Positions 1 to 64,000 of a stretch of DNA of 64,000 nt are shown here, in pieces. Source of the stretch: Halarcobacter sp. GTDB lineage: Bacteria > Campylobacterota > Campylobacteria > Campylobacterales > Arcobacteraceae. Below the pieces are notes generated by a model that saw only the letters and a list, made by a program, of their open reading frames with translations, was not told the DNA's origin and searched no databases. Where the stretch lies: the NCBI GenBank assembly GCA_963676565.1, contig OY781089.1, positions 1,088,001 to 1,152,000 on the forward strand, written 5' to 3'. Made by a program: the position numbers and the translations under genes. Positions within the stretch are counted from its first letter, which is position 1, and each line of letters starts with the position of its first letter.

Positions 1-1559
1 GTCTTTTTTTACAGCTAATCCACCATTGATTTTTGCATTTGTTAAAATTTCATTTACTTTAAATTTATCAAAACCATATTTCTGAATTATTCTTTCAGCA
101 TAAACTCCTAAAGATAACAATGATGAATGTTCATCTTTTGAAATAATATCCATAATCTTATCAATATCTTTTTCTACTACAATATTTAATTCAGGATAAA
201 AACTATTAATAATTTTTTTGTGAACCTCAAAAAGTACATAAAAAACTCTATCTCTTGGTATTTTGTCAAGTATATTTATAACAGGTACTTTTATTGATGA
301 AATAATCCAAAAGTCATCCCATAAGAATGGTGTTGTAACTTCATAATTTTTAAATCTTTTCGATTTTGGTGATACCGATGAAATTAAATCACATTCACCT
401 TTTTTGGCTCTTTCATTTAATTGTGAATTTGATGTTGAGGCAATAGCTTTAAAGTTTATATTTAGCAAATTGGAAACATTATCTAAATACTCACCCATGA
501 TACCTATAACTTTTTCTGATTTTACACCATCAAAGGGGTAAAAATTGTATTGAGCACATATTGTGAAATCGGTATTTTGAGATAAAAAAAGTTGTTCTTT
601 CTTGTTTAAATTTATATATGGGTTTATTTTATGTTCATAAATAAAGTTATCAAGTTTTTTAAAGTTTAACTTATCCTCAAATCTTAATGCAAAATTTGAT
701 GCAATTTGTCTTAATTTTAAAGGTTCTATTTTTCCAAAATCTTTTAAATCTCCTACTGCTAATTCTTTTAAACTTTTTGCTTCATAAAGTAAAGATTCTT
801 TGCTTTTATTTTGGGTATTGTATTTTTTTAATATTATATTAACTGTTTCTTCAATATTTTCAAAGGCATAGATCCATCCTTTTATTGAAGCATTATAAAA
901 GTTTTCCACTATTTCAGGGTTTTCTTTTATTAGTTTATTACTTGTAAAAACCATATCACCATAAAAATCTATTCCCCAATCTTTTGGATTTATAATTAAA
1001 GGTTCGAAACCTTTTTCTTTTAACAAATAAGGCTCATTTGAAATATATCCACTTATTAAGTCAGTTTTATTATTAACTAAATCATCTATACTAAAGGTTG
1101 GATTTTTTTTAATAAAATTTACCCCTGAATTTATGAGCAAATTTTGTATTGCTATATTTGCAATAGAATAATTTGGAATTTCAATAATTTTGTTTTCCAA
1201 TTTATTGGGGTGGTCAAGTTGATTTTTTTTAATCCAACTAAAGCTAAAGGGGAGTGTTGAAATACTGAGAATAAAGCAGTTATCTCTTTACCATTCATTT
1301 TTTCAAAAATGATAGATGAATCACCAACACCAAAAGTATATTTATTGTTTAATACTGATTCAATAGGTCTTTGTTCTTTTAATTCATTAATTTTTACATT
1401 TAGATTAAACTCATCATAAAAACCCTTTTCCTTTGCCATATAAAATCCAGCAAATTGAAATTGATGTTTCCATTTAAGTTGGAGTGAGACATTATTCTTT
1501 CCATATAATAAATTAAATGGAGAAAAAAGAAAAATAAAAGCAAGGAAAAGTAATCTCAT
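1..1559 (-). pseudogene. Periplasmic-sensor protein (NMT1/THI5-like SBP domain followed by SBP_bac_3-like domain), frameshifted at A8 tract; runs off window start
   Basis: ORF 1152..1559 starts with a signal peptide and LQLKWKHQFQFAGFY (NMT1/THI5-like). Adding one A to the A8 tract (T8 at 1223-1230) joins it to a long downstream reading frame (...SGYISNEPY...DWGIDFYGD...KGWIYAF...CAQYNFYPF...) that appears to continue to the window edge. Confidence 0.85.
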
Positions 1560-1632
1560 AATCAGTCCTTGTTACGATTTTTAATTATAGCACAAGAGTT
1601 GAGAATTCAATCTAAAATATTATCTTTTAATC

Positions 1633-2166
1633 TTATGCAAATACATGACTCTTACTTTTTGGAGTTTCTGCAAATTCTACACTCGCTACTTTTATACCTA
1701 TTTTAGACATCTTCTTTTGAGCAATTGTTAAAAACCAAGCAGATAAATTTTCACTTGTTGGTACAAAATCAACTAATATATAACCTTCATACATCTCAAT
1801 TATATGTTTTGGTTCCTCTTTTATTTTTGTTAAATCAGGAATATAATATCCCTCATCAAACTTAATTAATTCATCTTTTTTGTAATGAGGTAAAAGTGTT
1901 TCAAATAAGGGGTCATTTAAATCGAGTATAAATTTATGATCTAAAGTATCATCTAAAAACACTTTAAACCAGTTTAGATGTTTAAAATCTGTAACCATCC
2001 CATTTTCTAATTGAGATGATTCAAGATAAATTACAATTTTCCCTTGATGTCCATGAAGGTGTCTACACTTTAGACATGGGTCCAATGAATATTCTGGGTT
2101 CAATTCTTGAGACCAAACTCTATGACCATAACAAAAGTCAAATGATTTAGAAATTTTCCAAGTCAA
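1633..2166 (-). CDS. queD: 6-carboxytetrahydropterin synthase
   Basis: FCYGHRV, CRHLHGH, VTDFK, PTSENL motifs; adjacent to queC; TTG start. Confidence 0.9.
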   Translation of the reverse strand: MTWKISKSFDFCYGHRVWSQELNPEYSLDPCLKCRHLHGHQGKIVIYLESSQLENGMVTDFKHLNWFKVFLDDTLDHKFILDLNDPLFETLLPHYKKDELIKFDEGYYIPDLTKIKEEPKHIIEMYEGYILVDFVPTSENLSAWFLTIAQKKMSKIGIKVASVEFAETPKSKSHVFA

Positions 2167-2168
2167 AA

Positions 2169-2849
2169 TTAAGCCTTATAAGGAATTGGGTCAGTTACAT
2201 TTGCTTCTTTAAAACCATTTAGTCTTAATCTGCACGAGTCACAAACTCCACAAGCTTCCTCTTCCTCTTTATAACATGACCATGTATGTTTTAAAGGTAC
2301 ATCTAATTCAATTGCTTTTTTAACAATATCTTTTTTCATAAGTTTTACAAGAGGTGTTTTAATCTCTACTTTTGTTGTTTCTTTTGTCCCTTCATTTATA
2401 GCACTTGTCATTTTATAAATAAATGAATCTGTACAATCTGGATAACCTGAACTATCCTCTTCCACAACACCAATAAATAGTGCTTGTGCTTCTTCTTTTT
2501 CTGCAATTGCAGTTGCTATTGATAAGAATATACCATTTCTAAATGGCACATATGTAATTGGAACTCCTGGTTCAACACCACTAGTTGGTACATCTATTGA
2601 AGCATCAGTTAAAGCACTTGCTCCAATTTGCGTGAAGAATGGGATATCAATTTCATATTTTTCTTCTATTTGTAAATCTTCACAGATATCTCTAAAGGCT
2701 TTTAGTTCCCTTTTTTCTGTTCTTTGTCCATAATTAAAATGGACTGCAATAATCTCATAACCTTCATTTTTAGCTATATAAGAGCTAAGTGTAGAATCCA
2801 TTCCTCCACTTAATATACAAATTGCTCTTTTAGTTAATTTATTACTCAT
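2169..2849 (-). CDS. queC: 7-cyano-7-deazaguanine synthase
   Basis: SGGMDS, YVPFRN, GYPDC, TWSCY...CGVCDSC. Confidence 0.97.
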   Translation of the reverse strand: MSNKLTKRAICILSGGMDSTLSSYIAKNEGYEIIAVHFNYGQRTEKRELKAFRDICEDLQIEEKYEIDIPFFTQIGASALTDASIDVPTSGVEPGVPITYVPFRNGIFLSIATAIAEKEEAQALFIGVVEEDSSGYPDCTDSFIYKMTSAINEGTKETTKVEIKTPLVKLMKKDIVKKAIELDVPLKHTWSCYKEEEEACGVCDSCRLRLNGFKEANVTDPIPYKA

Positions 2850-4065
2850 ATGTTAAAAAATCCTTACTAGTTTTTTCAAAAAAGTTCCAATTTATTGGTA
2901 GAATTTTTACTGGCGAATCTTTTTTAATATTTGAAACATTTTCATCTAAGACAATTAAACAATTACTTCTACTTAGCGTTGAAACCATTCCAGGGCTTCT
3001 TTTTTGATCACTAAAGAAATATTCACCATCAAAATATCCTGGAATAAGAGTGATTCTTCCTTTTTTATTATAAAAGTCCTCTCCCATTTTTGCATTTATA
3101 AAATTATGGTGTATTTTATTTGAACCTATTAATTTTTGAATTAAGATTTTCCCAAAAAATTCAAAAATCAGGGCACTAGCTAAGGGATTCCCTGGAAGGT
3201 TTAAAATATATGTATCTTTTATTTTTCCTAAAACTGTAGGTTTACCTGGTTTTACTTTTATTCCATCAAAAATATTTTTAAAGTCAAACTCTTTAAAAGC
3301 ATCTTTTGTAAAATCTGCATCTCCAACTGAAACACCACCTGAAGTGATTATTAAATCAGCATCTAATGAGTTTGTAACTAATTCTTTAATTGATTCAATT
3401 GAATCCCTTGCTTGTCCTGTAAAATCAACTTGGCATCCAAGTTCTTTACATCTACTCATAAAAGTAGGGGTATTTGAATTGTATATTTGATAATCTTCTG
3501 CTTTTTCATAATGAAGTTTTAATTCTTCACCGCTTGAAAAGATTACAATTTTTGGTTTTTTATAAACTTTTATATGGGAAACCCCTTGACTTGCTAGCAA
3601 GGTTACCTTTGAAAAGTTTATCTCATCTCCAATATTAATTAATATTTCATCTTCATTAATATCTTCACCAATAAATCTTATATGTTGAAACTTTTTTATT
3701 GTATTTGGTACTTTAATTTTGTCATTATCTAAGTATTGGCAATCCTCTTTTGGAATAATAGCTGTACAGTTTTCTGGAACCCTAGCCCCAGTCATAATCT
3801 TAACAGCTTGAGAATTTTTTAGTAAAGTATCATTATCATCACCTGCAAAAATTGTATCTACAATACTTAACTCTTTATCTTTATTTTCATAAATTATTCC
3901 ATATCCATCCATTGCAGAATTGTTAAATCTTGGTAAAGAGATTTTAGCAATAATCTCTTGTGCACTTATTCTTCCATGTGCATCTTCTATTGGAATAATT
4001 TCAAATTTTGGAGTTGTATTTATATTTGTGATTTTATTTAATGCTTCGTTTACATCTATAGCCAT
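2842..4065 (-). CDS. moeA: Molybdopterin molybdotransferase
   Basis: SAMDGY, IMTGA, TSGGVSVG, KPGKP, LPGNP. Confidence 0.96.
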   Translation of the reverse strand: MAIDVNEALNKITNINTTPKFEIIPIEDAHGRISAQEIIAKISLPRFNNSAMDGYGIIYENKDKELSIVDTIFAGDDNDTLLKNSQAVKIMTGARVPENCTAIIPKEDCQYLDNDKIKVPNTIKKFQHIRFIGEDINEDEILINIGDEINFSKVTLLASQGVSHIKVYKKPKIVIFSSGEELKLHYEKAEDYQIYNSNTPTFMSRCKELGCQVDFTGQARDSIESIKELVTNSLDADLIITSGGVSVGDADFTKDAFKEFDFKNIFDGIKVKPGKPTVLGKIKDTYILNLPGNPLASALIFEFFGKILIQKLIGSNKIHHNFINAKMGEDFYNKKGRITLIPGYFDGEYFFSDQKRSPGMVSTLSRSNCLIVLDENVSNIKKDSPVKILPINWNFFEKTSKDFLTYE

Positions 4066-4131
4066 ATGCCTATCCTTTTTTTATGACAACTAGGATATAA
4101 TAGCGAAATTTTTTAAAAGTGAGATTAACGT

Positions 4132-4536
4132 ATGGAATTGATGAGCGGGGCAATACAAACACATGTGATTGCTATTTATATATTTTTAATAATTATGATT
4201 TTAAATTTTTATTCAGTTATTAGTGCAAAAGATTTTATTAAATTAGCAAAAAGATTAAAATTTATGACTCCTTTATACCATTTTTCAAATGCAGTAATTA
4301 TGTATACAGGTGCAATTATTGCTTTTTATGCAACTACATTCTCTTTTACAATAGGATTAATGATTCCTGCATCTATTTTTCTACTTGTGATTGAGATTAA
4401 AAGATATAAAAAGATGAGAGTTATAAAAAGTGATGATACTAAACTTCAAGAAGAGTTTATTGTTTATGCAAAAAAAATATATACTATTGAAATTTTGGTT
4501 TTAATCGCAGTTTATATTATAAGTAAAGTTTTTTAA
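4132..4536 (+). CDS. Hypothetical membrane protein (about 4 TM)
   Basis: 134-aa ORF with four hydrophobic segments, directly upstream of rsmE. Confidence 0.75.
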   Translation: MELMSGAIQTHVIAIYIFLIIMILNFYSVISAKDFIKLAKRLKFMTPLYHFSNAVIMYTGAIIAFYATTFSFTIGLMIPASIFLLVIEIKRYKKMRVIKSDDTKLQEEFIVYAKKIYTIEILVLIAVYIISKVF

Positions 4537-4537
4537 T

Positions 4538-5209
4538 ATGCAATTTTCATATCATGAAAATAGTGGCCAAGAAATTTTAGAGATTGAAAATGACTTATAT
4601 AAATATTTAATAAAAGCAAGACGTCATAAAGAAAATGACAAGATTGCTTTTAGAAATTTAAAAGATACAAAAATTTATTTTTATACTTTAGTGGAGATAA
4701 ATAGACGAAATGCTATAGCAAAACTAGTTTCAAGTGAAGAAAAAGTTGTTGAAAATAAACATAAACTACATTTAGTATGGTGTGTAGTTGATCCAAAGAC
4801 TGTAGAAAAATCAATTGCTTCATTAAATGAAATTGGATTAGACAAAATCACTTTTGTATATTGTGAATACTCACAAAAAAATTTTAAATTGAATTTAGAA
4901 AAATTAGAAAAAATATTAATTAATTCTTCTTCTCAATGTGGAAGAAGTTCAATAATTGAGTTAGAGGTTTGTGATAGTATTCAAAAATTTATTGAAACAA
5001 ATGATAATTGTTATCTCTTGGATTTTTCAACTACTTCTGTAGAATCAAAAAAAGATGATATTAAAACAATTATTCTTGGGTGTGAAGGTGGCTTCTCTTC
5101 TGATGAAAGAAAACTTTTTGATGATGATAAAATTGTTGGATTTGATTCTAGTTTAATATTAAGAAGTGAAACTGCAGCTATTTCTTTAGCTTCAAAGATT
5201 TTGATTTAA
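4538..5209 (+). CDS. rsmE: 16S rRNA m3U1498 methyltransferase
   Basis: QCGR, GCEGGFS, ILRSETA motifs. Confidence 0.92.
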   Translation: MQFSYHENSGQEILEIENDLYKYLIKARRHKENDKIAFRNLKDTKIYFYTLVEINRRNAIAKLVSSEEKVVENKHKLHLVWCVVDPKTVEKSIASLNEIGLDKITFVYCEYSQKNFKLNLEKLEKILINSSSQCGRSSIIELEVCDSIQKFIETNDNCYLLDFSTTSVESKKDDIKTIILGCEGGFSSDERKLFDDDKIVGFDSSLILRSETAAISLASKILI

Positions 5210-5232
5210 GAAGAGAATAATCTCTTCTTAAA
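5205..5232. terminator. Bidirectional terminator hairpin between rsmE and the cytochrome c gene
   Basis: TTTAAGAAGAGA / TCTCTTCTTAAA perfect 12-bp inverted repeat between convergent stops. Confidence 0.7.
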
Positions 5233-5628
5233 TTACCAAGACCTTACAATCGAGTGACATCTAGCACAGGCATTTAAAATATCAGAATATGCATTTGCAG
5301 CATTGATATAAGCTTTACCTTCTAAGTTTAGTTCTAGAACACTTACATCTAAATCAATTCTTTTAGCTGCATTTTCAGCAACATTTACCATATGTTTTTT
5401 CTCTTCAGGTAAATAAGCAGAAATTACTTTTTTATCTGAAAACATTGAGTTACCTTCTTTTACAAGTTGTGCTCCACTTTTGATTAGCTCAAGATTGTTA
5501 TTTAGAAAACCTTGTTGAATTTGAGTCATCCCCTCTGTCATTACAGACATTGACTTCTTCATCACATCCTCTGCAGATGCAACTGATAATGTAAGTACTG
5601 TTGCAGTTAATATACTTAATAGTTTCAT
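5233..5628 (-). CDS. Periplasmic monoheme cytochrome c (class II / c'-like)
   Basis: Signal peptide, helical sequence, C-terminal CARCH heme motif. Confidence 0.8.
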   Translation of the reverse strand: MKLLSILTATVLTLSVASAEDVMKKSMSVMTEGMTQIQQGFLNNNLELIKSGAQLVKEGNSMFSDKKVISAYLPEEKKHMVNVAENAAKRIDLDVSVLELNLEGKAYINAANAYSDILNACARCHSIVRSW

Positions 5629-5692
5629 ACTATTTCTCCCCCTTATTAAATAGTCAATATCTATTATAGTATTAATAATATTAAAATAATAA

Positions 5693-5721
5693 AAAAAGGG
5701 ATGACAAAGTCATCCCTTTTT
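5693..5721 (-). terminator. Rho-independent terminator after petC
   Basis: AAAAAGGGATGAC-aaa-GTCATCCCTTTTT. Confidence 0.85.
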
Positions 5722-5752
5722 GCATAAAAGTAACACTAGTGAATACCTATTC

Positions 5753-6625
5753 TTAGTGAACTTCTCTCCATTTACTAGCTTTCCATAAAAATGCAAAGAT
5801 AGCAAAAATAACTAAGTAAATTAAGAATTTAGGTCCTAAAGCTTCCCTCTCAGCTTTTTTAGAATCACCAACTTCTTCCATATATGCAACAACTTGAGTT
5901 TCAGCTTCTTCTGTTAAACCAACTCTAGGCATTGCAGTACCCTCTAAGTGTTTTTGTGGGTCATTAATAAATTCATGTAAATATTCATGACCTCTTGATC
6001 TAATGTATTGAGATAAATCTGGTGGGATTTTTCCCATGTATGATTTAATATTTGCAGCAGGAGTTTTTGCTGCCATAGTACCATTCATCATATCACCATA
6101 TTTAATTCCATGACATCTTTGACAAGCATCAGTAAATACTTCTTTATTAGTCATCTCTTTTGGTGCAATAGATTGTAAATAAGCTACCATGTCAGCAATC
6201 TCTTGTGGTTGCATCCAAGCATACCCTGGCATTGGATGAACTCTTCCATCTTGGAATTTATGCTCAACTTTTGAAGCTTTTGCAGGATTTTTAATAAATG
6301 CTGCTAAATAATCAGCATTGTAAAGTTTTCCAGCAGTACTTAAATCTGGTGGAACAACTCCATATGCTGCTGCAGAGCTTGCATCATCCATTAATTGTGG
6401 GAAACCAGCTTTTTCAATAGAGTGACAAGCTGTACAGTTAGCTTGAACTAAAGTAGCTCCATTTTCTACATTCCCAGTCATTCCATTTAATCCATCAACA
6501 TCTTTAAATTTATAATCTGGAGCATCAACATGTGGGTGCATTTGAGAGTGTGCAAATGGCTCAACTCCCCAATATGTTATAAGTGTTAAAGCAGCAACAA
6601 CTGCTAAAATTTTTAATTCTCTCAT
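5753..6625 (-). CDS. petC: Ubiquinol-cytochrome c reductase cytochrome c subunit (diheme)
   Basis: CTACH and CQRCH heme motifs, PPDLS twice, C-terminal TM; follows petB. Confidence 0.93.
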   Translation of the reverse strand: MRELKILAVVAALTLITYWGVEPFAHSQMHPHVDAPDYKFKDVDGLNGMTGNVENGATLVQANCTACHSIEKAGFPQLMDDASSAAAYGVVPPDLSTAGKLYNADYLAAFIKNPAKASKVEHKFQDGRVHPMPGYAWMQPQEIADMVAYLQSIAPKEMTNKEVFTDACQRCHGIKYGDMMNGTMAAKTPAANIKSYMGKIPPDLSQYIRSRGHEYLHEFINDPQKHLEGTAMPRVGLTEEAETQVVAYMEEVGDSKKAEREALGPKFLIYLVIFAIFAFLWKASKWREVH

Positions 6626-7872
6626 GCGTCACCCCTTTTTTTAGCATCTAGTTTCGTAATAATTGGTAATGCTAGGAATAGTAATATAAATACCATTGCT
6701 GCAGCGAAACCTATATATGCATTTAGACCTGTTGGTGGTAATTTACCCCAAATAGTTAATACAATTAAGTCTGCCATTAATACCCAGAACCAAATAAAGA
6801 ATTTAGGTCTTTTATGTGCTGGTAAAATTTTTGAATCTCTATCTAACCATGGTAAGATTAAGAAAATAACATTTGCAAAACCAAATGCAGCAAGACCAAT
6901 ATCAAATGCTTTAATAGGACCAACATCAAAGAAGAATCCTCTTAATACTTCATATGACCATAAGAAATACCATTCTGGATAAATATGTGCTGGAGTAACC
7001 ATGTTATCAGCAGGATCGAAGTTAACAGGGTCCATTGCAAAGTTATAATGGAAGAATACTAAATAGAAATAGAAAATCAAGAAAATACCAAGTACAGCTA
7101 AATCTTTTGAGATAAATACTGGCCAGAAAGGAATAACTTTTGATTCTTTTTTATTTCCAGATAAATATTTTTCAGCTTCTTCATCAAAATCAATATCTTC
7201 AGAACTTTGGTTGTTTACGTGTGGAATTCTTAATGTATAGAAGTGTAATACAATAATACCCATAATAACTATAGGTAATAAGAATACGTGTAACATAAAG
7301 AATCTAGTTAATGTAGCATCAGCAACGTTAAAGTCACCTCTAATCCATACAACTAATGCGTCACCAATAAATGGAACACCACCAAATAGGTTTGTAATTA
7401 CCATTGCAGCCCAGTAAGACATTTGTCCCCATGGTAACATATATCCAGAGAATCCAGCAGCAGAGAATGTCATAAATAATAACATACCTGAAATCCAAAT
7501 CATTTCTCTACCTTGTTTATAAGAACCATAATAGATACCTGTAAACATGTGGATATAGATAATTAAGAATACAACAGAAGCTGCAACACCATGCATATGT
7601 CTAAATAACCAACCAAATGCAACCTCTTGCATAATTGTGTAGTTAACTGAATCAAATGCTAAATTTACATCTGGTTTGTAGTACATCATTAAGAATAATC
7701 CAGAGATTACTAAGATACCAAATGTAGTTGCTAAAAGAACACCCATTGCCCATAAGAAGTTAATATCTTTTGGGATCCAGTATTCAGTCATTAAAACTTT
7801 GTTTAAAGTTGTAGTGTTAAGTCTTTGGTCTAACCATTCCCCAACAGAGTTTGCTTTTTCAAATTTTGCCAT
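6622..7872 (-). CDS. petB: Cytochrome b of the bc1 complex
   Basis: GYMLPWGQMSYW, PEWY motif. Confidence 0.98.
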   Translation of the reverse strand: MAKFEKANSVGEWLDQRLNTTTLNKVLMTEYWIPKDINFLWAMGVLLATTFGILVISGLFLMMYYKPDVNLAFDSVNYTIMQEVAFGWLFRHMHGVAASVVFLIIYIHMFTGIYYGSYKQGREMIWISGMLLFMTFSAAGFSGYMLPWGQMSYWAAMVITNLFGGVPFIGDALVVWIRGDFNVADATLTRFFMLHVFLLPIVIMGIIVLHFYTLRIPHVNNQSSEDIDFDEEAEKYLSGNKKESKVIPFWPVFISKDLAVLGIFLIFYFYLVFFHYNFAMDPVNFDPADNMVTPAHIYPEWYFLWSYEVLRGFFFDVGPIKAFDIGLAAFGFANVIFLILPWLDRDSKILPAHKRPKFFIWFWVLMADLIVLTIWGKLPPTGLNAYIGFAAAMVFILLFLALPIITKLDAKKRGDA

Positions 7873-7882
7873 CTACAACCCC

Positions 7883-8383
7883 TTATGCCATCATCGCTGC
7901 AGCGATTTTTTTATATTCAGGACCTTCTTCACCAAGTACGATAGAAGTTCCTTTAACACTAAATGGAGGTAAATCAAGTGGTCTTGGTGGTGGTCCAAAA
8001 GTTTGTTCACCACTAGCATTAAATTCTCCACCATGACATGCACATTTCCATTGAGTCTTCTTCCATGCAGGAATACATCCAAGGTGTGTACATAGACCAA
8101 TAGCTACAGTAAATTTATCATCTCCAATAACTAGATCTCTTTTGTTATCTTCCATTTCAGCTGTTTTCTTAAGAACAAAAATTGGTTTCCCTCTCCAAGT
8201 AAATGTTTCTGGTTGACCAGCTTTTAATGCACTTAATTCAATAGTTGTAAAACCACCAGCTAATACACTTGGTAACGGATCCCACACTTGCTTCATACCT
8301 ACAAGTGAAGCCGCCCCACCAACTGCCGCAACAGCTGCAAATGTATAACCTAGAAAATCTCGTCTATTAGTTTCGTTAGACAT
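7883..8383 (-). CDS. petA: Rieske iron-sulfur subunit
   Basis: Tat RRDFL, CTHLGC, CACHG. Confidence 0.97.
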   Translation of the reverse strand: MSNETNRRDFLGYTFAAVAAVGGAASLVGMKQVWDPLPSVLAGGFTTIELSALKAGQPETFTWRGKPIFVLKKTAEMEDNKRDLVIGDDKFTVAIGLCTHLGCIPAWKKTQWKCACHGGEFNASGEQTFGPPPRPLDLPPFSVKGTSIVLGEEGPEYKKIAAAMMA

Positions 8384-8415
8384 TTAGCTTCCTTATTTTA
8401 AAATTAAATCTTTAC

Positions 8416-8457
8416 ATTATATTTAGAATTTACTTAAAAAAGTTTGATTTTGGTCAA
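8416..8457 (-). promoter_or_regulatory. petABC promoter: TATAAT plus Crp/Fnr-type box
   Basis: Minus-strand TATAAT at 8416-8421; TTGAC-CAAA-ATCAA at 8444-8457, centred about -41.5. Confidence 0.6.
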
Positions 8458-8530
8458 TAATGACGATTTTATGACAGATTTGTGCTTAAATTACACACTA
8501 TTATTATAAGTAAAACTTATTAAAGACTAT

Positions 8531-10006
8531 TTAGTCTTTAATAAATTTGATAATTTCTTCTTCTATTTTTTCTTTAGAAATCACAGTGTCATGATTTATT
8601 TTTGCAGTAAATAATTTTTTAATAGATTCTGGTTGAACTGCATTATATTCTTTTGAAATTATGTCTAAAGCTTCTTTATCTGGGTAAGTTTTAGTATCTT
8701 CATGTAAAGCTTGTAAAACTGTTGGTGAAAATTTAGTCCACTCAGCAGTCGAATAAATAACAGTTTTTAATGGTTTTTCTTTTAATGTCTCATAAGCTTT
8801 TAGGCATGTTGCTGTATGAGGATCCATAAGGTAGTCTTCTTTTAAAAACTCTTTAATTTTCTTTGCTCCATAAGAATCATCAGAGTTAACAGCATGGAAG
8901 TAATTTTGTAACACTTTCGTTTCTTCTTGTGTCATTTTGAAAATTTTTTTCTCATTTAAATCATCAAAAAACTCTTTTGTTCTTTTGGCTCCATATAAAG
9001 AGTAGATAACTCTTTCTATATTTGAAGATTTTAGAATATCCATTGCAGGAGATTTAGTTAATTTCAACTCTTTATCTCTAATATCATAAATCCCTGTGTT
9101 AATCCACTCTGTTAAGATATTATTTTCATTTGAAGCAACTAAAAGTTTTTCAATTGGAACTCCCATCTCTTGAGCATAAAAAGCACCTAAAACATTACCA
9201 AAGTTTCCAGAAGGAACAACTAGGTAAATTTTTTCACCAAAGCTGATTTCATCTTGTTTAAGAAGTTGTATATATGACCAGAAGTGATAGATGATTTGGA
9301 ATATAATTCTTCCAAAGTTTACTGAGTTTGCTGCAGATAGTTTTATCCCATCATTTTCTAACTCTTCTTTAAAAGTTTTTGAAGCAAGTAGATTTTTAAG
9401 TGCTGTTTGAGCATCATCAAAGTTTCCGTGGATCCCTAATACTTTTAAGTTGTCTCCATCTTCACAAACCATTTGAAGTCTTTGAACATCTGATGTCCCT
9501 CCATCTGGGTATAAACAAGCTACTTGAATATTATCTTTATTTTTAAATGTATTAAGAGCTGCTGGACCTGTATCACCAGATGTTGCAGCTAAAATTAAGT
9601 ATTTTTCATCTCTTTTTTTAGCAATCGAAGAAAGAATTGAACCAAATGGTTGTAAAGCCATATCTTTGAAAGCTCTTGTTGGACCATGGTATTGTTCATG
9701 GACAAATAAATCATCTTTTACTTTAACTACAGGACATGGATTTGAAGGATCATCAAAATTATCATAAAGTGCTAATGCTTTATTGATCTCCTCTTCTTCA
9801 ATGTCTATTTCAAAGGCTTTTAAAATATCATAAGCTAATTGTTTATAACTTTTATCTATATGATTTTGTATAAAATTTTCTTCTAATTTTGGTAACTCTT
9901 TAGGTACATATAATCCTCCAAATGAAGCACTTGGGTTTAAAATTGCCTCACTAAAAGTTACTTCTTGTGGTTTAATCCCGTCATTACCTCTTGTTTCAAT
10001 AAACAT
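8531..10006 (-). CDS. thrC: Threonine synthase
   Basis: HGPTRAFKD, ATSGDTG, NSVNFGR, PSGNFGN, DPHTA. Confidence 0.97.
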   Translation of the reverse strand: MFIETRGNDGIKPQEVTFSEAILNPSASFGGLYVPKELPKLEENFIQNHIDKSYKQLAYDILKAFEIDIEEEEINKALALYDNFDDPSNPCPVVKVKDDLFVHEQYHGPTRAFKDMALQPFGSILSSIAKKRDEKYLILAATSGDTGPAALNTFKNKDNIQVACLYPDGGTSDVQRLQMVCEDGDNLKVLGIHGNFDDAQTALKNLLASKTFKEELENDGIKLSAANSVNFGRIIFQIIYHFWSYIQLLKQDEISFGEKIYLVVPSGNFGNVLGAFYAQEMGVPIEKLLVASNENNILTEWINTGIYDIRDKELKLTKSPAMDILKSSNIERVIYSLYGAKRTKEFFDDLNEKKIFKMTQEETKVLQNYFHAVNSDDSYGAKKIKEFLKEDYLMDPHTATCLKAYETLKEKPLKTVIYSTAEWTKFSPTVLQALHEDTKTYPDKEALDIISKEYNAVQPESIKKLFTAKINHDTVISKEKIEEEIIKFIKD

Positions 10007-10911
10007 TAGTTTTCCTCACTTAATAGTTTCTCTAAATCAATACCATTATTTGGATTGTCTTTTCTTAAAAATTGAGTTCCTACTCCATCACTTGTAAATA
10101 ATTCAAGTAAAATAGAGTGTTCAACTCTTCCATCTATAATATGTGCTTTATTTACGCCATTATAAATTGCATCAATACATGAATCAACTTTTGGAATCAT
10201 ACCTCCAGCAATTGTTCCATCTTTTTTATAATTTTCTATATCCTCTTTATCTAAAGAGTTTAATAATTTGCCTTCTTTATCTAAAACTCCAACTGTATCA
10301 GTTAAAAATAGAACTTTTTGTGCCTTTACTGCTTGGGCAACTTTAGACGCAGCAACGTCAGCATTGATATTAAAACCTGGATGATTAGGTTCGGCACTAT
10401 CACCAATTGGTGCAATTACTGGAATAAATCCCTCTTCAACAAGTTTATTAATCATAGTTCCATTAACTTCTGTTATAACTCCTGTATATCCAAACTTTCC
10501 ATTCTCTTTTGGTGTTGCTTTAATTATTGCAGAATCTTTACCTGATATACCAATAGCTTTTGCACCATGGTGATTTAAAAGTGATGTTATATTTTTATTT
10601 ATTTCACCAGAAAGTACCATCTCAACTACTCTCATCGTATCTTCACTTGTAACTCTGTGACCATTTATAAATTCAGATTTAATTTCAAGTTTTTCTAATA
10701 GTTCAGAGATTCTAGCTCCGCCACCATGTACAATTATAGGCTTGATCCCCACTAAAGAGAGTAATACAATATCTTCTGCAAACTTTTCTTTTAATTCTGG
10801 ACTTGTTTGTGCCGAACCACCATATTTAATTACAATTGTTTTTCCATAAAACTTTTTTATATGTGGAATAGCATCCAGAAGGGTTTGAACTTTGTGTTGT
10901 TTTTTTTGCAT
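10006..10911 (-). CDS. argB: Acetylglutamate kinase
   Basis: IKYGG, HGGG, NINAD, GGMIPK; start trimmed to the ATG at 10911 (MQKKQH...). Confidence 0.95.
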   Translation of the reverse strand: MQKKQHKVQTLLDAIPHIKKFYGKTIVIKYGGSAQTSPELKEKFAEDIVLLSLVGIKPIIVHGGGARISELLEKLEIKSEFINGHRVTSEDTMRVVEMVLSGEINKNITSLLNHHGAKAIGISGKDSAIIKATPKENGKFGYTGVITEVNGTMINKLVEEGFIPVIAPIGDSAEPNHPGFNINADVAASKVAQAVKAQKVLFLTDTVGVLDKEGKLLNSLDKEDIENYKKDGTIAGGMIPKVDSCIDAIYNGVNKAHIIDGRVEHSILLELFTSDGVGTQFLRKDNPNNGIDLEKLLSEEN

Positions 10912-11008
10912 AGGCTTATAACCTTTTGAGTATTCAATTTTATTTAAATTTGGCATTATACTCAAAATTAGCTTATTTGCTAAATTTATTAGGAGTTGAT
11001 TTCAACTC

Positions 11009-12850
11009 CTAATACTCATCTGTTAATTCTTTCCCTTTTAAAAGTTCTTTTGTAAATATAACAGATTTATTTCTACCATTTTCTTTTGCATTATATAAAG
11101 CCATATCTGCAAATTTAAGACATTGCCAAAAATTGTTTGTATGAATAGGAAAAAGTGAAGCACCAATACTAATTGTTTTATTAAAAGAAGTATTAGCAAC
11201 AGGTATCTCTTTTTTAGAAAATGCAATTCTTATTTTTTCTGCAACTTCAAAAACAAACTTTTCATCACAATTATGAAGTAGCACAATAAACTCTTCACCA
11301 CCAAATCTAATTACGATATCTGATTCTCTAGTGTTTTCAATAAGTGTTTGAGAAACAATCTTAATTGCTTCATCTCCTACATCATGACCATAGGTATCAT
11401 TAATCATTTTGAAGAAATCTATATCAGCCATTAAAATTCCATAAGTTATATTAGCTCTTTTTGCTTGGGAAACAATAGTTTTTAAAGATTCTTCCAGATA
11501 TTTTCTATTATAAAGACCAGTTAAAGGATCTGTTCTTGCTGTTAGTTCAAGTTTATACATAAGTTTTTTACTAACAATTTCTGGTTTTGCAGTATCGATA
11601 TAATCTTGAACAGAAGGTAATAAATCTCTAACTCTTTGGTGCTCCTCTTCTGTATTACTAACAATAGAAACAATAAAATCTAAATCATTAGAGATAGAAT
11701 ATGGTATACAAATATGAAATTTTTTTGTTTCATAATTGAATTTATCACACATCTTATGAAATTGACAAGAATCAACTATTGTATTTGTTCTATCTGCTCT
11801 ACATCCATCTTGTGCATTGCAATGAATCTCTTTTTCAATATAAATAACATTAGTATTTTTATGGGTTGTATCTGCTTCAATAAAATTAAAATCTGTTAAT
11901 TTAAATTTTTCTCTTAAAATATAAGCTAGTCTTTCATAAACTTCATTTATATTTTCATCATGCTCTATGGTTTTTCTAAATCTATAAATGTCTGCAAGCC
12001 TATTTACTGTTATTTTTACATCTACTAAAGGATCAGTTCGTTTTCTTTTTTGGTGAACTAAAAATACATTAATTTTATGTTCAATATCTTCTAATGTAGT
12101 TTGAAGTTTTTCTAATAAGCCATCAATCCAATTTGCTACTTCATCACTTTCTTTTCCATTGGTTATACCAATTCTATCTGAGTAATCCCCAATTTGAGCT
12201 TTTTTCATAACTCTATTAATTGATTCAAAAAGAGTTAAGAAAGGTGAAATTAATTTATTAACAAATATCAAAATAAAAATTATTAGAACAAGGGCAATGA
12301 CAGTTGTATTTGTAAGGGTTGTTATACCTACTTCTTTTAAATCATCAACTGACATGGAAATAGTAATTGCACCTAAAGTATCACCTGTTTTTGCTGTTGT
12401 ATGACAAGATAAACAATCAATACTTCCATCTGAGGTTCCAATATATGGAATAGTTATTCTATAAGTACTTTTTCCAAAGATTTTTTCTTCAACAACTGCT
12501 TTTTCTTTACCAGTTTTTAGAACTTCTTCATCTATTTTATCCCGTGCAACTTCATTATTATAACCTTTCCCAAATTGTTCAATCACAGCAGGAGCTCTTG
12601 ATAACCAGATATTATCAATATTTTCAAGTTTCTCAATTTGCTCTAAAAATAAACCTCTGTTGTCAATGACCCCATTAACCATATGGGAAGTTAAACTGTG
12701 TTTTACAGTTTGGGCAATAGCCTTTGCTTTGTTCTCAACAGTTTGTATTCCATACTCCCTAAAATTAATAAGGATATTAAGTATAAGAATAATAAACATC
12801 GCAGACATTACTAGTAGTAAAGACAAAGATATTTTTCTTTTTGAATTCAT
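11009..12850 (-). CDS. Membrane diguanylate cyclase with periplasmic heme-c (CxxCH) sensor
   Basis: Two TMs, CLSCH, DPLTGLYNR, GGEEF. Confidence 0.9.
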   Translation of the reverse strand: MNSKRKISLSLLLVMSAMFIILILNILINFREYGIQTVENKAKAIAQTVKHSLTSHMVNGVIDNRGLFLEQIEKLENIDNIWLSRAPAVIEQFGKGYNNEVARDKIDEEVLKTGKEKAVVEEKIFGKSTYRITIPYIGTSDGSIDCLSCHTTAKTGDTLGAITISMSVDDLKEVGITTLTNTTVIALVLIIFILIFVNKLISPFLTLFESINRVMKKAQIGDYSDRIGITNGKESDEVANWIDGLLEKLQTTLEDIEHKINVFLVHQKRKRTDPLVDVKITVNRLADIYRFRKTIEHDENINEVYERLAYILREKFKLTDFNFIEADTTHKNTNVIYIEKEIHCNAQDGCRADRTNTIVDSCQFHKMCDKFNYETKKFHICIPYSISNDLDFIVSIVSNTEEEHQRVRDLLPSVQDYIDTAKPEIVSKKLMYKLELTARTDPLTGLYNRKYLEESLKTIVSQAKRANITYGILMADIDFFKMINDTYGHDVGDEAIKIVSQTLIENTRESDIVIRFGGEEFIVLLHNCDEKFVFEVAEKIRIAFSKKEIPVANTSFNKTISIGASLFPIHTNNFWQCLKFADMALYNAKENGRNKSVIFTKELLKGKELTDEY

Positions 12851-12982
12851 ATTGCCCCTTTTGAAAAAATAAATAAAATTGTAACACTTATATTCTTAAA
12901 AAAATTATTTAGTTTGATATATAAACATAAATTAAGCAAAAAAGTTATTTTTTGCTTAATTAAAATTATTGTACAATCACAT

Positions 12983-15724
12983 ATGAAAAAATTTTTGGCA
13001 TTAAAAGCTAGTGCAGGAAGTGGTAAAACATTTGCCTTAACTGTTAGATATATAACCTTACTTTTAAAAGGTGCAAAACCAAAAGAGATACTAACCCTTA
13101 CATTTACAAATAAAGCTGCAAATGAAATGAGTGAAAGAATCTTCAAAACCTTGCAAAATTTGGGAGAAGATAAAGCTTATTTAGAACAGATAATAAAAAA
13201 CTCTGGCTTTAGCAAAGAAAAAATCTTAGAAAAAAAAGAAAAAATCCTTGATGATTTTACAAATGCTTCCTTATCTATTTTCACAATTGATAAATTTGTG
13301 AATAAAATCTTAAGAGAGTTTTGTGGATATTTAGGGATAAGTGATGATTTTGAGATAAAAGAGGATGATATTGAAAACTTAAGTGCTAAGTTTTTAGAAT
13401 CACTTTCTTTAGATGATTTTGATAAATTAATCGATTTTCAACTTTATGAGAAAAAGAAATATTCCTCTTTATTTGATGTTTTTAATGAACTGTTTGAAAA
13501 GAATGAGACTTTTAAACCTTTAAATATTGATGCAAGTTTAATAAATGTTCAAAAAGAACAGTGTATGAAATTTGCTTTTCAAGTAAAAGAACATATTTTA
13601 AATTGTCCAAGTGCTTCAAATAGTGCAATAAAAGCTGTAGATTTTGAAAATTTTGATGAGTTTATTGCAAAATCATGGATTACAAAAAATAGTGCAAGTG
13701 AATATAGCTATTTTAAAAAATGTTCAAACGAACATCTTGAAAATATATTTATAAACTTAAAAAATGAAGTTGAAGTTTACTATAAAATTAGAGCGGGATT
13801 TTCTTTAAGTAGATTATTTCATTTATTTAATTTGTTTAAAGAATATAAAACAAAATACAATAGGGCAAAAAACTATTTACACTTCAATGATATTTCAAAT
13901 TTGGTATATGAGTTATTAAGTACAAGAATTGATAAAGAGTTTTTATATTTTCGATTAGATTCGAAGTTTTCTCATATATTAATTGATGAGTTTCAAGATA
14001 CTTCTTTACTTCAATATAAAATTTTAGAACCATTAATTAAAGAGATTTTAGCAGGGGATAATAGCTTTAAAACTTTTTTTTATGTTGGAGACACCAAACA
14101 ATCTATTTATAGATTTAGAGGTGGTAAAAGAGAACTTTTTGATTATGTACTAAAAACAAACACTCTAGTTGATGTTGAGATTTTAAATACAAACTTTAGG
14201 TCTTGTGAAAATGTAGTAAATTATGTAAATAATTCCTTCTCAAATTTAGCAAATTATGAATATCATGACCAAAATGCAATCCATAAAGGTGGGTATGTAG
14301 AAGTTTTCGAAGATGAACTTTTAGCAAATAAAGAGAAAAAAGAACAAGAGTTTGAAAATATTGCAAAAAAAATATCACAACTGATGCAAAGTGGAGTTAA
14401 TAGTAATGATATTGCAATATTAACTTATACAAATGAAGATGTATTAAATATATACTCTTATTTAAAAAAGATGTTTCCAAGTTTAAAAATATCAACTGAA
14501 ATGACCTCAAAATTAATAAATCAAGAAAATGTAAAAGCTGTAATAAATGCTATTAAATATTTTTATTTCAAAGAGGATTTATATAAAGAAAATCTTAATG
14601 CAATCATAGGAAATGAGCCAAATACAAGTTTTGATTTTGATGTAGATATAAAAAAGCAAAGTGTGCAAGAGATTATTTTACAAACAGCAGATTTATTAAA
14701 ATTAACTGATGACAATGTTATTAAATTAATAGAAGAGTGTAGCAAGTTTAAAAACATAGTTGATTTTATTTATGAGATAGATAAAATGGAAACTTCAATT
14801 GAAAATTCAGAACAAATTGGTCTTCAAATTCTAACTATTTTTAAATCAAAAGGTTTAGAGTTTCATACTGTTTTACTTCTTGATAGAATTAAACAAAAAA
14901 ATGCAGATAGAAACTCTTTGTTATTTGAATATGATGATGTTCATTTAAAAAATATCTATTATAAAATTTCAAATATTGAGAGTTTTAATGATGAGTATAA
15001 AAAAGCACAAGAGAAAGAAAAAGCTTTAGCAAAAGAGGATGAATTAAACATTTTATATGTTGCCATGACAAGAGCTAGAAAAAATATGATAATTTTTAAA
15101 AAGCAGAAAAAATCTGTATTTGATCTATTGTCATCAAATAAGTGTGTTATTGGCGAGATAAGTAAAAGCGATGAAAACAGTATTAACTATGAAAAAGCAA
15201 ATAAGGTTATTTATAAACCACTTGATTTAGGAACACAGGAAAAACCTGTATCAAAAGAAAATGAAAAAGAATACTCTTTGTATTCTAGGTATTTTGGAAT
15301 TGCAACTCACTATTGTCTTGAGATGATGAATCAATTTAATGAAAGCTCTTTAGATTACTCTATATCTTTAGTTAAAAATAGATTTTCTAGTTATTTACAC
15401 AATAACGATTTTGAAAATATTAAAAAAAGAGTAAATAAATTAATTGAAAATAAAACCTTTAAAACTTTGGTTGAAAATGCAATATTTAATAAAGAACAAT
15501 CACTTTTATATAATGGGGAATTGAAAATTATCGATCTTCTTGCAATCAAAGATGGAAAGTATTATATCTTCGATTATAAAACTACCAAAGAGGAGTTAGA
15601 AGAGCATAAACTTCAAGTAAATCACTATAAAAAAGCAATTAGTAAAATTGAAAATAGTGATGAGGTTTATGCCTTTATAATCTATTTAAATGAAGATGAA
15701 GCAAAACTTGTGGAACTTAAATAA
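12983..15724 (+). CDS. addA: RecB-like helicase-nuclease AddA
   Basis: ASAGSGKT, TFTNKAA, DEFQD, GDTKQSIYRFRG, YVAMTRA, C-terminal DYKT; start at ATG 12983. Confidence 0.93.
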   Translation: MKKFLALKASAGSGKTFALTVRYITLLLKGAKPKEILTLTFTNKAANEMSERIFKTLQNLGEDKAYLEQIIKNSGFSKEKILEKKEKILDDFTNASLSIFTIDKFVNKILREFCGYLGISDDFEIKEDDIENLSAKFLESLSLDDFDKLIDFQLYEKKKYSSLFDVFNELFEKNETFKPLNIDASLINVQKEQCMKFAFQVKEHILNCPSASNSAIKAVDFENFDEFIAKSWITKNSASEYSYFKKCSNEHLENIFINLKNEVEVYYKIRAGFSLSRLFHLFNLFKEYKTKYNRAKNYLHFNDISNLVYELLSTRIDKEFLYFRLDSKFSHILIDEFQDTSLLQYKILEPLIKEILAGDNSFKTFFYVGDTKQSIYRFRGGKRELFDYVLKTNTLVDVEILNTNFRSCENVVNYVNNSFSNLANYEYHDQNAIHKGGYVEVFEDELLANKEKKEQEFENIAKKISQLMQSGVNSNDIAILTYTNEDVLNIYSYLKKMFPSLKISTEMTSKLINQENVKAVINAIKYFYFKEDLYKENLNAIIGNEPNTSFDFDVDIKKQSVQEIILQTADLLKLTDDNVIKLIEECSKFKNIVDFIYEIDKMETSIENSEQIGLQILTIFKSKGLEFHTVLLLDRIKQKNADRNSLLFEYDDVHLKNIYYKISNIESFNDEYKKAQEKEKALAKEDELNILYVAMTRARKNMIIFKKQKKSVFDLLSSNKCVIGEISKSDENSINYEKANKVIYKPLDLGTQEKPVSKENEKEYSLYSRYFGIATHYCLEMMNQFNESSLDYSISLVKNRFSSYLHNNDFENIKKRVNKLIENKTFKTLVENAIFNKEQSLLYNGELKIIDLLAIKDGKYYIFDYKTTKEELEEHKLQVNHYKKAISKIENSDEVYAFIIYLNEDEAKLVELK

Positions 15725-16283
15725 AATATCTAATTGATGCAAAACCAAAGGCATCAGTTTTTTTTATTTGTTCAACTTGTTCATTGGTTATAATACCACC
15801 TAAAGCTATAATATCAAGGTCTTCAAATACTTGTACTGTTTCTCTTAATTTTGTTAATCCCTTTGGTTCACCTTTATTTGGTGTTTCAAAAATAGGAGAA
15901 TATGTAATAGCATTAACATGATATTTTAAAGCCTCTTCTATATCTTTATAATTGTGGCAAGAGATTATAATATACAAGTCTAATTTTTTTGCTTCTTTAA
16001 TTTTATCAAATTGTGTTGATTTAAGATGAACTCCATTTGCACCTAGTTTAGATGCTAATTCAAAATCAGAATTTATTAATATCTTTTCAATATTGTTTCT
16101 TTTACAAACAGTTATAAAACTTTTTGCTAACTCTTCAAAGTTTGAAGATTCATTATCTCTAAAACAAGCAATATCAACTTTTTTTGAGCTTAAAACCTCT
16201 TGTAGTTTTTTCTCAAATGTATCTTTTTTATTTGAGTAATATTTTGGATCAGTTATTAAATAACTAATCAAGTCATTGTTCAT
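15717..16283 (-). CDS. Thiamine-phosphate synthase / TenI family protein
   Basis: YLITD, GVHL, SCH, SPIFETPNK, ALGGI. Confidence 0.85.
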   Translation of the reverse strand: MNNDLISYLITDPKYYSNKKDTFEKKLQEVLSSKKVDIACFRDNESSNFEELAKSFITVCKRNNIEKILINSDFELASKLGANGVHLKSTQFDKIKEAKKLDLYIIISCHNYKDIEEALKYHVNAITYSPIFETPNKGEPKGLTKLRETVQVFEDLDIIALGGIITNEQVEQIKKTDAFGFASIRYFI

Positions 16284-16347
16284 TTATCTTTTTTCCTAAT
16301 AATATATTTCAATGATTTTATAATAGATTATATTAAAATTTAGGCAT

Positions 16348-16383
16348 AAAAAAAGGGAAAGAATAAAAAATTCTTTCCCTTTT
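16348..16383 (-). terminator. Rho-independent terminator after atpB
   Basis: AAAAGGGAAAGAAT ... ATTCTTTCCCTTTT inverted repeat with flanking A tract. Confidence 0.85.
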
Positions 16384-16407
16384 ATTTTAAAAGCTTTATA
16401 AGTTTTT

Positions 16408-17094
16408 TTAGTGGTGGTCTTCTTCAGCCATCATAACTGAACCAGCAATATAAACATAAGTTAAAATTGCAAAAATAAATGCTTGTAAGAATCCAAATGC
16501 AGCAAGCATAAAGAAACCAGCCATAGGTACAATCCATGGAACTAACATTAATAAAACCATAGTAAACATATCATCCCCTCTAATTGAACCAAAAAGTCTG
16601 AATGATAAAGAGATGATTCTTGATAAGTGAGAAATGATTTCGATTGGGAACATTAATGGAGCTAATATTGGCATAGGTCCAGCAAAATGTTTGAAGTAGT
16701 TAACGAAACCGTTCATTTTAATACCAACATAGTTATAGTAAACAAAAACAATAAGTGCTAAACTTAGTGTGAAGTTAATGTTTGCTGTAGGAGATTCAAA
16801 ACCTGGGATAATACCAAGCATATTACTAAAGAAAATTACTAAAGCTAATGAACCAATTAATGGTAAATATCTTCTTGCATTTTCTTCCCCCATTGTATCT
16901 GCACCCATAGAGATGATTCCACCAATAAATGTTTCCATTGCATTTTGTGAACCAGTTGGTACTAGTTGCATCTTTCTAGTTGCAGCTCTAGATAATAACA
17001 TAACAATCCCTACCACTATAACAAAGTGTGATAAGATAATCCATACTTGGTCATGGCTAATAATTCCCAAGAATGTAAACAGTCTTCCTTCCAT
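16408..17094 (-). CDS. atpB: F0F1 ATP synthase subunit a
   Basis: PTAN, SLSFRLFG, LQAFIF. Confidence 0.96.
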   Translation of the reverse strand: MEGRLFTFLGIISHDQVWIILSHFVIVVGIVMLLSRAATRKMQLVPTGSQNAMETFIGGIISMGADTMGEENARRYLPLIGSLALVIFFSNMLGIIPGFESPTANINFTLSLALIVFVYYNYVGIKMNGFVNYFKHFAGPMPILAPLMFPIEIISHLSRIISLSFRLFGSIRGDDMFTMVLLMLVPWIVPMAGFFMLAAFGFLQAFIFAILTYVYIAGSVMMAEEDHH

Positions 17095-17186
17095 TGTCTT
17101 CCTTTTTTAAATCTTTTCTTTGACTAAAATATACCGCACATTATATATTTTGTTTACTAAATTTTTAATAAATGCAAAAAATCTTT

Positions 17187-18407
17187 TTATATTTGTTTAA
17201 ATCTATAACCATTTTGTTTCAATTTTTCACGTATTAATTTTTGGTGTTCCTCACCTTTTGTTTCTAAGGCAATTGTAATTTGAGCCTCCCCAAATTCAAG
17301 TTTTATAGAGTCTCTATCATAATCTATTTGAACAATATTTGCTGAACATTCTTTAAAAATTTCGGTTAATCTAGTTAATGATCCTGGTTTATCAATTAAT
17401 TTGATAATCAAGTTCATTTTTCTATTTGATTTAACTAATCCTTTCTCAATAATTTGAGCAAGCATAGTTACATCAATATTTCCACCACTTACTATTGCAC
17501 AAACTTTTGAGTCTTCAAGTTCAATCTTCTCATGCATTATTGCAGCTGTTGCAACTGCACCAGCACCTTCTACAACAAGTTTATGCTTCTCAAGTAAAAA
17601 TAAAATAGCATTTGCAATCTCATTGTCACTTACTTCAACAATATCATCAACATAATCAATAATTATATCTAGAAGTTTTGGTGTTACATCCCTTACAGCA
17701 ATCCCATCAGCAATAGTTCTAACTGAAGTTGAATCAATTGGCATTTGTGAACGATAAGATTCTTTCATAGCCGCAGCTCCACTTGCAACTACACCAATAA
17801 TTTTTATATCTGGGTTTATTGATTTTGCAGCTATTGCAATACCTGAGATTAAACCACCTCCACCAATTGGAACAATAATTTGTTTTAAATCTTTTATCTC
17901 TTCTAAAACTTCTAAGGCAATTGTCCCTTGTCCTGCTATAACATCATCATCAGCAAAAGGGTGAATAAATTCACAATCATTTTCTTCAGCAAATTTATAT
18001 GCAGCTTCTTTAGCTTCATCAAAATTTTCACCTACTAAAACAACATTTGCACCATAAGATTTTACACCACTAACTTTTGTTAAAGGGGTTGCCTCTGGCA
18101 TAAAAATAGTTGCTTCAATATCAAAATATTTTGCAGCAAATGCTAAACCTTGAGCATGGTTTCCTGCACTTGCGGCAACTACACCCTTTTTCTTTTTATC
18201 TTCATTTAGTTTTGCAATTCTATTAAAAGCACCTCTTAATTTAAAACTTCCTGTTAGTTGAAGGTTGTCTTTTTTTAAATAGATTTCACTTCTAAAGGTT
18301 TCACTTAGAATTGGAGCTTTTGTAATTGGGGTATTATTAGCTACATTTTCTAAATTTTTCTTTGCTTCTTTTACATCATTTAAAGTAATCATATTTTTTC
18401 TTTTCAT
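17187..18407 (-). CDS. ilvA: Threonine ammonia-lyase with C-terminal ACT domain
   Basis: TGSFKLRGA, SAGNHAQG, GGGGL, SGGN; start may be the Met at 18392. Confidence 0.93.
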   Translation of the reverse strand: MKRKNMITLNDVKEAKKNLENVANNTPITKAPILSETFRSEIYLKKDNLQLTGSFKLRGAFNRIAKLNEDKKKKGVVAASAGNHAQGLAFAAKYFDIEATIFMPEATPLTKVSGVKSYGANVVLVGENFDEAKEAAYKFAEENDCEFIHPFADDDVIAGQGTIALEVLEEIKDLKQIIVPIGGGGLISGIAIAAKSINPDIKIIGVVASGAAAMKESYRSQMPIDSTSVRTIADGIAVRDVTPKLLDIIIDYVDDIVEVSDNEIANAILFLLEKHKLVVEGAGAVATAAIMHEKIELEDSKVCAIVSGGNIDVTMLAQIIEKGLVKSNRKMNLIIKLIDKPGSLTRLTEIFKECSANIVQIDYDRDSIKLEFGEAQITIALETKGEEHQKLIREKLKQNGYRFKQI

Positions 18408-18507
18408 CTAAATTGTTTGGAATAATATCTAAAAATAGTTTGTATTTCTTTGAATGGTTTTTTATAACAATTGAAAATACAAACTACTTTTAGATAGGGA
18501 AGACTCC

Positions 18508-20787
18508 CTATCCATTTTCCTTTCTAATTTGATTTACTGCCTCAACCATGTTTATTAAACTTTGTTTAGTCTCTGGCCACTTTCTTGTTTTTAGTCCACA
18601 ATCTGGATTAATCCATAATTGCTCTTTTGGTAAAACTTCTAATAAAAGTTTTATTTGAGTTTTCATCTCCTCTACACTCGGAACTCTTGGTGAGTGAATA
18701 TCATAAACTCCAGGTCCAACTTCTTGTTTATATCCTACTTCTTTAAATATTTTAAGAAGTTCATTTCCACTTCTAGCAGTTTCTATTGATATAACATCTG
18801 CATCCATATCTTCAATAGTTTTTATAATATCATTGAATTGGCTATAACACATATGTGTATGAATTTGCGTTTTTTCATAGGCTGTACTAACTGATATTTT
18901 AAAATCTCTAACGGCCCATGATTCATAATCTTTTATTTTATTAGCCCTTAGAGGGTAACCCTCTTTAAAAGCAGCTTCATCAACTTGAATAATCTTGATT
19001 CCTTTTTTTTGTAGGTCATCAATCTCATCACTTAAGGCAACTGCAATTTGTTTTGATACATCACTTCTTTGGATATCATCTCTAACAAATGACCAGTTTA
19101 AAATAGTAACTGGTCCTGTTAGCATCCCTTTCATGATTTTAGAAGTTTGTTTTTGTGCATAAGTAATCCAATCAACTGTCATAGGTTTTGGTCTACTTAC
19201 ATCTCCATATATAAATGGTGGTTTTACACATCTACTACCATAAGATTGCACCCACCCATTTTGGGAAAATGCAAAACCATTTAATTGTTCACCAAAATAT
19301 TCAACCATGTCATTTCTTTCTGGTTCACCATGAACTAAAACTTCAAGGCCACACTCTTCTTGAAAAGCAATACAATAATCTATATATGTTTTCATATCTT
19401 TTTCATACTGTTCTTTTGATATGCAACCTTTTTTAAAGTCCCGTCTTGAATTTCTAATCTCAGGAGTTTGAGGGAAAGAACCAATTGTTGTTGTTGCTAA
19501 ATCTTCATATTTTAAAAGTTCTTTTTGAACTTTTATTCTTTCTTCAAACGTCCCTTGTCTTGAAGTGTTTTTAAACTCTTTAGTTCTTTTTTGTACATTT
19601 TTATCATTTATTCTTAATGAACTTCTTCTATTATGATTTGCATTGATATTCTTATCATAATATTTTAAATCTCCATTTTGTAAGCTTTCAATCCCTGTTG
19701 AAAAAATCTTTGATATTAATCTTAATTCTTGGAGCTTTTCACAAGCATAACTCAACCAAGATTTAATCTCTTCATCAAGTTTTTCTTCATATTTTAGTGT
19801 AAAAGGTGTATGTAGAAGGGAACAAGAAGTTGAGATGATAATGTTTTCTTTTTTTATTTTTTTATTAAACTCTCCCAATAAAAGAAGAGTTTTTTGAATA
19901 TCATTAACCCAAATATTTCTTCCATCTACAACCCCAGCAATTAGTTTTTTATCACTATTTGCAATTGCATCTAGAGATTTAAAGTTTTCCTTCCCATATA
20001 AAAAGTCTAAACCTAGAGCCCAAATAGGAGTATTTACCAAAATATTTGTAGCTTCATTTGAGTGCTCAAAATATGTTGTAACAATGATTTTAATATTTTG
20101 TGCAATATTTGCTAAGCAGTCGTATGTAGGTTTTATTAAACTTAATAGTTTTGAATCATTATCTTTTACAAAAATAGGTTCATCTATTTGTACAAAAATC
20201 TCATCATCTAATTTTGATATCTGCTCAATTAATTCTTTGTATATTGCTATAACTTTTGGATATAACTCAAAAACATCACCATTATCAATTCTTTTTGAAA
20301 GTCCTAAAAATGTTAATGGACCAATGATATTTATCTTTGTTTTTATCCCTAATTCTTTTGCTTCTTTGTACTCTTCAATTATTTTTTTAGCATTTAATTT
20401 ATATTCATCCTCCAAGCTTAATTCAGGAACTATATAATGATAATTTGTATTAAACCATTTAGTCATCTCCATAGCTACACTTTCATCATTTCCCCTAGCC
20501 ATAGCAAAATAAAGCTCTTCATCTTTTAAATCTTGAAATCTTTTAGGAATAGCATTTAACATAATACAAGTATCTAAGATATTGTCATATAGTGAAAAAT
20601 CGTTTGAACTGATAAATTTAATTCCTGCTTCTTTTTGATAGTTCCAGTGTCTTTTTTTAAGTTCACTTGCAACTTTTTTTACTTCATCAAATGAACAATT
20701 TTTTGTCCAAAAACTTTCTAGTACTTTTTTAAGCTCTCTTTGTTCTCCAATTCTTGGAAAACCAACTACGTATGAATTTACAGACAT
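18508..20787 (-). CDS. metE: Cobalamin-independent methionine synthase
   Basis: GFPRIG, KWFNTNYHY, HGEPERNDMVEYF, HTHMCY, NPDCGLKTR. Confidence 0.98.
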   Translation of the reverse strand: MSVNSYVVGFPRIGEQRELKKVLESFWTKNCSFDEVKKVASELKKRHWNYQKEAGIKFISSNDFSLYDNILDTCIMLNAIPKRFQDLKDEELYFAMARGNDESVAMEMTKWFNTNYHYIVPELSLEDEYKLNAKKIIEEYKEAKELGIKTKINIIGPLTFLGLSKRIDNGDVFELYPKVIAIYKELIEQISKLDDEIFVQIDEPIFVKDNDSKLLSLIKPTYDCLANIAQNIKIIVTTYFEHSNEATNILVNTPIWALGLDFLYGKENFKSLDAIANSDKKLIAGVVDGRNIWVNDIQKTLLLLGEFNKKIKKENIIISTSCSLLHTPFTLKYEEKLDEEIKSWLSYACEKLQELRLISKIFSTGIESLQNGDLKYYDKNINANHNRRSSLRINDKNVQKRTKEFKNTSRQGTFEERIKVQKELLKYEDLATTTIGSFPQTPEIRNSRRDFKKGCISKEQYEKDMKTYIDYCIAFQEECGLEVLVHGEPERNDMVEYFGEQLNGFAFSQNGWVQSYGSRCVKPPFIYGDVSRPKPMTVDWITYAQKQTSKIMKGMLTGPVTILNWSFVRDDIQRSDVSKQIAVALSDEIDDLQKKGIKIIQVDEAAFKEGYPLRANKIKDYESWAVRDFKISVSTAYEKTQIHTHMCYSQFNDIIKTIEDMDADVISIETARSGNELLKIFKEVGYKQEVGPGVYDIHSPRVPSVEEMKTQIKLLLEVLPKEQLWINPDCGLKTRKWPETKQSLINMVEAVNQIRKENG

Positions 20788-20839
20788 TAATATCCTTTAA
20801 TATTTTATTTTGATTTGTTTTATGTGTTAAATATTAAAG

Positions 20840-21169
20840 TTAATGTGGTGGGTGTACTCCTGTTCGTCTAAATGCGAAACAAGTAGTATAATATGGACAT
20901 CTAGGGATAAATTTGAAAAGTAAGACTGTTAGTTTTGTTTTTAATTTAAACAGACAATCACAATGACAAGGTTTATTTGTAAGAATAGATGTAGTACAAA
21001 GAAGAAGCTCTGGTGGATCTTCATCTAATTCATCTATCTCTTTAGATAGTCTATATTGTAAAGTCTTTTTCGCAATAGTAACTTGAGATTCTAGTTTTAC
21101 TTGTACACTATGAGCTAAAATACTAACAAATGTAAAATATTTTTTTCCAAAACCTTTTGGTGACTTCAC
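20840..21169 (-). CDS. Cys-rich hypothetical protein / putative leader ORF upstream of metE
   Basis: 109-aa ORF; GTG start 5 nt after AAGGA; extended -10 TGcTATAAT at 21203-21211 (minus strand). Confidence 0.6.
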   Translation of the reverse strand: MKSPKGFGKKYFTFVSILAHSVQVKLESQVTIAKKTLQYRLSKEIDELDEDPPELLLCTTSILTNKPCHCDCLFKLKTKLTVLLFKFIPRCPYYTTCFAFRRTGVHPPH

Positions 21170-21267
21170 AACAATCCTTTCATAAAATTTTTAAGAGGTG
21201 CAATTATAGCAGAAAAATCTAAACTTAATTTAAAGTTAGATAAAATCGCAAAAACGTAAGGATAATT

Positions 21268-21957
21268 TTGAAATTTACATTTGTAACACTTTTTTCAAAT
21301 CTGATTGAACCATATTTTTATGACTCAATTTTAAAAAGAGCTGTTGAAGCAAATTTTATAAGTTATGAATTTTATAATCCACGGGATTTTACTAAAAATA
21401 AACACCTAAAAGTAGATGCTCAAATGGTAGGTGGAGGTGCTGGAATGCTTATGACACCCCAGCCACTTTTTGATTGTTTAGATGAGGTTAAAAAGAAAAA
21501 CCCTGATGCTTATATTATATTTCCTCTAGCTGCAGCAAAACCTTTTCGGCAAAATGATGCCAAAAGACTTGCAAAAAAACAGAATATTGTTTTTGTTAGT
21601 GGAAGATATGAAGGAATTGATGAAAGAGTTATTGAAAAATATGCCAATGAGGTTTTCTCAATTGGTGAGTTTATCTTAACAGGTGGTGAATTACCATCTT
21701 TAGTTATGGCAGATGCAATTTCTAGAAATGTTGAAGGTGTTCTTGGAAATGCTGATTCTTTGACTATGGAAAGTTATGAAAACAATCTTTTAGAAGCGCC
21801 TTCTTTTACAAAACCTGAAAAATTTGAAAATTTAAGTGTAATTAAAGAATTCTTAAAGGGAAATCATAGTAAAATTGCCGACCTAAAAAATAATCTGGCT
21901 ATTTGCAAAACAAAATATTTTAGACCAGGTTTAGTTACGAACAAAAAAACAAAATAG
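21268..21957 (+). CDS. trmD: tRNA (guanine37-N1)-methyltransferase
   Basis: [27 protein letters not shown]. Confidence 0.97.
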
Positions 21958-21998
21958 AAGTGTGATACCCCGCAACTTGCAAATGCGGGCACTTTCAC
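21957..21998 (+). promoter_or_regulatory. GC-rich hairpin in the rplS leader (candidate L19 autoregulatory element)
   Basis: CCCGCA/TGCGGG stem plus AAGTG/CACTT outer stem between trmD stop and rplS SD. Confidence 0.5.
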
Positions 21999-22012
21999 CA
22001 AAGGGAAATACA

Positions 22013-22369
22013 ATGAAAAATAGATACATTGCGAGCTTTGAAGCAGCGCAAATTGCAGAAAAAGAGATTCCTCAGTTTAGAGCAGGGGATACAGTAAGAC
22101 TTGGTGTTGAAATTAAAGAAGGTGAGAAAAAAAGAGTTCAAACTTTCGAAGGTGTAGTAATTGCTAGAAGTGGAAATGGAATTGATGCTACTTTCACTGT
22201 TAGAAAAATTGGTGCAAACTCAGTTGGTGTTGAAAGAATTTTCCCATTATATTCTGAGTCATTAAAATCTTTTGACGTAGTAAGAAGAGGTAAAGTAAGA
22301 AGAGCTAAATTACATTACCTAAGAGGTCTTACTGGTAAAAAAGCTAAAATTAAAGAGCTTAGAAAATAA
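22013..22369 (+). CDS. rplS: 50S ribosomal protein L19
   Basis: [27 protein letters not shown]; start at ATG 22013. Confidence 0.98.
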
Positions 22370-22377
22370 TTCAAATA

Positions 22378-22403
22378 AAAACTAAGACGTAAGTCTTAGT
22401 TTT
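22378..22403 (+). terminator. Terminator-like hairpin after rplS
   Basis: AAAACTAAGAC-gtaa-GTCTTAGTTTT. Confidence 0.75.
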
Positions 22404-22409
22404 ACTCTC

Positions 22410-22946
22410 ATGTCTAAGACATTTATACACACTGCGTTACTTCCTGAAGCACAAAGCTTAATCAACTTTCTAAAACTAAAACAAGATACCACAATAGAAA
22501 ACTTACCAAAGGGTAATAAACTTTTTGTTGATAAAGATGATAAATATATATTAATAGTATCTGGAATAGGAAAAGAAAACACACTTAAATCTCTGGATTT
22601 TATATATCAAAATTATGAAATACAAAAGGCGATAAATATAGGAACTGCTGGATGTAGTGATTCATCTATCAAAATTGGAACATTCTTTTGTATAAATAGA
22701 CTTTTACCAAATATAAATTTTGCTCCTATTACCACTGTTGATGAACCATTAGAAAGTGATGAAGAGTTACAAACTGTACTTGTGGATATGGAAGCTAAAT
22801 ATTTTTTAGAAAAATCAAAAGAGTACACAAAAGATGTTTATAGTTTTAAAGTTGTTTCAGATTATTTGGATGCAACAATTCCTAAAAAATCTTTTGTGAT
22901 TGAATTGATTGAAAAAAATAAAGAGAAATGGAAAAAGTTTTTATGA
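22410..22946 (+). CDS. Nucleoside phosphorylase / MTA-SAH nucleosidase-like protein
   Basis: ALLPEA, SGIG, NIGTAG, VDMEA, KVVSD (PNP_UDP_1-type motifs). Confidence 0.8.
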   Translation: MSKTFIHTALLPEAQSLINFLKLKQDTTIENLPKGNKLFVDKDDKYILIVSGIGKENTLKSLDFIYQNYEIQKAINIGTAGCSDSSIKIGTFFCINRLLPNINFAPITTVDEPLESDEELQTVLVDMEAKYFLEKSKEYTKDVYSFKVVSDYLDATIPKKSFVIELIEKNKEKWKKFL

Positions 22947-24202
22947 GTTCACACCTTAACTATTTGGAAAAATTTGAATCTTCGATATTAAAAACAAATT
23001 TTGAAAAACTTTCAAAAGAAGAAAGACAGTTTATAGAAGAAAAAGCTTTTTTATATGAGTTTTCTTTTCAGGAATTAAAACAATTAATTGATTTTGCAAT
23101 TGATTTTAGAATGTGGCATGAGAAGGATATATCAAAACTTTTTAAAGATGAATATCCTAATAGAAAAGCTGCTTTTAATGATATTAGAAACAAATGGCAA
23201 GAATTAAGAAATAGACCAAACTCATACTCGAAATTTTCAAAAGAGTTATATAAAGATGATGTAAGAAAGTTTTCATTTACTAAGTTTGAGGGTGAAAAAA
23301 CTGGTTTTGGTTCTTGTCCTGTTGCAAGTCCAGGTACTAGATGTTGTAATCTTTTAACTTTAGATGCCGTTCAGTCATGTGGTTTTGATTGTTCATATTG
23401 CTCTATTCAAAGTTTTTATAATGAAGATAAAATAGGCTTTGATAAAAATTTTAAGAAAAACCTTGAAAATATTGTTTTAGACCCTAATGAAACTTATCAT
23501 ATAGGAACTGGACAAAGTTCAGATTCTTTGATGTGGGGAAATAAAGAGGGGATTTTAGATGCACTTTTTGATTTTGCAAAAAAATGGCCAAATGTGATTT
23601 TAGAGTTTAAAACAAAATCAAATAATATAAAATACTTTTTAGAAAATGATGTACCTAAAAATATAATTTGTACTTGGTCTTTAAATACACCAACAATAAT
23701 TGAAAATGAAGAGCATCTAGCAGCATCACTAGATCAAAGAATAGAAGCCGCAAAAAAAGTAAGCCAAAAGGGTGTTTTAGTTGGTTTTCACTTTCATCCA
23801 ATTGTTCAGTATGAAAACTATTTAGCTGAGTATGAAGAGCTTTATAAAAGACTAATTGATACCTTTGATTCTAAAAAAGTTGCTTTGGTTTCTATGGGAA
23901 CTTTAACTTTTATCAAACCCGTTATAAATAAGATTAGAAGTAGAAACTTCAAATCAAAAATTCTTCAAATGCCATTAACTGATGCAAATGGAAAACAATC
24001 ATATCCTCTGGAAATAAAACGTGAGATGTTCAAACATGCTTATAATACCTTTAAGCCTTGGCATAAAGATGTTTATTTTTATTTATGTATGGAAGATCAA
24101 AGTTTATGGAAAGATTGCTTTGGATACGAATATTCAAGCAATAATCAAATGGAAGAGTTTATGAAGATATCTTATTTAAATAAGATAAATCAAAACTCTT
24201 AA
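22943..24202 (+). CDS. Spore photoproduct lyase-like radical SAM protein
   Basis: CGFDCSYC, GTGQSSDS, EFKTKS, WSLN, FHFHP, YLCME; ATGA overlap with the upstream gene. Confidence 0.85.
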   Translation: MSSHLNYLEKFESSILKTNFEKLSKEERQFIEEKAFLYEFSFQELKQLIDFAIDFRMWHEKDISKLFKDEYPNRKAAFNDIRNKWQELRNRPNSYSKFSKELYKDDVRKFSFTKFEGEKTGFGSCPVASPGTRCCNLLTLDAVQSCGFDCSYCSIQSFYNEDKIGFDKNFKKNLENIVLDPNETYHIGTGQSSDSLMWGNKEGILDALFDFAKKWPNVILEFKTKSNNIKYFLENDVPKNIICTWSLNTPTIIENEEHLAASLDQRIEAAKKVSQKGVLVGFHFHPIVQYENYLAEYEELYKRLIDTFDSKKVALVSMGTLTFIKPVINKIRSRNFKSKILQMPLTDANGKQSYPLEIKREMFKHAYNTFKPWHKDVYFYLCMEDQSLWKDCFGYEYSSNNQMEEFMKISYLNKINQNS

Positions 24203-24239
24203 TTTATTGAAAAGTTTATTATCTATACAAAATCATTTT

Positions 24240-24279
24240 ATAAGCTCTTATTTAAATGATATACTTTAAAAGAGCTTAT
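24240..24279 (+). terminator. Inverted repeat after the radical SAM gene
   Basis: ATAAGCTCTT...AAGAGCTTAT followed by T-rich tract. Confidence 0.55.
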
Positions 24280-24345
24280 TTTTATCTTTTTTGACTTAAC
24301 ACTTAACTAATATTTTCTGCAGCTCAGTCCTTAGGAGCTGTATAG

Positions 24346-25443
24346 ATGAAAAAACAATTTGATATTAAAGAAGCTTTAAAAAAAGCTATGACTCTTCAAC
24401 AAACTGGATCAATAAATAAGGCAAAAGAGTTATATGAAAATATATTAAAAGAAGATGACACTAATTTTGAAGTTTATCTTGAATTAGGTAATTGTTATAA
24501 AGAAATTAAAGATTATAATAAGGCACTTTTTTATTTAAAAAAAGCAATTAAAGTAAATAATAAATGCCACTTATGCCATTTTCATATGTCTAAAATCTAT
24601 GAAAAAATCAATAAATATGAATTCTCTCTTTTTCATTTAGAAAAGGTAATAAAAATTTATCCAGATTCTTATGAAGCACTTTTTTTAATAGCACAATGTT
24701 ATAGAAAAATGAAAAATGAAGAGAAGATGATTGAATACCTTCATTTAACACTTGAAAAACTGCCAGAACATCCCGGAGCAAATCATCTATTGGCATCTTT
24801 TAATAAAAATACAACTAGTAAGTATTCATCTGAATATGCAGAAAACCTTTTTGATCGTTATGCTGATTATTTTGAAGATCATCTAGTAAACTCGTTAGAA
24901 TATAAAGTACCATTTATCATAAAAGAAAAACTAAAATCATTAAACCTTTCAAAAGAGTCAAAATTTTTAGATTTAGGGTGTGGGACAGGATTACTAGGAA
25001 AGAGTATTGTAGAATCATTTCCTAATTTAGTTGGAGTTGATATATCTAAAAATATGATTGAAGAAACAAGAAAAAAAGGAATATATTCTTCACTACATGT
25101 TGGTGATATAGAAAAGTTTCTTTTAGATAATAAAGAGAAATTTAACCTAATAATTGCAGCAGATGTTTTCTTGTATATTGGAGACTTAGAGAATATTTTT
25201 TCTATTATAAAAGATTCCCTTGATGATACGGGATACTTTATTTTTACCATTGAATTATCTCAAATTAAAATAGAAAGTTATCAGTTAGCAAAAAATGGAA
25301 GGTTTTCTCATACTATAGATTATATTGAATCATTATTAAAAAAAAAGGGTTTGAAACTTTATGAAAAAGAGGAAATTATACTAAGACAAGAAAATAAAAT
25401 TGGTCAGAAAGGTGTAATATTTATATTAGAAAAATCTTTATAA
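24346..25443 (+). CDS. TPR-repeat plus class I SAM methyltransferase
   Basis: N-terminal TPRs; LFDRYA..FE..LV..LEY, DLGCGTG, AADVFLYIGDL, GRFSH. Confidence 0.88.
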   Translation: MKKQFDIKEALKKAMTLQQTGSINKAKELYENILKEDDTNFEVYLELGNCYKEIKDYNKALFYLKKAIKVNNKCHLCHFHMSKIYEKINKYEFSLFHLEKVIKIYPDSYEALFLIAQCYRKMKNEEKMIEYLHLTLEKLPEHPGANHLLASFNKNTTSKYSSEYAENLFDRYADYFEDHLVNSLEYKVPFIIKEKLKSLNLSKESKFLDLGCGTGLLGKSIVESFPNLVGVDISKNMIEETRKKGIYSSLHVGDIEKFLLDNKEKFNLIIAADVFLYIGDLENIFSIIKDSLDDTGYFIFTIELSQIKIESYQLAKNGRFSHTIDYIESLLKKKGLKLYEKEEIILRQENKIGQKGVIFILEKSL

Positions 25444-25505
25444 TTTAAGCTTTTCAAACTAAACTACTCTAAACTTAAAAAAAACAATACAAAAAAACTC
25501 ATATT

Positions 25506-25565
25506 TGCAACTAAGTTGCACTTAATATTTATCTGATAAAATTCCAAAATTGCAATTAGCTTGCA
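25506..25565 (+). promoter_or_regulatory. Two tandem TGCAA-N5-TTGCA palindromes (putative Zur-type operators)
   Basis: TGCAACTAAGTTGCA 25506-25520 and TGCAATTAGCTTGCA 25551-25565, directly upstream of the znuC-like gene. Confidence 0.65.
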
Positions 25566-25591
25566 TAGTTATTAAAAAAGGAAAGTCTTTA

Positions 25592-26341
25592 ATGCAATTG
25601 GAAAAAAATATAATTGAAGTGAAAAACTTAAATTTTTCCTATGAAAAACAAAGAGTTTTAGAAGATATAAATTTTACTATTGAAAGAAGTGACTTTTTAA
25701 CTATTATTGGACCAAATGGTGGAGGTAAATCTACTTTATTAAAACTAATTTTAGGAATAAATAAACTCCAAAATGGTTTTATAAAAGTTTTTGGAAAAAA
25801 TCATTTAGAACAAATACAAAATATTGGATATGTTCCTCAAAATACAAATGTAAATTTAAAATTTCCAATTACAGTTTTAGAAGTTGTTATGATGGGACAA
25901 AATAATTTTATTAAAAGGATGTTTGGTTATAAAAAAGATGAAAAACAAAAGGCTTTAGAGGTTTTAAAAAAAGTTTCAATGGAAAATTTTGCAAATAATA
26001 GAATATCAAATCTTTCAGGGGGACAAAGGCAAAGAGTTTTAATTGCAAGGGCACTTTTCTCAAATCCTAAAATTTTACTTTTAGATGAGCCAACTTCAAA
26101 TATAGATATAAATGGGTGTGAACAAGTTTATTTAACACTCCAAGAGCTTAATAAAAAGATACCAATAATTGTTGTAAGTCATGATATTTCTGTGATTTTA
26201 AAGTATGCTTCAAAAGCTTTTTATGTAAATAAAAGAATGACTCAACACGACTTGAGCAAAATGAAAGATGAGTTTAAATCTATTGATTCTCATGTTTGTG
26301 AAATCGAACTTTTAGAGATGTTAGGAAAATGTAGATGTTAG
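25592..26341 (+). CDS. znuC: Metal (Zn/Mn) ABC transporter ATP-binding protein
   Basis: GPNGGGKST, LSGGQRQR, LLLDEP, VSHD. Confidence 0.88.
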   Translation: MQLEKNIIEVKNLNFSYEKQRVLEDINFTIERSDFLTIIGPNGGGKSTLLKLILGINKLQNGFIKVFGKNHLEQIQNIGYVPQNTNVNLKFPITVLEVVMMGQNNFIKRMFGYKKDEKQKALEVLKKVSMENFANNRISNLSGGQRQRVLIARALFSNPKILLLDEPTSNIDINGCEQVYLTLQELNKKIPIIVVSHDISVILKYASKAFYVNKRMTQHDLSKMKDEFKSIDSHVCEIELLEMLGKCRC

Positions 26342-27138
26342 AGATACTATCGTATGAATTTATTCAAAATGCTTTATTAGCTGGAATTATTGTAAGTGCA
26401 ATTACAGCTATTATAGGAACACTTGTAGTTGTAAATAAAATGGTATTTCTTTCAGGTGGAATTGCCCACAGTGCATATGGTGGAATTGGACTAGCTATGT
26501 TTTTTTCACTCCCTATGCTTTTAACAACTTCAGTTTTTTGTATTTTAGTTGCTATTATAATTGCTCTAGCTAGTTATAAAAATAGAGAAAACCTTGATAT
26601 TATGATAGGTCTTATTTGGGCAGTTGGGATGTCCTTTGGTATTTTACTAGTTGATTTAACACCAGGGTACCAAACTGATTTAATGAGTTATTTATTTGGT
26701 TCATTACTTGCTGTAAACAATGAAGATATATATTATATGGGAACACTTTTATTTTCTATTTCTTTAATTGTAGCAATTTTTTATAGAGATATTTTAGCTG
26801 TATCATATGATAGTGAATATGCAAATTTAAGGGGTATAAAAACAAGATTCTTTTATACACTTATTTTGATTTTATCAAGTTTAACTATTGTTATTTCCAT
26901 AAAAGTAGTAGGTTTAATCTTAGTAATTGCCTTACTTACAATTCCTATTTATATCTCAGGCTTTTTTTGTAGAAGTTTGATCTCTATGATGATAGTGTCT
27001 GCATTACTTTCTATATTGTTTACAATAATTGGACTAAGTATTTCTTATCAATATGATTTAAGTTCAGGGCCATCAATTATTATGTCCAGTTCAATTTTTG
27101 CATTAATGGTTTTCATTTATAAAGGAATAAAAAAATGA
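26335..27138 (+). CDS. znuB: Metal (Zn/Mn) ABC transporter permease
   Basis: IAHSA, YLFGS, KVVGLILV, SGPSII. Confidence 0.88.
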   Translation: MLEILSYEFIQNALLAGIIVSAITAIIGTLVVVNKMVFLSGGIAHSAYGGIGLAMFFSLPMLLTTSVFCILVAIIIALASYKNRENLDIMIGLIWAVGMSFGILLVDLTPGYQTDLMSYLFGSLLAVNNEDIYYMGTLLFSISLIVAIFYRDILAVSYDSEYANLRGIKTRFFYTLILILSSLTIVISIKVVGLILVIALLTIPIYISGFFCRSLISMMIVSALLSILFTIIGLSISYQYDLSSGPSIIMSSSIFALMVFIYKGIKK

Positions 27139-27734
27139 ATATGAAAAAAAAGAATAAAAAAAATATAATTGAGTCAAATATTGCAAATCTTCCAACTAGA
27201 TATGGAATATTTGATGTAAAAGCATATAAAGATGGTTGCCAAGAGCACCTTGCAATTATGAGCAAAGATTTTAAAGAGATTGAAGCTCCACTTGTTAGGG
27301 TTCATAGTGAGTGTCTGACAGGTGATGCAATTGGCAGTTTAAAATGTGATTGTAGTAATCAACTAAATTTAGCTTTAGAACTTATCTCAAAAGAGGGCGG
27401 TTTGGTTGTATATCACAGACAGGAGGGAAGAAACATAGGCTTAGTAAATAAAATAAATGCTTATAATCTTCAAGACCAAGGGTATGATACAGTTGAAGCA
27501 AATTTGAAACTGGGTTTTAAAGAGGATGAAAGAGATTATAGTGCAGTTGAGTATATTTTAAAAGATTTAGGTCTAAAAAAGATGAAGTTAATTACTAATA
27601 ATCCAAGAAAAATTAATTTCTTTGAAAAAACTGGAATTGAAATTGTTGAAAGAATTCCAGCAATTACAAAAATAAATAAATTTAATGAAAACTATCTAAA
27701 AACAAAAAAAGATCAATTAGGTCATCTACTTTAA
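27135..27734 (+). CDS. ribA: GTP cyclohydrolase II
   Basis: RVHSECLTGD, KCDC, QEGRNIGL, TNNPRK. Confidence 0.96.
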   Translation: MNMKKKNKKNIIESNIANLPTRYGIFDVKAYKDGCQEHLAIMSKDFKEIEAPLVRVHSECLTGDAIGSLKCDCSNQLNLALELISKEGGLVVYHRQEGRNIGLVNKINAYNLQDQGYDTVEANLKLGFKEDERDYSAVEYILKDLGLKKMKLITNNPRKINFFEKTGIEIVERIPAITKINKFNENYLKTKKDQLGHLL

Positions 27735-27749
27735 ATTAAGGATTATGTT

Positions 27750-28115
27750 ATGTTAAAAAAAGAACACATAGAAGAATTAAAAAACAAACTTTTGGATAAA
27801 AAACAAAAATTGTTTCAAGAATCTAAAATAAGCCAAAATTTTATTGAAGAACTTCATAGTGATACAAAAGGTGATGAAGTTGATATTGCAGAGATATCTT
27901 CAGATACATATAATCTGACTCTTTTAAGAGAAAAGCAAATTGAAGAGTTAAGAGAGATTGAACATGCTTTAAAGAAGATTGAAAATGGTACTTATAATAT
28001 TTGTGAAATGTGTGATGATCCAGTAGGATTAAAAAGACTTAGGGCTAAGCCCCATGCAAAATATTGTATTGAGTGTAGAAGTGTTTTTGAAAAAGAGCAA
28101 AATTCATTGATTTAA
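27750..28115 (+). CDS. dksA: DksA/TraR C4 zinc-finger protein
   Basis: GDEVDIA, CEMC...RLRAKP..KYCIEC. Confidence 0.88.
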   Translation: MLKKEHIEELKNKLLDKKQKLFQESKISQNFIEELHSDTKGDEVDIAEISSDTYNLTLLREKQIEELREIEHALKKIENGTYNICEMCDDPVGLKRLRAKPHAKYCIECRSVFEKEQNSLI

Positions 28116-28136
28116 AAAATAGAAGAATAGGAAGAA

Positions 28137-28409
28137 ATGGAAGATATAAAAGTAGAATTAGAAAGTATAATCTTTGAGGTAATGTTACCTGAATCTCAAG
28201 CTTTTTTACTAGAGTTAAATGATGAGATTGATAATGGGAATGATGCAGAAGAGATTATTGAAGCAAAAAAAGATGTTGAATCTTTCTTAGAAGAATTAAA
28301 TCAGATTCTGAAACTAATTGAAGAAGATAAAATCTCCGATGAAGATGCCCAAGTAATGTATGATAAAATAAGAGTTATGTTAGATGAGCATGAGGATGAA
28401 GAGGATTAA
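28137..28409 (+). CDS. Acidic hypothetical protein
   Basis: 90-aa ORF with AGGA SD. Confidence 0.7.
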   Translation: MEDIKVELESIIFEVMLPESQAFLLELNDEIDNGNDAEEIIEAKKDVESFLEELNQILKLIEEDKISDEDAQVMYDKIRVMLDEHEDEED

Positions 28410-28411
28410 TA

Positions 28412-28987
28412 TTAATCCTCTAAAATTAATTTTAATGTTTCCTTTAGTTTCTTAGGATCTGAAAAATGATCGGCTTTTGAGATAAACTTTCCATTTTTAT
28501 CAAAGAAGTAGATAAATGAAGTATGTGAAACAGAATACCCCATGGCAGAATTTTTTAAAGGTATTTTCTTATAGTAAGATTCGTATCTTTTAGTGATATC
28601 ATCAATATTTGTTTTATTTGAAGTTGCCCCTATAAAATTTGGATGAAAATATTTTGAATATTCATTTAAGTTTTTAAGTGAGTCTCTATCTGGATCAACA
28701 CTAATAAATAATCCAACAAAATCTTTTGTTTTTGCTTTATCAAAACTATTTAATGCTTGTGCTAAACTGCTTAAAGAAGTAGGACAAACATCAGGGCAAT
28801 ATGTATATCCAAAATAAACAGCTAAAGCTTTTCCTTTTAAACTCTTTTTTGTTAGTTCGCCATTTATTGTATTTACTTTAAAATCATATTTTTTTTCTTC
28901 TTTATAATCATCTACAAAAGGTTTTATTATGAGTATTATAAAAACTGCTATAAAAACTATAAGGCCAAATTTTATTATATTATTCAT
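28412..28987 (-). CDS. SCO family copper-binding protein
   Basis: FGYTYCPDVCP, SVDPDRD, H in VSHT. Confidence 0.95.
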   Translation of the reverse strand: MNNIIKFGLIVFIAVFIILIIKPFVDDYKEEKKYDFKVNTINGELTKKSLKGKALAVYFGYTYCPDVCPTSLSSLAQALNSFDKAKTKDFVGLFISVDPDRDSLKNLNEYSKYFHPNFIGATSNKTNIDDITKRYESYYKKIPLKNSAMGYSVSHTSFIYFFDKNGKFISKADHFSDPKKLKETLKLILED

Positions 28988-29472
28988 TATTTGTCCGTTT
29001 CAAATTGGAATCTTGCACCAATTGTTTTATCTATAGTCTCAAGTCTAATCTCTGCATTCCATTGCATGTCCCCTGTAGGACAAGTTGGAAGTGTACCTTT
29101 AGCTTCGTAATTTCCATTACCAAGATTTTTAATTGGAAGATTAAATTCTCCCATAAACATATTTGTTGCATAAATATCTAAATTAAGATTTTTTAAATTT
29201 TGATTATTGCTTTTTATTGTAAATGTCAAGGGTTTCATTAAGGGAATTGTTTTTGGTTCAACATCTAATTCAATACTAGTACCATCTTGAAGTATAATGT
29301 TACAAGAGTTTTTATGCAAATCACAAGTTTTATCTTGAGTTATAAACTGTACTTCACCCTTAAAAGACTGGTATAAGGTATTAAAATCAATTAAGAAGTA
29401 TCCCAATACAATAGAAATAATTCCTATTGTTGGGAAAATTAGGTTTTTAATATTAGTTTTTTCTTCAGACAT
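28987..29472 (-). CDS. Hypothetical membrane-anchored protein in the Cu-chaperone cluster
   Basis: N-terminal TM, CDLHKNSC, NMFMG, LPTC..GDMQW; lies between PCuAC and SCO. Confidence 0.75.
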   Translation of the reverse strand: MSEEKTNIKNLIFPTIGIISIVLGYFLIDFNTLYQSFKGEVQFITQDKTCDLHKNSCNIILQDGTSIELDVEPKTIPLMKPLTFTIKSNNQNLKNLNLDIYATNMFMGEFNLPIKNLGNGNYEAKGTLPTCPTGDMQWNAEIRLETIDKTIGARFQFETDK

Positions 29473-29475
29473 TTT

Positions 29476-29940
29476 TTAGTGATTATGCTTCATGTCATGG
29501 TTGTGTTGTTTCATCCCTGCCATTACTGTTTTGATTGGAGCTGTAACAGTTTTTGTTTCTCCATTTGAAAGTTCTAAGGTAAAGGTAACTTTTTCACCAA
29601 CTTTTAAAGGCTTATGTAATCCTATAAGCATCACATGAAAACCACCTGGTTTTAAAATTGTTTCTGCTTTTGCTGGAATATCAATTTTTGGAACTTGATA
29701 CATTTTCATAACTCCATCTTTCATATCATGGGTATGAAGCTCTACATTTTTTGAAACATTTGATGTAGCTTTTACTACAGAAATATTTTCATTAGAACTA
29801 TTTTTTAATACCATAAATGCAGCCGAATTTGGAAGATTTGGTGGAGTTGCTCTCACATAAGCATCTTCAACTAGCAAATCAGTAGCAAAAACTGACATTA
29901 CACTAAACAATAGTACTAAAGTGATTTTTTTCATAAACAT
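29476..29940 (-). CDS. Copper chaperone PCu(A)C
   Basis: SAAFM, ELHTH...MKM, PGGFHVML; His/Met-rich tail. Confidence 0.94.
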   Translation of the reverse strand: MFMKKITLVLLFSVMSVFATDLLVEDAYVRATPPNLPNSAAFMVLKNSSNENISVVKATSNVSKNVELHTHDMKDGVMKMYQVPKIDIPAKAETILKPGGFHVMLIGLHKPLKVGEKVTFTLELSNGETKTVTAPIKTVMAGMKQHNHDMKHNH

Positions 29941-30050
29941 ATCCTTTTTTTGTTTTTTGAAGTCTATAATAAATGTGTTAACATAATGTTAATTATAAGT
30001 AAAGGTAAAGTAATAGTTAAATAATGGTTTTGAGAAAAACTAAGAAGATA

Positions 30051-30407
30051 CTATTTCTTATAAACATATGCATCATAGGTACTTAAAAAATAGTAACCAT
30101 CTTTTGTAATATTGAATTCTATTTTAAGATTACAAACACCATCATATTTATTTTTTTTAATAAACTTTTGTATTGTTGAGATATTTCTTAAATGAAACTC
30201 TTTAAAAGCTTCAGTCAAGGTAACATATTTATTTTTACCATTAACTTTTTTTATTTTTAATATAGTTGTAGTACTTGCACTTGTATCAACAATAGTCATT
30301 CTATTGTAATCAGGTTGTGAAGTTCTAATCCATATATCAGAAGTTTTTTGTGCATTTAAATTGGTTGATACGATAAGTATAAATAAAAATAGTAAAAGTT
30401 TTTTCAA
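30051..30407 (-). CDS. Secreted hypothetical protein
   Basis: TTG start, signal peptide; downstream of the autotransporter and PPIase. Confidence 0.7.
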   Translation of the reverse strand: MKKLLLFLFILIVSTNLNAQKTSDIWIRTSQPDYNRMTIVDTSASTTTILKIKKVNGKNKYVTLTEAFKEFHLRNISTIQKFIKKNKYDGVCNLKIEFNITKDGYYFLSTYDAYVYKK

Positions 30408-30452
30408 AGTAAAGCCTCTTGTTAAAATTGTAAAATTGTATCAAATTAGATA

Positions 30453-31100
30453 TTAAAGTTGTTTCTTTAATAGCTTGAATAATTTTTCTCTTTTTAAAAT
30501 GTTTTCAATCTCTTTTTTTGCCTCATTAAAATTAGCTATTTTTTGAGGTTTTGTTGCTTCAACAAGAACTACTTGCCAGCCAAAATTATTTTTAACAACA
30601 AATAAATCTCCAGGTCTTTTAGACGCAAGGTTAATATTAAATAGTCTTTGGAATTGGATACTTGTAAGCCATCCATTATCACCACCATTTTTCTTATTTC
30701 CATCTTTTGAGTAAGTGTTTACTGCATATAAAAAAGATGATAGTCTCTCTTTCATAGGTGTGGCACTTAACCTTTTGAATAAATCAGTTGCGGCAAGTTT
30801 ATTATCAACTAGAATATTTCTTAATCTAATTTGAGGTAAAACTTTTATCTTACCTTTATTTTTATTATACCAGTTCTTGATCTCTTTTTCAGAGATTTTA
30901 ATTTCTTTAAGTATTTCATTTTGCCAATACTGAAAGGCTAGATTTTTGATATTTGGTTCAATAATTTTTTTAAAGTTATTATCATTTTTGTATTTAGAAT
31001 AAGCTTTTTGTTCTAACTTTTCAATTTGCTTATCAGAAAAAGTGGGGTTAGCATTTAATAAGTTAAAAAGAACTAGAGTTATTACTAATAATATTTTCAA
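30453..31100 (-). CDS. PpiC/PrsA-type peptidyl-prolyl isomerase-like chaperone
   Basis: Signal peptide, ISEKEIKNWY, RNILV, YSKD...GGDNGW, FGWQVV. Confidence 0.8.
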   Translation of the reverse strand: MKILLVITLVLFNLLNANPTFSDKQIEKLEQKAYSKYKNDNNFKKIIEPNIKNLAFQYWQNEILKEIKISEKEIKNWYNKNKGKIKVLPQIRLRNILVDNKLAATDLFKRLSATPMKERLSSFLYAVNTYSKDGNKKNGGDNGWLTSIQFQRLFNINLASKRPGDLFVVKNNFGWQVVLVEATKPQKIANFNEAKKEIENILKREKLFKLLKKQL

Positions 31101-31123
31101 AATGAATTTTCTAAATTATCTTA

Positions 31124-33049
31124 TTACCATGAATAAGATAATCCAGCTCCAATAGTATGTCTTTGATCTCCTGATTTTGCAGCACTAGTTTGAAAAATAA
31201 GATTATCATTTATTCTATATTTAGCACCTAATGCAAAACCATTATATCCATCGTAGTTACCAAAACCTAAGCCTAATGAAAATTTCTTATCAGGTTCAAT
31301 TTGTGGAATATTTGCAATTGCAGTAACACTTGCTATTGCTCCACCTAATTGTCTTAAGTTAACTGCATCAAAATCACTTGTACCATCTGCTACACCATGA
31401 ACTTGAACAGGTTTTCCTGTAGATGCATCACTAAAAGTTGCCCCATTATCATTTAGAGTTAAACTACTTGAAGTAGTACCCCCTGAAATCGTTGTTTGAT
31501 CACTTGTTACAACAATACCATGGGTATTTCCTAAGTCATTTGTTAATGTTAAAGATGCAGAAGCTTCTGTTGACCCACTATTATATAATGCGCCATTTTC
31601 ATCTACATAAGCTCCACCAGTATATGAAATATCCATAGAACCAGATACATTAGAAGAACCGCTACTTACTGTTGTAGTTGCTGCTGTATCTGAAGTATAT
31701 GTTAGTGTACCATTAACATACATATTACCATCAACTAATGTGTCCCCTACAATGATATTATTAACGGTATTACCTGAAACTAAGCCTTGACTTGTTGCGT
31801 CACCATTTATAAGAATATAGTCTGTTCCTGCTGTTTGAGGAGAGCTATACGCAGTAAACCCACTTGTAGTACTAGAAGAGATTGATGCCCTTCCATCTTG
31901 AATAACAATAGAACTATTCCCACCATATATTAGTGTACTACTTGAAGTATTTGTGTTACCAATTGTTGTTGTAGTTGCATTAGCTGTAGTACCAATGTCT
32001 ATTGTTGTACTATTTATTGTTGTTGATGCACTATTGATAGTTGTATCATTTGATGCATTACCAATAGTTGTATCAGCAGTTCCTGTAGTATTTATATTTG
32101 TTGTTCCAAGAATTGTATTAGTTGATGTACTATTACCAATGTTCGTATCGCCACCTGCAATATTTATATTAGTAGTTGTACTTACAATATTATTGGTTGT
32201 ACCTGTTATTGTATTAGTATCACCAGTGATAGTATTAGTTGCGCTACTATTACCAATATTTGTATCCCCACTTGTAGTATTTATATTAGTTGTTGAACCT
32301 TGAATTGTAACACCAGAATTATTTGTAACAATAGAGCTACTTCCAGAAACTATTGAAACAGCACTTGTATTAGATGAGGAACCTATTGTTGTTGCAGCAG
32401 TTCCTGTAGTGTTGATATTTGTTGTTCCTTCTACATTTAGGTTATCTAGGTTTGTTGTTCCATCAACATCTAAATTGCCCGTGGTAGAAATGTTTCCAGT
32501 ATTTGTTATATTTCCATCATTTGAAATACCATCAGTATTTGTCATTCCATCAACATCTAATCCACCTGTCCCAATATCAGCCGTAAGTGCTGACATAGTA
32601 CCTGTAGTTGATATTCCCACAGAGTCTGAAATACCATCAGTATTTGTCATTCCATCAACATCTAATCCACCTGTCCCAATATCAGCCGTAAGTGCAGACA
32701 TAGTACCAGTAGTTGATATTCCTACAGAATCTGATATACCATCAGTTGTAACTTGACCATTAATATCTACATTATCGGTAATATTTACATTTCCAGAAGT
32801 ACTAAGTATGTTACCATTAAGATTTATATTAGTAGAATTAATTGTTGTTAGGGTTAGATTAGAAGCGATTATATAATCATATGAAGAAGTTGCATTATTA
32901 TAATCTTCAACAAAAAATGTTCCAGTATTATCTTGGTTAGAATCAACTTGGATAGTATAATCATCTACTCCACTTGCATCTGCTGCAAAAGTATTTGAAT
33001 AAGCAAATAAAGTAATAATAGCTAATGCCCTTAATGAACTTCTCATCAT
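31124..33049 (-). CDS. YadA-like trimeric autotransporter adhesin
   Basis: Signal peptide, T/N/G/I-rich repeats, neck VADGTSDFDAVNLRQL, C-terminal anchor ending GAGLSYSW. Confidence 0.9.
   Translation of the reverse strand: MMRSSLRALAIITLFAYSNTFAADASGVDDYTIQVDSNQDNTGTFFVEDYNNATSSYDYIIASNLTLTTINSTNINLNGNILSTSGNVNITDNVDINGQVTTDGISDSVGISTTGTMSALTADIGTGGLDVDGMTNTDGISDSVGISTTGTMSALTADIGTGGLDVDGMTNTDGISNDGNITNTGNISTTGNLDVDGTTNLDNLNVEGTTNINTTGTAATTIGSSSNTSAVSIVSGSSSIVTNNSGVTIQGSTTNINTTSGDTNIGNSSATNTITGDTNTITGTTNNIVSTTTNINIAGGDTNIGNSTSTNTILGTTNINTTGTADTTIGNASNDTTINSASTTINSTTIDIGTTANATTTTIGNTNTSSSTLIYGGNSSIVIQDGRASISSSTTSGFTAYSSPQTAGTDYILINGDATSQGLVSGNTVNNIIVGDTLVDGNMYVNGTLTYTSDTAATTTVSSGSSNVSGSMDISYTGGAYVDENGALYNSGSTEASASLTLTNDLGNTHGIVVTSDQTTISGGTTSSSLTLNDNGATFSDASTGKPVQVHGVADGTSDFDAVNLRQLGGAIASVTAIANIPQIEPDKKFSLGLGFGNYDGYNGFALGAKYRINDNLIFQTSAAKSGDQRHTIGAGLSYSW
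32522..32745. repeat. 105-bp tandem repeat (2 copies plus the start of a third) within the adhesin
   Basis: Units begin at 32522, 32627 and 32732; they encode DGISDSVGISTTGTMSALTADIGTGGLDVDGMTNT. Confidence 0.95.
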
Positions 33050-33173
33050 ATTCCCTAAACGTTATTTAGGCTATTATATCAAATAAAATGAAAAATAACA
33101 AAAATTATAAATATATTTAGTTATTAATATAAAAAAGTAATAAAAAGAGAGTTTAAAAGAAAATAGAAACTTA

Positions 33174-33587
33174 TTAATCTAAGTATTCTATTTTGTCTTT
33201 AATTAGGCTTACAATACCTTGTTTAACTTCATTTGCATTGTTTGGGTTATCTTGCATACTATTTTCAATAAAATTAATAGCAATATTGAATTTGTCTGCA
33301 TCTCCATTAGCTAAATCTGATATATTTTCAACTGCTGCAGCTATAATATCTTCACTAGCTAGTTTTCCTGATTCTTGAATTTCATTATATTCAATAGCTT
33401 TAATCTCATCAACTATATCAGCTTGAAAAGATAAAAGTTCTAATTGATCTTCAGGCATAGAATCAAAAAGAATTGAATCCCCATCTTGTTCAGTATCAAT
33501 TGTTTTTTGTACTGTTGGAGTCTCAAAAATTTTCTTAGATATTTCATTTTCAGAGTAAGTTTTCTGGGAAATATTATCAATAGTCAT
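33174..33587 (-). CDS. Hypothetical acidic protein
   Basis: 137-aa ORF with AAGGA SD. Confidence 0.7.
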   Translation of the reverse strand: MTIDNISQKTYSENEISKKIFETPTVQKTIDTEQDGDSILFDSMPEDQLELLSFQADIVDEIKAIEYNEIQESGKLASEDIIAAAVENISDLANGDADKFNIAINFIENSMQDNPNNANEVKQGIVSLIKDKIEYLD

Positions 33588-33650
33588 TTAAATCCTTTAA
33601 ATCATTATATGGAAAAAAACAATAAAAACTACTGAAATTATATAACTAAG

Positions 33651-33692
33651 TTGATATACATCAATGAATCACTTTTCAATTTTTATTAAGAT
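33651..33692 (+). promoter_or_regulatory. Crp/Fnr-family box and -10 of hcp
   Basis: Perfect TTGAT-ATAC-ATCAA at 33651-33664; TAAGAT at 33687-33692 puts the box centre at about -41.5. Confidence 0.8.
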
Positions 33693-33724
33693 TCCATTAA
33701 ATTAATTTTAGAGGAAATAAAAAA

Positions 33725-35050
33725 ATGAGTATGTTTTGTTATCAATGTGAAATGAGTTCACCAAACGGTTGTGGTTCAAACGGAGCAAATATAGGAGTAT
33801 GTGGTAAAGATGAAAATCTAGCAAGATTGCAAGATATTATGATTTTTGGTTTAAAAGGTTTAAGTGCATACAGAGAACATTTAAATGAATTAAGACCGCA
33901 AGAAACAAAAAATGTTGATGATGTTATGAGTGAGACATTATATTTTACACTTACAAATGTAAATTTTAATTTTGATGATCATATTAATCAACTTATGAAA
34001 GTAGGAAGTGCGGGTGTTGAGGTTATGGATAAATTATCAAATGCACACACCAATAAATTTGGAATTCCATCGCCAGTTAAAGTTACACAAAATAAAGTTG
34101 AAGGTAAAGCAATCTTAGTTTCAGGACACAATCTTGAGATGTTAGAAAAACTTTTAATTGCAACACAAGATAAAGGTATAAATGTATATACGCATTCTGA
34201 AATGTTACCAGCTCATGGATATCCAGAATTAAAAAAATATGAACATCTAAAAGGAAATGTTGGAAAAGCATGGTTTGACCAAGCTCAACTAATGAAAAGG
34301 TTTAATGGAACTTTTGTTGTAAACACAAATTGTATCGTACCTCCAAAATCAAATGCTGATTATGTGGATAGAGTTTTTACATATAAAATAGTTGGAATTG
34401 AAGGTGGAAATCAAATTATGGATGATAATTTTGATGAATTGATTGAGAAAACTTTACAATGTGAAGATACGAATATAGATGATAATCTAAGTTTAGTAAC
34501 AGGACATCACTATAAGACTATTTTAACTTTAGCTCCACAAATTTTAGAAGCTGTAGAAGAGGGAAAAATTAGTCAATTTTTTGTAGTTGCAGGTTGCGAT
34601 GCTCCTGGAAAGGCTGGAAATTATTATAGAGAACTAACTGAAAATCTTCCAAATGATTGTGTAATTATTACATCAAGTTGTGGAAAATTTAGATTTAATG
34701 ACATAGATTTTGGAAATGTTCCAGGAACGCAAATACCTAGATATTTAGATTTAGGTCAATGTAATGATTCAAATGGTGCAGTAGAGATAGCAAAGGCAGT
34801 AAGTTCTGCACTTAATACACCAATAAATGATTTACCTATCTCTATTGTATTATCATGGATGGAACAAAAAGCTGTAATTATTCTTTTAGCTTTATTTAGT
34901 TTAGGTGTTAAAAATATCTATTTAGGACCAAAACCACCACAATTTGTAAATGAAGATATATTTAATTTCCTAGCTCAAACTTTTAATTTACATCTAACGG
35001 GTGATGCAAAAGAGGATTTAGAAAAATTATTGATTAAAAAAATCGCTTAA
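33725..35050 (+). CDS. hcp: Hybrid cluster protein (hydroxylamine reductase)
   Basis: MFCYQCE...C...GVCGK, YTHSEMLPAH, GCD, LGQCNDS, SWMEQKA. Confidence 0.96.
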   Translation: MSMFCYQCEMSSPNGCGSNGANIGVCGKDENLARLQDIMIFGLKGLSAYREHLNELRPQETKNVDDVMSETLYFTLTNVNFNFDDHINQLMKVGSAGVEVMDKLSNAHTNKFGIPSPVKVTQNKVEGKAILVSGHNLEMLEKLLIATQDKGINVYTHSEMLPAHGYPELKKYEHLKGNVGKAWFDQAQLMKRFNGTFVVNTNCIVPPKSNADYVDRVFTYKIVGIEGGNQIMDDNFDELIEKTLQCEDTNIDDNLSLVTGHHYKTILTLAPQILEAVEEGKISQFFVVAGCDAPGKAGNYYRELTENLPNDCVIITSSCGKFRFNDIDFGNVPGTQIPRYLDLGQCNDSNGAVEIAKAVSSALNTPINDLPISIVLSWMEQKAVIILLALFSLGVKNIYLGPKPPQFVNEDIFNFLAQTFNLHLTGDAKEDLEKLLIKKIA

Positions 35051-35117
35051 ATAAAATGTAAAAGTTTAGTAACCTATTGATGATAAAATATTATCGTATA
35101 TTATCTAAGTAGGTTCA

Positions 35118-35879
35118 ATGGCAAAAGATAAAAAAGATTTAAATTTAAAAGAAGTGACATTAACCCTTTCAGGTGGTGGGATTAGAACTGCCGCCTCATT
35201 GGGTGTAATTAAGTATTTAGAAGAAAATGATTATGAAGTTAAGATGATATCTGGGACTAGTGGAGGAGCTATTATTGCTTTATTATATGGACATGGTTTT
35301 TCCATAAAAGAGATAGAGGAATTTTTCTTTACAGTAAACAAATGGGATTTGTTCAATTTTAAATTTAGATTTAACTCCATTCTTAGTTTAAATAAAATTG
35401 AAAGAAAACTAAGAGCTTTTATAAAAGATAAAGAACAAAAAATACCAATACAAATATGTGTTACAAATATTGAAATAGGAAAAGCAGAATACCATACAAA
35501 GGGGGATTTGATTAAATCAACTATTGCATCTTGCTCTTTACTTCCTTATTTTTCTTCCATTGAAATAAATGAAAAGTTTTTTGTTGATGGTGGATATAGT
35601 GATAATCTACCAAATAAAAAACTTTATAAGTTAAACTATCCAAATATTAGTGTAAATGTTAATAATCTACCTAAAATTTTTTCTCACAAAAAAGACTCAT
35701 TACACAGAAGATCTCTTTTTATATTAACCCAAAGTGCAATGAAAAGGGCAAAAAAAAGAGCAGATTTTTTTATCAATATTGATAGTATTTCAGAAATAAA
35801 ACTATTTGATTTTAAAAGTTTTGATTTTGTTTTAGAGCAAGGATATATAAAAGCAAAAGAGATACTAAGAAAAAACTAA
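35118..35879 (+). CDS. Patatin-like phospholipase
   Basis: SGGG, GTSGG, DGG. Confidence 0.9.
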   Translation: MAKDKKDLNLKEVTLTLSGGGIRTAASLGVIKYLEENDYEVKMISGTSGGAIIALLYGHGFSIKEIEEFFFTVNKWDLFNFKFRFNSILSLNKIERKLRAFIKDKEQKIPIQICVTNIEIGKAEYHTKGDLIKSTIASCSLLPYFSSIEINEKFFVDGGYSDNLPNKKLYKLNYPNISVNVNNLPKIFSHKKDSLHRRSLFILTQSAMKRAKKRADFFINIDSISEIKLFDFKSFDFVLEQGYIKAKEILRKN

Positions 35880-36026
35880 AAAAATATAGATAAAAAAATC
35901 CAAAAAATTAAAAAGTACAAATCTGGTAAATAAAAAATTTAATAAAATAAAACCCTAAAAAAGCCACTTTATTTTTAAAGGAAAATAAATTAAGAAAATT
36001 TTAAGAAAATAAATTTTTTTTTGATT

Positions 36027-36159
36027 TATAATTTCGCTCACAAAACGATAAAAGTTTAAAGAAACTCTATTATAGCATTTGGCCGTGCAAATTGATTTCT
36101 TTATTTGTTGTACCAAAAGTACGTTTGTATTATTAGTTGTTGACAACTGGAGAATAAAA
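36027..36159 (+). ncRNA. Structured 5' leader, copy 1 (GCA-UUUGGCCG-UGC motif), with its -10 box
   Basis: TATAAT at 36027; 16-nt core 36074-36089 identical to 36996-37011; flanking stem; downstream CCAAA. Confidence 0.55.
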
Positions 36160-36435
36160 ATGTTTAAAAAAATTGCATTATCTGTTTTATTGATTTCAGC
36201 TTTTGCATATGCTCAAGATGAGCAAATGAGTTTAGAAGATAAATACAATGCATGTAGTGAAAGCTATGAACAATGCTTAGTAAAATGTGAAGAATCTAAC
36301 GCAAATGCAGAAGAGTGCGGGGTAAAATGTGAAGACTTATTTTATCAATGTAATGAAAAAGTTGATCAAGAATTAGATGAATCTAGTGAAAAAGTTGATC
36401 AAGAAGTAGTAGAAGAATCAAATAGTAATCAATAA
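36160..36435 (+). CDS. Small secreted acidic protein with six Cys
   Basis: GGAG SD, ATG 36160, signal peptide, C-X6-C-X3-C-X9-C-X3-C-X6-C. Confidence 0.8.
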   Translation: MFKKIALSVLLISAFAYAQDEQMSLEDKYNACSESYEQCLVKCEESNANAEECGVKCEDLFYQCNEKVDQELDESSEKVDQEVVEESNSNQ

Positions 36436-36444
36436 GGTTAATAT

Positions 36445-36867
36445 TTGAAAACAAACATCTATAAAAAACTTGTAAGACAATATTATGAAGAGTTATGGAA
36501 TAAAAAGTCAAAAGCCTTGATTGAAGAGCTTTTTACTGATGATATAGAGTTTCATGGTTCTTTGAATATTGATACAAAGGGAAAAAAAGAGTTTGAAAAT
36601 TATATGGATGCAATATTAAAAGGTATACCTAATTTACACCATGGAATTGAAATTCTTTTAGAGGAAAATGCAACAATTGCTGTAAGAGCTATTTATAATG
36701 GAACTCATAGTGGTAAATTATTCGATTATGAAGCTTCAAATAATAGAATAAAATACAATGGGGCATCTTTTTTTAAATTTAGAGATGAAAAGATTTCAAA
36801 TATTTGGGTTTTAGGAGATCTTGCAACCTTACACAAACAGATTGTAAGTACTAAAAAATCCCAATAA
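36445..36867 (+). CDS. SnoaL-like / ester cyclase family protein
   Basis: LVRQYYEELWN, GTHSG, F.FRDEKI..IW..GD; TTG start. Confidence 0.85.
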   Translation: MKTNIYKKLVRQYYEELWNKKSKALIEELFTDDIEFHGSLNIDTKGKKEFENYMDAILKGIPNLHHGIEILLEENATIAVRAIYNGTHSGKLFDYEASNNRIKYNGASFFKFRDEKISNIWVLGDLATLHKQIVSTKKSQ

Positions 36868-36945
36868 GGTCCCATATAATAGGCCTTTGATAGGTTCTGC
36901 TTATTTTTTAAGTTTTTTTTTAGATTTTTTCTTTTTTTTATAGAT

Positions 36946-37102
36946 TATAATTATGTAATTAAAAGTTAAAATGAGAATTTCTGAAAACCTATCAAAGCAT
37001 TTGGCCGTGCATTTTTTTAAGATTTTCAGAAATTGATGTACCCAAAATTGAGTGTTTTAATACTAACACAATAACCTTAGTTTTTAGTTAATTGGAGTAG
37101 AA
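36946..37102 (+). ncRNA. Structured 5' leader, copy 2 (GCA-UUUGGCCG-UGC motif), with its -10 box
   Basis: TATAAT at 36946; core 36996-37011; 12-bp stem 36976-36987/37023-37034; CCAAA at 37042. Confidence 0.55.
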
Positions 37103-37144
37103 ATGAAAATAGGTTATCTACATATGTTATTTATCAATTTATAG
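37103..37144 (+). CDS. 13-aa upstream ORF MKIGYLHMLFINL
   Basis: GGAG SD at the same relative position as in leader copy 1; stops 8 nt before the ATG at 37153. Confidence 0.4.
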   Translation: MKIGYLHMLFINL

Positions 37145-37152
37145 AGCCTAAG

Positions 37153-37383
37153 ATGGTTACTAGATCTATTGATGATTTAATATCTAACTATATACTTGAT
37201 GAGCCAGTACAAATATTGGTTAATGAAATAACAAATCATATAAAATTTTATAATGATTATGATTCAGCAATTAAATTAATATTAGCAAATAATCTAAATA
37301 TAGAAAATATAGTTAGAAATACAGCACGACTTAAAACGAATCAGATTGTTGAATTAGCGTCAAAGCTAATTTCTATGAGATAA
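37153..37383 (+). CDS. Small hypothetical protein (paralog of 37595..37807)
   Basis: 76-aa ORF; ungapped similarity to the downstream ORF. Confidence 0.7.
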   Translation: MVTRSIDDLISNYILDEPVQILVNEITNHIKFYNDYDSAIKLILANNLNIENIVRNTARLKTNQIVELASKLISMR

Positions 37384-37407
37384 TAAAGATATATTAGGAA
37401 AGGTAAA

Positions 37408-37608
37408 ATGGATTCAATTATTTATGAATTAAGAGCAAACGATATCAAAGAAGATGATATTCAATTTATAATGGAAAAAGTTAAAAATCGAATATCAGAA
37501 CAAAATATTGATATTGAACTTGAAAAATTAGGTTATCCAAAAGTTTTCACAGTTGATTATGATGATTATAGCTATGAATACGATGTGGATGAAGATGATG
37601 AGTTCTAA
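37408..37608 (+). CDS. Small acidic hypothetical protein
   Basis: 66 aa, AAGG SD, D/E/Y-rich tail. Confidence 0.75.
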   Translation: MDSIIYELRANDIKEDDIQFIMEKVKNRISEQNIDIELEKLGYPKVFTVDYDDYSYEYDVDEDDEF

Positions 37609-37807
37609 TACAATAAATAATCTAAACACAAATGAATTGATTCATCAGATACTATATTTAGTTAAATATAAAAAAGATTTTAAACTAGCAGCACAGGTTA
37701 TGAAAGATAATCTAATCTCAATAGAAGATTTGAGTGAAAAAACATTAAAACTTTCACAACTAGAGCTTGCAAAAATAGCTGATGCAATAATTGAGAATAA
37801 AAGATAA
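37595..37807 (+). CDS. Small hypothetical protein (paralog of 37153..37383)
   Basis: Start trimmed to MMSSNT, overlapping the upstream stop. Confidence 0.7.
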   Translation: MMSSNTINNLNTNELIHQILYLVKYKKDFKLAAQVMKDNLISIEDLSEKTLKLSQLELAKIADAIIENKR

Positions 37808-37911
37808 TTTTTATCCACTAATAAAATTTATTTATGTTTGTCTAAGCAAAAATTCTTTACAATTTCTAATGGAAAAAAATTCTCCATTAGAAAAAATAGA
37901 AAGGATATAAG

Positions 37912-38349
37912 ATGACAAATATAGTAGAAAATTTAAAACAATTACAAGCAGATGCACATGCAATGTATGTAAAAGTACACAATTATCATTGGAATATTGA
38001 GGGTATGGACTTTTATCCTGTACACAATCAAACAGAAGAGATTTATACAAAGTTTTCAATGCTTTATGATGACCTTGCAGAAAGAATTTTACAATTAGGT
38101 GCAAAACCATATTTAACTTTATCTGATTTAGTTAATACTACAAAAATAGAAGAGGAATCTAATTCAAGTTTTAGATCTAAAGAGGTTGTAGAAAAAATTG
38201 TAAATGATTACAACTATTTTTTAAGATCATTTAGAGCTTTAAGTGAAATTGCAGGAGAATCAGGAGATAAAACAACTGAAGCTTTTGCAGATGAAAATGT
38301 AGCTAAACTTGAAAAAGATTTATGGATGATTGGAAATATGCTTAAGTAA
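37912..38349 (+). CDS. dps: Dps family DNA-protection ferritin
   Basis: HNYHWNIEG..F..VH, DDLAERI, EKDLWM. Confidence 0.94.
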   Translation: MTNIVENLKQLQADAHAMYVKVHNYHWNIEGMDFYPVHNQTEEIYTKFSMLYDDLAERILQLGAKPYLTLSDLVNTTKIEEESNSSFRSKEVVEKIVNDYNYFLRSFRALSEIAGESGDKTTEAFADENVAKLEKDLWMIGNMLK

Positions 38350-38369
38350 TTTAAGTTTTAAGGATTAGT

Positions 38370-39215
38370 ATGGAAACACTTGAATTTAACAATTATATTG
38401 TAGCTTTCCTACTAACCTTATTTGCAGGACTATCGACAAGTATAGGAGCAGTTATTGCATTTTTTTCAAAAACAAAAACTGAAAAATTCTTATCTTTAGG
38501 ATTGGGTTTTTCAGCTGGTGTTATGATATATGTATCTTTTATGGAGATATTACAAAAATCTGCAGAGTCTTTTACACAATTAGTCTCAAGTGAAGTAAAA
38601 GGTGAATTTCTATCATTGGTTTGCTTTTTTTTAGGTATTGCAATTATTGCAATTATTGATAGACTTATCCCACAAGATGTAAACCCCCATGAACCAAAAT
38701 CAGAAGAGCAGTTAGAAGAGTTAAAACCTGATAATAAAAACAATGTTATATTAGATAGTAGTTTAAAAAGAACAGGTGTTTTTACAGCTTTAGCAATAGG
38801 TATTCATAATTTCCCTGAAGGGTTTGCAACTTTTATTTCCTCTTTAGATAACCTAACCCTTGGTTTAAGTATTGCTTTGGCCATTGCTATTCATAATATT
38901 CCAGAAGGGATGGCAGTCTCTTTACCTATTTATCATGCAACAGGAGATAAGAAAAAGGCATTTTGGTATGCAACTTTTTCTGGCTTTGCCGAACCAATAG
39001 GAGCAGTGATAGGTTTTTTTATATTATTTCCTTTTATGGGTGAGGCTACTTTAGGTGTAACTTTTGGGCTTGTAGCTGGAATTATGATTTATATCTCCTT
39101 TGATGAACTTTTACCTGCAGCTAGAGTTTATGGAAATGCTCATACAACTATTGCTGGTTTAATCTTAGGTATGTTTATCATGGCAATTAGTTTATTAGCA
39201 TTTAAATTTGTTTGA
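38370..39215 (+). CDS. zupT: ZIP family metal transporter
   Basis: HNFPEG, HNIPEG, DELLP. Confidence 0.93.
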   Translation: METLEFNNYIVAFLLTLFAGLSTSIGAVIAFFSKTKTEKFLSLGLGFSAGVMIYVSFMEILQKSAESFTQLVSSEVKGEFLSLVCFFLGIAIIAIIDRLIPQDVNPHEPKSEEQLEELKPDNKNNVILDSSLKRTGVFTALAIGIHNFPEGFATFISSLDNLTLGLSIALAIAIHNIPEGMAVSLPIYHATGDKKKAFWYATFSGFAEPIGAVIGFFILFPFMGEATLGVTFGLVAGIMIYISFDELLPAARVYGNAHTTIAGLILGMFIMAISLLAFKFV

Positions 39216-39292
39216 GTTTAACATAAAATAATACTTTTTGAAGACTATTTTATTATATACTTCGAATATATCTTATATCATGGGAGTATATA

Positions 39293-41818
39293 ATGAAAAG
39301 TTTTAGTATTAGTACTAAATTAATGTTATTAATTATTGGAAGTTTAGTTTTTATGTCAGTAACTATTTTGTCAATAAGTATAAATGAAAGTATAAAACAC
39401 TCAGAAAAAGAAAAACTTATCCAACTTAAATCAACAACCTATGCAAAAAAACAACATATACAAGAGTATTTTAAAACTATTGAAGGTTTGATTATTTCTA
39501 TTGCAAATTCTGCTTCAACTCAAGAAGCTTTTAATGAGTTTATTAGAGGTTTTTATACTATTTCTAATCAATCAAGTGAAGAAGTTGATATGGCAAAAGT
39601 AAAAAATGAACTTCTAAATCACTATAATAATTTTTATATAAATAAGATAAATTTTGATTTAGCTAATATCCCTTCAAAAAAAGAAACTAGTAAATATTTA
39701 CCAAAAGATGACAATGGAATTTTAGCTCAATATATGTATATTGTAAAAAATGAAGAGAAAATTGGTGAAAAAAATAAATTAACACAATCAAATACTTTTT
39801 TTAATAATTACGCCTTTGCACATACAAGATTTCATGAAACCTTTAATACAATTTTAGAAAAATTTTCACTATATGATATTTTCTTAGTGGATTTAAAAGG
39901 TACAATTATTTACAGTACTTTTAAAGAAAAAGATTTTGCTACAAACTTAAAAACGGGACCTTATTCAAATAGTGGAATTGCAAAAGTAAATGAAAAAGCA
40001 TATAAGTTAAAAAAAGGTGAAGTTGCTTTTAGTGATTTTGAGCCTTATGAACCAAGTTATAACACTCCTGCTTCTTTTTTAGCTATTCCTGTTTTTAATA
40101 ATCAAAATAGAAGAATCGGTAATTTAATTATGCAATTTCCAATTGATGTGATTGATTCAATTATGAATTTTAATGGAAATTATGAAAATGCAGGTTTAGG
40201 TAAAAGTGGTAAAAGTTATTTAGTTGGAAGTGATTATAAAATGAGAAATAATCACAGATATTTAAAAGACCTTGACCATAAACATGTAAAAAGTTCAGGT
40301 ACTAGTATATCTATATATGAGATTAAAACTGAGGCAACAAAACTTGCTTTAGAGAACAAAAGTGGGGCAAAACTAATAAAAGATAATGAAGGTAAAAAAT
40401 ATCTAAGTGCTTATTCTGGACTAAAAGTTTTTGATCAACAATGGGGAATAATCTCTGAAATTGAAAATGAAGAAGCTTTAGCTGATAGTATTAGATTAAA
40501 TATAATTTTAGCTTCAATTTCATTTGCTGTACTTATTTTGATAATTTTTATTTCAATTTTTATTTTAAGAAATTCAATAATCAAACCTATTAAAAATTTT
40601 GAAAATGGTTTAATGTCTTTTTTTAAATATATAAATAATGAAAGTGATGAAGTTATTTATTTAGATGATTCTAAAAGTGATGAAATAGGGGAAATGTCAA
40701 AAGTTGTTAATAAAAATATTAATAAAACAAAAGATGGAATAGAAAAAGATAGAGAACTAATAAATGAAACTGTAAATATATTATCTGAATTTGAAAAAGG
40801 TGATTTATCTCAAAGAATTAAAACTAATCCTTCAAATCCTTCACTGCAAGAACTAAAAACTGTAATAAATAATATGGGGAATAATTTAGAAACAAATATT
40901 GAAAACATCTTAAAAGTTTTAGAAACTTATACTCAATACAACTATTTGGAAAAAGTTGATCCAAAAGATTTAAAAGAACAGCTTTTAAAATTAGCTCAAG
41001 GGGTAAACCTTTTAGGTGATTCTATTACTCAAATGCTTATTGAAAATAAAACAAATGGATTAAAACTTGATGATAGTTCAGATAAATTAATAGAAAGTGT
41101 AGAAATTTTATCAAATAATACAAATTCTGCCGCTGCATCAATTGAACAAACTTCTGCTGCTTTAGAAGAGATAAATGGAAATATAGTTTCAAATAATGAA
41201 AATGTTGAAAAAATGGCTTCTTATTCCCAAGAAGTTAATAGATCTGTTAAAACAGGAGAAGAATTAGCTCAAAAAACAACTCAAGCTATGGATGAGATAA
41301 ATGAACAAGTTAGCGCTATTAATGAGGCTATAAGTGTTATTGATCAAATAGCTTTCCAAACAAATATTCTTTCATTAAATGCTGCAGTAGAAGCTGCAAC
41401 AGCAGGTGAAGCTGGAAAAGGATTTGCTGTTGTTGCCCAAGAAGTTAGAAATTTAGCTGCAAGAAGTGCAGAAGCTGCAAAAGAGATTAAAAATTTAGTT
41501 GAAACTGCAAATATTAGAGCAAATGAAGGGAAGCAAATCTCAGATTCTATGATTGAAGGATATAGTAGTCTTAGTAAAAATATAACTAGTACAATAGAAC
41601 TTATTCACGCTGTATCAACTTCTTCAAAAGAGCAACAAATTGGAATTTCTCAAATAAATGAAAGTGTTGCAAGTTTAGATAAACAAACTCAAGAAAACTC
41701 AAGTATTGCTCAACATACAAATAGTATAGCACTACAAACAGATACAATTTCCAAACAAATTGTTGCTAATGCAGATGAAAAAGAGTTTTTAGGAAAAAAT
41801 GATATTAAGATAAATTAA
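39293..41818 (+). CDS. Methyl-accepting chemotaxis protein with Cache-type periplasmic domain
   Basis: Two TMs, [47 protein letters not shown]. Confidence 0.96.
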
Positions 41819-41891
41819 TAAATAAACTAATTCTTTTCATTATTAAAAGATAAAATGCTACAATACGCCAATTTTTAAAAGGGATACAAAT

Positions 41892-42491
41892 ATGCTTCAT
41901 AGTATTGTAGATTTTATAGTTCAGACAGTTGGCACTTTAGGTTATAGCGGAATTTTCATAATGATGTTTTTAGAAAGTACTTTTTTCCCTTTTCCTAGTG
42001 AGGTAGTAATGATTCCAGCTGGTTACTTAGTTCACAAGGGTGAGATGAATATGGCTATGGTTTTATTTTGTGGAATATCAGGTTCTCTTGCTGGAGCACT
42101 TTTTAACTACTACCTAGCTATTTATGTAGGTCGAGCTGTTTTAATAAAATATGGGAAATATTTTTTCATAAAAGAATCTACAATTCAAAAAGCTGAAAGG
42201 TTTTTCCAAAACCATGGACATATCTCAACTTTTAGTGGAAGATTAATACCTGCTGTTAGACAACTTATATCATTTCCAGCTGGATTAGCTAGAATGAATA
42301 TTGTAAGTTTTTCTATATATACAACTTTAGGTGCCTCTATTTGGGTTGTTATATTAACTTTGCTTGGTTATTACATTGGAGATAATGAAGCTTTAGTAAA
42401 AGAGTATTTATCAACAATTATTTATGTATTATTAGGATTAATTGCCTTAGGTGTTTTCATTTATTATAAAAGAATAAACAAAGGTTTATAA
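41892..42491 (+). CDS. DedA family membrane protein
   Basis: FLES...PFPSE, GRLIPAVR..IS.PAG. Confidence 0.92.
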   Translation: MLHSIVDFIVQTVGTLGYSGIFIMMFLESTFFPFPSEVVMIPAGYLVHKGEMNMAMVLFCGISGSLAGALFNYYLAIYVGRAVLIKYGKYFFIKESTIQKAERFFQNHGHISTFSGRLIPAVRQLISFPAGLARMNIVSFSIYTTLGASIWVVILTLLGYYIGDNEALVKEYLSTIIYVLLGLIALGVFIYYKRINKGL

Positions 42492-42492
42492 A

Positions 42493-43128
42493 ATGAAAAA
42501 AGCTATTGTAACTGGTTATTCTTCTGGAATTGGAAAAGCAATTTGTGAAATTTTAGAAGAAAATGATTACAAAGTTTTAAAGTTAAAATCAAGACTTGAA
42601 GATACTAAAGCACTAGAATCAGAAGTGAAAAAGCTATTAAAAGAAAATGAAATTGATTTGTTAGTTAATTGCGCTGGTCTTGGAATATTTAAACCCCATG
42701 AAGAGATTTCAATTCCAAAAATTCAAGAATTAATAAATATAAATCTTACTGCACCAATTATACTTTCAAGTTTACTTTTAAGAACTCTAAAAAAAACAAA
42801 AGGGCATATTATAAATATTGCTTCAATTGAAGCAACAAGGCATTCCAAATTTTCAGCACTTTACACGGCAACAAAATCAGGCCTTAGAAATTTTTCTTTA
42901 ACTTTATTTGAAGAGTTAAGAAAATCAGATGTTAAAGTTACTACAATTAATCCAGACCTTACTAAAACAAACTTTTTTGATGAGTTTAACTTTGAACCTA
43001 GCGAAAATAAAAACGCCCATCTCTTACCTCAAACAATTGCAAATACAGTTTTAGATATTTTAAATTTTGATGGGGTTATCACAGAAATCACTGTTCGTCC
43101 CCAGCGACTAGAGATTAAAAAAAAATAA
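42493..43128 (+). CDS. Short-chain dehydrogenase/reductase
   Basis: TGYSSGIG, NCAG, YTATK. Confidence 0.9.
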   Translation: MKKAIVTGYSSGIGKAICEILEENDYKVLKLKSRLEDTKALESEVKKLLKENEIDLLVNCAGLGIFKPHEEISIPKIQELININLTAPIILSSLLLRTLKKTKGHIINIASIEATRHSKFSALYTATKSGLRNFSLTLFEELRKSDVKVTTINPDLTKTNFFDEFNFEPSENKNAHLLPQTIANTVLDILNFDGVITEITVRPQRLEIKKK

Positions 43129-43191
43129 AAAAAATATTTTAAGTTATACAATTAAAGAATAATTTTTGTGTAATAAATGTACAAGAAATAC

Positions 43192-43220
43192 TTGACAATG
43201 TAAAAAAAAGTAGTTAAGAT
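43192..43220 (+). promoter_or_regulatory. Sigma70-type promoter of the ectoine cluster leader
   Basis: TTGACA (43192-43197), 17-bp spacer, TAAGAT (43215-43220). Confidence 0.75.
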
Positions 43221-43250
43221 TTACCTATATTTTTATAGGAGGCTACAAAG

Positions 43251-43400
43251 ATGTTATTTATTAATTGTTCAAAATTAAAACATTTTATTTGCTTAGCCTT
43301 AATTAAACTCTTTAGAACTTTCAAAATTAATGTAAGACCTGTAAAAGAGATTCAAAACTTACTAATCCAAGAAAAAAGCTTTATTTTAACTGCCATATAG
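43251..43400 (+). CDS. Putative 49-aa leader peptide
   Basis: AGGAGG at 43237-43242, ATG 43251, open to TAG 43398-43400: MLFINCSKLKHFICLALIKLFRTFKINVRPVKEIQNLLIQEKSFILTAI. Confidence 0.6.
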   Translation: MLFINCSKLKHFICLALIKLFRTFKINVRPVKEIQNLLIQEKSFILTAI

Positions 43401-43500
43401 ACCCTCGCAATTTATTTAGTGTGTAATAAATTGTAAGTCATTTAAATAATATATTTAAATATTTATTATTTAAATGACTTAGTAGGGTCTTTTTTATTTT
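43399..43500 (+). terminator. Branched terminator/attenuator-like structure before the first ectoine gene
   Basis: AGACCCT(43399-43405)/AGGGTCT(43484-43490) followed by a T tract, enclosing two hairpins including an 18-bp perfect IR (43434-43451/43464-43481). Confidence 0.65.
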
Positions 43501-43533
43501 AAAAAAATCAAAAATTATATTAAGGAAAAAATT

Positions 43534-44778
43534 ATGTTAAACGATAAAACAGTATTTGAAGAGAATGAATCAGAAATTAGAGCTTATTGTAGAGCAGTAC
43601 CAACTGTTTTTAAATCATCAAAAAATGCAATTATGATTGACGAAAATGATAAAGAATTTGTAGACTTTTTTGCAGGAGCTGGAGTTTTAAACTTTGGTCA
43701 CAATAATCCAAAAATGAAAGAAGCGGTAATAGAGTTTTTACAAAGGGATGGAGTAGTTCATTCCCTTGATATGTTTACAGATGTTAAAAGAGATTTTATT
43801 TCAACATTTGTTGAAACAGTTTTAAAGCCTAGAGGAATGGGTGATTATAAACTTCAATTTACAGGACCAACAGGAACAAATGCAGTTGAAGCAGCACTTA
43901 AACTTGCTAGAAAAGTAACTGGAAGAACAGAGATTGTAGCTTTCCATAGAGGTTTCCATGGTATGACTTTAGGTTCACTTGCTTGTACTGCAAATAATGC
44001 CTTTAGAAGCTCATCAGGAGTTCCTTTAAATAATGTTATTAGAGGAACATTTAATGACATGGAAGCTCTAGATAGAATGAGAGAACAAATGTTTGATGCA
44101 GGATCTGGGATGTTACCACCAGCTGGATTTATAGTAGAACCAGTACAAGCTGAAGGTGGTGTTAGGCCAGCAACAAAAGAGTGGCTTCAAGCAGTACAAA
44201 AACTTGCACGAGATACTGGAGCATTATTTATCCTTGATAGTATTCAATGTGGTAATGGTAGATGTGGAAGCTATTTCAGTTTTGATGATTTAGATGTTGA
44301 CCCAGATATTAATATTTGTGCAAAAGGTTTAGGTGGATTTGGTACACCAATTGGTATGTTAGTAAATAAACCAGAAATCGACAAAGCTTGGGGACCAGGA
44401 CAACATACTGGTACATTTAGAGGACAAGGTATCTCATTTGTAGCAGGTAAGGTTGCCTTAGAATATTTTAAAGATGAGGAGTTTAATAAAGAGACTATTA
44501 GAAAAGGTAAAGTGATTAGAACCTTACTTGATGAGATGAATGAAAAATATCCTCAAGTTACAGATATTAGACAAAAGGGGATGATGTTAGCAATAAACTT
44601 TGATAATGCGGCAACTGTTAAAGAGATTACTGGAAAATGTTACGAAAATGGTTTAATTATTGGAGCTTGCTCAACGGGTGAGATTATTAAATTTATTCCA
44701 CCTTTAACAATTGAAGATGAAGTTTTAGAAGAGGGACTAAAAAGATTTAAAGCTTCAGTTGAAGCTGTATTAGGTTAA
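43534..44778 (+). CDS. Diaminobutyrate aminotransferase, EctB-type (class III PLP)
   Basis: FEENESEIRAYCR..PTVF, DFFAGAG.LNFGHN, QFTGPTGTNAVEAALK, FHGMTLG, HTGTFRG. Confidence 0.88.
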   Translation: MLNDKTVFEENESEIRAYCRAVPTVFKSSKNAIMIDENDKEFVDFFAGAGVLNFGHNNPKMKEAVIEFLQRDGVVHSLDMFTDVKRDFISTFVETVLKPRGMGDYKLQFTGPTGTNAVEAALKLARKVTGRTEIVAFHRGFHGMTLGSLACTANNAFRSSSGVPLNNVIRGTFNDMEALDRMREQMFDAGSGMLPPAGFIVEPVQAEGGVRPATKEWLQAVQKLARDTGALFILDSIQCGNGRCGSYFSFDDLDVDPDINICAKGLGGFGTPIGMLVNKPEIDKAWGPGQHTGTFRGQGISFVAGKVALEYFKDEEFNKETIRKGKVIRTLLDEMNEKYPQVTDIRQKGMMLAINFDNAATVKEITGKCYENGLIIGACSTGEIIKFIPPLTIEDEVLEEGLKRFKASVEAVLG

Positions 44779-44918
44779 AAGCAACTCGTTGCTTTCTTTA
44801 GAATTTCTCAAAGAGAGTACAAGTACAAGGCTTCTTTAGATGAGATTTATTCTCATTGATAAAAGAAGTTAAAAAATATAGGTCCCTGAAAAAATGGGAC
44901 ATTTTTTAAGGAGAAATT

Positions 44919-46319
44919 ATGGGATATAGCTCAACACATTTTAAATCAATAAATCCATACAATGAAGAGATTGTATGTGAAGTACCAATGCATACAAAAG
45001 AACAGGCAAGAGAAATTATAGAAAATGCTCAAGAAGCATATGTTGGTGAGTGGATTAATACAAGTTATGAACAAAGAGCAAAGCTTTTAAATGCAGTTGC
45101 AAAAGAGATGAAAGATAACCTTGATTATTACGCTCTTCCTATGACTGAAGAGATGGGTAAACCTATTAATGAAGCAAGAGGGGAAGTTAATAAAGCTGCA
45201 TGGGCAGCAGAACACTATGCAAGTTTTGGAGAAGAGTATTTAAAAACTGAATACTTAGAATCAGATGCAACTGAAAGTTATGTTCAGTATTTACCCCTTG
45301 GAGTAACACTTGGAGTGTTACCTTGGAATGCACCTTTTTGGTTAGCTTTTAGATACTTAGCTCCTGCACTTATGTCTGGAAATACTTGTATTATGAAACA
45401 TGACTCACATACTCCATTATGTGCACTTAGAATAGTCGAAGCCTTTACTAAAGCAGGGTTTCCTACAAATGTTGTTCAAAATCTAATGGTAGGACATTCA
45501 TTACTTGAAGATGTAATTAGACATGAAAATGTAATGGGAGTTTCACTTACAGGTTCATCAAAAGCAGGTGCTGCCGTTGGAGCTATTGCTGGAAGTGAAA
45601 TTAAACCAGTTGTTTTAGAACTTGGTGGTAGTGACCCAGCTATTATTTTAGCAGATACCCAAGATTTAGAAAAAGCAGCTGATGTGGTTGTTTTATCAAG
45701 ATATATAAACGCTGGGCAATCTTGTATTGCTGCAAAAAGAATTATCGTTGAAGAGCCAATTTATGAAAAATTTATAGAACTTTTAAAAGAAAGGTTTGAG
45801 AAATTAAAACTTGGTGATCCTAAAGATGAGTCAACAACTATTGGACCAATAGCTAGACGTGAGTTAGTTGAAGAGATGCATGAGCAAGTTGATAGATCAG
45901 TTGCAGCAGGAGCTAGATTAGTTCTTGGTGGTCAAAGATTAGATGATATGCAAGGGTTTTTCTTCCCTGTGACTATTTTAGCTGATGTAGAACCTGGTAT
46001 GGTTGTTTCTTGCCAAGAAACATTTGGACCAATAGCATCCGTTATAAAAGTAATAGATGAAGAGGAAGCTATAAAAATAGCAAATGCAACAGATTATGGT
46101 TTAGGTGGTTCTGTTTGGACAGGGGATGTCGAAAAAGGTAAAAAAATAGCTTCAAGAATTGTAACAGGACAAGTTTCAATTAATGGAATAGTTAAATCAG
46201 ACCCAAGGCTTCCAAGTGGTGGAGTAAAAAAATCTGGACTTGGAAAGGAGTTAGGACCACATGGAATTAGAATGTTTGTAAATACTCAACAAGTTTGGGT
46301 AGGTCCAGTTAAAAGTTAA
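44919..46319 (+). CDS. NAD(P)-dependent succinate/aspartate-semialdehyde dehydrogenase (DoeC-like role)
   Basis: PWNAP, TGS, LELGGSDP, NAGQSC, ETFGP. Confidence 0.88.
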   Translation: MGYSSTHFKSINPYNEEIVCEVPMHTKEQAREIIENAQEAYVGEWINTSYEQRAKLLNAVAKEMKDNLDYYALPMTEEMGKPINEARGEVNKAAWAAEHYASFGEEYLKTEYLESDATESYVQYLPLGVTLGVLPWNAPFWLAFRYLAPALMSGNTCIMKHDSHTPLCALRIVEAFTKAGFPTNVVQNLMVGHSLLEDVIRHENVMGVSLTGSSKAGAAVGAIAGSEIKPVVLELGGSDPAIILADTQDLEKAADVVVLSRYINAGQSCIAAKRIIVEEPIYEKFIELLKERFEKLKLGDPKDESTTIGPIARRELVEEMHEQVDRSVAAGARLVLGGQRLDDMQGFFFPVTILADVEPGMVVSCQETFGPIASVIKVIDEEEAIKIANATDYGLGGSVWTGDVEKGKKIASRIVTGQVSINGIVKSDPRLPSGGVKKSGLGKELGPHGIRMFVNTQQVWVGPVKS

Positions 46320-46334
46320 GTTTTGGAGAAGAAA

Positions 46335-47522
46335 ATGAATAAAACAAAACTTGCCTTTACTAAAAAGGAATATATTCAAAGGGTTAAAAGAGTTAAATCT
46401 TTAATGCAACAAAGGCGAATTGACGTCTTAGTTGCAACTGACCCAGGAAACATGAATTGGCTAACTGGTTATGATGGGTGGTCATTTTATGTTCATCAAG
46501 GGGTAATTATCTCATTAGATCATGAAGAACCTATTTGGTTTGGAAGACTTATGGATGTGAATGCAGCATTACTTAGATGTTACATGAGTAAAGAGAATAT
46601 GATTGGTTATCCTGAAATGTATGTACAAAATCTAGATGAGCATCCAATGACATGGATTGGAGAAAATATTTTCAGAAAAAATAAATGGGAAAAATGTGTT
46701 ATTGCAACTGAAAGGGACAATTACTACTATTCTGCAGAAGCTCATTTTAGATTAACTGCAACTTTACCAAATGCAACATTTGTAAATGCCAATAATCTAG
46801 TAAATTGGGTTAGAGGTAAAAAGTCAGCAAAAGAGATTGAGTATATGAAAATTGCTGGAAGAATTACTGAAAAGATTCATCAAAGAGTACTTGATATTGT
46901 AAGACCTGGTATTCCAAAATCCCATGTAGTTTCTCAAATTTATGAAACAGCAATTGCGGGAGTTGATGGTTATGGGGGAGATTATCCTTCAATCGTACCT
47001 CTACTTCCCTCAGGAAAAGAAGCATCAGCATCTCATATTACTTGGGATGATAGCCCTTTTAAAAGAAATGAAGCAACATTTTTTGAGATATCTGGGTGTT
47101 ATAAAAGATACCATGCTCCTATGTCAAGAACAATTTATATGGGAAAACCAAATCAAAAATTTCTTGATGCAGAAAAGGCATTGCAAGAAACAATAGAAGC
47201 AGGACTTGAAATGGCAAAGCCAGGAAATACAACTGCTGATATTGCAAATGCAGCCCAAAAAGTTATGAATAAATACGGTATTGATAGAAACAATGCAAGA
47301 TATGGATATCCAATTGGAGTTAGTTATCCACCCGATTGGGGTGAGCGAACTTGTAGTTTAAGAAGTACAGATTTAACAGTTCTTGAACCGGGTATGACCT
47401 TTCATTTTATGCCAGGGATTTGGCAAGAGGATTGGGGAGTTGAGATTACAGAAAGTATTCATATTACTAAAGATGGGGTAGAAACTTTTTGTAATTTTCC
47501 AAGACAATTATTTCTAAAGTGA
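46335..47522 (+). CDS. doeA: Ectoine hydrolase DoeA/EutD (M24 family)
   Basis: MNWLTGYDGWSFYVHQ, GGDYP, YPPDWGERT, GMTFHFMPG.W..DWG.EITESI. Confidence 0.9.
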   Translation: MNKTKLAFTKKEYIQRVKRVKSLMQQRRIDVLVATDPGNMNWLTGYDGWSFYVHQGVIISLDHEEPIWFGRLMDVNAALLRCYMSKENMIGYPEMYVQNLDEHPMTWIGENIFRKNKWEKCVIATERDNYYYSAEAHFRLTATLPNATFVNANNLVNWVRGKKSAKEIEYMKIAGRITEKIHQRVLDIVRPGIPKSHVVSQIYETAIAGVDGYGGDYPSIVPLLPSGKEASASHITWDDSPFKRNEATFFEISGCYKRYHAPMSRTIYMGKPNQKFLDAEKALQETIEAGLEMAKPGNTTADIANAAQKVMNKYGIDRNNARYGYPIGVSYPPDWGERTCSLRSTDLTVLEPGMTFHFMPGIWQEDWGVEITESIHITKDGVETFCNFPRQLFLK

Positions 47523-47613
47523 CACTAAATATAGGGGGTGTATCTATAAAAAAGCTTATATTTAAAACCAGACAGAGAAAAAGCGATAAAACAAACAAAG
47601 AAAGGAATTTGAT

Positions 47614-48621
47614 ATGAAATTATTTAAAGGATTGGTAATAGCAGGTTTAATTACTGCTACAAGTTTGAGTGCAGCAACATGGAAATATGCTTTTGGTGAA
47701 GGTACAAGTGACCCTCAAGGTATTTATGCAACTGCATTTAAGAGTTTTATAGAGGATAATTCAAGAAATAAAATAGAACTATATAAGGTTGGGTCTTTAG
47801 GTGAAGAAACTGACATGATGGAGCAAACAAGAGCTGGTTTACTTCATTTCTTAGGTCAATCAACAGGATATATGGGTGGAACTATTCCTGAGATGGATGT
47901 TTTTACAGTTCCTTATGTGATGCCTACAGATACAAAACAATTGGATTATTTCTTTAAAAACTCAAAAGTAATTAATGAGATGCTTCCAACAATTTTCCAT
48001 AAACATGGATTAGAATTATTATCTATTTTCCCTGAAGGAGAGATGGCTGTTACAACTTTTGAAGAGTTTCATTCACCTGCAGATTTAAAGGGTAAAAAGA
48101 TGAGAGTTATGCCAGGTTCTCCTATTTTGGTTGAAACATATAAAGCTTTTGGAGCATCTCCTCAACCTATGTCATGGGGTGATTTAGTTGGTGCACTTAA
48201 AACAGGAATGGTTGATGGACAAGAAAACCCAACAGTATGGATTGAAGCATATGGTTTAGATGATTTAACAAAAGTTTTAACATATACAGGACATGGACAC
48301 TTTAATGCATCAGTTAGTGCAAATAAAAAGTTTTATGACGGATTATCAAAAAGAGATAAAAAATTAGTTCAAGAAGCTGCTAAGTTTGCCCATAAAACAA
48401 TTTTACAAGAGGCTCAAAAACTTGATGCTTATGGATTAGGAAGAATTGTAAGAACAAATCCTAGTTATAAAATTGTAACTTTAACTGAAGATGAAAGAAA
48501 AGTATTTAAAGAAGAAGCAAAAGCTGTTCAAGAATCATTCGCTTCAAAAAGTGATTCAAATAAAAAAATTATGACTCAAATGATGAAAGATTTAGCCGAG
48601 GCTGAAGCAAATGCTAAATAA
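47614..48621 (+). CDS. TRAP substrate-binding protein, TeaA/UehA-like
   Basis: Signal peptide, WKYA..E, PEGEM, LKTGMVDGQENP; in the ectoine cluster. Confidence 0.85.
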   Translation: MKLFKGLVIAGLITATSLSAATWKYAFGEGTSDPQGIYATAFKSFIEDNSRNKIELYKVGSLGEETDMMEQTRAGLLHFLGQSTGYMGGTIPEMDVFTVPYVMPTDTKQLDYFFKNSKVINEMLPTIFHKHGLELLSIFPEGEMAVTTFEEFHSPADLKGKKMRVMPGSPILVETYKAFGASPQPMSWGDLVGALKTGMVDGQENPTVWIEAYGLDDLTKVLTYTGHGHFNASVSANKKFYDGLSKRDKKLVQEAAKFAHKTILQEAQKLDAYGLGRIVRTNPSYKIVTLTEDERKVFKEEAKAVQESFASKSDSNKKIMTQMMKDLAEAEANAK

Positions 48622-48707
48622 TTTTTAATATATAGTAATCCACTTTTAGTGGATTTACTATAGTAGATTACAAAGTGTTGTAACCTACTATAGTAAAAGG
48701 AAGAATT

Positions 48708-49277
48708 ATGGACACTAGTACAAAGAACCCAATACTAAAAGCTTTAGATTTTGTAGACAAAATGCTAAGCAAATTTGAAGGTATTATGCTTGCTTTAGGT
48801 GTAATTGCAATGGCAATAATAACTATACTTTCAGTTATTACAAGATTTATTTTTAATGATGCCTTAACAATAACAGATGAACTAAATATGATTTTTATTG
48901 TAATAGTTACCTTTGCTGGTCTAAGTTACGCAGCTAGAAATGGAAGACATATTAGAATGTCTGCAATATATGATGCTCTTCCAACAAAAATTAGAAAAGT
49001 CTTTATGATATTTATCTCTTTAATCACTTCAATTTTTATGTTCATATTAGCAAAATATTCATATGGATATATAGTTGAGGTATATGAAAGTGGAAGAATA
49101 TTGCCAGCAATTGGAATACCAGTATTTTATGTATATTTATGGGTTCCTATTGGTTTTACTGTTACAGGGCTTCAATATTTTTTTACAGTTATAAAAAATA
49201 TTAGAGAAGATGATGTTTTTCTTTCAACAAAGGTAAGAGATGGATACAGCGATAGTAACAACGATATGGAAGTATAA
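48708..49277 (+). CDS. TRAP small permease DctQ (TeaB-like)
   Basis: TFAGLSYAARNGRHIRMSAIYDALP. Confidence 0.88.
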   Translation: MDTSTKNPILKALDFVDKMLSKFEGIMLALGVIAMAIITILSVITRFIFNDALTITDELNMIFIVIVTFAGLSYAARNGRHIRMSAIYDALPTKIRKVFMIFISLITSIFMFILAKYSYGYIVEVYESGRILPAIGIPVFYVYLWVPIGFTVTGLQYFFTVIKNIREDDVFLSTKVRDGYSDSNNDMEV

Positions 49278-49286
49278 GGAAGAAAG

Positions 49287-51047
49287 ATGCAAAAGTTTAT
49301 AAAACAATTTTTAATAATTTCTACAATTTTAGTTGGATTTTCCATATCTGCTTTTTCAAAAGAGAATATAATTTTATACTTTGATGAGATTGCTATTGAG
49401 GATAAAGTGAATCTTTCTATTTATGGTTCAGCAGAATCAGAAGATTTTTCTTCCCATAAATGGCAAATTATAAATGTAAAAGTAAAAGGTAGTAAAAATA
49501 AAGAGCTTCTTTTTAGTACTGAGACTGATAAAAAAGGTTTTTGGGAAGTTGAGAATATAGATATCAAAGATTTTAGTGATGGAAAGCTTAATATTGAAGT
49601 TAAAATGATGACAGAAGATGGTGAAGTTTTGGCTTCTTTAGTAGATAAAAACACTATAAAAGATACAAGTTTTAAAATAACTGAATTTCTAAAAAATCAT
49701 TTATCAGCATCAATTTTTTCATTAATGGTGATTTTATTACTACTTGGTTTTCCTATGATGATTCCATTAATTGCAGGAACCTCATTGGGGGTTTTCTTAC
49801 TTTTTGATGGAGATTTTTCAAAAATGGAGTTTCTAATTCAGCAGATGATGGGAGGAATTAGACCAGCTGCATTAATTGCAGTTCCTATGTTTATTCTATC
49901 TGCTGATATTATGACTAGGGGGAAAAGTGCAGAAAAGCTCATTGATTTAGTAATGGCTTTTGTAAGACATATTAAGGGTGGACTTGCAGTTAGTACAGCA
50001 GGAGCTTGTGCTATGTTTGGTGCTGTTTCTGGTTCTACTCAGGCAACTGTTGTTGCAATTGGATCTCCTTTAAGACCAAGACTTAAAAAAGGTGGATATA
50101 AAGAATCATTTATTTTAGCTCTTATAGTAAATTCAAGTGATATCGCCTTTTTAATCCCTCCAAGTATTGGGATGATTATTTATGGAATTGTTGCTAAAAC
50201 ATCTATTCCTGAACTTTTTATTGCAGGGATTGGACCTGGATTATTAATCCTTTTTCTATTTTCAATTTATAGTATTATTTATGCATATAGACATAATATC
50301 CCAACTGAACCAAAAGCTACATGGAAAGAAAGGGGTAGTGCTTTAGTAAATGCCTTATGGCCTTTAGGTTTCCCTGCAATTATTGTTGGGGGTATTTTTG
50401 GAGGAATCTTCTCTCCAACTGAAGCTGCTGCTGTTAGTGTAGCATATGCAATTTTCTTAGAAGGTATTGTTTTTAAAACAATGAAATTAAAAGATTTGTA
50501 TGCAACTGCTAAATCAACTGGATTAGTAACAGCTGTTGTATTTATATTAGTTGGAGCTGGAGCTGGATTTGCATGGGTTTTATCATTTGCTCAAATTCCA
50601 CAACAAATTTTAAGTTCTATTGGTATTACTGAAATGGGACCTTATCAAGTTTTATTTGTAATCTCAATCGCTTTTTTTGTTGGGTGTATGTTTGTTGATC
50701 CAATTGTAGTTATATTAGTTTTAGTTCCTATTTTTGCACCAATTGTAAATTCAGTTGGATTAGATCCAGTTTTAGTGGGAACTATTATTACACTTCAAGT
50801 AGCAATTGGTTCTGCAACTCCACCTTTTGGTTGTGATATTTTTACAGCTATTGCTGTATTTAAAAGACCATATTTAGAAGTAATAAAAGGAACACCACCA
50901 TTTATTTTTATTCTTTTAAGTGTATCTGTTGCTTTAATTTTCTTTCCAGATATTGCACTATTTTTAAGGGATGTTGCCTTTAGAGAATTAAATGTAATCG
51001 ACTATTTCCAAAATCTATTTGGTTTTAGTGCTCAAGTAATAGAATAA
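49287..51047 (+). CDS. TRAP large permease DctM (TeaC-like) with extra N-terminal soluble domain
   Basis: LLLLGFPMMIPL, IAFLIPPSIG, SATPPFG; about 135 extra N-terminal residues. Confidence 0.9.
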   Translation: MQKFIKQFLIISTILVGFSISAFSKENIILYFDEIAIEDKVNLSIYGSAESEDFSSHKWQIINVKVKGSKNKELLFSTETDKKGFWEVENIDIKDFSDGKLNIEVKMMTEDGEVLASLVDKNTIKDTSFKITEFLKNHLSASIFSLMVILLLLGFPMMIPLIAGTSLGVFLLFDGDFSKMEFLIQQMMGGIRPAALIAVPMFILSADIMTRGKSAEKLIDLVMAFVRHIKGGLAVSTAGACAMFGAVSGSTQATVVAIGSPLRPRLKKGGYKESFILALIVNSSDIAFLIPPSIGMIIYGIVAKTSIPELFIAGIGPGLLILFLFSIYSIIYAYRHNIPTEPKATWKERGSALVNALWPLGFPAIIVGGIFGGIFSPTEAAAVSVAYAIFLEGIVFKTMKLKDLYATAKSTGLVTAVVFILVGAGAGFAWVLSFAQIPQQILSSIGITEMGPYQVLFVISIAFFVGCMFVDPIVVILVLVPIFAPIVNSVGLDPVLVGTIITLQVAIGSATPPFGCDIFTAIAVFKRPYLEVIKGTPPFIFILLSVSVALIFFPDIALFLRDVAFRELNVIDYFQNLFGFSAQVIE

Positions 51048-51069
51048 TTTTAAGTAAAAAGGAGATGTG

Positions 51070-51525
51070 ATGTTTAAAAAAATATTAGTACCAACTGATG
51101 GTTCAGAACAAGCAAATAAGGCTTTGGATTTAGCTTGTAAAATGGCCATGGAAAATGATCAAACTCAGATAAATATATTGTCAGTTTTTAGACATCATAG
51201 TTTTACAGAAGCTTCATTAGCAATGCTTCCAAGACAAGTAGATGATGAAGCTGCAAATTTAGATGAGGTTATGAGAACATATGCAAAGGAGTTAGTTGCC
51301 AAATCAAAAGAGCTTGCTATTGAGTATGGATTAGAAAAACATAGGGTAAGAGGTTTTATTAGAATTGGGCAAGTTGCAAAAGAGATTTTAGATTTTATAA
51401 AAGAGGAAGATGTTGATTTAATTATAATTGGGAAACAAGGAAGAGGAGATTTAAGTGGTTATCTTTTAGGTGGAGTTTCCCATAAAGTTACAGGTCTTGC
51501 AAAAATCCCAGTAATGGTTGTATGA
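51070..51525 (+). CDS. Universal stress protein (TeaD-like)
   Basis: KILVPTDGS, IIGKQGRG...LLGGVSHKV; follows the TRAP genes. Confidence 0.9.
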   Translation: MFKKILVPTDGSEQANKALDLACKMAMENDQTQINILSVFRHHSFTEASLAMLPRQVDDEAANLDEVMRTYAKELVAKSKELAIEYGLEKHRVRGFIRIGQVAKEILDFIKEEDVDLIIIGKQGRGDLSGYLLGGVSHKVTGLAKIPVMVV

Positions 51526-51680
51526 TGATTTTATTTGATATTAGAAAAATCAATAGTATCTATTGCTTTAATAGAGTCTATTCAAAGGTAGCTTACTCGT
51601 CCAGATTATAAAAGGATTAAAGTTTTTAATCCTGCAATATTTTATAAATAATTTAAATAAATTCTTAATCGGACAAAAAA

Positions 51681-52841
51681 ATGAAAAATAAAACAATGAA
51701 AGCTATGGTTTTAACAGGCCATGGAGATATAAATAAAATAAAGTACAAAGATGTAGCAATACCAAAACCAAAAAAAGGTGAGGTATTAGTTGAAGTTCAT
51801 GCCACTGCCAAAAATAATACTGATAGAAAAGCTAGAATTGGTGTTTATGGGGTGGATGATAAAAATAAAGATGAAATTACATCCTTTGATATGAGTGGGG
51901 ATAACACTTTTACCTTTCCTAAAATTCAAGGTGCAGATATAGTTGGAACAATTGTAGCAGTTGGTTCAGAAGTTTCAACTAGTAGAATTGGAAAAAAAGG
52001 TTTAATAGATTTTAATATCTATTTAGACCTTGAAAAAAATGATAATTTAAATCTAACTCCTGATTATATAGGACATGGTTGTGATGGAGGCTTTGCTGAA
52101 TATGTAGTAGTTCCCGATGAAAATTTTTATAATATGTCAAATCTTGATATAAGTGATGCCCAACTTGCAAGTTTAGGTATGTGTTCATATCAAACAGGAC
52201 TTCGAATGCTAAATGCTTCAAGGGTAAAAAAAGGAGATTTAGTATTAGTTTCTGGGGCAAGTGGTGGAGTTGGAACTGCTTTAATTCAAATGTGTAGAAT
52301 CTTAGGGGCAATTCCTTATGCCTTAAGTAGTAAAGAAAAAGAGGCGCAACTTCTAAAAATAGGAGCCGAAAAAGTAATTGATAGAGCAGATATAAATAGC
52401 TTAAAACAAAGAGTTTTAGAAGCAACAAATGGAAAAGCTATAGATGCAGTTATGGATATGGTTGGTGGAGAATACACAAATGTTTTCTTAGATTGTATGA
52501 TTACTGATATGAAAAATAAAAGTGACTATCCAAGACTTAGTATTGCAGGAGCTAGTGGAGATAATCTAACACAAATTATGTGGTCAAAGATATATCTATA
52601 TCAAATAGAGATTCATGGAGTTTCCCATGGAACTAGAAATGAAGTAAAACAATTAATGAAATGGATTAGAGAGGGGAAATTAAAACCTATGCTTCATGCC
52701 ACATTTAAGCTTTCTGAGCTTCATAAGTGTGAAGAGTATTTTGCAAATAGGTCAAATAATTATCTTGGAAAAGTAGTAGTAATTCCTGATTCAAAATGGG
52801 ATGAATATGGGAAAGAGTTTGCTCAAAAGGATTCTTTATGA
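51681..52841 (+). CDS. MDR-family NAD(P)-dependent oxidoreductase (probably Zn-free)
   Basis: NNTD, IQGAD (no GHE), GGFAEY, SGASGGVG, GKVVV. Confidence 0.85.
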   Translation: MKNKTMKAMVLTGHGDINKIKYKDVAIPKPKKGEVLVEVHATAKNNTDRKARIGVYGVDDKNKDEITSFDMSGDNTFTFPKIQGADIVGTIVAVGSEVSTSRIGKKGLIDFNIYLDLEKNDNLNLTPDYIGHGCDGGFAEYVVVPDENFYNMSNLDISDAQLASLGMCSYQTGLRMLNASRVKKGDLVLVSGASGGVGTALIQMCRILGAIPYALSSKEKEAQLLKIGAEKVIDRADINSLKQRVLEATNGKAIDAVMDMVGGEYTNVFLDCMITDMKNKSDYPRLSIAGASGDNLTQIMWSKIYLYQIEIHGVSHGTRNEVKQLMKWIREGKLKPMLHATFKLSELHKCEEYFANRSNNYLGKVVVIPDSKWDEYGKEFAQKDSL

Positions 52842-53881
52842 GTTCAAAAGAGCATAAAATAGGTCTAATTGATACCCACGCTGGAGGTGATGTTAGTAGA
52901 ATAGTTTTTTCTGGAGTTAAAAAACTTCCAGGGAAAACTGTAAGAGAGCAAATGGAATACTTACAAAAAAAGGCAGATGGTTTAAGAAAAACATTACTTT
53001 TTGAGCCATATGGAATCCCTGAGATGTCAATAGATTTAGTTGTTCCAGCTTGCGAAAGCGAAGCAGTTGCAGGATATATTATTATGGAAGTGATGGGATA
53101 TCCTATCTATTCTGGGTCTAATACTTTATGTACAGCAACTGCGGTTATTGAAAAAGGATTAGTAGCTAAAAAAGAGGGAATAACAAATTTTAAACTTGAA
53201 TCTCCTGCAGGTTTAGTTGATATTGAAGCAAATATAGTAAATGGTGTTGTTGAATCTGTAACTTGTCAAGGATTACCAAGTTATATTCATTCTTATAAAC
53301 AGATAATTAATATACCAAATTTGGGAGAAGTTACTTATTCAATAGCCTATAGTGGTGGTTTTTATGTTTTAGTTGAAGCCTCGCAACTTGGTTTTAAATT
53401 AAATAAAAGTGAAGAGGAAGAGTTATCTAAAACTGCATATATGATAATTGAAGAAATTAGAAAAAAACAGGATTTTAAACACTATAGTTTAGGTGATGTG
53501 GGACCTATTCCTTTTTTACATTTTATGGGTGAAGTTACTAAAAAACAGGAAGGTTTATATAGCTCACCTTCAACTACTTATGTACACCCAGGGGTTATTT
53601 GTAGAAGTACAACAGGAACAGGAACTTCAGCTAGACTTGCATATTTATATTATGAAGGAAAGATAAAACAAGGGGATAGATTAGAGACTATTTCCTTAAG
53701 AGATACAAGATTTATTGGAGTTTTTGAAAGTGTTGAAAAACAAAAAAACTACAATGTTATTAACAACAAAATTTCAGGTAAAAGTTATATCATAGGTAAA
53801 CAAGATATTTATATTAATTGTGATGATCCAATGTTAAATCATCTTAATAGTTTGAATGAATTAACAGATCTACTTGAATAA
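52838..53881 (+). CDS. Proline racemase superfamily protein with Ser/Thr catalytic pair (dehydratase-type)
   Basis: DTHAGG..SR, EPYG, YSGSN, CRSTTGTGTSAR. Confidence 0.85.
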   Translation: MSSKEHKIGLIDTHAGGDVSRIVFSGVKKLPGKTVREQMEYLQKKADGLRKTLLFEPYGIPEMSIDLVVPACESEAVAGYIIMEVMGYPIYSGSNTLCTATAVIEKGLVAKKEGITNFKLESPAGLVDIEANIVNGVVESVTCQGLPSYIHSYKQIINIPNLGEVTYSIAYSGGFYVLVEASQLGFKLNKSEEEELSKTAYMIIEEIRKKQDFKHYSLGDVGPIPFLHFMGEVTKKQEGLYSSPSTTYVHPGVICRSTTGTGTSARLAYLYYEGKIKQGDRLETISLRDTRFIGVFESVEKQKNYNVINNKISGKSYIIGKQDIYINCDDPMLNHLNSLNELTDLLE

Positions 53882-53899
53882 GATAAAAAGGAGAATTAT

Positions 53900-55060
53900 A
53901 TGTTAAAAAAATTTGAAGAGGTTGTAAACTTTGCAATAGATTTTAGACACAATTTACATAAACACCCAGAATTAAAATGGGAAGAAACTAATACAGCAAA
54001 ATCTATTAGAGATATTTTAGATGAGTATGATATTCCTTATAAAACCTATGCAAATACAGGAACTTGTGGACTTTTAGCACAAGATAAAAAAGGCCCTCAT
54101 ATTGCAATTAGAGGTGATATTGATGCCCTTGCATTAGTAGAAAAAACAGATGTACCATATAAGTCAACAAAAGAGCAATGTATGCATGCTTGTGGGCATG
54201 ATGGTCACACAGCAACACTAATGACGGCTGCCATTTGGTTAAAACAAAATGAACATCTATTAGAAAACCCAGTAACACTTTTATTTCAACCAGCAGAAGA
54301 GGGTGGTCATGGAGCTAAGAAAATGATAGAAGAGGGTTGTTTAGATGGTGTTGATATGATTTTTGGTTGGCATAATTGGCCTGCTATTAAATTTGGTCAA
54401 GCTGTATGTCCCGATGGTACTGTAATGGCTGGAAATGGAACTTTTCATATAAATATAAAAGGAAAGGGTGGACACTCTTCCCAACCTGAATTATGTCATG
54501 ACCCAGTTTTAGCAGCAAGTGCTATGACATTAAATCTCCAACAAATAATAAGTAGACAAGTCTCTCCACAAGATAGTGCAGTTGTTTCAGTAACTTCAAT
54601 TGATGGGAAAAGTGATTTAACTACAATCCCTGATTTTGTAAAACTTGAAGGAAGTATTAGAGTGCCAACTGATGAGTTAAAGAGTTTTGTTTTTAATAAA
54701 ATAGATGAGATTGTAAAAGCAACTGCAAAAACTTATAACGTAGAGGTTGATGTTGAATTAAGAGATAGGTATGGAGCAACAATAAACCACAAAACCCAAG
54801 CGGAAATGGTTAGAGAAGAGTTAAAAAATCAATTGGGTGAAAATTGGGAAAGTGATATTCCAACACCTATTATGGCAAGTGAAGATTTTAGCTATTATTT
54901 AAACACAATACCTGGAGCTTTTGCACTTATTGGAAGTGATGATGGGGTTGAAAAACATCAAAAAGCTTGTCATAATGTTCATTATGATTTTAATGATAAA
55001 TTAATATCTCCAGTTAGTAAAACTTTAATGAGATTAGCTGGTTACAAAGGAGAGTTTTAG
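53900..55060 (+). CDS. M20 amidohydrolase (putative N-acetyl-diaminobutyrate deacetylase)
   Basis: RHNLHKHPEL, RGDIDAL, MHACGHDGH, FQPAEEG, SEDF. Confidence 0.85.
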   Translation: MLKKFEEVVNFAIDFRHNLHKHPELKWEETNTAKSIRDILDEYDIPYKTYANTGTCGLLAQDKKGPHIAIRGDIDALALVEKTDVPYKSTKEQCMHACGHDGHTATLMTAAIWLKQNEHLLENPVTLLFQPAEEGGHGAKKMIEEGCLDGVDMIFGWHNWPAIKFGQAVCPDGTVMAGNGTFHINIKGKGGHSSQPELCHDPVLAASAMTLNLQQIISRQVSPQDSAVVSVTSIDGKSDLTTIPDFVKLEGSIRVPTDELKSFVFNKIDEIVKATAKTYNVEVDVELRDRYGATINHKTQAEMVREELKNQLGENWESDIPTPIMASEDFSYYLNTIPGAFALIGSDDGVEKHQKACHNVHYDFNDKLISPVSKTLMRLAGYKGEF

Positions 55061-55069
55061 GAGATACAA

Positions 55070-55540
55070 TTAGGCAATTGGCCTATTGTATCTCATAAAA
55101 TATATAGATGGAATTGCAAGTCCAAAGCCAATTCCCCCTAAAATAGTAATTGTTTTTAAACCATTTTCAACAAAAATAGTAATAAGTTCAGGGGTAACTC
55201 CATGGGCACTCATATTTATAAGATTTATAACAGCATTAAAAGCATATGTTCCGGGAATCAAAGGTATAATTGAAGCAATCGTATAAACAGGTCTTGGAAT
55301 AATATATTTTCTTGACCAATATAGAGCAACTAAACCAACTATTGTAGAAGCTAAAAATGTTGCAAGTTCAATACTAAAATTTATATCCATTAAAATAGTT
55401 CTTGAAGTATATGCAATTGCTCCACCAAATCCACAATATATAAGTGTATGTTTAGGAACATTAAAAACCATACCAAAGCCAATAGCTGGAATGGCAGCAA
55501 AAATTGCATTTATAATATAATTAATTAATTCAGTACCCAT
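55070..55540 (-). CDS. ThrE/YjjB family exporter small subunit
   Basis: GFGMVFNVP, IIPLIPG..A. Confidence 0.88.
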   Translation of the reverse strand: MGTELINYIINAIFAAIPAIGFGMVFNVPKHTLIYCGFGGAIAYTSRTILMDINFSIELATFLASTIVGLVALYWSRKYIIPRPVYTIASIIPLIPGTYAFNAVINLINMSAHGVTPELITIFVENGLKTITILGGIGFGLAIPSIYFMRYNRPIA

Positions 55541-55541
55541 A

Positions 55542-56333
55542 TTACCAACCTTTTAAGTCTAAAATTACAAAGGCAAAAACAATCCCAATTGCAGTTGCTA
55601 CTGTTAATAAAACAGCTTGCATCCAACGACCCCAACCCATGGCTAGATAACCTTTTACAGCATCTAAAACAGAATTGATAAAAGGGAAACCAGGAGCAAG
55701 TAAAATTACACTTGATGATAAAGCAATATCTATCTTATCACTTAATTCATATATATGGGCAAGTCCAGAGATTATTGTTGCCACAAAAGCAGTTGCAGCA
55801 AAGGTTATAATCATCACAAACTTTCTTTTTGCTAATTCTTGTCTAGTAAACATAGCTACACTTGATGCAACAAAAGTGACAAAAAATGAGATTAAATCTG
55901 CTCCGTTTAAGTATGCAAAAGAGGCACATGATAAACCAATCATAAAAACTACAAGCCATCTATTATAATAGTTTGCTTGAATCTCTTTCATTGTTTTTAA
56001 TACAAAACTTACATCTTTTTTTTCTTTTTCTGTTTGATGACACATCCTTTGAACATCACAAACAATAGACATGTTTATTGGTTTATGGTATGCCCTTCTT
56101 GTTGTTGTAACAGAGTGTGTTTGATTGTTTGTTAGTGTTGTTAAAACAATAGCCGAAGGGATTAGAGAAAGTTCAACGGAATCAACACCTAAAGCCTTTC
56201 CTAATCTTTGAGCAGTTTGTTCTATAAGTCTACTTTCTGCACCATATTCAAGCATTAATACAGCAGCTTTAATTACAGCCCTTGTAATCTTTGTTTGTTC
56301 TTCGTAAGTTAGTTGTGTTTGTATCTCTTCCAT
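55542..56333 (-). CDS. ThrE/YjjP family exporter large subunit
   Basis: YGAESRLIE, GLSCASFA, LAPGFP.INSV.D. Confidence 0.9.
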   Translation of the reverse strand: MEEIQTQLTYEEQTKITRAVIKAAVLMLEYGAESRLIEQTAQRLGKALGVDSVELSLIPSAIVLTTLTNNQTHSVTTTRRAYHKPINMSIVCDVQRMCHQTEKEKKDVSFVLKTMKEIQANYYNRWLVVFMIGLSCASFAYLNGADLISFFVTFVASSVAMFTRQELAKRKFVMIITFAATAFVATIISGLAHIYELSDKIDIALSSSVILLAPGFPFINSVLDAVKGYLAMGWGRWMQAVLLTVATAIGIVFAFVILDLKGW

Positions 56334-57085
56334 TATTTTATAAAATCTTTTATTTTTAGTATATTTCCACCATCATCAGCAATATAAAGATTACCTTTTT
56401 TATCAAAGGTTATTCCTTCTTGATCATAATAGTTTGTTAGTTTGTATTCTTTTTTTGTCTTTTGTTTTTTTAAATCATATTCAATTAAAAGTGAATCTTT
56501 ATCACTTACCATAAAAAGATTATTTTTATAAAAAGTTAATCCTGCAATATCTTTATATCCATGGTTTATAATCTCTTTAATCTTTTGTTTTTTCTTTTTC
56601 AAATCGTAATCAATAACCACAATTACAGAAGAGTCTTCTTTTGGATAAAGCTTATTAGATTGGTTTGATAAATATATTTTATCTTTTAATATGGCAATAC
56701 CTTCAATACCATCATTACCTTTTTTTAAAACCTTAATTCCATCAAATTCTCTTTTTATTGAGATCTCTTTTTTCTTTTTAAAATTTTTTTTTGATAGGAC
56801 TAAAATATTATCTTCACCTTCAATTGCTACTAATAAAATATCTTTTTTATCATCAACTGCAACACCTTCAAAATCATATTTCCCTATCTCTTTTTCCCTT
56901 AGAATTTTACCTTCTAAATCTAATTCATAAATTGAACCCTCATCTGCAACAACAAAAAGTGTGTTTGATTTTTTTGAGTAAGTGATACCAGAAGCCTCTT
57001 GAATTTTCGAAATTATAATCTCTTTTGCTAACATATTTTGAATTAAACCATTAAAAATTAAAACTATAAGAAGAAATCTTTTCAT
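56333..57085 (-). CDS. SdiA-regulated (YjiK-like) beta-propeller protein
   Basis: EASGITY, FEGVA, EGIA, QEGITFD..GNLYIAD. Confidence 0.8.
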   Translation of the reverse strand: MKRFLLIVLIFNGLIQNMLAKEIIISKIQEASGITYSKKSNTLFVVADEGSIYELDLEGKILREKEIGKYDFEGVAVDDKKDILLVAIEGEDNILVLSKKNFKKKKEISIKREFDGIKVLKKGNDGIEGIAILKDKIYLSNQSNKLYPKEDSSVIVVIDYDLKKKKQKIKEIINHGYKDIAGLTFYKNNLFMVSDKDSLLIEYDLKKQKTKKEYKLTNYYDQEGITFDKKGNLYIADDGGNILKIKDFIK

Positions 57086-59871
57086 CCTTCTTTTACCTCT
57101 ATTGGAAGAGAAAGGGTGAAAAGTGCGCCTTTATAATAGATTTCATCAACTAAAAAAGTACAATTAGATACTAAGATTCTACCCTTTAAATGTTTAGTAA
57201 TGATTTCATTTGACATATAAAGTCCTATTCCAGTACCTTGTGATTTATGTTTAGTTGTAAAGTATGGTTCTAGAATTCTATTTATAATATTTTTAGGAAT
57301 TCCCCCCGCATTATCTTTTATCTCAATGATTAGTGAATCTTTTTCTTTATAAGTATTTATACAAATTACAGCTTTTGATATTTTTTTTGATTCAATTGCA
57401 TCAATTGCATTATTTAAAATATTTAGTAAAATTTGTACAAGTTCACTTTCTAAAGTTTTTATCTTTATACTTCTCATATCTTTTATAACTTCAATATTAT
57501 ATTTCTTTAGTCTTGAATCAACTAAATATAAAGATTTGTCAATGCAATCTTTTATATCAAAATATTGAACAAGTTTATTTGGATAAAAAAAATTTCTAAA
57601 ATCTTCTATTGTTTTTGAAAGATATTGAGATTGTTTATTTATGGAGTTTATACTTTCAAGTAAAAACTTTTCATCCACTTTTTTATTTATCTCCAATTGC
57701 AATTGCATTCCTGTCGAGGCAGTTGAAATCACTGAAAGTGGTTGTCTCCATTGGTGAGCAATATTCTCTAACATCTCTCCCATTGCCGCCATTTTAGATT
57801 GCTGTGCAAGAAGTGTGTCTTGTTCCCTTTTTTCTAATTCAAGTTTTTTTATTTTTGTTAAATCAAGTATAGTCCCAATGATAAATAAAGGTTTACCTTC
57901 ATTTGAAAATTTTGTTATTTTTGAGGTTAATTGAATATATTTAATAGTCTCATCTCTTAGTAAGATTTTAAATTCAAAGGAATTTTTTCTTTTTGTTCTA
58001 AAAGATTTTAAAAACTCTTTTTTTACTCTTTTTTTATCATCAGAATGGATAAAAGAGAAAAAAGTTAACAATGTTGGCTTAATTTCACCCACAAAAAGTC
58101 CAAAAATTTTATAGTGTTCATTACTCCATTTTAATTCTTTCTTTTTTATACTGTAACCAAAACTTCCTAGTTTTGCAATTGTTTGTGCTTCATCAAGTAG
58201 ATAATTGGCTCTTCTTAATTCTTTAGTTTTTTCTTCAATTCTTTCTTCTAATTGTTCATTTAAAATCTTTAGCTCTTTAGTTCTTTCATCCACAAGAATT
58301 TTTAAGTTTTTGCTTTTTCGTAAGTTTTGTTGATTAAAATATATTAATGGAATAAAAAATAAACTTGTTAGACCAAGTAAAACCCACAGGGTTTTATAAT
58401 CAAAGTTTTTCTCAAATTGAACATTTTCCCATCTTTTTATTATAGAGTTTACTTTCTCTTCATTTAATGAAATTATTGCTTTATTTAGTATTGATTGTAA
58501 AATTTTATAATCATCTCTAATCATAATACTCATATCATAATTTAGACCAGTATTACCTGTGATTTTTAAGGAGTCATAATTAAGTTTTCTAATGTTGTAA
58601 GCTAATAAAGGTTTAATATCAATAAAAGCATAGGCTTTTTTTTCATTTACAGCTCTTAATCCCTCATTGATATTTTTAACTAATAAAAAATCTAAATTTG
58701 GGTATTTCTCCCTTAAGATTTTGTGTGCAGTGAAGTTTTCTCCCACAGCAATTCTTTTATTAGAAAGATAGTTCATATTCTCTATAAAGTTTTCATCTTT
58801 AAGGGTAACTATAGACAAAGGAAAAGATGCATAAGATTTTGAAAATAGGGCATATTTTTTCCTATCTTTTGTTTCTCCGACACTAAATATTAAGTCTTGT
58901 TCTTTATTTTTTATTGCAAAGAGTTGTTTAGTAAAGTCATTATTAACAAAAAACTCATATTTTAAACCAAGTTTTTTAGCAATAAGTTCCCAAATTTCAG
59001 TTGAAATTCCCTCTGGCTTATTAACAGAAACAAAGGAAAAAGGTTCCCAAGATTTTGAAAGGGAAATTTTAAGGGTTTTTGATTTTATAAAATCTTTTTC
59101 CTCTTGGGTTAATTGAGTTAAGTTCTTGATATCCTCATAAATTCTTTGCTCGTTATGTATAATCCATTTACTCTCAACAGAAGCTAAATCTTCAGGTTTT
59201 AATTTTTCAAAACTTTCATTAAATATTTTTATAAGATTTTCATCTTTAGAAATGGCACTTATTTTAAAAGAATTAGATAAAAGTTTTATTGAACGTATTA
59301 AATGAAAATAGCCATTTTGCAAGGCATAATATTCAATTGCAATTTTATCATCATAAATTAAATCTATTTTTCTTGAAGTAAAATCTTTAAAAGCATCGGC
59401 ATAGTTCTTGTAAATAATAATTTCAGAATTTATAAAATTGTTTTTTATAATCTTTTCATAATCACTTCCTATAATTCCAACTATATAAGGAGCGTCTTTA
59501 CTAAATCCTTTGTCATTCTCTTTATGTATAAATAGGGAAGTATTAAGTTCATAGTAGGTTTTTGAACTTTTCATCCAATCTTCATAAGGATTTGTACCTA
59601 AAAAGAAATCAACTTTCTTTTCTTTTGCAAGATTTATTGAATTATCCCACGTAATTCCATTAATAAACTTTATACTATAATGATTTTCTTCTGCCCAAAG
59701 TCTCCAAAGATCTACAAAAAGACCCTCTGCTTTTCCATTTTGCTCATAGGAAAAGGGTGCATAATCTGGGTCATAAGAAACCTTAAATTGTTTTTGATTA
59801 GCATTTGATGGAATCAAAAGAATAAAAAAGAATAAAATAAGTATTTTTAGGAATATTTTTTTTGTGAACAT
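57082..59871 (-). CDS. Sensor histidine kinase (two SBP_bac_3 domains, PAS, HisKA/HATPase)
   Basis: DYAPFS, WEPFS, IAHQWRQPL, DNAGGI, GTGIGL. Confidence 0.93.
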   Translation of the reverse strand: MFTKKIFLKILILFFFILLIPSNANQKQFKVSYDPDYAPFSYEQNGKAEGLFVDLWRLWAEENHYSIKFINGITWDNSINLAKEKKVDFFLGTNPYEDWMKSSKTYYELNTSLFIHKENDKGFSKDAPYIVGIIGSDYEKIIKNNFINSEIIIYKNYADAFKDFTSRKIDLIYDDKIAIEYYALQNGYFHLIRSIKLLSNSFKISAISKDENLIKIFNESFEKLKPEDLASVESKWIIHNEQRIYEDIKNLTQLTQEEKDFIKSKTLKISLSKSWEPFSFVSVNKPEGISTEIWELIAKKLGLKYEFFVNNDFTKQLFAIKNKEQDLIFSVGETKDRKKYALFSKSYASFPLSIVTLKDENFIENMNYLSNKRIAVGENFTAHKILREKYPNLDFLLVKNINEGLRAVNEKKAYAFIDIKPLLAYNIRKLNYDSLKITGNTGLNYDMSIMIRDDYKILQSILNKAIISLNEEKVNSIIKRWENVQFEKNFDYKTLWVLLGLTSLFFIPLIYFNQQNLRKSKNLKILVDERTKELKILNEQLEERIEEKTKELRRANYLLDEAQTIAKLGSFGYSIKKKELKWSNEHYKIFGLFVGEIKPTLLTFFSFIHSDDKKRVKKEFLKSFRTKRKNSFEFKILLRDETIKYIQLTSKITKFSNEGKPLFIIGTILDLTKIKKLELEKREQDTLLAQQSKMAAMGEMLENIAHQWRQPLSVISTASTGMQLQLEINKKVDEKFLLESINSINKQSQYLSKTIEDFRNFFYPNKLVQYFDIKDCIDKSLYLVDSRLKKYNIEVIKDMRSIKIKTLESELVQILLNILNNAIDAIESKKISKAVICINTYKEKDSLIIEIKDNAGGIPKNIINRILEPYFTTKHKSQGTGIGLYMSNEIITKHLKGRILVSNCTFLVDEIYYKGALFTLSLPIEVKEG

Positions 59872-59955
59872 TAATGATACCAGCTATTAAAATTGAAGGA
59901 AATTATAGCTAAAACAAACTTTTGTTATAATCTCAAATAATTTACAGGAGCATAT

Positions 59956-60288
59956 TTGAAAGAATTAACAAAATACTTTTTAAATGAAGATATTTTATTT
60001 AAAGAATTAATTGAAATTAATCCAAAAGATTTAGGAAGTAGAAAAAAAATCAAAATCTATAAAGCCACTGCAACCAATAACTCATACTATGCAATATTTA
60101 TCGTTGATGGTAAAAGTAGATTTATTAGAAAAAATGCAAATGATTTATTAGAGCTTTTTAATAAATTAGTCGAAAAAGAAGGGCATAACTTTAAAGAAAA
60201 AAAACTTTTAATCTCTTCTCCACTATGCTCAAAAGCAAAAAAGTTTTTAGAAGAAAACAAATGGAGTGTACGAATTGATTTTGTGTGA
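59956..60288 (+). CDS. Hypothetical protein
   Basis: AGGAG SD plus TTG start; overlaps coaX. Confidence 0.75.
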   Translation: MKELTKYFLNEDILFKELIEINPKDLGSRKKIKIYKATATNNSYYAIFIVDGKSRFIRKNANDLLELFNKLVEKEGHNFKEKKLLISSPLCSKAKKFLEENKWSVRIDFV

Positions 60289-60901
60289 TATTGGAAATAC
60301 AACATTCCATTTTTTAATTGAGGGAAAACATAAAAGATATTTTCTTGAAGAAGAACTTCCAAAATTTAATGATGATATTTTTTATATATCAGTAAATAAA
60401 ACTGCAACAAAAAAATTAAAACAAATTAATCCTCAGGCAAAAAATATTAAGAAGTTGATGGATTTTGAAACCTCTTATGTTGGTTTAGGAATAGATAGGG
60501 CGATTGCAAGTTATTTTGAAAAAGATGCAGTAATTGTTGATGCTGGTAGTGCAATAACTGTTGATATAATGGAAAAAGGGATTCATAAAGGTGGTTTTAT
60601 TTTACCTGGTTTTAGGTCTTTTATGAAAACTTATCCCAAAATTTCTAAAAAACTAAAGTTTGATTTTGAAAAAAATATAAATTTAGATAAAATACCGCTT
60701 CAAACAAAAGATGCTATAACATATGCGATGATGAAATCAATCATTTTACCAATCAAAGAAGTAAGTAAAGATAGAAGAATTATCTTCACTGGTGGAGATG
60801 GAAAGCTATTAAGTAAACATTTTGAAAATAGCATTTATAAAAAAGATTTAATATTTGAGAACATGAAAAGGATAATTGATGCTAACAATTGCATTGCCTA
60901 A
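60275..60901 (+). CDS. coaX: Type III pantothenate kinase
   Basis: DIGNT, GLGIDR, VDAGSAITVD, GG.ILPG, TGGDG. Confidence 0.93.
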   Translation: MILCDIGNTTFHFLIEGKHKRYFLEEELPKFNDDIFYISVNKTATKKLKQINPQAKNIKKLMDFETSYVGLGIDRAIASYFEKDAVIVDAGSAITVDIMEKGIHKGGFILPGFRSFMKTYPKISKKLKFDFEKNINLDKIPLQTKDAITYAMMKSIILPIKEVSKDRRIIFTGGDGKLLSKHFENSIYKKDLIFENMKRIIDANNCIA

Positions 60902-61487
60902 GGGTAGAATTGCAGAAGAGACTCTTGATAAATTTGAGAAAGCTTTTGGTGAAAAGTTTATTTTCGAAGATAGAAAATTAATTTTAGAAAAAAGTGGATT
61001 CAGATTTTTAAATGTAAGAAATCAAGATGTACCAACATATGTAATGCATGGTGCAGCAGATCTTGGAGTTGTTGGTTTAGATGTTCTTGAAGAAAAAGAA
61101 TATGATTTAATTAAATTATTAAATTTACAATTAGGAAAATGTAAAGTTGCCTTTGGTCTAAGAAAGGGTGAAGAACTTGATATGACTAAGAGTAAAATTA
61201 CAGTTGCAACAAAACATGAAAAAATAGCAAAAAGATATTTTGAAGAAAGAGCAATGGCTGTTCAAATTATCAAACTTTATGGCTCAATTGAACTTGCACC
61301 TTTAGTTGGTCTTTGTGATTGTATTGTTGATATTGTTGAAACTGGAACTACTATGAAACAAAATGGACTTGAAGTTGGACCAACTATTATGGAAAGTTCT
61401 GCTCATTTAATAGCAAATAAAAATTCATATTATTCAAAAAAAGATTTAATCTTTGATTTAAGAACTAAGCTTGAGGCAGTTCTTTAA
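60879..61487 (+). CDS. hisG: ATP phosphoribosyltransferase (short form)
   Basis: IALPKGR, GSIELAP, DIVETGTT...NGL. Confidence 0.96.
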   Translation: MLTIALPKGRIAEETLDKFEKAFGEKFIFEDRKLILEKSGFRFLNVRNQDVPTYVMHGAADLGVVGLDVLEEKEYDLIKLLNLQLGKCKVAFGLRKGEELDMTKSKITVATKHEKIAKRYFEERAMAVQIIKLYGSIELAPLVGLCDCIVDIVETGTTMKQNGLEVGPTIMESSAHLIANKNSYYSKKDLIFDLRTKLEAVL

Positions 61488-62188
61488 TGGGTTTAGACCT
61501 ATATTCAAAAATAGAACCATATCTTGATTTTGATGAAGAGGTTTATAATTTAAATAATGAGTTTATGTCTAATATTATGGAAAAAGAACTTGATAATATT
61601 TTAGATATAGGGTGTGGTCAAGGATATTTCTTACAAATTTTAGAAGTTAATAATAAAACAGCTTTTGGAATAGATTTAAGTGAAGCTCAAATTGATGCTT
61701 GTAGGGAAAAAGGGATTGAGAACACTGCCTGTATTCCCTTAGAAAAAGTAGAAGAGAAGTATGACAATGCAACTGCTATTTTTGATGTAATAAACTATAT
61801 TCCAAGAAATGAACTTAAAAAGTTTTTTACAGATATTGCAAGAGTTTTAAATGATAATGGATATTTTATATTTGATGTTAATACCTTATTTGGATTTGAT
61901 GAAGTTGCTCAAGGATCTATTAGTATTGATAGAAAAGATAAATTTATAGCTATTGATGCCTATTATGAAGATAAAAAATTAATTACTTCTTTAACACTTT
62001 TTTCAAAGGATGAAAGTGGAAAATATATTAAAGAAAAAGATAAAATTACTCAATATTATCATGATAAAAAAACTTTAAAAGAGTTATTAAAAAAAGCAGG
62101 TTTTGAAGTTGAAGAAATAAAGGAATTCAATCTTCATGGATTTGATGAAGCTGATAAGCTAATCTACATTTGTAGAAAAGTAAATTAG
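61487..62188 (+). CDS. Class I SAM-dependent methyltransferase
   Basis: LDIGCGQG, GIDLS, FDVINY, GYFIFDVNT. Confidence 0.88.
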   Translation: MGLDLYSKIEPYLDFDEEVYNLNNEFMSNIMEKELDNILDIGCGQGYFLQILEVNNKTAFGIDLSEAQIDACREKGIENTACIPLEKVEEKYDNATAIFDVINYIPRNELKKFFTDIARVLNDNGYFIFDVNTLFGFDEVAQGSISIDRKDKFIAIDAYYEDKKLITSLTLFSKDESGKYIKEKDKITQYYHDKKTLKELLKKAGFEVEEIKEFNLHGFDEADKLIYICRKVN

Positions 62189-63522
62189 TTTAGGTGTTCT
62201 AGTTCAACTCTATTTCTTCCTAACTCTTTTGCCTTGTATAAAGCCTCATCGGCTCTTTTAAAAAAGTTGGCTTTTGTATCTGAACTATGAAATTGTGAAA
62301 TACCTATTGAGCAAGTTACCCTTCCAATATTTTTAAAGTCAAAGCTTTCAATTGAATCTCTAAGTTTTTCTGAAAAGATTGTTGCTTGTTCTATATTTGT
62401 ATTAGGTAGAAGTATTACAAACTCTTCTCCACCCCATCTTGCAACAATATCACTTCCCCTTGTAGTAATTGTTAATATTTTTGCAATCTCTTGAAGAACC
62501 TTATCCCCTTCTAAGTGACCATGTTTATCATTTATTTTCTTGAAATGATCAATATCAAGCATTGCCAAAGAGAAACTGTAGTTACTATAGTTTTTAAAAT
62601 TTTCAATTTGTTCAATTAAAAGTGTGTCAAACATATTTCTATTGTATAGTTTAGTTAAATAATCAAATGAAACCTCTTTTTTTAGTTTTGAAGTTGCTTT
62701 TAAAAGTTTCTCATTTGTTCTTGACATTTTTGAACCTTCTTCTTTGATAAGTTCAATCCATTTATTATAAACTGTTTTAAGTAACTCTTTTTGGGTTATA
62801 ATCCCTGAAAGATATCTGTTCTCATCAACTACAACAATTCTTTTATAATGTTTATCTTTTATATATTTAACTGCTTTTGCAATAGTAGTTCTATCATCTA
62901 AAGTATTTACAGGAGATGTCATATAGTTTTTGATAGGTTTTAATAGGTCAAAATCGTTGTGAACTATATCGATAAAATCTTTTGTAGTAAAAATTCCAAT
63001 TGGTCTTAAATCTGAATCTACTATAATAACGGCATCTCTAGAGCTTTCTTTTAAAAGATGAATAACTTGAAGAGTAGATGCATTTTCATCTGAAGTTACA
63101 GCTTTATATTGATGGGTTAATGAAGAAAGAGTTTGTTTCTTCATCATAATTTGTGGGTCAATATTATTAACTATATCAGTATAAGAAACTATTCCTATTA
63201 GCTTTTCATTTTCTGTAATAACCATATATTCATCACTTGAATCAATATCATTTAAAACAGAAAGAAGATTTATATTTTTATCAAGTTCTTTTACTTTAGG
63301 TATTTTAAGATCTTCTAAAATTGCACTTTTATCAATATTAGAAATTTTGAATTCCAACAGATGAGTTGTTGTTAATATATGATAAGATTTATCTTCATAA
63401 TTTTTTAATATTATTGTTCGAAGATTATAATCAGACATCTTTTTTATAGCATCATCTAATGTTTTTTGAACATCTATAGTTAATACATCTTGAATACAAA
63501 TATCATATACTGTTGGAATCAA
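62185..63522 (-). CDS. CBS-domain diguanylate cyclase
   Basis: Tandem CBS pairs, DYLTKLYNR, RWGGEEF. Confidence 0.92.
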   Translation of the reverse strand: MIPTVYDICIQDVLTIDVQKTLDDAIKKMSDYNLRTIILKNYEDKSYHILTTTHLLEFKISNIDKSAILEDLKIPKVKELDKNINLLSVLNDIDSSDEYMVITENEKLIGIVSYTDIVNNIDPQIMMKKQTLSSLTHQYKAVTSDENASTLQVIHLLKESSRDAVIIVDSDLRPIGIFTTKDFIDIVHNDFDLLKPIKNYMTSPVNTLDDRTTIAKAVKYIKDKHYKRIVVVDENRYLSGIITQKELLKTVYNKWIELIKEEGSKMSRTNEKLLKATSKLKKEVSFDYLTKLYNRNMFDTLLIEQIENFKNYSNYSFSLAMLDIDHFKKINDKHGHLEGDKVLQEIAKILTITTRGSDIVARWGGEEFVILLPNTNIEQATIFSEKLRDSIESFDFKNIGRVTCSIGISQFHSSDTKANFFKRADEALYKAKELGRNRVELEHLN

Positions 63523-63531
63523 ACTTTATCC

Positions 63532-64000
63532 TTATAAACCTACAATCTCTCTAATAGCTTCCATCTTAGCACTCGCTATTTTTTTTGCTTTGTCTGCTCC
63601 AAAAGCTAAAATCTCTTTTACTTCTTTTGGATTGTCTAGTAAGTGTTGTCTTTTCTCAGCATATGGAGCAAAGTGTTCATTAATTTTTTCTAGAAGTGAA
63701 AGTTTAAAATGACCATACCCTTCGCCTGGAGTTGCATATCTTTGTTGAAGTTGCTTTAACTCATCTTCATTCATAAATAGTTCACATAGTTTATAAACAT
63801 TACAAGTAGTATAGTCTTTTGCTTCATCAAGCTCTTTTGAATCAGTAACTATCCCCATAACTTGTTTTTTAATACCTTTTTTTGTTCCAAACATATCAAT
63901 TGTATTTCCATAAGATTTCGACATTTTAGCTCCATCAGTTCCTGGAACTGTTGCAACCACTTCATCAACTTTAGCTTCAGGTAAAACTAAAATATCTGTG
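63532..64000 (-). CDS. trpS: Tryptophanyl-tRNA synthetase, C-terminal part (5' end outside the window)
   Basis: PGTDGAKMSKSYGN, GYGHFK. Confidence 0.93.
   Translation of the reverse strand, partial: TDILVLPEAKVDEVVATVPGTDGAKMSKSYGNTIDMFGTKKGIKKQVMGIVTDSKELDEAKDYTTCNVYKLCELFMNEDELKQLQQRYATPGEGYGHFKLSLLEKINEHFAPYAEKRQHLLDNPKEVKEILAFGADKAKKIASAKMEAIREIVGL

Follow-up and report, generated by a model that had tools for sequence, protein, structure and literature searches.

A hairpin motif occurring twice in Halarcobacter sp. caps conserved, modular 5' leaders that are probably regulatory RNAs of an Arcobacteraceae gene island

Translational riboswitch classes such as SAM-II and preQ1-II act by sequestering the RBS, while ribosomal-protein leaders, RAT/BglG-type antiterminator targets and CsrA sites are protein-binding leaders with a conserved hairpin loop. 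RNA thermometers include the fourU and ROSE types, and in rRNA precursors the 5' and 3' parts pair over a long range to form processing stems that are cut by RNase III.

Among the orphan structured leaders and riboswitch candidates that comparative genomics has yielded, Table S1d of Stav et al. (2019, PMC6429828) contains the unnamed entry HRC-5 from Arcobacter sp. L (NC_017192.1/945414-946060). The table counts 14 unique examples from Arcobacter and environmental sequences, gives the function as unknown and labels the gene downstream 'bSCRAP90' (PMC6429828). Judged by this table entry alone, HRC-5 may be the same motif as the leader described here. The gene label was not found elsewhere in the searched literature; our guess is that it denotes a small Cys-rich acidic protein of ~90 aa, which the 91-aa protein F1 (Table 1) would fit. 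Otherwise, the literature searched contained no description of this motif, and among the papers listed for Arcobacter transcription starts and sRNAs none was relevant.

The window (the whole 64-kb stretch of Halarcobacter sp. DNA that was analysed) carries the 16-mer AGCATTTGGCCGTGCA on the + strand at 36074-36089 and 36996-37011, with a spacing of 922 nt between the copies. Both exact copies reported by the initial annotation are thus confirmed, and there are no others genome-wide: with up to 3 mismatches allowed the window contains just these two (0.12 expected, and two or more matches to the pattern in 1 of 100 shuffles), and the 14-mer core has just these two exact copies in the 3,340,668-base (3.34-Mb) genome. 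What it had read around them is equally present, namely a TATAAT 47 and 50 nt 5' of the motif, a GCA/TGC stem around TTTGGCCG at each copy, TGTACC(C)AAAA and then TGGAG ahead of an ATG, and longer stems that differ in sequence yet pair (TAAAGAAA/TTTCTTTA and AATTTCTGAAAA/TTTTCAGAAATT); RNAfold recovers the short as well as the longer stems. The features of the two leaders and of the genes behind them are collected in Table 1, and most homologs have a TATAAT-like hexamer at the equivalent position. Scanning 184 family genomes with the 14-mer at up to 1 mismatch yielded 43 sites in 29 of them (2 sites for the reversed-pattern control); 34 sites share the leader context, and the other 9 are chance matches within coding regions.

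Table 1. Features of the two leader copies and of the genes that follow them (positions in the window)
Feature	Position	Strand	Basis or remark
-10 hexamer TATAAT, leader copy 1	36027-36032	+	read directly
Leader copy 1, short type without UACUAAC	36045-36148	+	covariance models: R1 67.5 bits, E 9e-8; R2 62.1 bits
P1 5' arm, copy 1, UAAAGAAA (TAAAGAAA)	36057-36064	+	sequence and RNAfold; P1 covaries in the family
P2 hairpin, copy 1: GCA, loop UUUGGCCG, UGC	36075-36088	+	sequence and RNAfold
P1 3' arm, copy 1, UUUCUUUA (TTTCTTTA)	36096-36103	+	sequence and RNAfold
Conserved linker UUGUU and P3 hairpin GUAC-CAAAA-GUAC, copy 1; contains the CCAAA of the initial annotation	36105-36122	+	
3' module, copy 1: GUUUGUAUU paired with AAUAAAAAUG around a small hairpin	36123-36162	+	MFE folds, family-wide complementarity
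SD GGAG and AUG, copy 1	36149-36152 and 36160-36162	+	within 3' module
F1, small secreted Cys-rich acidic protein, 91 aa, 6 invariant Cys	36160-36435	+	first gene after copy 1
SnoaL-like protein	36445-36867	+	PF07366, E 3.8e-27
-10 hexamer TATAAT, leader copy 2	36946-36951	+	read directly
Leader copy 2, long type	36967-37081	+	covariance models: R1 101.2 bits, E 3e-13; R2 97.5 bits
P1 5' arm, copy 2, AATTTCTGAAAA	36976-36987	+	sequence and RNAfold
P2 hairpin, copy 2	36997-37010	+	sequence and RNAfold
P1 3' arm, copy 2, TTTTCAGAAATT	37023-37034	+	sequence and RNAfold
Linker GAU and P3 (GUACCC / GAGUGU, imperfect), copy 2	37035-37055	+	
Conserved single-stranded segment UUUUAAUACUAACAC (family consensus UUUAUACUAACAAA), copy 2	37056-37069	+	
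P4 hairpin region, copy 2	37070-37105	+	SD GGAG 37094-37097, AUG 37103-37105
Hydrophobic short ORF of 13 codons, MKIGYLHMLFINL, at the RBS of the copy 2 leader	37103-37144	+	
Genes after copy 2, whole span	37153-39215	+	
F0 small protein	37153-37383	+	after copy 2
F3, acidic-tail protein	37408-37608	+	
F0 paralog	ends 37807	+	
Dps	37912-38349	+	
ZIP/ZupT	38370-39215	+	

The leader is a conserved RNA fold, in which a long imperfect helix P1 is capped by the hairpin P2 and followed by a UUGKU linker and then by the hairpin P3. The folding energies of the single sequences are unexceptional (z = -1.56 for copy 1 and -0.71 for copy 2, matched by 14 and 40 of 200 shuffles, respectively), and the case for more than chance therefore rests on the relatives. 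In alignments of the homologs, which lean towards the model structure because the sequences were fitted to it, both sides change in 19 of the 20 pairs of P1, P2 and P3 among 56 sequences (18 of 20 in an alignment of 47), with pairing kept through such changes at 10 of the 11 pairs of P1 and at all 6 of P3; 91.8% of the cells pair, as against 74.4% after shuffling (a level that 0 of 500 shuffles reached) and 31-56% when the partners are slid. RNAalifold on a plain MAFFT alignment found P2 alone; P1 was missed because its 3' arms were misaligned, so that a model-based alignment is needed. The initial annotation had taken pairing kept despite sequence change as a hint of a functional RNA, to be given up if homologs showed no covariation. 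The 56 homologs bear it out, with covariation in all three helices. Among the homologs the stem of P2 reads GCA/UGC, ACA/UGU, AUA/UAU, UCA/UGA, UAA/UUA or UUG/CAA, its first pair covarying (GC/UA/AU), and all variants enclose UUGGCG or UUGGCC, which gives the near-invariant loop consensus UUGGCS.

Two further proposals of the initial annotation fail on the same homologs. The first was a pseudoknot between the loop UUUGG and the downstream CCAAA. Of the 56 sequences, 3 have this pentamer in the 45 nt that follow P1, namely both window copies and one copy of the closest relative, and 7 have any 5-nt complement to the P2 loop within 130 nt; an H-type pseudoknot was rejected because its partner is neither conserved nor covarying. 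The second was a switch in which CCA(A) would pair with the UGG on the SD side. In the relatives, the site of CCAAA forms the 5' arm and loop of the covarying hairpin P3 (GUACUC...GAGUAC), and this switch falls with it.

Contigs from three RNA libraries of relatives (90-97% identity) span 36050-36317, 36961-37136 and 36914-37217, and none lies over 35950-36049; such assembled contigs may contain DNA, and one raw-read run placed 0 reads on the stretch. They extend across the motif from its 5' side into the coding region, which is consistent with a transcription start 5' of the motif; a start downstream of it was what the initial annotation had set against its own reading. An intrinsic terminator or attenuator was also considered and rejected, as a scan of 35850-37450 gave 0 terminator-like sites and P1 and P3 are A+U-rich. 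Rfam 15 at gathering thresholds gave 0 matches in the 64-kb window and 0 in the 118,916 bases of 20 loci that carry homologous leaders, so that the Rfam check proposed in the initial annotation yields no named family for the leader in either set; E-value mode produced solely unrelated sub-threshold matches to eukaryotic snoRNA or miRNA families.

Covariance-model matches (E <= 1e-3) were obtained in 33 of 151 sampled Arcobacteraceae genomes and 8 of 22 genera, the named ones being Halarcobacter, Arcobacter, Poseidonibacter and Marinarcus. In a sample of the order 3 of 151 genomes matched, and outside the family solely Sulfurospirillum arcachonense (G302) did, as 1 of 61 genomes of its own family. 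A scan of 79 SnoaL loci gave 22 model matches in 19 of them; the model did not detect the leader in the SnoaL-homolog loci of Sulfurimonas, Sulfuricurvum and Sulfurovum or in most of those titled Aliarcobacter. A search of 44 genomes from one large genus of Arcobacteraceae turned up no F1.

Placed between a TATAAT promoter and the RBS, the leader invariably stands ahead of one gene set (F1, SnoaL-like, small proteins, RimK-type ligases and 2OG oxygenases), to which this window's version adds Dps and ZupT. The island also encodes acidic-tail proteins, RimK/GshB-type ATP-grasp ligases, M42- and AstE-like hydrolases and two 2OG-Fe(II) oxygenases. The first gene downstream of 49 elements was F1 in 31 cases by script (33 by eye), F0 in 12, F3 in 2, and SnoaL and a GSH-S-like ligase in 1 each. 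F1 has no match in Pfam or NCBIfam. Second-copy leaders of relatives are followed by ORFs of 11-14 codons comparable to that behind copy 2. The latter resembles a relic of the F1 signal peptide, which indicates that a duplication did happen. F0 was considered as an RNA-binding partner of the leader and rejected when structure and family searches gave no supporting match: its AlphaFold model is a 5-helix bundle (pLDDT 80) for which nothing among PDB folds reached E <= 0.001 (the best being spurious 14-3-3 matches), the ESM Atlas gave no match of 0.9 or more, and Pfam and NCBIfam gave none.

The 3' part of the leader reaches the start of the first gene. In many relatives, a conserved segment UUUAUACU is complementary to the spacer and start codon; a perfect complement of at least 8 nt between this region and the 16 nt ending at the AUG was found in 12 of 47 leaders, compared with 0.8% of 1162 RBS windows from the own genome, and the UUUAUACU/RBS duplex has z < -1.5 in 15 of 47 leaders. 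MFE folds contain the UUUAUACU/start-codon helix, also in copy 1 of the window, where the RBS complement is weak (5 nt in copy 1 and 4 nt in copy 2), and in two genera the partner of the RBS-sequestering helix sits 5' of the SD instead. The helix is without covariation because both of its strands are conserved. It is AU-rich over the start codon, and the SD is mostly unpaired in the predicted folds.

A second pairing involves a box at the 5' end, UAGAAUAAGG. In 24 of 54 leaders a complement of at least 11 nt lies 347-450 nt downstream (0 of 54 with the reversed box), located past the F1 stop codon and ahead of the next RBS. Among 35 distinct box/complement pairs, 83.5% of the positions pair, compared with 73.1% (sd 1.4) when the partners are shuffled, and pair types change at several positions; the predicted helix measures 9-16 bp in the relatives. 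A complement search found no such long-range helix for the window's two copies. Two other roles of the box were rejected: pairing with the UUUAUACU segment, for which duplex energies do not surpass those of shuffled sequences (mean z 0.06; 1 of 42 below -1.5), and a genome-wide operator, since the 11-mer box matched 49 times in 5 genomes where the control matched 45 times.

We put the probability at roughly 0.55 that each motif copy is the apical hairpin of a lineage-specific, modular 5' leader RNA, the two leaders being paralogous and acting in cis on the mRNA of the conserved island. The leader is probably a regulatory RNA new to description, and most likely it would be a cis-acting element for the control of translation or stability, whose conserved UUGGCS loop is bound by a trans factor. 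In the mechanism that we infer, the 3' part of the leader (UUUAUACU...) would pair with the SD-AUG spacer and the start codon and so hold down translation initiation. The UUGGCS apical loop, as the sole conserved part of the P1-P2 arm, would probably serve as the docking site of the trans factor, and the docked factor may tune the UUUAUACU/RBS control or the stability of the mRNA. A protein or another RNA appears likelier in this role than a small molecule, and the non-conserved internal loops of P1-P2 argue against a small-molecule pocket there. In most relatives, as opposed to the window, the box UAGAAUAAGG at the mRNA 5' end is predicted to pair just past the first ORF and would thereby enclose the leader and this ORF in one long-range domain. 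A more speculative reading, to which we give a low probability, is an undescribed mRNA-embedded module, in which box pairing across F1 (~400 nt) to a site adjoining the next gene's RBS and a dedicated factor recruited by UUGGCS would make up one RNA switch; if true, it would couple translation of the F1 peptide and mRNA stability to how strongly the peptide-modifying enzymes encoded further down (RimK-type ligases, 2OG oxygenases, peptidases) are expressed. The factor of such a module could be one of the island's own small proteins or the GCCA end of a tRNA.

A structural mRNA element that needs no dedicated trans factor, its loop being conserved for folding alone, could take the form of a thermometer or of a stability or processing element (protection from 5' exonucleases, RNase III site). 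The AU-rich start-codon helix would suit the former and the 9-16 bp box helix of the relatives 5'-end protection or double-strand-specific processing, and the leader modules do occur independently of one another. We nevertheless consider such an element unlikely, as folding alone hardly accounts for a 6-nt loop that is near-invariant across genera and has covarying closing pairs, thermometers are as a rule far simpler, and the window copies are without the long-range helix.

The internal loops J1/2 and J2/1 differ in sequence and length between genera, with extra pairs instead in one genus, and a conserved junction pocket is not seen. This weighs against a riboswitch for a small molecule or metal ion, in which P1-P2-P3 would be the aptamer and the UUUAUACU/RBS helix the expression platform. 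The P1-P2 arm is, moreover, absent from many orthologous leaders (13 of 20 F1 upstream regions examined in genomes without a whole-genome match) and hence dispensable in some lineages, the gene set names no ligand, and there is no Rfam riboswitch match. We rate a riboswitch as rather improbable, although the leader has several covarying helices, strongly conserved unpaired stretches (the UUGGCS loop, the UUGKU linker and the post-P3 segment UUUAUACUAACAAA) and pairing over start codon and RBS as in translational riboswitches. The two copies per genome ahead of functionally linked operons with Dps, ZIP and CorA/ZntB-like transporters also fit, and the ligand might then be tied to island chemistry, e.g., a metal (Dps, ZupT, ZntB) or an ATP-grasp/oxygenase product.

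The initial annotation had itself named a protein-binding site in double-stranded DNA as a reading that would displace its own. The core as a GCA-N8-TGC palindromic operator, or as recombination or inversion sites, would account for a conserved core with symmetrically changing arms, like dimer half-sites, and box and anti-box are also DNA inverted repeats around ~400 bp. A single genome, G157, carries the hairpin tip in inverted orientation between its P1 arms while the operon looks intact, which would be neutral for a symmetric site; in the RNA, the loop then reads CCGCCAAA. A DNA site is very unlikely all the same. The 11 pairs of P1 and 6 pairs of P3 vary freely yet stay complementary, which protein-DNA recognition fails to explain, and these both-side changes in the flanking helices speak against an operator. 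With GGCC off-centre in the core, the palindromic match of the 14-mer is poor beyond 3 bp, the orientation relative to promoter and genes is identical in 56 of 56 elements, the 11-mer box is without genome-wide enrichment, and the element is transcribed, as far as the contigs show. A functionless chance repeat or neutral relic of local duplication, to which the proximity of the copies and the relic-like ORF of copy 2 might point, has next to no probability and is already contradicted by the covariation data, the element being kept with compensatory changes in at least 8 genera and Sulfurospirillum, and the 73% column identity of the two copies being concentrated in the motif while the flanks outside the helices have diverged.

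The analysis yields a covariation-supported RNA family missing from Rfam, from bacteria for which few regulatory RNAs have been described. The leader marks a coherent, hitherto unexplained gene island and offers a handle on the signal switching this island on, and its 6-nt conserved loop, optional sensor arm, start-codon helix and long-range 5' pairing make it a compact test system.

Compared with SAM-II and preQ1-II, the leader is alike in being structured at the RBS with a segment able to pair with spacer and AUG, but it has neither a conserved ligand pocket nor a conserved pseudoknot, and its sensor-like arm is optional. With the protein-binding leaders it shares a variable helix presenting a near-invariant apical loop, as well as a single regulon. 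Unlike in CsrA sites, its loop UUGGCS is not a GGA motif; no terminator follows it, and the Rfam leader families do not match. The AU-rich helix over the start region recalls fourU and ROSE thermometers, whereas the leader is much larger and modular, with conserved loops and an SD mostly unpaired in predicted folds. The 5' box of the relatives, pairing ~350-450 nt downstream with compensatory changes, resembles rRNA precursor stems, but its helix is 9-16 bp long, encloses a small ORF and is absent from the window copies. HRC-5, as entered in its table, shares the Arcobacter host with the leader, and its downstream gene fits F1 if our guess on 'bSCRAP90' holds; should the leader merely be HRC-5 again, the gain would be a structure model, a phylogenetic range and a regulon.

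The twice-repeated leader is a real, conserved and structured RNA. Two forward-strand copies of the 16-mer AGCATTTGGCCGTGCA that the initial annotation had noticed were confirmed, with TATAAT 47 and 50 nt upstream, and the short GCA/UGC stem, longer outer stems, TGTACC(C)AAAA stretch and TGGAG-N-ATG described there are all present. The window contains no third copy with up to three mismatches (0.12 expected), and these two are the only exact copies of the 14-mer core in the whole 3.34-Mb genome. RNAfold recovers the nested hairpins of both copies, with unremarkable energies (z = -1.56 and -0.71), and sequence alone therefore proves nothing.

Allowing one mismatch, a search of 184 genomes from this family (Arcobacteraceae) placed the 14-mer at 43 sites in 29 of them, compared with 2 for the reversed control; 9 of these sites are chance matches in coding regions and 34 share the leader context, often as pairs on the same strand of a genome, separated by 0.8-11 kb. 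A covariance model (R1) built from 33 sequences found the leader in 33 of the 151 family genomes sampled, spread over 8 of 22 genera, with matching loci in Halarcobacter, Arcobacter, Poseidonibacter and Candidatus Marinarcus. An order-wide sample (Campylobacterales) yielded 3 of 151 genomes with a match, the sole one from another family being Sulfurospirillum arcachonense, which is also the single match among 61 genomes of its own family.

Pairing kept despite sequence change, the argument of the initial annotation, is borne out by covariation in the outer stem (P1), apical hairpin (P2) and third hairpin (P3). Changes on both sides were found for 18 of 20 pairs in 47 model-aligned sequences and for 19 of 20 when a rebuilt model (R2) was used to align 56; both alignments are fitted to the model, which biases them toward the structure. 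In the set of 56, 91.8% of cells pair, compared with 74.4% after shuffling (none of 500 shuffles came up to the real alignment) and 31-56% with partners slid. Despite the model fitting, pair types are diverse in P1 (inner pairs CUGA/UCAG, CUAG/CUAG, CCAG/CUGG, UUGA/UCAA), P2 (GCA/UGC, ACA/UGU, AUA/UAU, UCA/UGA, UAA/UUA, UUG/CAA) and P3 (GUACUC/GAGUAC, AUGCGC/GUGCAU, GUAUUC/GAAUAC, GUACUU/AAGUAC). Neither the UUUGG/CCAAA pseudoknot nor the CCA/UGG switch proposed earlier is supported: of 56 sequences, three carry CCAAA after P1 (the window's two and one from its nearest relative), and just 7 have a 5-mer of any kind within 130 nt that could pair with the P2 loop. Across the family, P3 takes up the CCAAA stretch as its 5' arm and loop.

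P3 is followed by a strongly conserved UUUAUACUAACAAA, a small hairpin whose loop varies and then AGGAGUAUAAAUG; CAUUUAUACU is exactly complementary to AGUAUAAAUG. This conserved segment probably pairs with the start-codon region. A perfect complement of at least 8 nt to the 16 nt ending at AUG is present in 12 of 47 leaders, compared with 0.8% of 1162 ribosome binding site (RBS) windows from the window's own genome, and the duplex energy beats shuffled sequences (z < -1.5) in 15 of 47. MFE folds contain the helix in several genera, and window copy 1 shows a variant of it. Both of its strands are conserved, and it is therefore without covariation. Two genera have the partner immediately 5' of the Shine-Dalgarno sequence instead, and the complement is only 4-5 nt in the window copies.

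Most leaders carry a 5' box, (G)UAGAAUAAGGA, directly after the -10 hexamer; as an 11-mer it shows no genome-wide enrichment. Pairing of the box with the UUUAUACU segment was ruled out (mean z 0.06). A complement of at least 11 nt lies 347-450 nt downstream in 24 of 54 leaders (0 of 54 for the reversed-box control), always after the first ORF's stop codon and before the RBS of the next gene. Box and complement change together (GUAGAAUAAGG/CCUUAUUCUAC, AAAUAGAAUAAGAAGA/UCUUCUUAUUCUAUUU, CAAAUAAGGG/CCCUUAUUUG, UGUAGAAUAAGGAU/AUCCUUAUUCUACA), and in 35 distinct combinations 83.5% of positions are paired, compared with 73.1% (sd 1.4) with shuffled partners. The next gene's RBS is often box-like (GGAGAAUAAA), which would give the complement two possible partners. 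Both window copies have a degenerate box and lack a downstream complement of this kind, and the gap between the gene for F1, a small secreted Cys-rich acidic protein, and the SnoaL gene is 9 nt there. Loci lacking F1 and P1-P3 keep box and complement about 40 nt apart before the same operon; in Arcobacter caeni, Arcobacter sp. s6 and a MAG titled Aliarcobacter this minimal leader consists of box AUAGAAUAAG, a small hairpin, the perfect complement CUUAUUCUAU and then GGAGAAUAAAUUG.

The leader is also modular. F1 is present in 56 of 184 family genomes, and R2 matched 7 of 20 F1 upstream regions examined, all from genomes without a whole-genome model match. Several of the 13 unmatched regions keep promoter, box, UUGGUGUAC linker and P3, with P1-P2 missing or a different hairpin, and in two F1 upstream regions the P2 loop differs (UUGAGA or UUUAGA). 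Two Halarcobacter loci have only the UUGGUGUA-P3-UACUAAC half, 3' of a SnoaL gene and without P1-P2. One genome (G157) carries a natural hairpin-tip inversion: relative to its congener G158, about 35 nt between the P1 arms are inverted, and its transcribed loop is therefore CCGCCAAA, not UUUGGCGG. The operon downstream looks intact.

Coordinates of features in the window and in loci of relatives (L-numbers)
Feature	Position	Strand	Remark
Upstream neighbour	31124-33049	-	641-aa secreted repetitive Thr/Asn/Gly-rich protein, beta-barrel-like C-terminus
Upstream neighbour	33725-35050	+	presumably hybrid-cluster (Hcp) type, from Cys-rich N-terminus
RNA-library contigs	35950-36049		no coverage, three libraries
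Region without box complement	36027-36445
RNA-library contigs	36050-36317		leader 1 into F1
16-mer, copy 1	36074	+
Fall in contig depth	36868-36918
RNA-library contigs	36961-37136; 36914-37217		leader 2
16-mer, copy 2	36996	+
Short hydrophobic ORF	37103-37144		MKIGYLHMLFINL
F3	37408-37608
Box UAGAAUAAGG with covarying complement of 9-16 nt (examples)	L035:382-800; L089:430-900; L100:1470-1900
Minimal leaders	L134:4540-4660; L129:4540-4660; L119:4540-4660
P3 half only	L107:6250-6520; L108:6250-6520
Inverted tip, G157	L049:5993-6108	-
Congener, G158	L050:5949-6067	-

The first downstream gene encodes F1 (signal peptide, six invariant Cys, acidic tail) in 31 of 49 elements by script and 33 by eye, F0 (a helical protein of ~76 aa, no assigned family) in 12, F3 (an acidic-tail protein) in 2, and a SnoaL-like protein and a GSH-S-like ATP-grasp ligase in 1 each. 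Other island members are SnoaL, RimK, an M42-like peptidase, an AstE/AspA-like hydrolase, a Zn_protease domain protein, 2OG-FeII_Oxy_3, PhyH, a DsbA-like protein and a CorA/ZntB-like transporter, with Dps and a ZIP transporter added in the window's lineage. Where F1 does not follow, leaders keep the F1-type RBS and then a short hydrophobic ORF of 11-14 codons, in the window and in second-copy leaders of L042, L043, L035, L046, L047 and L097; these are either F1 signal-peptide relics or functional upstream ORFs. F3 and its homologs are small proteins with an Asp/Tyr-rich acidic tail end (...KLGYxKIFTVDYDDYD...), and their genes adjoin those for RimK-type glutamate ligases, 2OG oxygenases and peptidases; these small proteins may be substrates of a pathway that modifies peptides. 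Met-rich N-termini of ORFs neighbouring F3 were rejected as artefacts of an overlapping GAT-repeat frame.

RNA-library contigs (three libraries, from relatives at 90-97% identity) cover both leaders, giving weak but consistent support for their presence on their mRNAs; being assembled, the contigs have ends that are not resolvable, and the libraries may contain DNA. We favour, at a probability of about 0.55, control in cis of translation and mRNA stability, in which the UUGGCS loop would dock a trans factor. The P2 loop is almost constant (UUGGCC or UUGGCG; UUUGGCCG, closed by a U·G pair, in the window). A factor-independent structural or thermosensing element, to which the start-region helix would also be suited, is unlikely beside this loop constancy. 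A small-molecule riboswitch, for which a structured 5' leader would likewise be expected, is about as unlikely; in the P1-P2 arm the internal loops vary from genus to genus. That the conserved core is a DNA-level site is very unlikely next to the covarying stems.

Neither the window nor any of 20 homologous loci matches a family in Rfam 15, in keeping with the initial annotation, which could name no family. The leader RNA is thus new to Rfam, and a literature search beyond PMC6429828 did not find the motif described. It has possibly been noticed already without a name: an unnamed candidate with 14 examples, HRC-5, is listed from Arcobacter sp. L, where it precedes 'bSCRAP90' (Stav et al. 2019, PMC6429828). 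Since F1 proteins are small (68-119 aa), Cys-rich and acidic, we suspect, going by the table description of HRC-5, that it is this motif or a relative of it.

Follow-up and report, generated by a model that had tools for sequence, protein, structure and literature searches.

The window, by which we mean the whole 64,000-nucleotide stretch of Halarcobacter sp. DNA that was analysed, lists ten co-oriented open reading frames (ORFs) on the + strand between positions 43534 and 55060, and their features, with the leader and the right-hand edge, are as follows.

43129..43533, + strand: leader/intergenic segment of 405 bp, with only ORFs of ≤49 aa and a promoter-like site at 43192-43220
43534..44778, + strand: predicted EctB-like L-2,4-diaminobutyrate:2-oxoglutarate transaminase (Pfam Aminotran_3; NF006733 at 550 bits, cut-off 438)
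44919..46319, + strand: aldehyde dehydrogenase (Pfam Aldedh, 465 bits)
46323..47522, + strand: predicted ectoine hydrolase of the canonical DoeA/EutD type, with a TTG start (Pfam Peptidase_M24 and Creatinase_N; TIGR02993; PDB DoeA)
47614..48621, + strand: TRAP substrate-binding protein of the TeaA/UehA type (Pfam DctP; PDB matches to TeaA/UehA)
48708..49277, + strand: TRAP small membrane subunit, DctQ/TeaB-like (Pfam DctQ, 91 bits)
49287..51047, + strand: TRAP large membrane subunit, DctM/TeaC-like (Pfam DctM, 354 bits, residues 146-555)
51067..51525, + strand: universal stress protein (USP), TeaD-like (Pfam Usp, 97.5 bits)
51681..52841, + strand: zinc-independent MDR-family reductase (Pfam ADH_N and ADH_zinc_N; PDB 4J6F, E 4e-82)
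52838..53881, + strand: proline-racemase-family enzyme of a distinct subfamily (Pfam Pro_racemase, 278 bits), overlapping the MDR gene by 4 bp
53900..55060, + strand: M20 amidohydrolase DoeB2, predicted N-alpha-acetyl-diaminobutyrate deacetylase (Pfam Peptidase_M20; NF038260 at 620.6 bits, cut-off 550)
55061..55076, no strand: right edge of the island, from comparison with same-genus genomes

The genes are separated, in order, by 140, 3, 91, 86, 9, 19, 155, -4 (an overlap) and 18 bp and are presumably co-transcribed. The first-pass annotation had placed an ectoine/hydroxyectoine operon at 43192..55060; the Pfam search matched the families it named for all ten ORFs and their co-orientation holds, whereas its start does not, as the first gene begins at 43534 and position 43192 merely marks where the best promoter-like match begins (TTGACA-17-TAAGAT at 43192-43220, a consensus match). 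Promoter-like sites in the region did not exceed those in shuffles (62 versus 58.9 ± 8.3), and an Rfam search of 38000-60000 returned no family at E≤0.1.

Comparison with same-genus genomes delimits the block as an 11.9-kb island with a left edge at about 43129-43139; past its right edge lie a weak hairpin (55071-55085) and then convergent ThrE-family exporter genes. One same-genus genome (G020) has a clean empty site from which the island is missing as a block, and G141 is colinear over all 19 kb at 92%. The GC content of the block (0.30-0.35) is above that of its flanks (0.24-0.29). Across a family sample of 151 genomes from 22 genera, in which the island was scored by a racemase-family orthologue at at least 65% identity, that orthologue occurs in 12 genomes of three genera. 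All ten genes are present in 10 of the other 11 holders and nine in the remaining one, where the contig stops at the place the binding-protein gene would occupy. Nine of these 11 keep the gene order of the window and two have the order PQM-USP-MDR-PRS-M20-AT-ALDH-DoeA, while the island's flanks vary between genera. The GC contrast, the block-wise absence from same-genus genomes and the recurrence in 11 family genomes together indicate that the block is more than a chance assembly. As the first-pass annotation had stated, no regulator is encoded within or next to the cluster, either here or in the annotated flanks of relatives.

The uptake genes resemble those of canonical doe/eut operons, in which usp comes after the genes of a TRAP transporter whose binding protein resembles TeaA/UehA; the operon of R. 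pomeroyi, for instance, reads uehABC-usp-eutABCDE... (PMC5924519), and the USP gene of the island takes the position of TeaD/usp in known ectoine TRAP operons. The binding protein matches TeaA (3GYY/2VPN, E 1e-87 to 2e-86) and UehA (3FXB, E 5e-86) in the PDB, and the next match is far weaker (E 4e-37). Aligned with TeaA, whose ligand contacts we take to be E9, F66, R144, W167, N184, W188 and F209, it is identical at E9, R144, W167, N184, W188 and F209 and has Y in place of F66; its probable ligand is ectoine/5-hydroxyectoine. The DctM/TeaC-like subunit has an N-terminal extension of ~145 aa, which looks like a signal/TM segment and ~110 further residues.

The ring hydrolase is likewise shared with canonical operons. 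It matches Halomonas DoeA (PDB 6TWK/6YO9/6TWJ) over residues 8-399 at E 4e-163, is 58% identical to DoeA of Halomonas sp. H2 and 55% to the S. meliloti protein, and scores 587 bits on TIGR02993, slightly short of the cut-off of 613, versus just 211 bits for the DoeA2 model. The score just short of the TIGR02993 cut-off counts against an ectoine reading, as does the position of the hydrolase's nearest sampled relative outside the family, a Nitrincola homologue at 74% identity, beside unrelated genes. The remaining catalytic steps depart from the canonical operons. EutE/DoeB was not found in the genome (best match 101 bits versus a cut-off of 403), EutA and EutC had no match there, and neither EnuR nor AsnC/DoeX is encoded in the island or next to it. 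The best EutB match in the genome passes TIGR01127 and was set aside as IlvA. The genome-wide search for eutABC and eutE suggested earlier thus agrees with the first-pass view that the deacetylase step is filled by a different enzyme, the M20 protein, which passes the DoeB2 model. Both the transaminase and the dehydrogenase differ in subfamily from their canonical counterparts. As proposed, the former is of EctB type and not Atf/DoeD: its identity is 45% with the EctB encoded in the same genome, but 24% with S. meliloti Atf and 26% with the transaminase adjoining Halomonas DoeA. It falls below the cut-off of the EctB equivalog TIGR02407 (471 versus 552 bits) and is taken to act catabolically, in the DoeD role. 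The dehydrogenase, described earlier as canonical, is so at family level only. It passes no NCBIfam equivalog (best SSADH PRK09406, 464 versus 730) and is 32-34% identical to Ssd/DoeC of Halomonas and Sinorhizobium versus 50-58% to the aldehyde dehydrogenases of doeB2 clusters with doeBDAC gene order; it probably converts aspartate-semialdehyde to aspartate, the DoeC/Ssd role.

These components are mostly not new. In a Pseudomonadales sample of 151 genomes DoeB2 occurs in 21, and at the 20 DoeB2 loci fetched the gene order is M20-AT-DoeA2-ALDH in 18 and M20-AT-ALDH in two; one of these loci passes both NF038259 (DoeA2, 797 bits) and NF038260 (DoeB2, 675 bits). The island transaminase is 50-60% and its M20 enzyme 51-59% identical to the corresponding proteins of these 20 gammaproteobacterial clusters, so that transaminase, dehydrogenase and deacetylase together stand at 50-60% to clusters that share the doeBDAC order. 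The first-pass annotation had inferred a rewired pathway, but these three are parts of a cluster already modelled in NCBIfam, and NCBI records already use the name DoeB2 for M20 homologues in Arcobacter, Halarcobacter, Malaciobacter, Nitrincola and others. By the source names of close homologues the lineage is Arcobacteraceae-like, in agreement with the first-pass inference of a Campylobacterota lineage. Mutants in doeBDAC of Methylomicrobium (Methylotuvimicrobium) alcaliphilum 20Z have been described, with a role in internal ectoine turnover after dilution (PMC7192451). Like the island, that cluster combines a transaminase resembling EctB and an SSADH-like dehydrogenase with a deacetylase of probable M20 type; as described there it has no regulator gene, and its host likewise makes ectoine. 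We assign its DoeB to the M20 type because it is just 22% identical to Halomonas DoeB and because gene order and NCBIfam names agree with this. Unlike the doeBDAC/DoeA2 type, the island has a canonical DoeA and a different gene order, and it adds the Tea-like TRAP transporter, the USP and the MDR/racemase-family pair. By sequence relationship, the island is a mosaic of a doeBDAC-order transaminase, dehydrogenase and deacetylase, a hydrolase of the Halomonas/Ruegeria type and a transporter of the Tea/Ueh type.

Ectoine uptake and catabolism by the island, as first proposed, is well supported by the DoeA match (E 4e-163), the TeaA/UehA matches (best E 1e-87) and the DoeB2 model. Our main reading, to which we give a probability of roughly three in four, is that a horizontally acquired 11.9-kb island allows an ectoine-producing member of the Arcobacteraceae to import external ectoine/5-hydroxyectoine and burn it to aspartate. 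The solutes would be taken up by the TeaABC-like TRAP transporter with the TeaD-like USP, DoeA/EutD would open the ring to N-alpha-acetyl-diaminobutyrate, DoeB2 would remove the acetyl group, the EctB-like transaminase would yield aspartate semialdehyde, and the aldehyde dehydrogenase would form aspartate, the end point of canonical operons as well. Aspartate as end product would fit the divergent neighbours at the loci of three relatives, an asparaginase-like gene and one for aspartate ammonia-lyase. A rather improbable alternative is that the block serves mainly osmoprotectant recovery and not nutrition: a producer would recapture leaked ectoine through a TeaABCD-type system, and the enzymes would do no more than lower its internal pool following an osmotic down-shift, a role suggested for Methylomicrobium and Halomonas. 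The genome does carry ectA-ectB-ectC-ask, the cluster has no substrate-responsive regulator, Halomonas TeaABC is osmoregulated and recaptures ectoine (PMC5924519), and the internal turnover ascribed to doeBDAC (PMC7192451) fits the same picture. Set against this are the single co-oriented block of transporter and enzymes, like the substrate-induced R. pomeroyi operon (PMC5924519), the aspartate ammonia-lyase beside the island in those three relatives, and EctD, which was not found in the genome, so that any hydroxyectoine handled must be external. Recovery and nutrition do not exclude each other.

The part of the island without a place in this route is the translationally coupled MDR/racemase-family pair, which is flanked by usp and doeB2 in each of the 12 Arcobacteraceae clusters, whichever of the two gene orders they have. 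Zinc alcohol dehydrogenases presumably carry GHE and Cys ligands at positions where the MDR reductase, aligned with 4J6F, has GAD and TA; the reductase passes no NCBIfam cut-off. In 77 of the 80 loci compared, an MDR gene 57-63% identical to that of the window is found upstream of the racemase-family gene and on its strand. The racemase-family enzyme shares with 3-hydroxyproline dehydratases the fold family, a Ser-Gly-Ser-Asn motif (S92, N95) with T259, aligned with Ser90/Asn93/Thr256 of 4K7G, and the coupling of a dehydratase gene to a nicotinamide-type reductase gene. Those positions are the catalytic ones of t3HypD, and the Asp of DRSP binds the ring nitrogen in known family members (eLife, PMC4113996). 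In the present subfamily C255-R-S-T stands in place of DRSP, without variation among the 16 members aligned, and the nitrogen-binding Asp is thereby lost. A1U2K1 is taken to be a Marinobacter protein. It is among the proteins assayed in eLife 2014 (PMC4113996).

One alternative is that the island degrades ectoine only and that the pair is an unrelated passenger for the salvage of trans-3-hydroxy-L-proline or a comparable cyclic imino acid, the racemase-family enzyme being a genuine 3-hydroxyproline dehydratase and the MDR a pyrroline-2-carboxylate reductase of a new kind. This would explain the SGSN/Thr dyad shared with 4K7G. It would also agree with the pair's isolation from ectoine genes in gammaproteobacteria, which weighs against a hydroxyectoine role: hundreds of halophile genomes carry the pair by itself, 79 of the 80 loci have no homologue of any of the other eight island genes, or of EctA/B/C/D, nearby, its neighbours are unrelated and variable in the four annotated loci, and DoeA is lacking in three of five gammaproteobacterial holders. 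We nevertheless consider it unlikely, in view of the curated-model score (235 versus a cut-off of 550), the loss of Asp, the zinc-free MDR partner in place of the OCD or MLD2 reductases that neighbour known t3HypD genes (PMC4113996), the constant position among ectoine and not hydroxyproline genes, and the MDR homologues in canonical eut operons.

Such homologues lie inside the ectoine clusters of S. meliloti, R. johnstonii and P. yeei: the window's MDR is 42% identical to the pSymB gene that closes asnC-ssd-atf (rhizobial homologues 40-42%) and 52% to the gene that ends the eut operon of P. yeei. An ectoine-induced 'oxidoreductase' and an 'adh' of undefined role are reported in alphaproteobacterial ectoine clusters, although the R. 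pomeroyi operon as quoted holds no MDR gene (PMC5924519). The MDR might instead serve a step common to all ectoine catabolism, for example by reducing a reactive by-product, unsaturated or an imine, that arises in the diaminobutyrate/aspartate-semialdehyde branch, with the racemase-family enzyme feeding it from a different substrate or acting elsewhere. The rhizobial homologue does lie beside the transaminase and dehydrogenase, and in both rhizobia and Paracoccus (P. yeei) MDR homologues coexist with EutABC, which argues that the MDR is not a simple stand-in for EutC; nor is the pair distributed in complement to EutC-like genes (28/48 versus 29/53). Yet this proposal too seems doubtful, since the rhizobial proteins, at 40-42% versus 57-63% for the racemase-paired type, may differ in substrate, and no MDR adjoins the doeB2 clusters in 18 of 20 loci (the two matches being just 24-25% identical), so that the core route does not need it.

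Co-occurrence with EctD favours a hydroxyectoine role for the pair, although the counts are confounded by halophily and kinship: EctD is found in 6/8 pair-holders versus 18/143 others in the order sample and in 45/48 versus 29/53 in the Halomonadaceae, and every one of the 48 pair-holders carries EctD or DoeA. The first-pass suggestion that different enzymes remove the hydroxyl group is borne out as regards the missing EutABC; the pair is a tentative candidate for that step, somewhat short of an even chance. The Ser/Thr enzyme would act as a syn-dehydratase, eliminating water from 5-hydroxyectoine or alternatively from ring-opened hydroxy-acetyl-diaminobutyrate, and the zinc-free MDR would use NAD(P)H to reduce the unsaturated product back into the ectoine line. 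By our own stereocentre assignment 5-hydroxyectoine would have the relative configuration of trans-3-hydroxy-L-proline, but Cys in place of Asp at the nitrogen-binding site is unexpected for a cationic amidinium ring and argues against hydroxyectoine as the substrate. The conserved pair may be a missing hydroxyl-removal route for hydroxyectoine.

The catabolic block comprises ten open reading frames (ORFs) on the plus strand at 43534-55060, spaced by -4 to 155 bp, and the gene families that the first-pass annotation had assigned to it stand throughout, all ten ORFs matching the named Pfam families: transaminase, ALDH, DoeA-type hydrolase, TRAP P, Q and M components, USP, MDR reductase, proline-racemase-family protein (hereafter PRS) and M20 hydrolase. 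The hydrolase is predicted to convert ectoine into N-alpha-acetyl-diaminobutyrate. It scores 587.2 bits against the DoeA/EutD equivalog TIGR02993, 26 under the cut-off of 613 (sampled Halomonadaceae DoeA proteins reach 637-673 bits), and only 211 bits against the DoeA2 model; it aligns with the solved Halomonas DoeA (6TWK/6YO9) at E 3.8e-163 over residues 8-399 of 399, and tblastn gives 58% identity to a Halomonas DoeA. Among the proteins sampled outside the family, the one nearest to this DoeA (74% identical, 583.5 bits) comes from a Nitrincola MAG (L119/L120, G155:C1, 22644-23819), where the gene adjoins GAK-system ATP-grasp, FecI/FecR-like and MauG-like genes with no ectoine genes nearby. 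For the binding protein, the best PDB matches are the two ectoine/hydroxyectoine receptors of solved structure, TeaA and UehA (E 1e-87 to 5e-86); the match ranking after them is at 4e-37. Six of the seven positions that we take to be the TeaA ligand contacts are identical, the seventh changing from F to Y. The protein is therefore a predicted ectoine/5-hydroxyectoine receptor of the TeaABC/UehABC TRAP type. Given such sequence-level matches to solved structures, the folds are already fixed. An N-terminal extension of ~145 aa (49287-49720), made up of a signal/TM-like segment and ~110 residues without a family match, distinguishes the TRAP large subunit; tblastn recovers this subunit at full length in four loci of the same genus (L100-L102, L106) and over ~1340 nt only in four of another genus (L103-L105, L107).

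Downstream of the hydrolase step, the M20 protein passes the DoeB2 equivalog NF038260 (620.6 vs 550 bits). The transaminase falls under the cut-off of the EctB equivalog TIGR02407 (470.8 vs 552 bits) and passes NF006733, a diaminobutyrate transaminase subfamily model (550 vs 438); it is 45% identical to the true EctB of the genome, 24% to Atf of S. meliloti and 26% to the transaminase beside Halomonas DoeA. The ALDH is likewise distant from Ssd/DoeC of Halomonas and S. meliloti (32-34% identity). Closer counterparts of these three proteins were found among the Pseudomonadales, where DoeB2 scores over the cut-off in 21 of 151 sampled genomes. Of these 21 loci, 20 were fetched, the last lying at a contig end, and the order M20, EctB-like transaminase, DoeA-like hydrolase, ALDH recurs in 18, the hydrolase being missing in the other two. 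Identity to the window proteins is 51-59% for the M20 protein, 50-60% for the transaminase and 50-58% for the ALDH, and the DoeA-like hydrolase is 27-30% identical to that of the island; in one such locus (L129) the hydrolase passes DoeA2 (797 vs 575) and the M20 protein passes DoeB2 at 675.

The gene order of the 18 loci is that of doeBDAC in Methylomicrobium alcaliphilum 20Z, a cluster described, in the available text of the study, as lacking a regulator gene, and in which doeA and doeB mutants support the ectoine hydrolase and deacetylase functions (PMC7192451). The same text gives 22% identity between the Methylomicrobium and Halomonas DoeB proteins (PMC7192451), and we infer that the former is of the M20 type. 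NCBI records already label homologues from Arcobacter, Halarcobacter, Malaciobacter and Sulfurospirillaceae as DoeB2. The first-pass view of a 'non-canonical', rewired pathway thus gives way to a more familiar picture, most of the set being already known as a doeB2-type cluster with the same components at 50-60% identity. Judged by sequence, the island is a mosaic: its doeD, doeC and doeB2 are those of the doeBDAC-order type, its DoeA is canonical, its transporter is of the Tea/Ueh type and accompanied by a USP, and two extra genes are added. The core recombines modules that have been described before, and its DoeA and DoeB2 already bear these names in public annotation.

The rest of the genome bears out most of the absences that had been proposed. 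EutE/DoeB is indeed lacking, the best match to TIGR02994 in the 3.34-Mb genome scoring 101.2 vs 402.7 bits far from the island, and none of EutA, EutB and EutC (TIGR02990/02991/02992) exceeds its cut-off in the genome: EutC has no match, EutB peaks at 268.7 vs 413 bits, and EutA has no match, a weak negative because the EutA model matched in no control genome either. A candidate stray eutB at 17187-18407 (minus strand) proved to be IlvA, passing TIGR01127 at 505. The scan of this IlvA lists EutB beside models for threo-3-hydroxy-L-aspartate ammonia-lyase and the beta-hydroxyaspartate dehydratase BhcB, and the iminosuccinate reductase BhcD presumably belongs, as does EutC, to the ornithine-cyclodeaminase family; as an idea only, EutB and EutC might act on hydroxyectoine-derived 3-hydroxyaspartate. 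A complete ectA-ectB-ectC-ask operon is present at G000:C1:2397063-2400683 in the window's own genome (7063-10683 of the fetched stretch L007, minus strand; true EctB at 643.8 bits), so the organism makes and, by prediction, degrades ectoine. EctD was not found in the genome (best match 47.8 bits).

No gene starts at 43192, the proposed start of the operon. A 405-bp spacer holding only ORFs of at most 49 aa precedes the first gene, which opens at 43534, and 43192 is where the best promoter-like match (TTGACA-17-TAAGAT) begins. Promoter-like matches are no commoner than in shuffles (62 vs 58.9 +/- 8.3), the terminator scan gave nothing above shuffles, and an Rfam scan of 38000-60000 returned no family at E<=0.1. 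The block has a GC content of 0.30-0.35 vs 0.24-0.29 in its surroundings. We searched 40000-59000 as DNA in five genomes of the same genus, the window's own genome being one 3.34-Mb contig. Genome G141 is colinear with the window across all 19 kb at 92%. In G020 (stretch L150), the SDR gene found upstream of the island directly adjoins the ThrE-family gene found downstream of it, and window 43129-55075 is cleanly missing, leaving an empty site, and G056 and G071 carry the same flanks 0.8-1.6 kb apart. Genome G129 (L149, G129:C1:1192500-1196000) retains an intact 386-aa M20/DoeB2 gene 5 bp after the SDR stop codon. The nine other island genes (43139 to 53883) are missing there, as is the AAGGAG ribosome-binding site. 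We read this as a deletion that spared only the deacetylase gene, now an orphan; the reverse order of events is also possible. DoeB2 otherwise clusters with an ectoine hydrolase and a diaminobutyrate transaminase in the window, in 11 related clusters and, with DoeA2 as the hydrolase, in 18 of the 20 gammaproteobacterial loci, this orphan copy being the exception.

No transcription factor occurs among 16 proteins scanned in the flanks, in agreement with the earlier claim that no regulator is encoded. In the window, the island is bordered by genes for a chemoreceptor, a VTT protein, an SDR, two members of the ThrE family, an SdiA-regulated-like protein and a sensor kinase. With ectoine synthesis and predicted degradation in one organism, and no regulator beside the island, a futile cycle would have to be avoided. 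The chemoreceptor upstream is of the dCache type (39293-41818), and the histidine kinase downstream has two SBP_bac_3 domains and a PAS domain (57082-59871); the kinase region also occurs in island-free genomes, and the kinase is probably not dedicated to the island. Three oligo-dT RNA runs gave two partial reads each, and we draw no conclusion on transcription from the RNA libraries. One metatranscriptome (run X20) contains contigs 92-95% like the transaminase-to-binding-protein genes (43567-48371), for which DNA carry-over is possible and which give no transcript structure; holders of this stretch as DNA include, by their labels, salt-marsh and wastewater metagenomes.

Across the window's family, a PRS orthologue of at least 65% identity occurs in 12 of 151 sampled genomes (own genome included), in 3 of 22 genera, and a further 13 of the 151 carry only ~30%-identity paralogues. 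Among the 11 other family loci fetched, ten hold all ten genes and one (L109) holds nine, its contig ending where the binding-protein gene would be. The order is that of the window in nine of the 11 and runs TRAP P-Q-M, USP, MDR, PRS, M20, transaminase, ALDH, DoeA in two, both from another genus, so the gene set survives rearrangement. The flanks vary between groups: SDR and ThrE genes in the window and G141; an MFS gene and a DAO-type oxidoreductase in five loci (L103-L105, L107, L108); hemerythrin and aconitase genes in two (L109, L110); and, in three (L101, L102, L106), a divergent aspartate ammonia-lyase with an asparaginase-like gene, neighbours which are not at this site in the window and which would take the predicted end product aspartate on to fumarate. 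A co-oriented gene for a YgjV-like inner-membrane protein (181-188 aa) directly follows the M20/doeB2 gene as an eleventh gene in L101-L108 and is absent in the window and G141.

The two extra genes of the mosaic, those for the MDR (51681-52841) and PRS (52838-53881), overlap by 4 bp. The PRS protein aligns with the solved 3-hydroxyproline dehydratases 6R76 and 4K7G, and scores 235.4 bits against the curated 3-hydroxyproline dehydratase model, under its cut-off of 550. Its Ser92 (SGSN) and Thr259 (TTGTG) align with Ser90/Asn93/Thr256 of 4K7G and are both invariant in 16 of 16 aligned members. According to the available text of the superfamily study, this Ser/Thr arrangement with a Ser-positioning Asn is that of the Agrobacterium vitis dehydratase 4K7G, racemases and epimerases having two Cys instead, and known enzymes hold the prolyl nitrogen by the Asp of their DRSP motif (PMC4113996). 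DRSP is present in both 6R76 and 4K7G and is replaced by CRST (Cys255) in all 16 aligned PRS members. Because CRST stands in place of DRSP and the dehydratase model is failed while the Ser/Thr dyad is kept, PRS forms a distinct subfamily, suited to dehydration and not to epimerisation, that probably acts on another substrate. Its partner, the MDR, reads H-A-T-A-K-N-N-T-D and Q-G-A-D in the alignment at the positions where zinc alcohol dehydrogenases carry C-H-T/S-D and G-H-E as catalytic-zinc ligands. The MDR is thus without the catalytic-zinc ligand pattern, which groups it with the family members that reduce double bonds or imines, not with the alcohol dehydrogenases. Judging from the accession alone, we take A1U2K1 to be a Marinobacter protein. 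It is included among the assayed proteins in the available text of the 2014 study (PMC4113996), and its result could have a direct bearing on the PRS subfamily.

The pair is far more widespread than the island. PRS relatives at 62-68% identity occur in Halomonas, Vreelandella, Marinobacter, Marinospirillum, Nitrincola, Alloalcanivorax and others, and a scan of one genome per species gave 442 stretches with a relative, the best 80 of which were used for locus counts. Within these best 80 loci, an MDR homologue (57-63% identity) lies upstream on the same strand in 77 and is directly adjacent in 76; the other eight island genes are present in one, a Halarcobacter MAG, and homologues of EctA, EctC and EctD in none. 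The neighbours of the pair are unrelated and mutually different in four annotated loci. A contig of Halomonas salifodinae JCM 14803 (L085) carries the pair. At the genome level, lists of holders and others were compared by Fisher tests in a Pseudomonadales sample (151 genomes, 8 with PRS at E<=1e-80) and a Halomonadaceae sample (101 genomes, 48 pair-holders, one of them broken by a stop), with the following results.

Co-occurrence of the pair with ectoine genes; the p-values are too favourable, since the genomes are related to each other and have halophily in common
Pseudomonadales, EctC: 8/8 holders vs 57/143 others, one-sided p 9e-4
Pseudomonadales, EctD: 6/8 holders vs 18/143 others, one-sided p 2e-4
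Halomonadaceae, EctD: 45/48 holders vs 29/53 others, one-sided p 6e-6
Halomonadaceae, DoeA: 45/48 holders vs 34/53 others, one-sided p 2e-4
Halomonadaceae, EutC-like: 28/48 holders vs 29/53 others, two-sided p 0.84 (57/101 genomes at E<=1e-100, none above cut-off)

EctD or DoeA is present in 48 of 48 Halomonadaceae pair-holders. All five named gammaproteobacterial holders have EctC, three being without DoeA but with EctD, and one having DoeA and a broken EctD fragment. This distribution is compatible with a hydroxyectoine-tied role for the pair and gives no sign of the pair replacing EutBC.

The MDR family is independently tied to ectoine catabolism by rhizobial and Paracoccus clusters. Its best solved relative, 4J6F (E 4e-82), is identical in the aligned stretches to a gene on S. 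meliloti pSymB, the last of asnC-ssd-atf-MDR, which is divergent from a MocR-type regulator and ehuABCD-eut genes; Rhizobium johnstonii pRL12 is annotated with the same layout, and a Paracoccus yeei plasmid has an MDR of 52% identity as the last gene after ehuCD-eutA-eutB-cyclodeaminase-doeA-doeB-ssd-atf. Homologues occur in 196 plasmid records, 173 of them from Rhizobium or Sinorhizobium. Five annotated loci were inspected in addition to that of S. meliloti 1021: three belong to ectoine clusters, that of Nitratireductor does not, and that of Tsukamurella is a stand-alone MDR/PRS pair. According to the available text of the 2018 review, ectoine induces an 'oxidoreductase' encoded next to the transaminase and dehydrogenase of S. 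meliloti, and 'adh' is listed among ectoine cluster genes of undefined role (PMC5924519). These clusters also show the MDR alongside EutABC. We rejected the MDR as a simple stand-in for EutC, as Paracoccus and rhizobia have both, and the presence of one does not go with the absence of the other.

How the hydroxyl of 5-hydroxyectoine is removed has been modelled with EutABC: in the available text of the 2018 review, EutA inverts the hydroxyl, EutB dehydrates to 2-methyl-1,6-dihydropyrimidine-4-carboxylate and EutC reduces this to ectoine (PMC5924519). A later source, in its available part, still calls the EutABC activities unknown and reports that R. pomeroyi quickly turns hydroxy-diaminobutyrate into diaminobutyrate (PMC8739950). 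We propose, at a probability of roughly 35-40%, that the pair is a previously unrecognised two-enzyme 5-hydroxyectoine dehydroxylation module, acting on the native (4S,5S) isomer or on the ring-opened N-acetyl product. In the first form, PRS would act as a Ser/Thr syn-dehydratase removing water from native (4S,5S) 5-hydroxyectoine, and the zinc-free MDR would reduce the enamine/imine product, returning it to the ectoine line. The substrate is a cyclic alpha-imino acid with a beta-hydroxyl, and by our own priority assignment its (4S,5S) form has the same relative configuration as (2S,3S) trans-3-hydroxy-L-proline, a substrate of syn-dehydrating Ser/Thr enzymes; with this shared configuration, a PRS dehydratase could take the native isomer without an epimerase. 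In the alternative form, hydroxy-N-alpha-acetyl-diaminobutyrate would be turned into N-alpha-acetyl-diaminobutyrate, which suits the gene order MDR-PRS-doeB2, and loss of the nitrogen-binding Asp fits the uncharged amide nitrogen of such a ring-opened substrate just as well. To our knowledge, no acyclic substrate has been described for the Pro_racemase Pfam family.

Our literature searches found no work on ectoine catabolism in Arcobacter or Campylobacterota (one Arcobacter paper treats synthesis genes only), none joining hydroxyectoine catabolism with a proline racemase, none on structure 4J6F or on DoeB2 by name, and nothing relevant from 2019 on concerning a 5-hydroxyectoine dehydratase in Halomonas degradation. 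Ectoine consumers are given as Alpha-, Beta- and Gammaproteobacteria and one deltaproteobacterium in the available text of the 2018 review (PMC5924519), to which that of a 2026 survey adds Thermodesulfobacteriota, Bacillota, Actinomycetota and Archaea. Campylobacterota are named in neither text as available, and the words 'Campylobacter' and 'Arcobacter' do not occur in that of the 2026 survey, which also calls the role of the 'abgB' amidohydrolase of Gram-positive clusters unknown. In Halomonas salifodinae IM328, a doeA deletion strain still slowly loses ectoine and hydroxyectoine, from which the authors infer another pathway (PMC11142988).

Ectoines rank among the major compatible solutes, and within marine dissolved organic matter they form a nitrogen-rich fraction. 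The Arcobacteraceae, which are frequent in saline and sulfidic habitats, can harbour a complete predicted ectoine route, and this route travels as a cassette that combines two pathway versions already known. The MDR/PRS pair is the more useful lead, being small, soluble, widespread and directly assayable. If the proposed module is real, it would account for the stand-alone pair among the 442 relative-bearing stretches, mostly from halophiles with EctD, as well as for the 'adh' whose presence in eut operons of rhizobia and Paracoccus has lacked an explanation; it would also be relevant to industrial hydroxyectoine production in Halomonas and would answer part of the long-unsettled question of hydroxyl removal.

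Follow-up and report, generated by a model that had tools for sequence, protein, structure and literature searches.

Two overlapping genes within an ectoine-degradation operon of Halarcobacter sp. may encode a catabolic module acting on the closed ring of 5-hydroxyectoine: a dehydratase of the proline racemase family (PRS) and an MDR-superfamily reductase of dehydroectoine. From the sequence comparisons presented here, we give this assignment an even chance. The more specific proposal, in which the dehydratase arose by loss of an Asp and, together with a zinc-free MDR, would convert 5-hydroxyectoine to ectoine by a route non-homologous to EutABC, is plausible, with slightly less than an even chance. 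Ectoines are industrial products; many organisms make them for protection against osmotic stress, and they are also used as nutrients (Hermann 2021). Removal of the hydroxyl from 5-hydroxyectoine is an acknowledged gap, and in our literature search no publication connected PRS enzymes with ectoines.

Results

The window, a stretch of 64,000 nucleotides, carries the pair in the gene order doeD-doeC-doeA-TRAP-usp-[MDR-PRS]-doeB2, all on one strand. Gene anatomy, active-site residues, conservation of the pair, operon embedding, and the phyletic and clade links to ectoine genes were observed directly. The features are:

43534–44778, + strand: doeD-like diaminobutyrate--2-oxoglutarate transaminase, first gene of the cluster (NF006733, 550 bits against a cut-off of 438; Pfam Aminotran_3)
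44919–46319, + strand: doeC-like aldehyde dehydrogenase of the aspartate/succinate-semialdehyde dehydrogenase type (Pfam Aldedh, E 4e-139)
46323–47522, + strand: probable doeA, ectoine hydrolase (TIGR02993, 587 bits, slightly below the cut-off of 613)
47614–51047, + strand: TRAP transporter (Pfam DctP, DctQ, DctM), with a TeaA/UehA-like binding protein (47614–48621), a small permease (48708–49277) and a large permease (49287–51047)
51067–51525, + strand: universal stress protein of the TeaD/Usp type (Pfam Usp, E 1.3e-27)
51526–51680, + strand: AT-rich spacer of 155 bp upstream of the pair (direct reading)
51681–52841, + strand: MDR-superfamily oxidoreductase without zinc ligands, 386 aa (Pfam ADH_N and ADH_zinc_N)
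52838–53881, + strand: PRS gene, 347 aa (Pfam PF05544, E 1.5e-82)
53900–55060, + strand: doeB2, M20-type N(2)-acetyl-L-2,4-diaminobutanoate deacetylase, last gene of the cluster (NF038260, 620.6 bits against 550)
55071–55085, both strands: terminator-like hairpin between doeB2 and convergent ThrE-family genes (pattern scan)

The pair is thus surrounded by DoeA, DoeB2, DoeC- and DoeD-like genes, a TeaA/UehA-type TRAP transporter and a universal stress protein, which is in line with the hydroxyectoine role proposed in an earlier note on this DNA. DoeA copies across Arcobacteraceae score 571–593 bits on TIGR02993, and the doeA assignment, given a score below the cut-off, is supported by synteny with the DoeB2, DoeC-like and DoeD-like genes. 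The best NCBIfam models for the doeC-like gene are SSADH-type, with scores below their cut-offs, and the gene is syntenic in every Arcobacteraceae doe cluster. The TRAP binding protein matches PDB entries 3gyy, 2vpn and 3fxb, which we take to be TeaA and UehA structures, at E values of 1e-86 to 1e-88, with the next match at 4e-37. According to Hermann 2021, UehABC transports ectoine and 5-hydroxyectoine specifically.

The stop codon (TGA) of the MDR gene overlaps the start codon (ATG) of PRS in an ATGA at 52838–52841 (read as ...ctttATGAgtt...). The earlier note had this overlap right, but it was worded as if PRS came first, whereas MDR is the upstream gene. The same order is found in 77 of the 80 loci listed from ~424 genome matches, and across these 80 the conserved neighbour of PRS is the MDR. 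PRS is separated from doeB2 by 18 bp. A promoter scan returned 67 sites where 66.5 were expected, which is uninformative in AT-rich DNA, and the eight terminator-like sites against 6.0 expected make the pattern scan weak evidence for the hairpin. Four RNA runs that share just the species label gave 0, 0, 2 and 0 reads on 43000–55500 and are uninformative on expression.

The folds of both proteins are settled, on the basis of matches to Pfam and PDB sequences. In PRS, the PF05544 match spans residues 11–332 (profile positions 2–320 of 325), and a PDB search gives 17 relatives at E ≤ 1e-3. Direct reading gives the motifs GYPIYSGSNT (Ser92) and VICRSTTGTG (Thr259); these residues align to the catalytic positions in MCGH / DRSPTGTG of PDB 6r76 and MSGSN / DRSPTGTG of 4k7g, and neither motif varies in any of the 20 orthologues aligned (61–90% identity). 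YSGSN and CRSTTGTG, and the Ser/Thr pair that they provide, had been picked out in the earlier note and are present. The Ser/Thr pair is no novelty, however: according to the accessible text of Zhao 2014, this dyad marks the characterised trans-3-hydroxyproline dehydratase (t3HypD) cluster, with a Ser in SGSN, a positioning Asn and a non-catalytic Thr. PRS has the Ser and Thr of this dyad in YSGSN and TTGTG. It has PF05544, the SGSN Ser with its positioning Asn, and the second-position Thr in common with the Ser/Thr t3HypD 4K7G (Zhao 2014), which aligns to it over the full length (E 8e-49). The two differ in CRSTT against DRSPT, in Tyr against Met ahead of the Ser, and in neighbourhood, which comprises an MDR and doe genes for PRS but an OCD/MLD2 reductase and hydroxyproline genes for t3HypD.

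It is the DRSP motif that is unusual in PRS, where, by alignment, Cys255 stands for Asp and Thr258 for Pro. The Asp coordinates the prolyl nitrogen (Zhao 2014), and its replacement by Cys255 is invariant in 20 of 20 orthologues, which argues against a plain proline-type substrate. The available text of Zhao 2014 mentions neither a tested member of the pair’s PRS subfamily nor inactive clusters. As a separate observation, there is a broad uncharacterised PRS clade with the motif MGYPx[FY]SGSN that is without the Asp.

The substrate of the pair might instead be a different cyclic imino acid with a beta-hydroxyl (for example trans-3-hydroxy-L-proline, hydroxypipecolate or an N-substituted hydroxyproline), from which proline or a proline-like solute would be formed. 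The MDR would then be a new type of Delta1-pyrroline-2-carboxylate-like reductase, and the location in an ectoine operon would point to common regulation in a ‘compatible-solute salvage’ regulon and not to a common pathway. We consider this unlikely, although the Ser/Thr dyad and SGSN are the signature of characterised t3HypDs (4K7G; Zhao 2014), t3HypD is the best NCBIfam model of PRS, the known t3Hyp route consists of a dehydratase and a reductase (Watanabe 2014), and a PutA encoded in the genome, for proline use, could consume the product. Set against these points, the t3HypD equivalog NF047722 gives 235.4 bits, far under its cut-off of 550, and a second equivalog gives 149.9 against 540. 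The loss of the prolyl-N-binding Asp also counts against a proline-like substrate, and the Pyr2C reductases named in the accessible text of Zhao 2014 belong to the OCD or MLD2 families.

The MDR protein matches PF08240, PF00107 and PF13602, which represent GroES-like and Rossmann domains. Aligned to the zinc alcohol dehydrogenase 2eer, it has Asn for the catalytic Cys of ‘gvChsd’ and ‘GAD’ for ‘GHE’, bearing out the earlier statement that the catalytic-zinc GHE is missing; the Cys-rich structural-zinc loop of 2eer is likewise not conserved. Direct reading finds GASGGVG, a possible AxxGxxG-type NADPH motif. The best NCBIfam matches, all far below cut-off, are PIG3 quinone oxidoreductase and crotonyl- or acryloyl-CoA reductases. 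The best PDB match is 4j6f (E 4e-82, 41.6% identity), and the next is at 1e-21.

The 4J6F protein, deposited as a ‘putative alcohol dehydrogenase’, is the oxidoreductase/adh of S. meliloti pSymB, and it belongs to the same MDR clade, with an unusual insert before ‘FPxIQG’ common to both. Its gene is likewise located in an ectoine/hydroxyectoine cluster, but has ssd-atf and EutABC as partners and no PRS neighbour. Genes of this clade end the series asnC-ssd-atf-MDR beside enuR-ehuABCD-eutABCDE in S. meliloti pSymB, R. johnstonii pRL12 and R. sophoriradicis, and the series ehuCD-eutABC-doeAB-ssd-atf-MDR in Paracoccus yeei. In the tree, eut-linked and PRS-paired MDRs interleave, with P. yeei sister to the PRS-paired clade (support 99/100). 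Ectoine is reported to induce the S. meliloti ‘oxidoreductase’, whose role is left undefined (Czech 2018). Given its co-occurrence with EutABC in four alphaproteobacterial clusters, where PRS is absent, the MDR is not simply an EutC substitute. The presence of the clade in eut clusters also weighs against a role of the pair in hydroxyproline use.

These four clusters would fit a function of the pair at another step of hydroxyectoine/ectoine metabolism. The MDR might, for example, act on the dehydro product of hydroxy-ADABA or hydroxy-DABA, possibly likewise beside the rhizobial EutB, and PRS might epimerise or dehydrate a different intermediate or side product. A ring-opened substrate was also allowed by the earlier note, and R. 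pomeroyi on hydroxyectoine accumulates hydroxy-alpha-ADABA, an indication that loss of the hydroxyl follows opening of the ring in this species (Hermann 2021). We nevertheless regard action at another step as improbable: the characterised PRS-family enzymes in the accessible texts of Zhao 2014 and Watanabe 2014 all act on cyclic imino acids, and the Ser/Thr dyad is reported there only from dehydratases and not from two-base epimerases (Zhao 2014). The pair is also present in genomes where neither DoeA nor DoeB could open the ring.

The earlier note had offered the pair as a replacement for absent EutB and EutC, and both absences are upheld. Profile searches of the genome (99.97% complete) found no match to EutC (TIGR02992), and none to EutA (TIGR02990), which is weak evidence as control genomes also gave none. 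The sole EutB-like match (17187–18407; 268 bits against a cut-off of 413) was rejected as the missing EutB, the gene being IlvA (TIGR01127, 505 bits against 379). EctC is present, indicating that the genome makes ectoine, and no EctD was found in the genome.

DNA patterns matched ~424 species-level genomes, which come from halophilic and marine bacteria. The named carriers are marine or halophilic taxa and one Tsukamurella; they are not typical hydroxyproline degraders, which again disfavours a hydroxyproline substrate. Co-occurrence was sampled in 484 genomes from four families, within which relatives are not independent and Fisher values overstate the support. The association with doeA, proposed as a test in the earlier note, is found in three of the four. 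PRS orthologues (≥65% identity) occur in 12 of 151 Arcobacteraceae genomes, all 12 of which have DoeA with PRS within ~7 kb, and the pair occurs in none of the 129 Arcobacteraceae genomes without full-length DoeA. That all 12 copies lie within doe clusters argues further against another imino acid as substrate. DoeA is present in 47 of 50 PRS-positive and 39 of 61 PRS-negative Halomonadaceae genomes and, in the Nitrincola family, in 6 of 6 PRS-positive and 27 of 115 PRS-negative genomes, with the genes unlinked in both families.

The association fails in the Marinobacter family. PRS orthologues occur there in 31 of the 101 sampled genomes, and neither DoeA (E ≤ 1e-100) nor DoeB (E ≤ 1e-50) was detected in any of the 101; DoeB2 is present in nine genomes, all PRS-negative, and in 0 of the 31 carriers. 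Even at E ≤ 1e-40, DoeA has no match in Marinobacter oulmenensis, Marinospirillum celere or Alloalcanivorax mobilis. For a hydroxyproline-type substrate, these 31 doe-less carriers are a point in favour, as a pair working on its own would give a product of immediate use, such as proline. No association of PRS with EctD is apparent in this family (EctD in 13 of 31 carriers and 25 of 70 other genomes). Proximity of EctD and PRS, ~9 kb apart in two Marinobacter-family genomes, was treated as chance because unrelated genes, for an ABC transporter and an acyl-CoA ligase, intervene at L109, the sole locus annotated.

In the gammaproteobacteria, the two genes stand alone, and their neighbours vary from locus to locus. 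Within 10 kb of the pair, none of 76 gammaproteobacterial loci has DoeA, DoeD, DoeB2 or a TRAP homologue of more than 30% identity. An aldehyde dehydrogenase of low identity (26–28%) is present at many of these loci, and a distant match to a TRAP permease at a few. No conserved neighbour other than the MDR was found at these loci (L009–L084) or at that of Tsukamurella (L106). Mutual exclusivity with eutBC, also proposed as a test in the earlier note, is contradicted by the MDR clade beside eutABC in alphaproteobacteria and by Halomonadaceae, where EutC-like genes occur in 30 of 50 PRS-positive and 33 of 61 PRS-negative genomes. Among DoeA-positive Halomonadaceae, the corresponding counts are 30 of 47 and 33 of 39.

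Could the two genes be a mobile cassette whose function has nothing to do with ectoines, and which an ancestor of some Arcobacteraceae acquired between usp and doeB2? Its stand-alone occurrence in other taxa would fit, as would the 155-bp spacer ahead of it and a sister cluster in Arcobacteraceae (L093) that is the same minus exactly the pair, with tblastn matches to usp and doeB2 33 bp apart. We consider a cassette very improbable, however. ORF calls and Pfam identify no mobile-element genes flanking the pair in the window, and TRAP-usp-MDR-PRS-doeB2 persists as a block in two Arcobacteraceae gene orders, with the pair always adjoining doeB2. The co-occurrence with unlinked DoeA in two further families and the independent tie of the MDR clade to eut clusters also speak against it.

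Discussion

In the dehydratase–reductase model, imported 5-hydroxyectoine would lose its 5-hydroxyl before the ring is opened. We infer the substrate, both reactions and the cofactor as follows. PRS would dehydrate its substrate without a cofactor, in the manner of the Ser/Thr-type trans-3-hydroxy-L-proline dehydratases, and the chemistry expected is as in t3HypD, with alpha-proton abstraction and syn loss of the beta-hydroxyl. Ser92, placed by Asn95, would take the alpha-proton at C4, and syn elimination of the 5-OH would give 2-methyl-1,6-dihydropyrimidine-4-carboxylate (‘dehydroectoine’). The zinc-free MDR, possibly akin to quinone oxidoreductases and enoyl reductases, would then use NAD(P)H to reduce the C4=C5 enamine or its imine tautomer to L-ectoine, which DoeA, DoeB2, DoeD and DoeC of the same operon would convert to aspartate. 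In gammaproteobacterial carriers without doe genes, the ectoine product may be kept as an osmolyte, which is the weakest part of the model. In favour of the model are the operon context, the co-occurrence with DoeA, the MDR clade in eut clusters, the active site, the stereochemistry, and the lack of EctD, EutA and EutC in a genome that makes ectoine; against it count the stand-alone pairs of gammaproteobacteria, the Marinobacter-family carriers with no doe genes, the coexistence with EutC-like genes and the early ring opening in R. pomeroyi.

[quoted passage not shown] The biosynthetic direction, from ectoine to hydroxyectoine, was rejected on general chemistry, NAD(P)+-driven desaturation of ectoine being unfavourable, and on EctD being the established route.

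The same two-step logic is found in the t3Hyp pathway, in which the PRS-family dehydratase of LhpH/LhpI is followed by a Delta1-pyrroline-2-carboxylate reductase that regenerates the non-hydroxylated cyclic amino acid with NAD(P)H (Watanabe 2014). Teamwork between Thr-type PRS enzymes and an imine reductase, taken as given in the earlier note, is indeed established (Zhao 2014, Watanabe 2014). LhpH/LhpI differ from the pair in having a Cys-Thr dehydratase and an OCD/mu-crystallin reductase and in their induction by hydroxyproline (Watanabe 2014). EutA/EutB/EutC of S. meliloti and R. pomeroyi have the same proposed job as the pair, removal of the 5-hydroxyl, and a similar place in the operon, and the intermediate proposed for the pair is that of the EutB/EutC proposal, in which dehydration to 2-methyl-1,6-dihydropyrimidine-4-carboxylate precedes NAD(P)H reduction (Czech 2018). 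However, EutB (PLP-dependent, threonine dehydratase-like) and EutC (OCD family) have no homology to the pair, and the pair and EutC-like genes often coexist. The exact reactions of EutA, EutB and EutC are described as still undefined (Hermann 2021).

If the model is correct, the pair would be the first enzymatically defined route for removal of the hydroxyl from 5-hydroxyectoine and would extend the proline racemase superfamily by a new activity. It would also give a function to the family of the solved but unannotated 4J6F structure, and the rhizobial ‘adh’ (4J6F) would be the long-unassigned reductase of the EutABC route. The pair would offer an enzymatic means of interconverting two commercial solutes. 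Its presence would explain which ectoine degraders can also use hydroxyectoine and, in bacteria that have no doe genes, such as Marinobacter, its role would be to alter the composition of the osmolyte pool and not to supply catabolism.

An ectoine catabolic cluster with an embedded gene pair

ORF calling and profile searches place ten genes, all on the + strand, at 43534-55060 of the window (G000:C1:1088001-1152000, in a single-contig genome of 3.34 Mb and ~28% G+C). Judged by the names of its nearest protein and DNA relatives, the genome belongs to the Arcobacteraceae (Halarcobacter/Arcobacter). The ten genes include an oxidoreductase (MDR) and a proline-racemase-superfamily protein (PRS), which the earlier note put forward as a route that removes the hydroxyl of 5-hydroxyectoine in place of EutB and EutC.

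Features of the cluster
+, DABA transaminase, doeD-like (NF006733, 550 bits, cut-off 438)
+, aldehyde dehydrogenase, doeC-like
+, DoeA (TIGR02993, 587 bits, slightly below the 613 cut-off)
+, TRAP transporter (binding protein matching PDB 3gyy, 2vpn and 3fxb)
+, universal stress protein (usp)
51681-52841, +, MDR oxidoreductase
52838-53881, +, PRS protein
+, DoeB2 (NF038260, 620.6 bits, cut-off 550)

The three structures matched by the TRAP binding protein, which we take to be TeaA and UehA, score E values of 1e-86 to 1e-88, and the following match 4e-37. UehABC is specific for ectoine and 5-hydroxyectoine, according to the pertinent section of Hermann 2021. The MDR stop and PRS start share an ATGA, so the overlap previously described stands, with the gene order corrected to place MDR upstream. 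A 155-bp spacer lies 5' of MDR, doeB2 begins 18 bp past the PRS end, and a pattern scan marks a terminator-like hairpin at 55071-55085, 3' of doeB2.

A ThrE-family (threonine/serine exporter-like) two-gene pair (55070-56333, - strand) converges on the doeB2 end and is also kept beside the cluster in the closest relative (locus L097). The large TRAP permease (DctM subunit, 49287-51047) has 586 residues, and the DctM profile begins at residue 146; its first ~145 residues (49287-49720) look like an anchor or signal plus an additional domain and weakly match 'tandem large repeat' (E 3.5e-4). The long form is kept in several orthologues (tblastn ~1.75 kb in L006, L097-L099 and L102), and the match spans only ~1.27 kb in L005, L007, L100 and L103. 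G+C is 0.30-0.35 across 44001-56000 and mostly 0.24-0.30 elsewhere in the window, with one 2-kb bin at 0.34, and the bit scores of Arcobacteraceae DoeA fall in the Nitrincola-family range (about 580-600), not in that of Halomonas (about 650). Both are compatible with acquisition from a gammaproteobacterium.

Active sites and conservation of the pair

Alignment bears out the two altered PRS motifs: YSGSN (Ser92) and CRSTTGTG (Thr259) align with MCGH/DRSPTGTG of 6r76 and with MSGSN/DRSPTGTG of 4k7g, a 3-hydroxyproline dehydratase. The Ser/Thr dyad itself is not new, being already described for trans-3-hydroxyproline dehydratases (t3HypDs). In the relevant portion of Zhao 2014, Ser90 of this type is catalytic, Asn93 positions Ser90 and Thr256 is non-catalytic, and the prolyl nitrogen is coordinated by Asp232 and His90. 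What is unusual in PRS is that the prolyl-nitrogen Asp is Cys255 and the Pro following Arg-Ser is Thr258; the protein also falls below the NCBIfam t3HypD equivalog cut-offs (235 vs 550, 150 vs 540). MDR does lack the catalytic-zinc GHE motif, as had been claimed: compared with 2eer, GHE is GAD, the catalytic Cys is Asn and the structural-zinc Cys loop is absent. It carries a GASGGVG motif, and among named families the enoyl and quinone reductases come closest to it.

PRS orthologues of 61-90% identity occur in Arcobacteraceae, Halomonas/Vreelandella, Marinobacter, Marinospirillum and Alloalcanivorax, among others, and GYPIYSGSNT and VICRSTTGTGTSARLA are invariant in 20/20 aligned sequences. 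Two peptide patterns specific to the subfamily, scanned against a single genome from each prokaryotic species, recovered 424 relatives. In 77 of the best 80 of these loci, an MDR orthologue of 57-70% identity lies upstream in the same orientation, directly adjacent in 76 and 1.96 kb away in one (L020); the remaining three (L046, L047, L073) hold MDR fragments. The PRS is intact in L046 and L073, and the MDR of L047 (Halomonas sulfidaeris AP019514, 8836-9965) is broken across several frames, which may reflect frameshifts or assembly errors.

More distant versions exist. A Tsukamurella plasmid has an overlapping MDR-PRS pair (41% and 47% identity) with LCRSPTGTG, and a 48%-identical CRSPTGTG form is found in four Marinobacter-family genomes, with MDR in two. 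The subfamily sits in a broad clade with 'MGYPx[FY]SGSN' (P0121-P0162, representatives of 50%-identity clusters), in which Cys, Trp, Ser or Phe takes the place of the motif 2 Asp, with Thr or Ser at the second catalytic position. This clade is uncharacterised, outside the functions described in the literature consulted for PRS.

MDR relatives and the EutABC module

By far the best PDB relative of MDR is 4j6f, a 'putative alcohol dehydrogenase' (E 4e-82; next 1e-21). Its gene is the last of asnC-ssd-atf-MDR on pSymB of S. meliloti 1021, divergent from ehuR-ehuABCD-eutABCDE, and annotation gives the same layout for R. johnstonii pRL12 and R. sophoriradicis. The Paracoccus yeei cluster ehuCD-eutA-eutB-cyclodeaminase-doeA-doeB-ssd-atf-MDR ends in a 52%-identical MDR; the locus of a Nitratireductor homologue showed no such placement. 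PLSDB holds 182 plasmid records with MDR (Rhizobium 97, Sinorhizobium 74) and 336 with DoeA (Rhizobium 126, Sinorhizobium 85); Klebsiella, Shinella and Leisingera records match DoeA without MDR. The DoeA homologues of 28 Klebsiella plasmid records (H82-H84) are ~58% identical and annotated ectoine hydrolase, and Klebsiella plasmids yielded no MDR homologue at E<=1e-50.

A maximum-likelihood tree built from 26 MDRs makes the eut-linked P. yeei protein sister to the high-identity PRS-paired clade (support 99/100) and groups low-identity PRS-paired MDRs (98/96) with rhizobial eut-linked ones, so eut-linked and PRS-paired contexts interleave. The S. meliloti 'oxidoreductase' is listed as ectoine-inducible in Czech et al. 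2018 (PMC5924519).

EutB and EutC are indeed missing from the genome. EutC has no match; neither has EutA, weak evidence because that search matched in no control genome either. The sole EutB-like ORF (17187-18407, - strand) was rejected as EutB, being IlvA by TIGR01127 (505 bits vs 379). Mutual exclusivity with eutBC, which the earlier note proposed to test, does not hold across genomes: EutC-like genes occur in 30/50 PRS-positive and 33/61 PRS-negative Halomonadaceae (30/47 vs 33/39 among DoeA-positive genomes). These score 340-413 bits, under the curated cut-off, and in the examples examined (e.g. genomes G355 and G326) DoeA is no more than about 15 kb away. In alphaproteobacteria, MDR and EutABC occur together.

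In addition to their own equivalog models, EutB and EutC of S. meliloti pSymB (L105:2766-4837) match BhcB, a beta-hydroxyaspartate dehydratase (E 4e-54), and BhcD, an iminosuccinate reductase (E 1.5e-52). By analogy, their substrate could be a beta-hydroxy amino acid with an open chain, hydroxy-DABA or beta-hydroxyaspartate, which they would dehydrate before reducing the imine. This would fit R. pomeroyi, in which hydroxy-alpha-ADABA builds up during growth on hydroxyectoine, as set out in part of Hermann 2021, so that the ring appears to open before hydroxyl loss; this order counts against removal from the closed ring. The pair might act at a different step of hydroxyectoine metabolism, such as on ring-opened intermediates; this agrees with the rhizobial MDR context but fits poorly with the habit of PRS enzymes of using cyclic substrates and with carriers that lack ring-opening enzymes, and we think it unlikely.

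Co-occurrence with DoeA

Among 151 Arcobacteraceae genomes, 12 have a PRS orthologue and 22 a full-length DoeA. All 12 PRS carriers have DoeA, at most about 7 kb away, and no PRS orthologue occurs among the 129 that lack full-length DoeA. The doe clusters examined in this family form a modular series of gene additions.

Forms of the Arcobacteraceae doe cluster
doeD-doeC-doeA-doeB2: 4 loci
doeB2-doeD-doeC-doeA: 3 loci
with TRAP: 2 loci
with TRAP and usp: L093
with MDR-PRS between usp and doeB2: 7 loci, window's own excluded
second order, TRAP-usp-MDR-PRS-doeB2-doeD-doeC-doeA: 2 loci

L093 differs from the window's cluster exactly in lacking the MDR-PRS pair. That the pair is a hitch-hiking cassette seems very improbable. 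Gammaproteobacterial copies of the pair occur by themselves, with neighbours that vary from locus to locus, which counts against a link to ectoine genes.

Co-occurrence with doeA, which the earlier note also proposed to test, extends to 12/12 Arcobacteraceae carriers, 47/50 in Halomonadaceae (39/61 without PRS) and 6/6 in the family to which the Nitrincola genome belongs (27/115 without PRS). In the last two families the genes are unlinked, and since related genomes are not independent, the contrasts are indicative only. Co-occurrence breaks down in the Marinobacter family, at 0/31. There, 31/101 genomes have a PRS orthologue and 0/101 have DoeA (E<=1e-100) or DoeB (E<=1e-50), and PRS shows no association with EctD (13/31 vs 25/70). 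DoeB2 is found in nine genomes, all PRS-negative (G159, G161, G164, G183, G191, G198, G218, G225, G238); it exceeds the curated cut-off, and with no TIGR02993-type DoeA at E<=1e-100 they may carry an alternative DoeA_2-type hydrolase missed at that threshold. DoeA was not matched at E<=1e-40 in Marinobacter oulmenensis, Marinospirillum celere or Alloalcanivorax mobilis.

The Marinobacter carriers are unexplained under the hydroxyectoine proposal. They are best accounted for if the pair is a stand-alone route from another cyclic beta-hydroxy imino acid to proline or a similar solute, but we regard this as improbable, as it leaves the lost Asp, the operon embedding and the MDR-eut link unaccounted for.

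A candidate route for hydroxyl removal

Trans-3-hydroxy-L-proline is (2S,3S). 5-Hydroxyectoine is (4S,5S) in the passage of Czech 2018 (PMC5924519) on the compound, and the CIP priorities at its alpha and beta carbons equal those of 3-hydroxyproline, so the two share a configuration, with the alpha-H and beta-OH syn. As t3HypD carries out a one-base syn dehydration (Zhao 2014, in part), we therefore propose hydroxyl removal in three steps. Ser92 would abstract H-4 of 5-hydroxyectoine and the 5-OH would leave, giving 2-methyl-1,6-dihydropyrimidine-4-carboxylate, which an excerpt of Czech 2018 (PMC5924519) presents as the formerly proposed EutB product. The zinc-free MDR would reduce this to ectoine, which DoeA, DoeB2, DoeD and DoeC would then degrade. 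Having Cys for Asp and Thr for Pro would make sense for a substrate with its ring nitrogen in a methyl-substituted amidinium. We infer each of these chemical steps; the anatomy, conservation and context of the pair are observed directly.

A full-text literature search returned no paper joining hydroxyectoine or ectoine with proline racemase or hydroxyproline dehydratase. In the sections consulted, the most recent survey of ectoine catabolic clusters among the papers used, with genomes chosen by presence of EutD, EutE and EutB, does not mention PRS/MDR-type genes (Boas Lichty 2026, PMC13188858), and a section of Hermann 2021 states hydroxyl-removal enzymology as a knowledge gap. A PRS dehydratase plus reductase pathway is already known; the altered PRS active site, the partner family and the proposed substrate would be new, an idea drawn from genomes. 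EctC is present in this genome and EctD was not found; with ectoine made and no EctD, any hydroxyectoine would be a nutrient taken up from outside.
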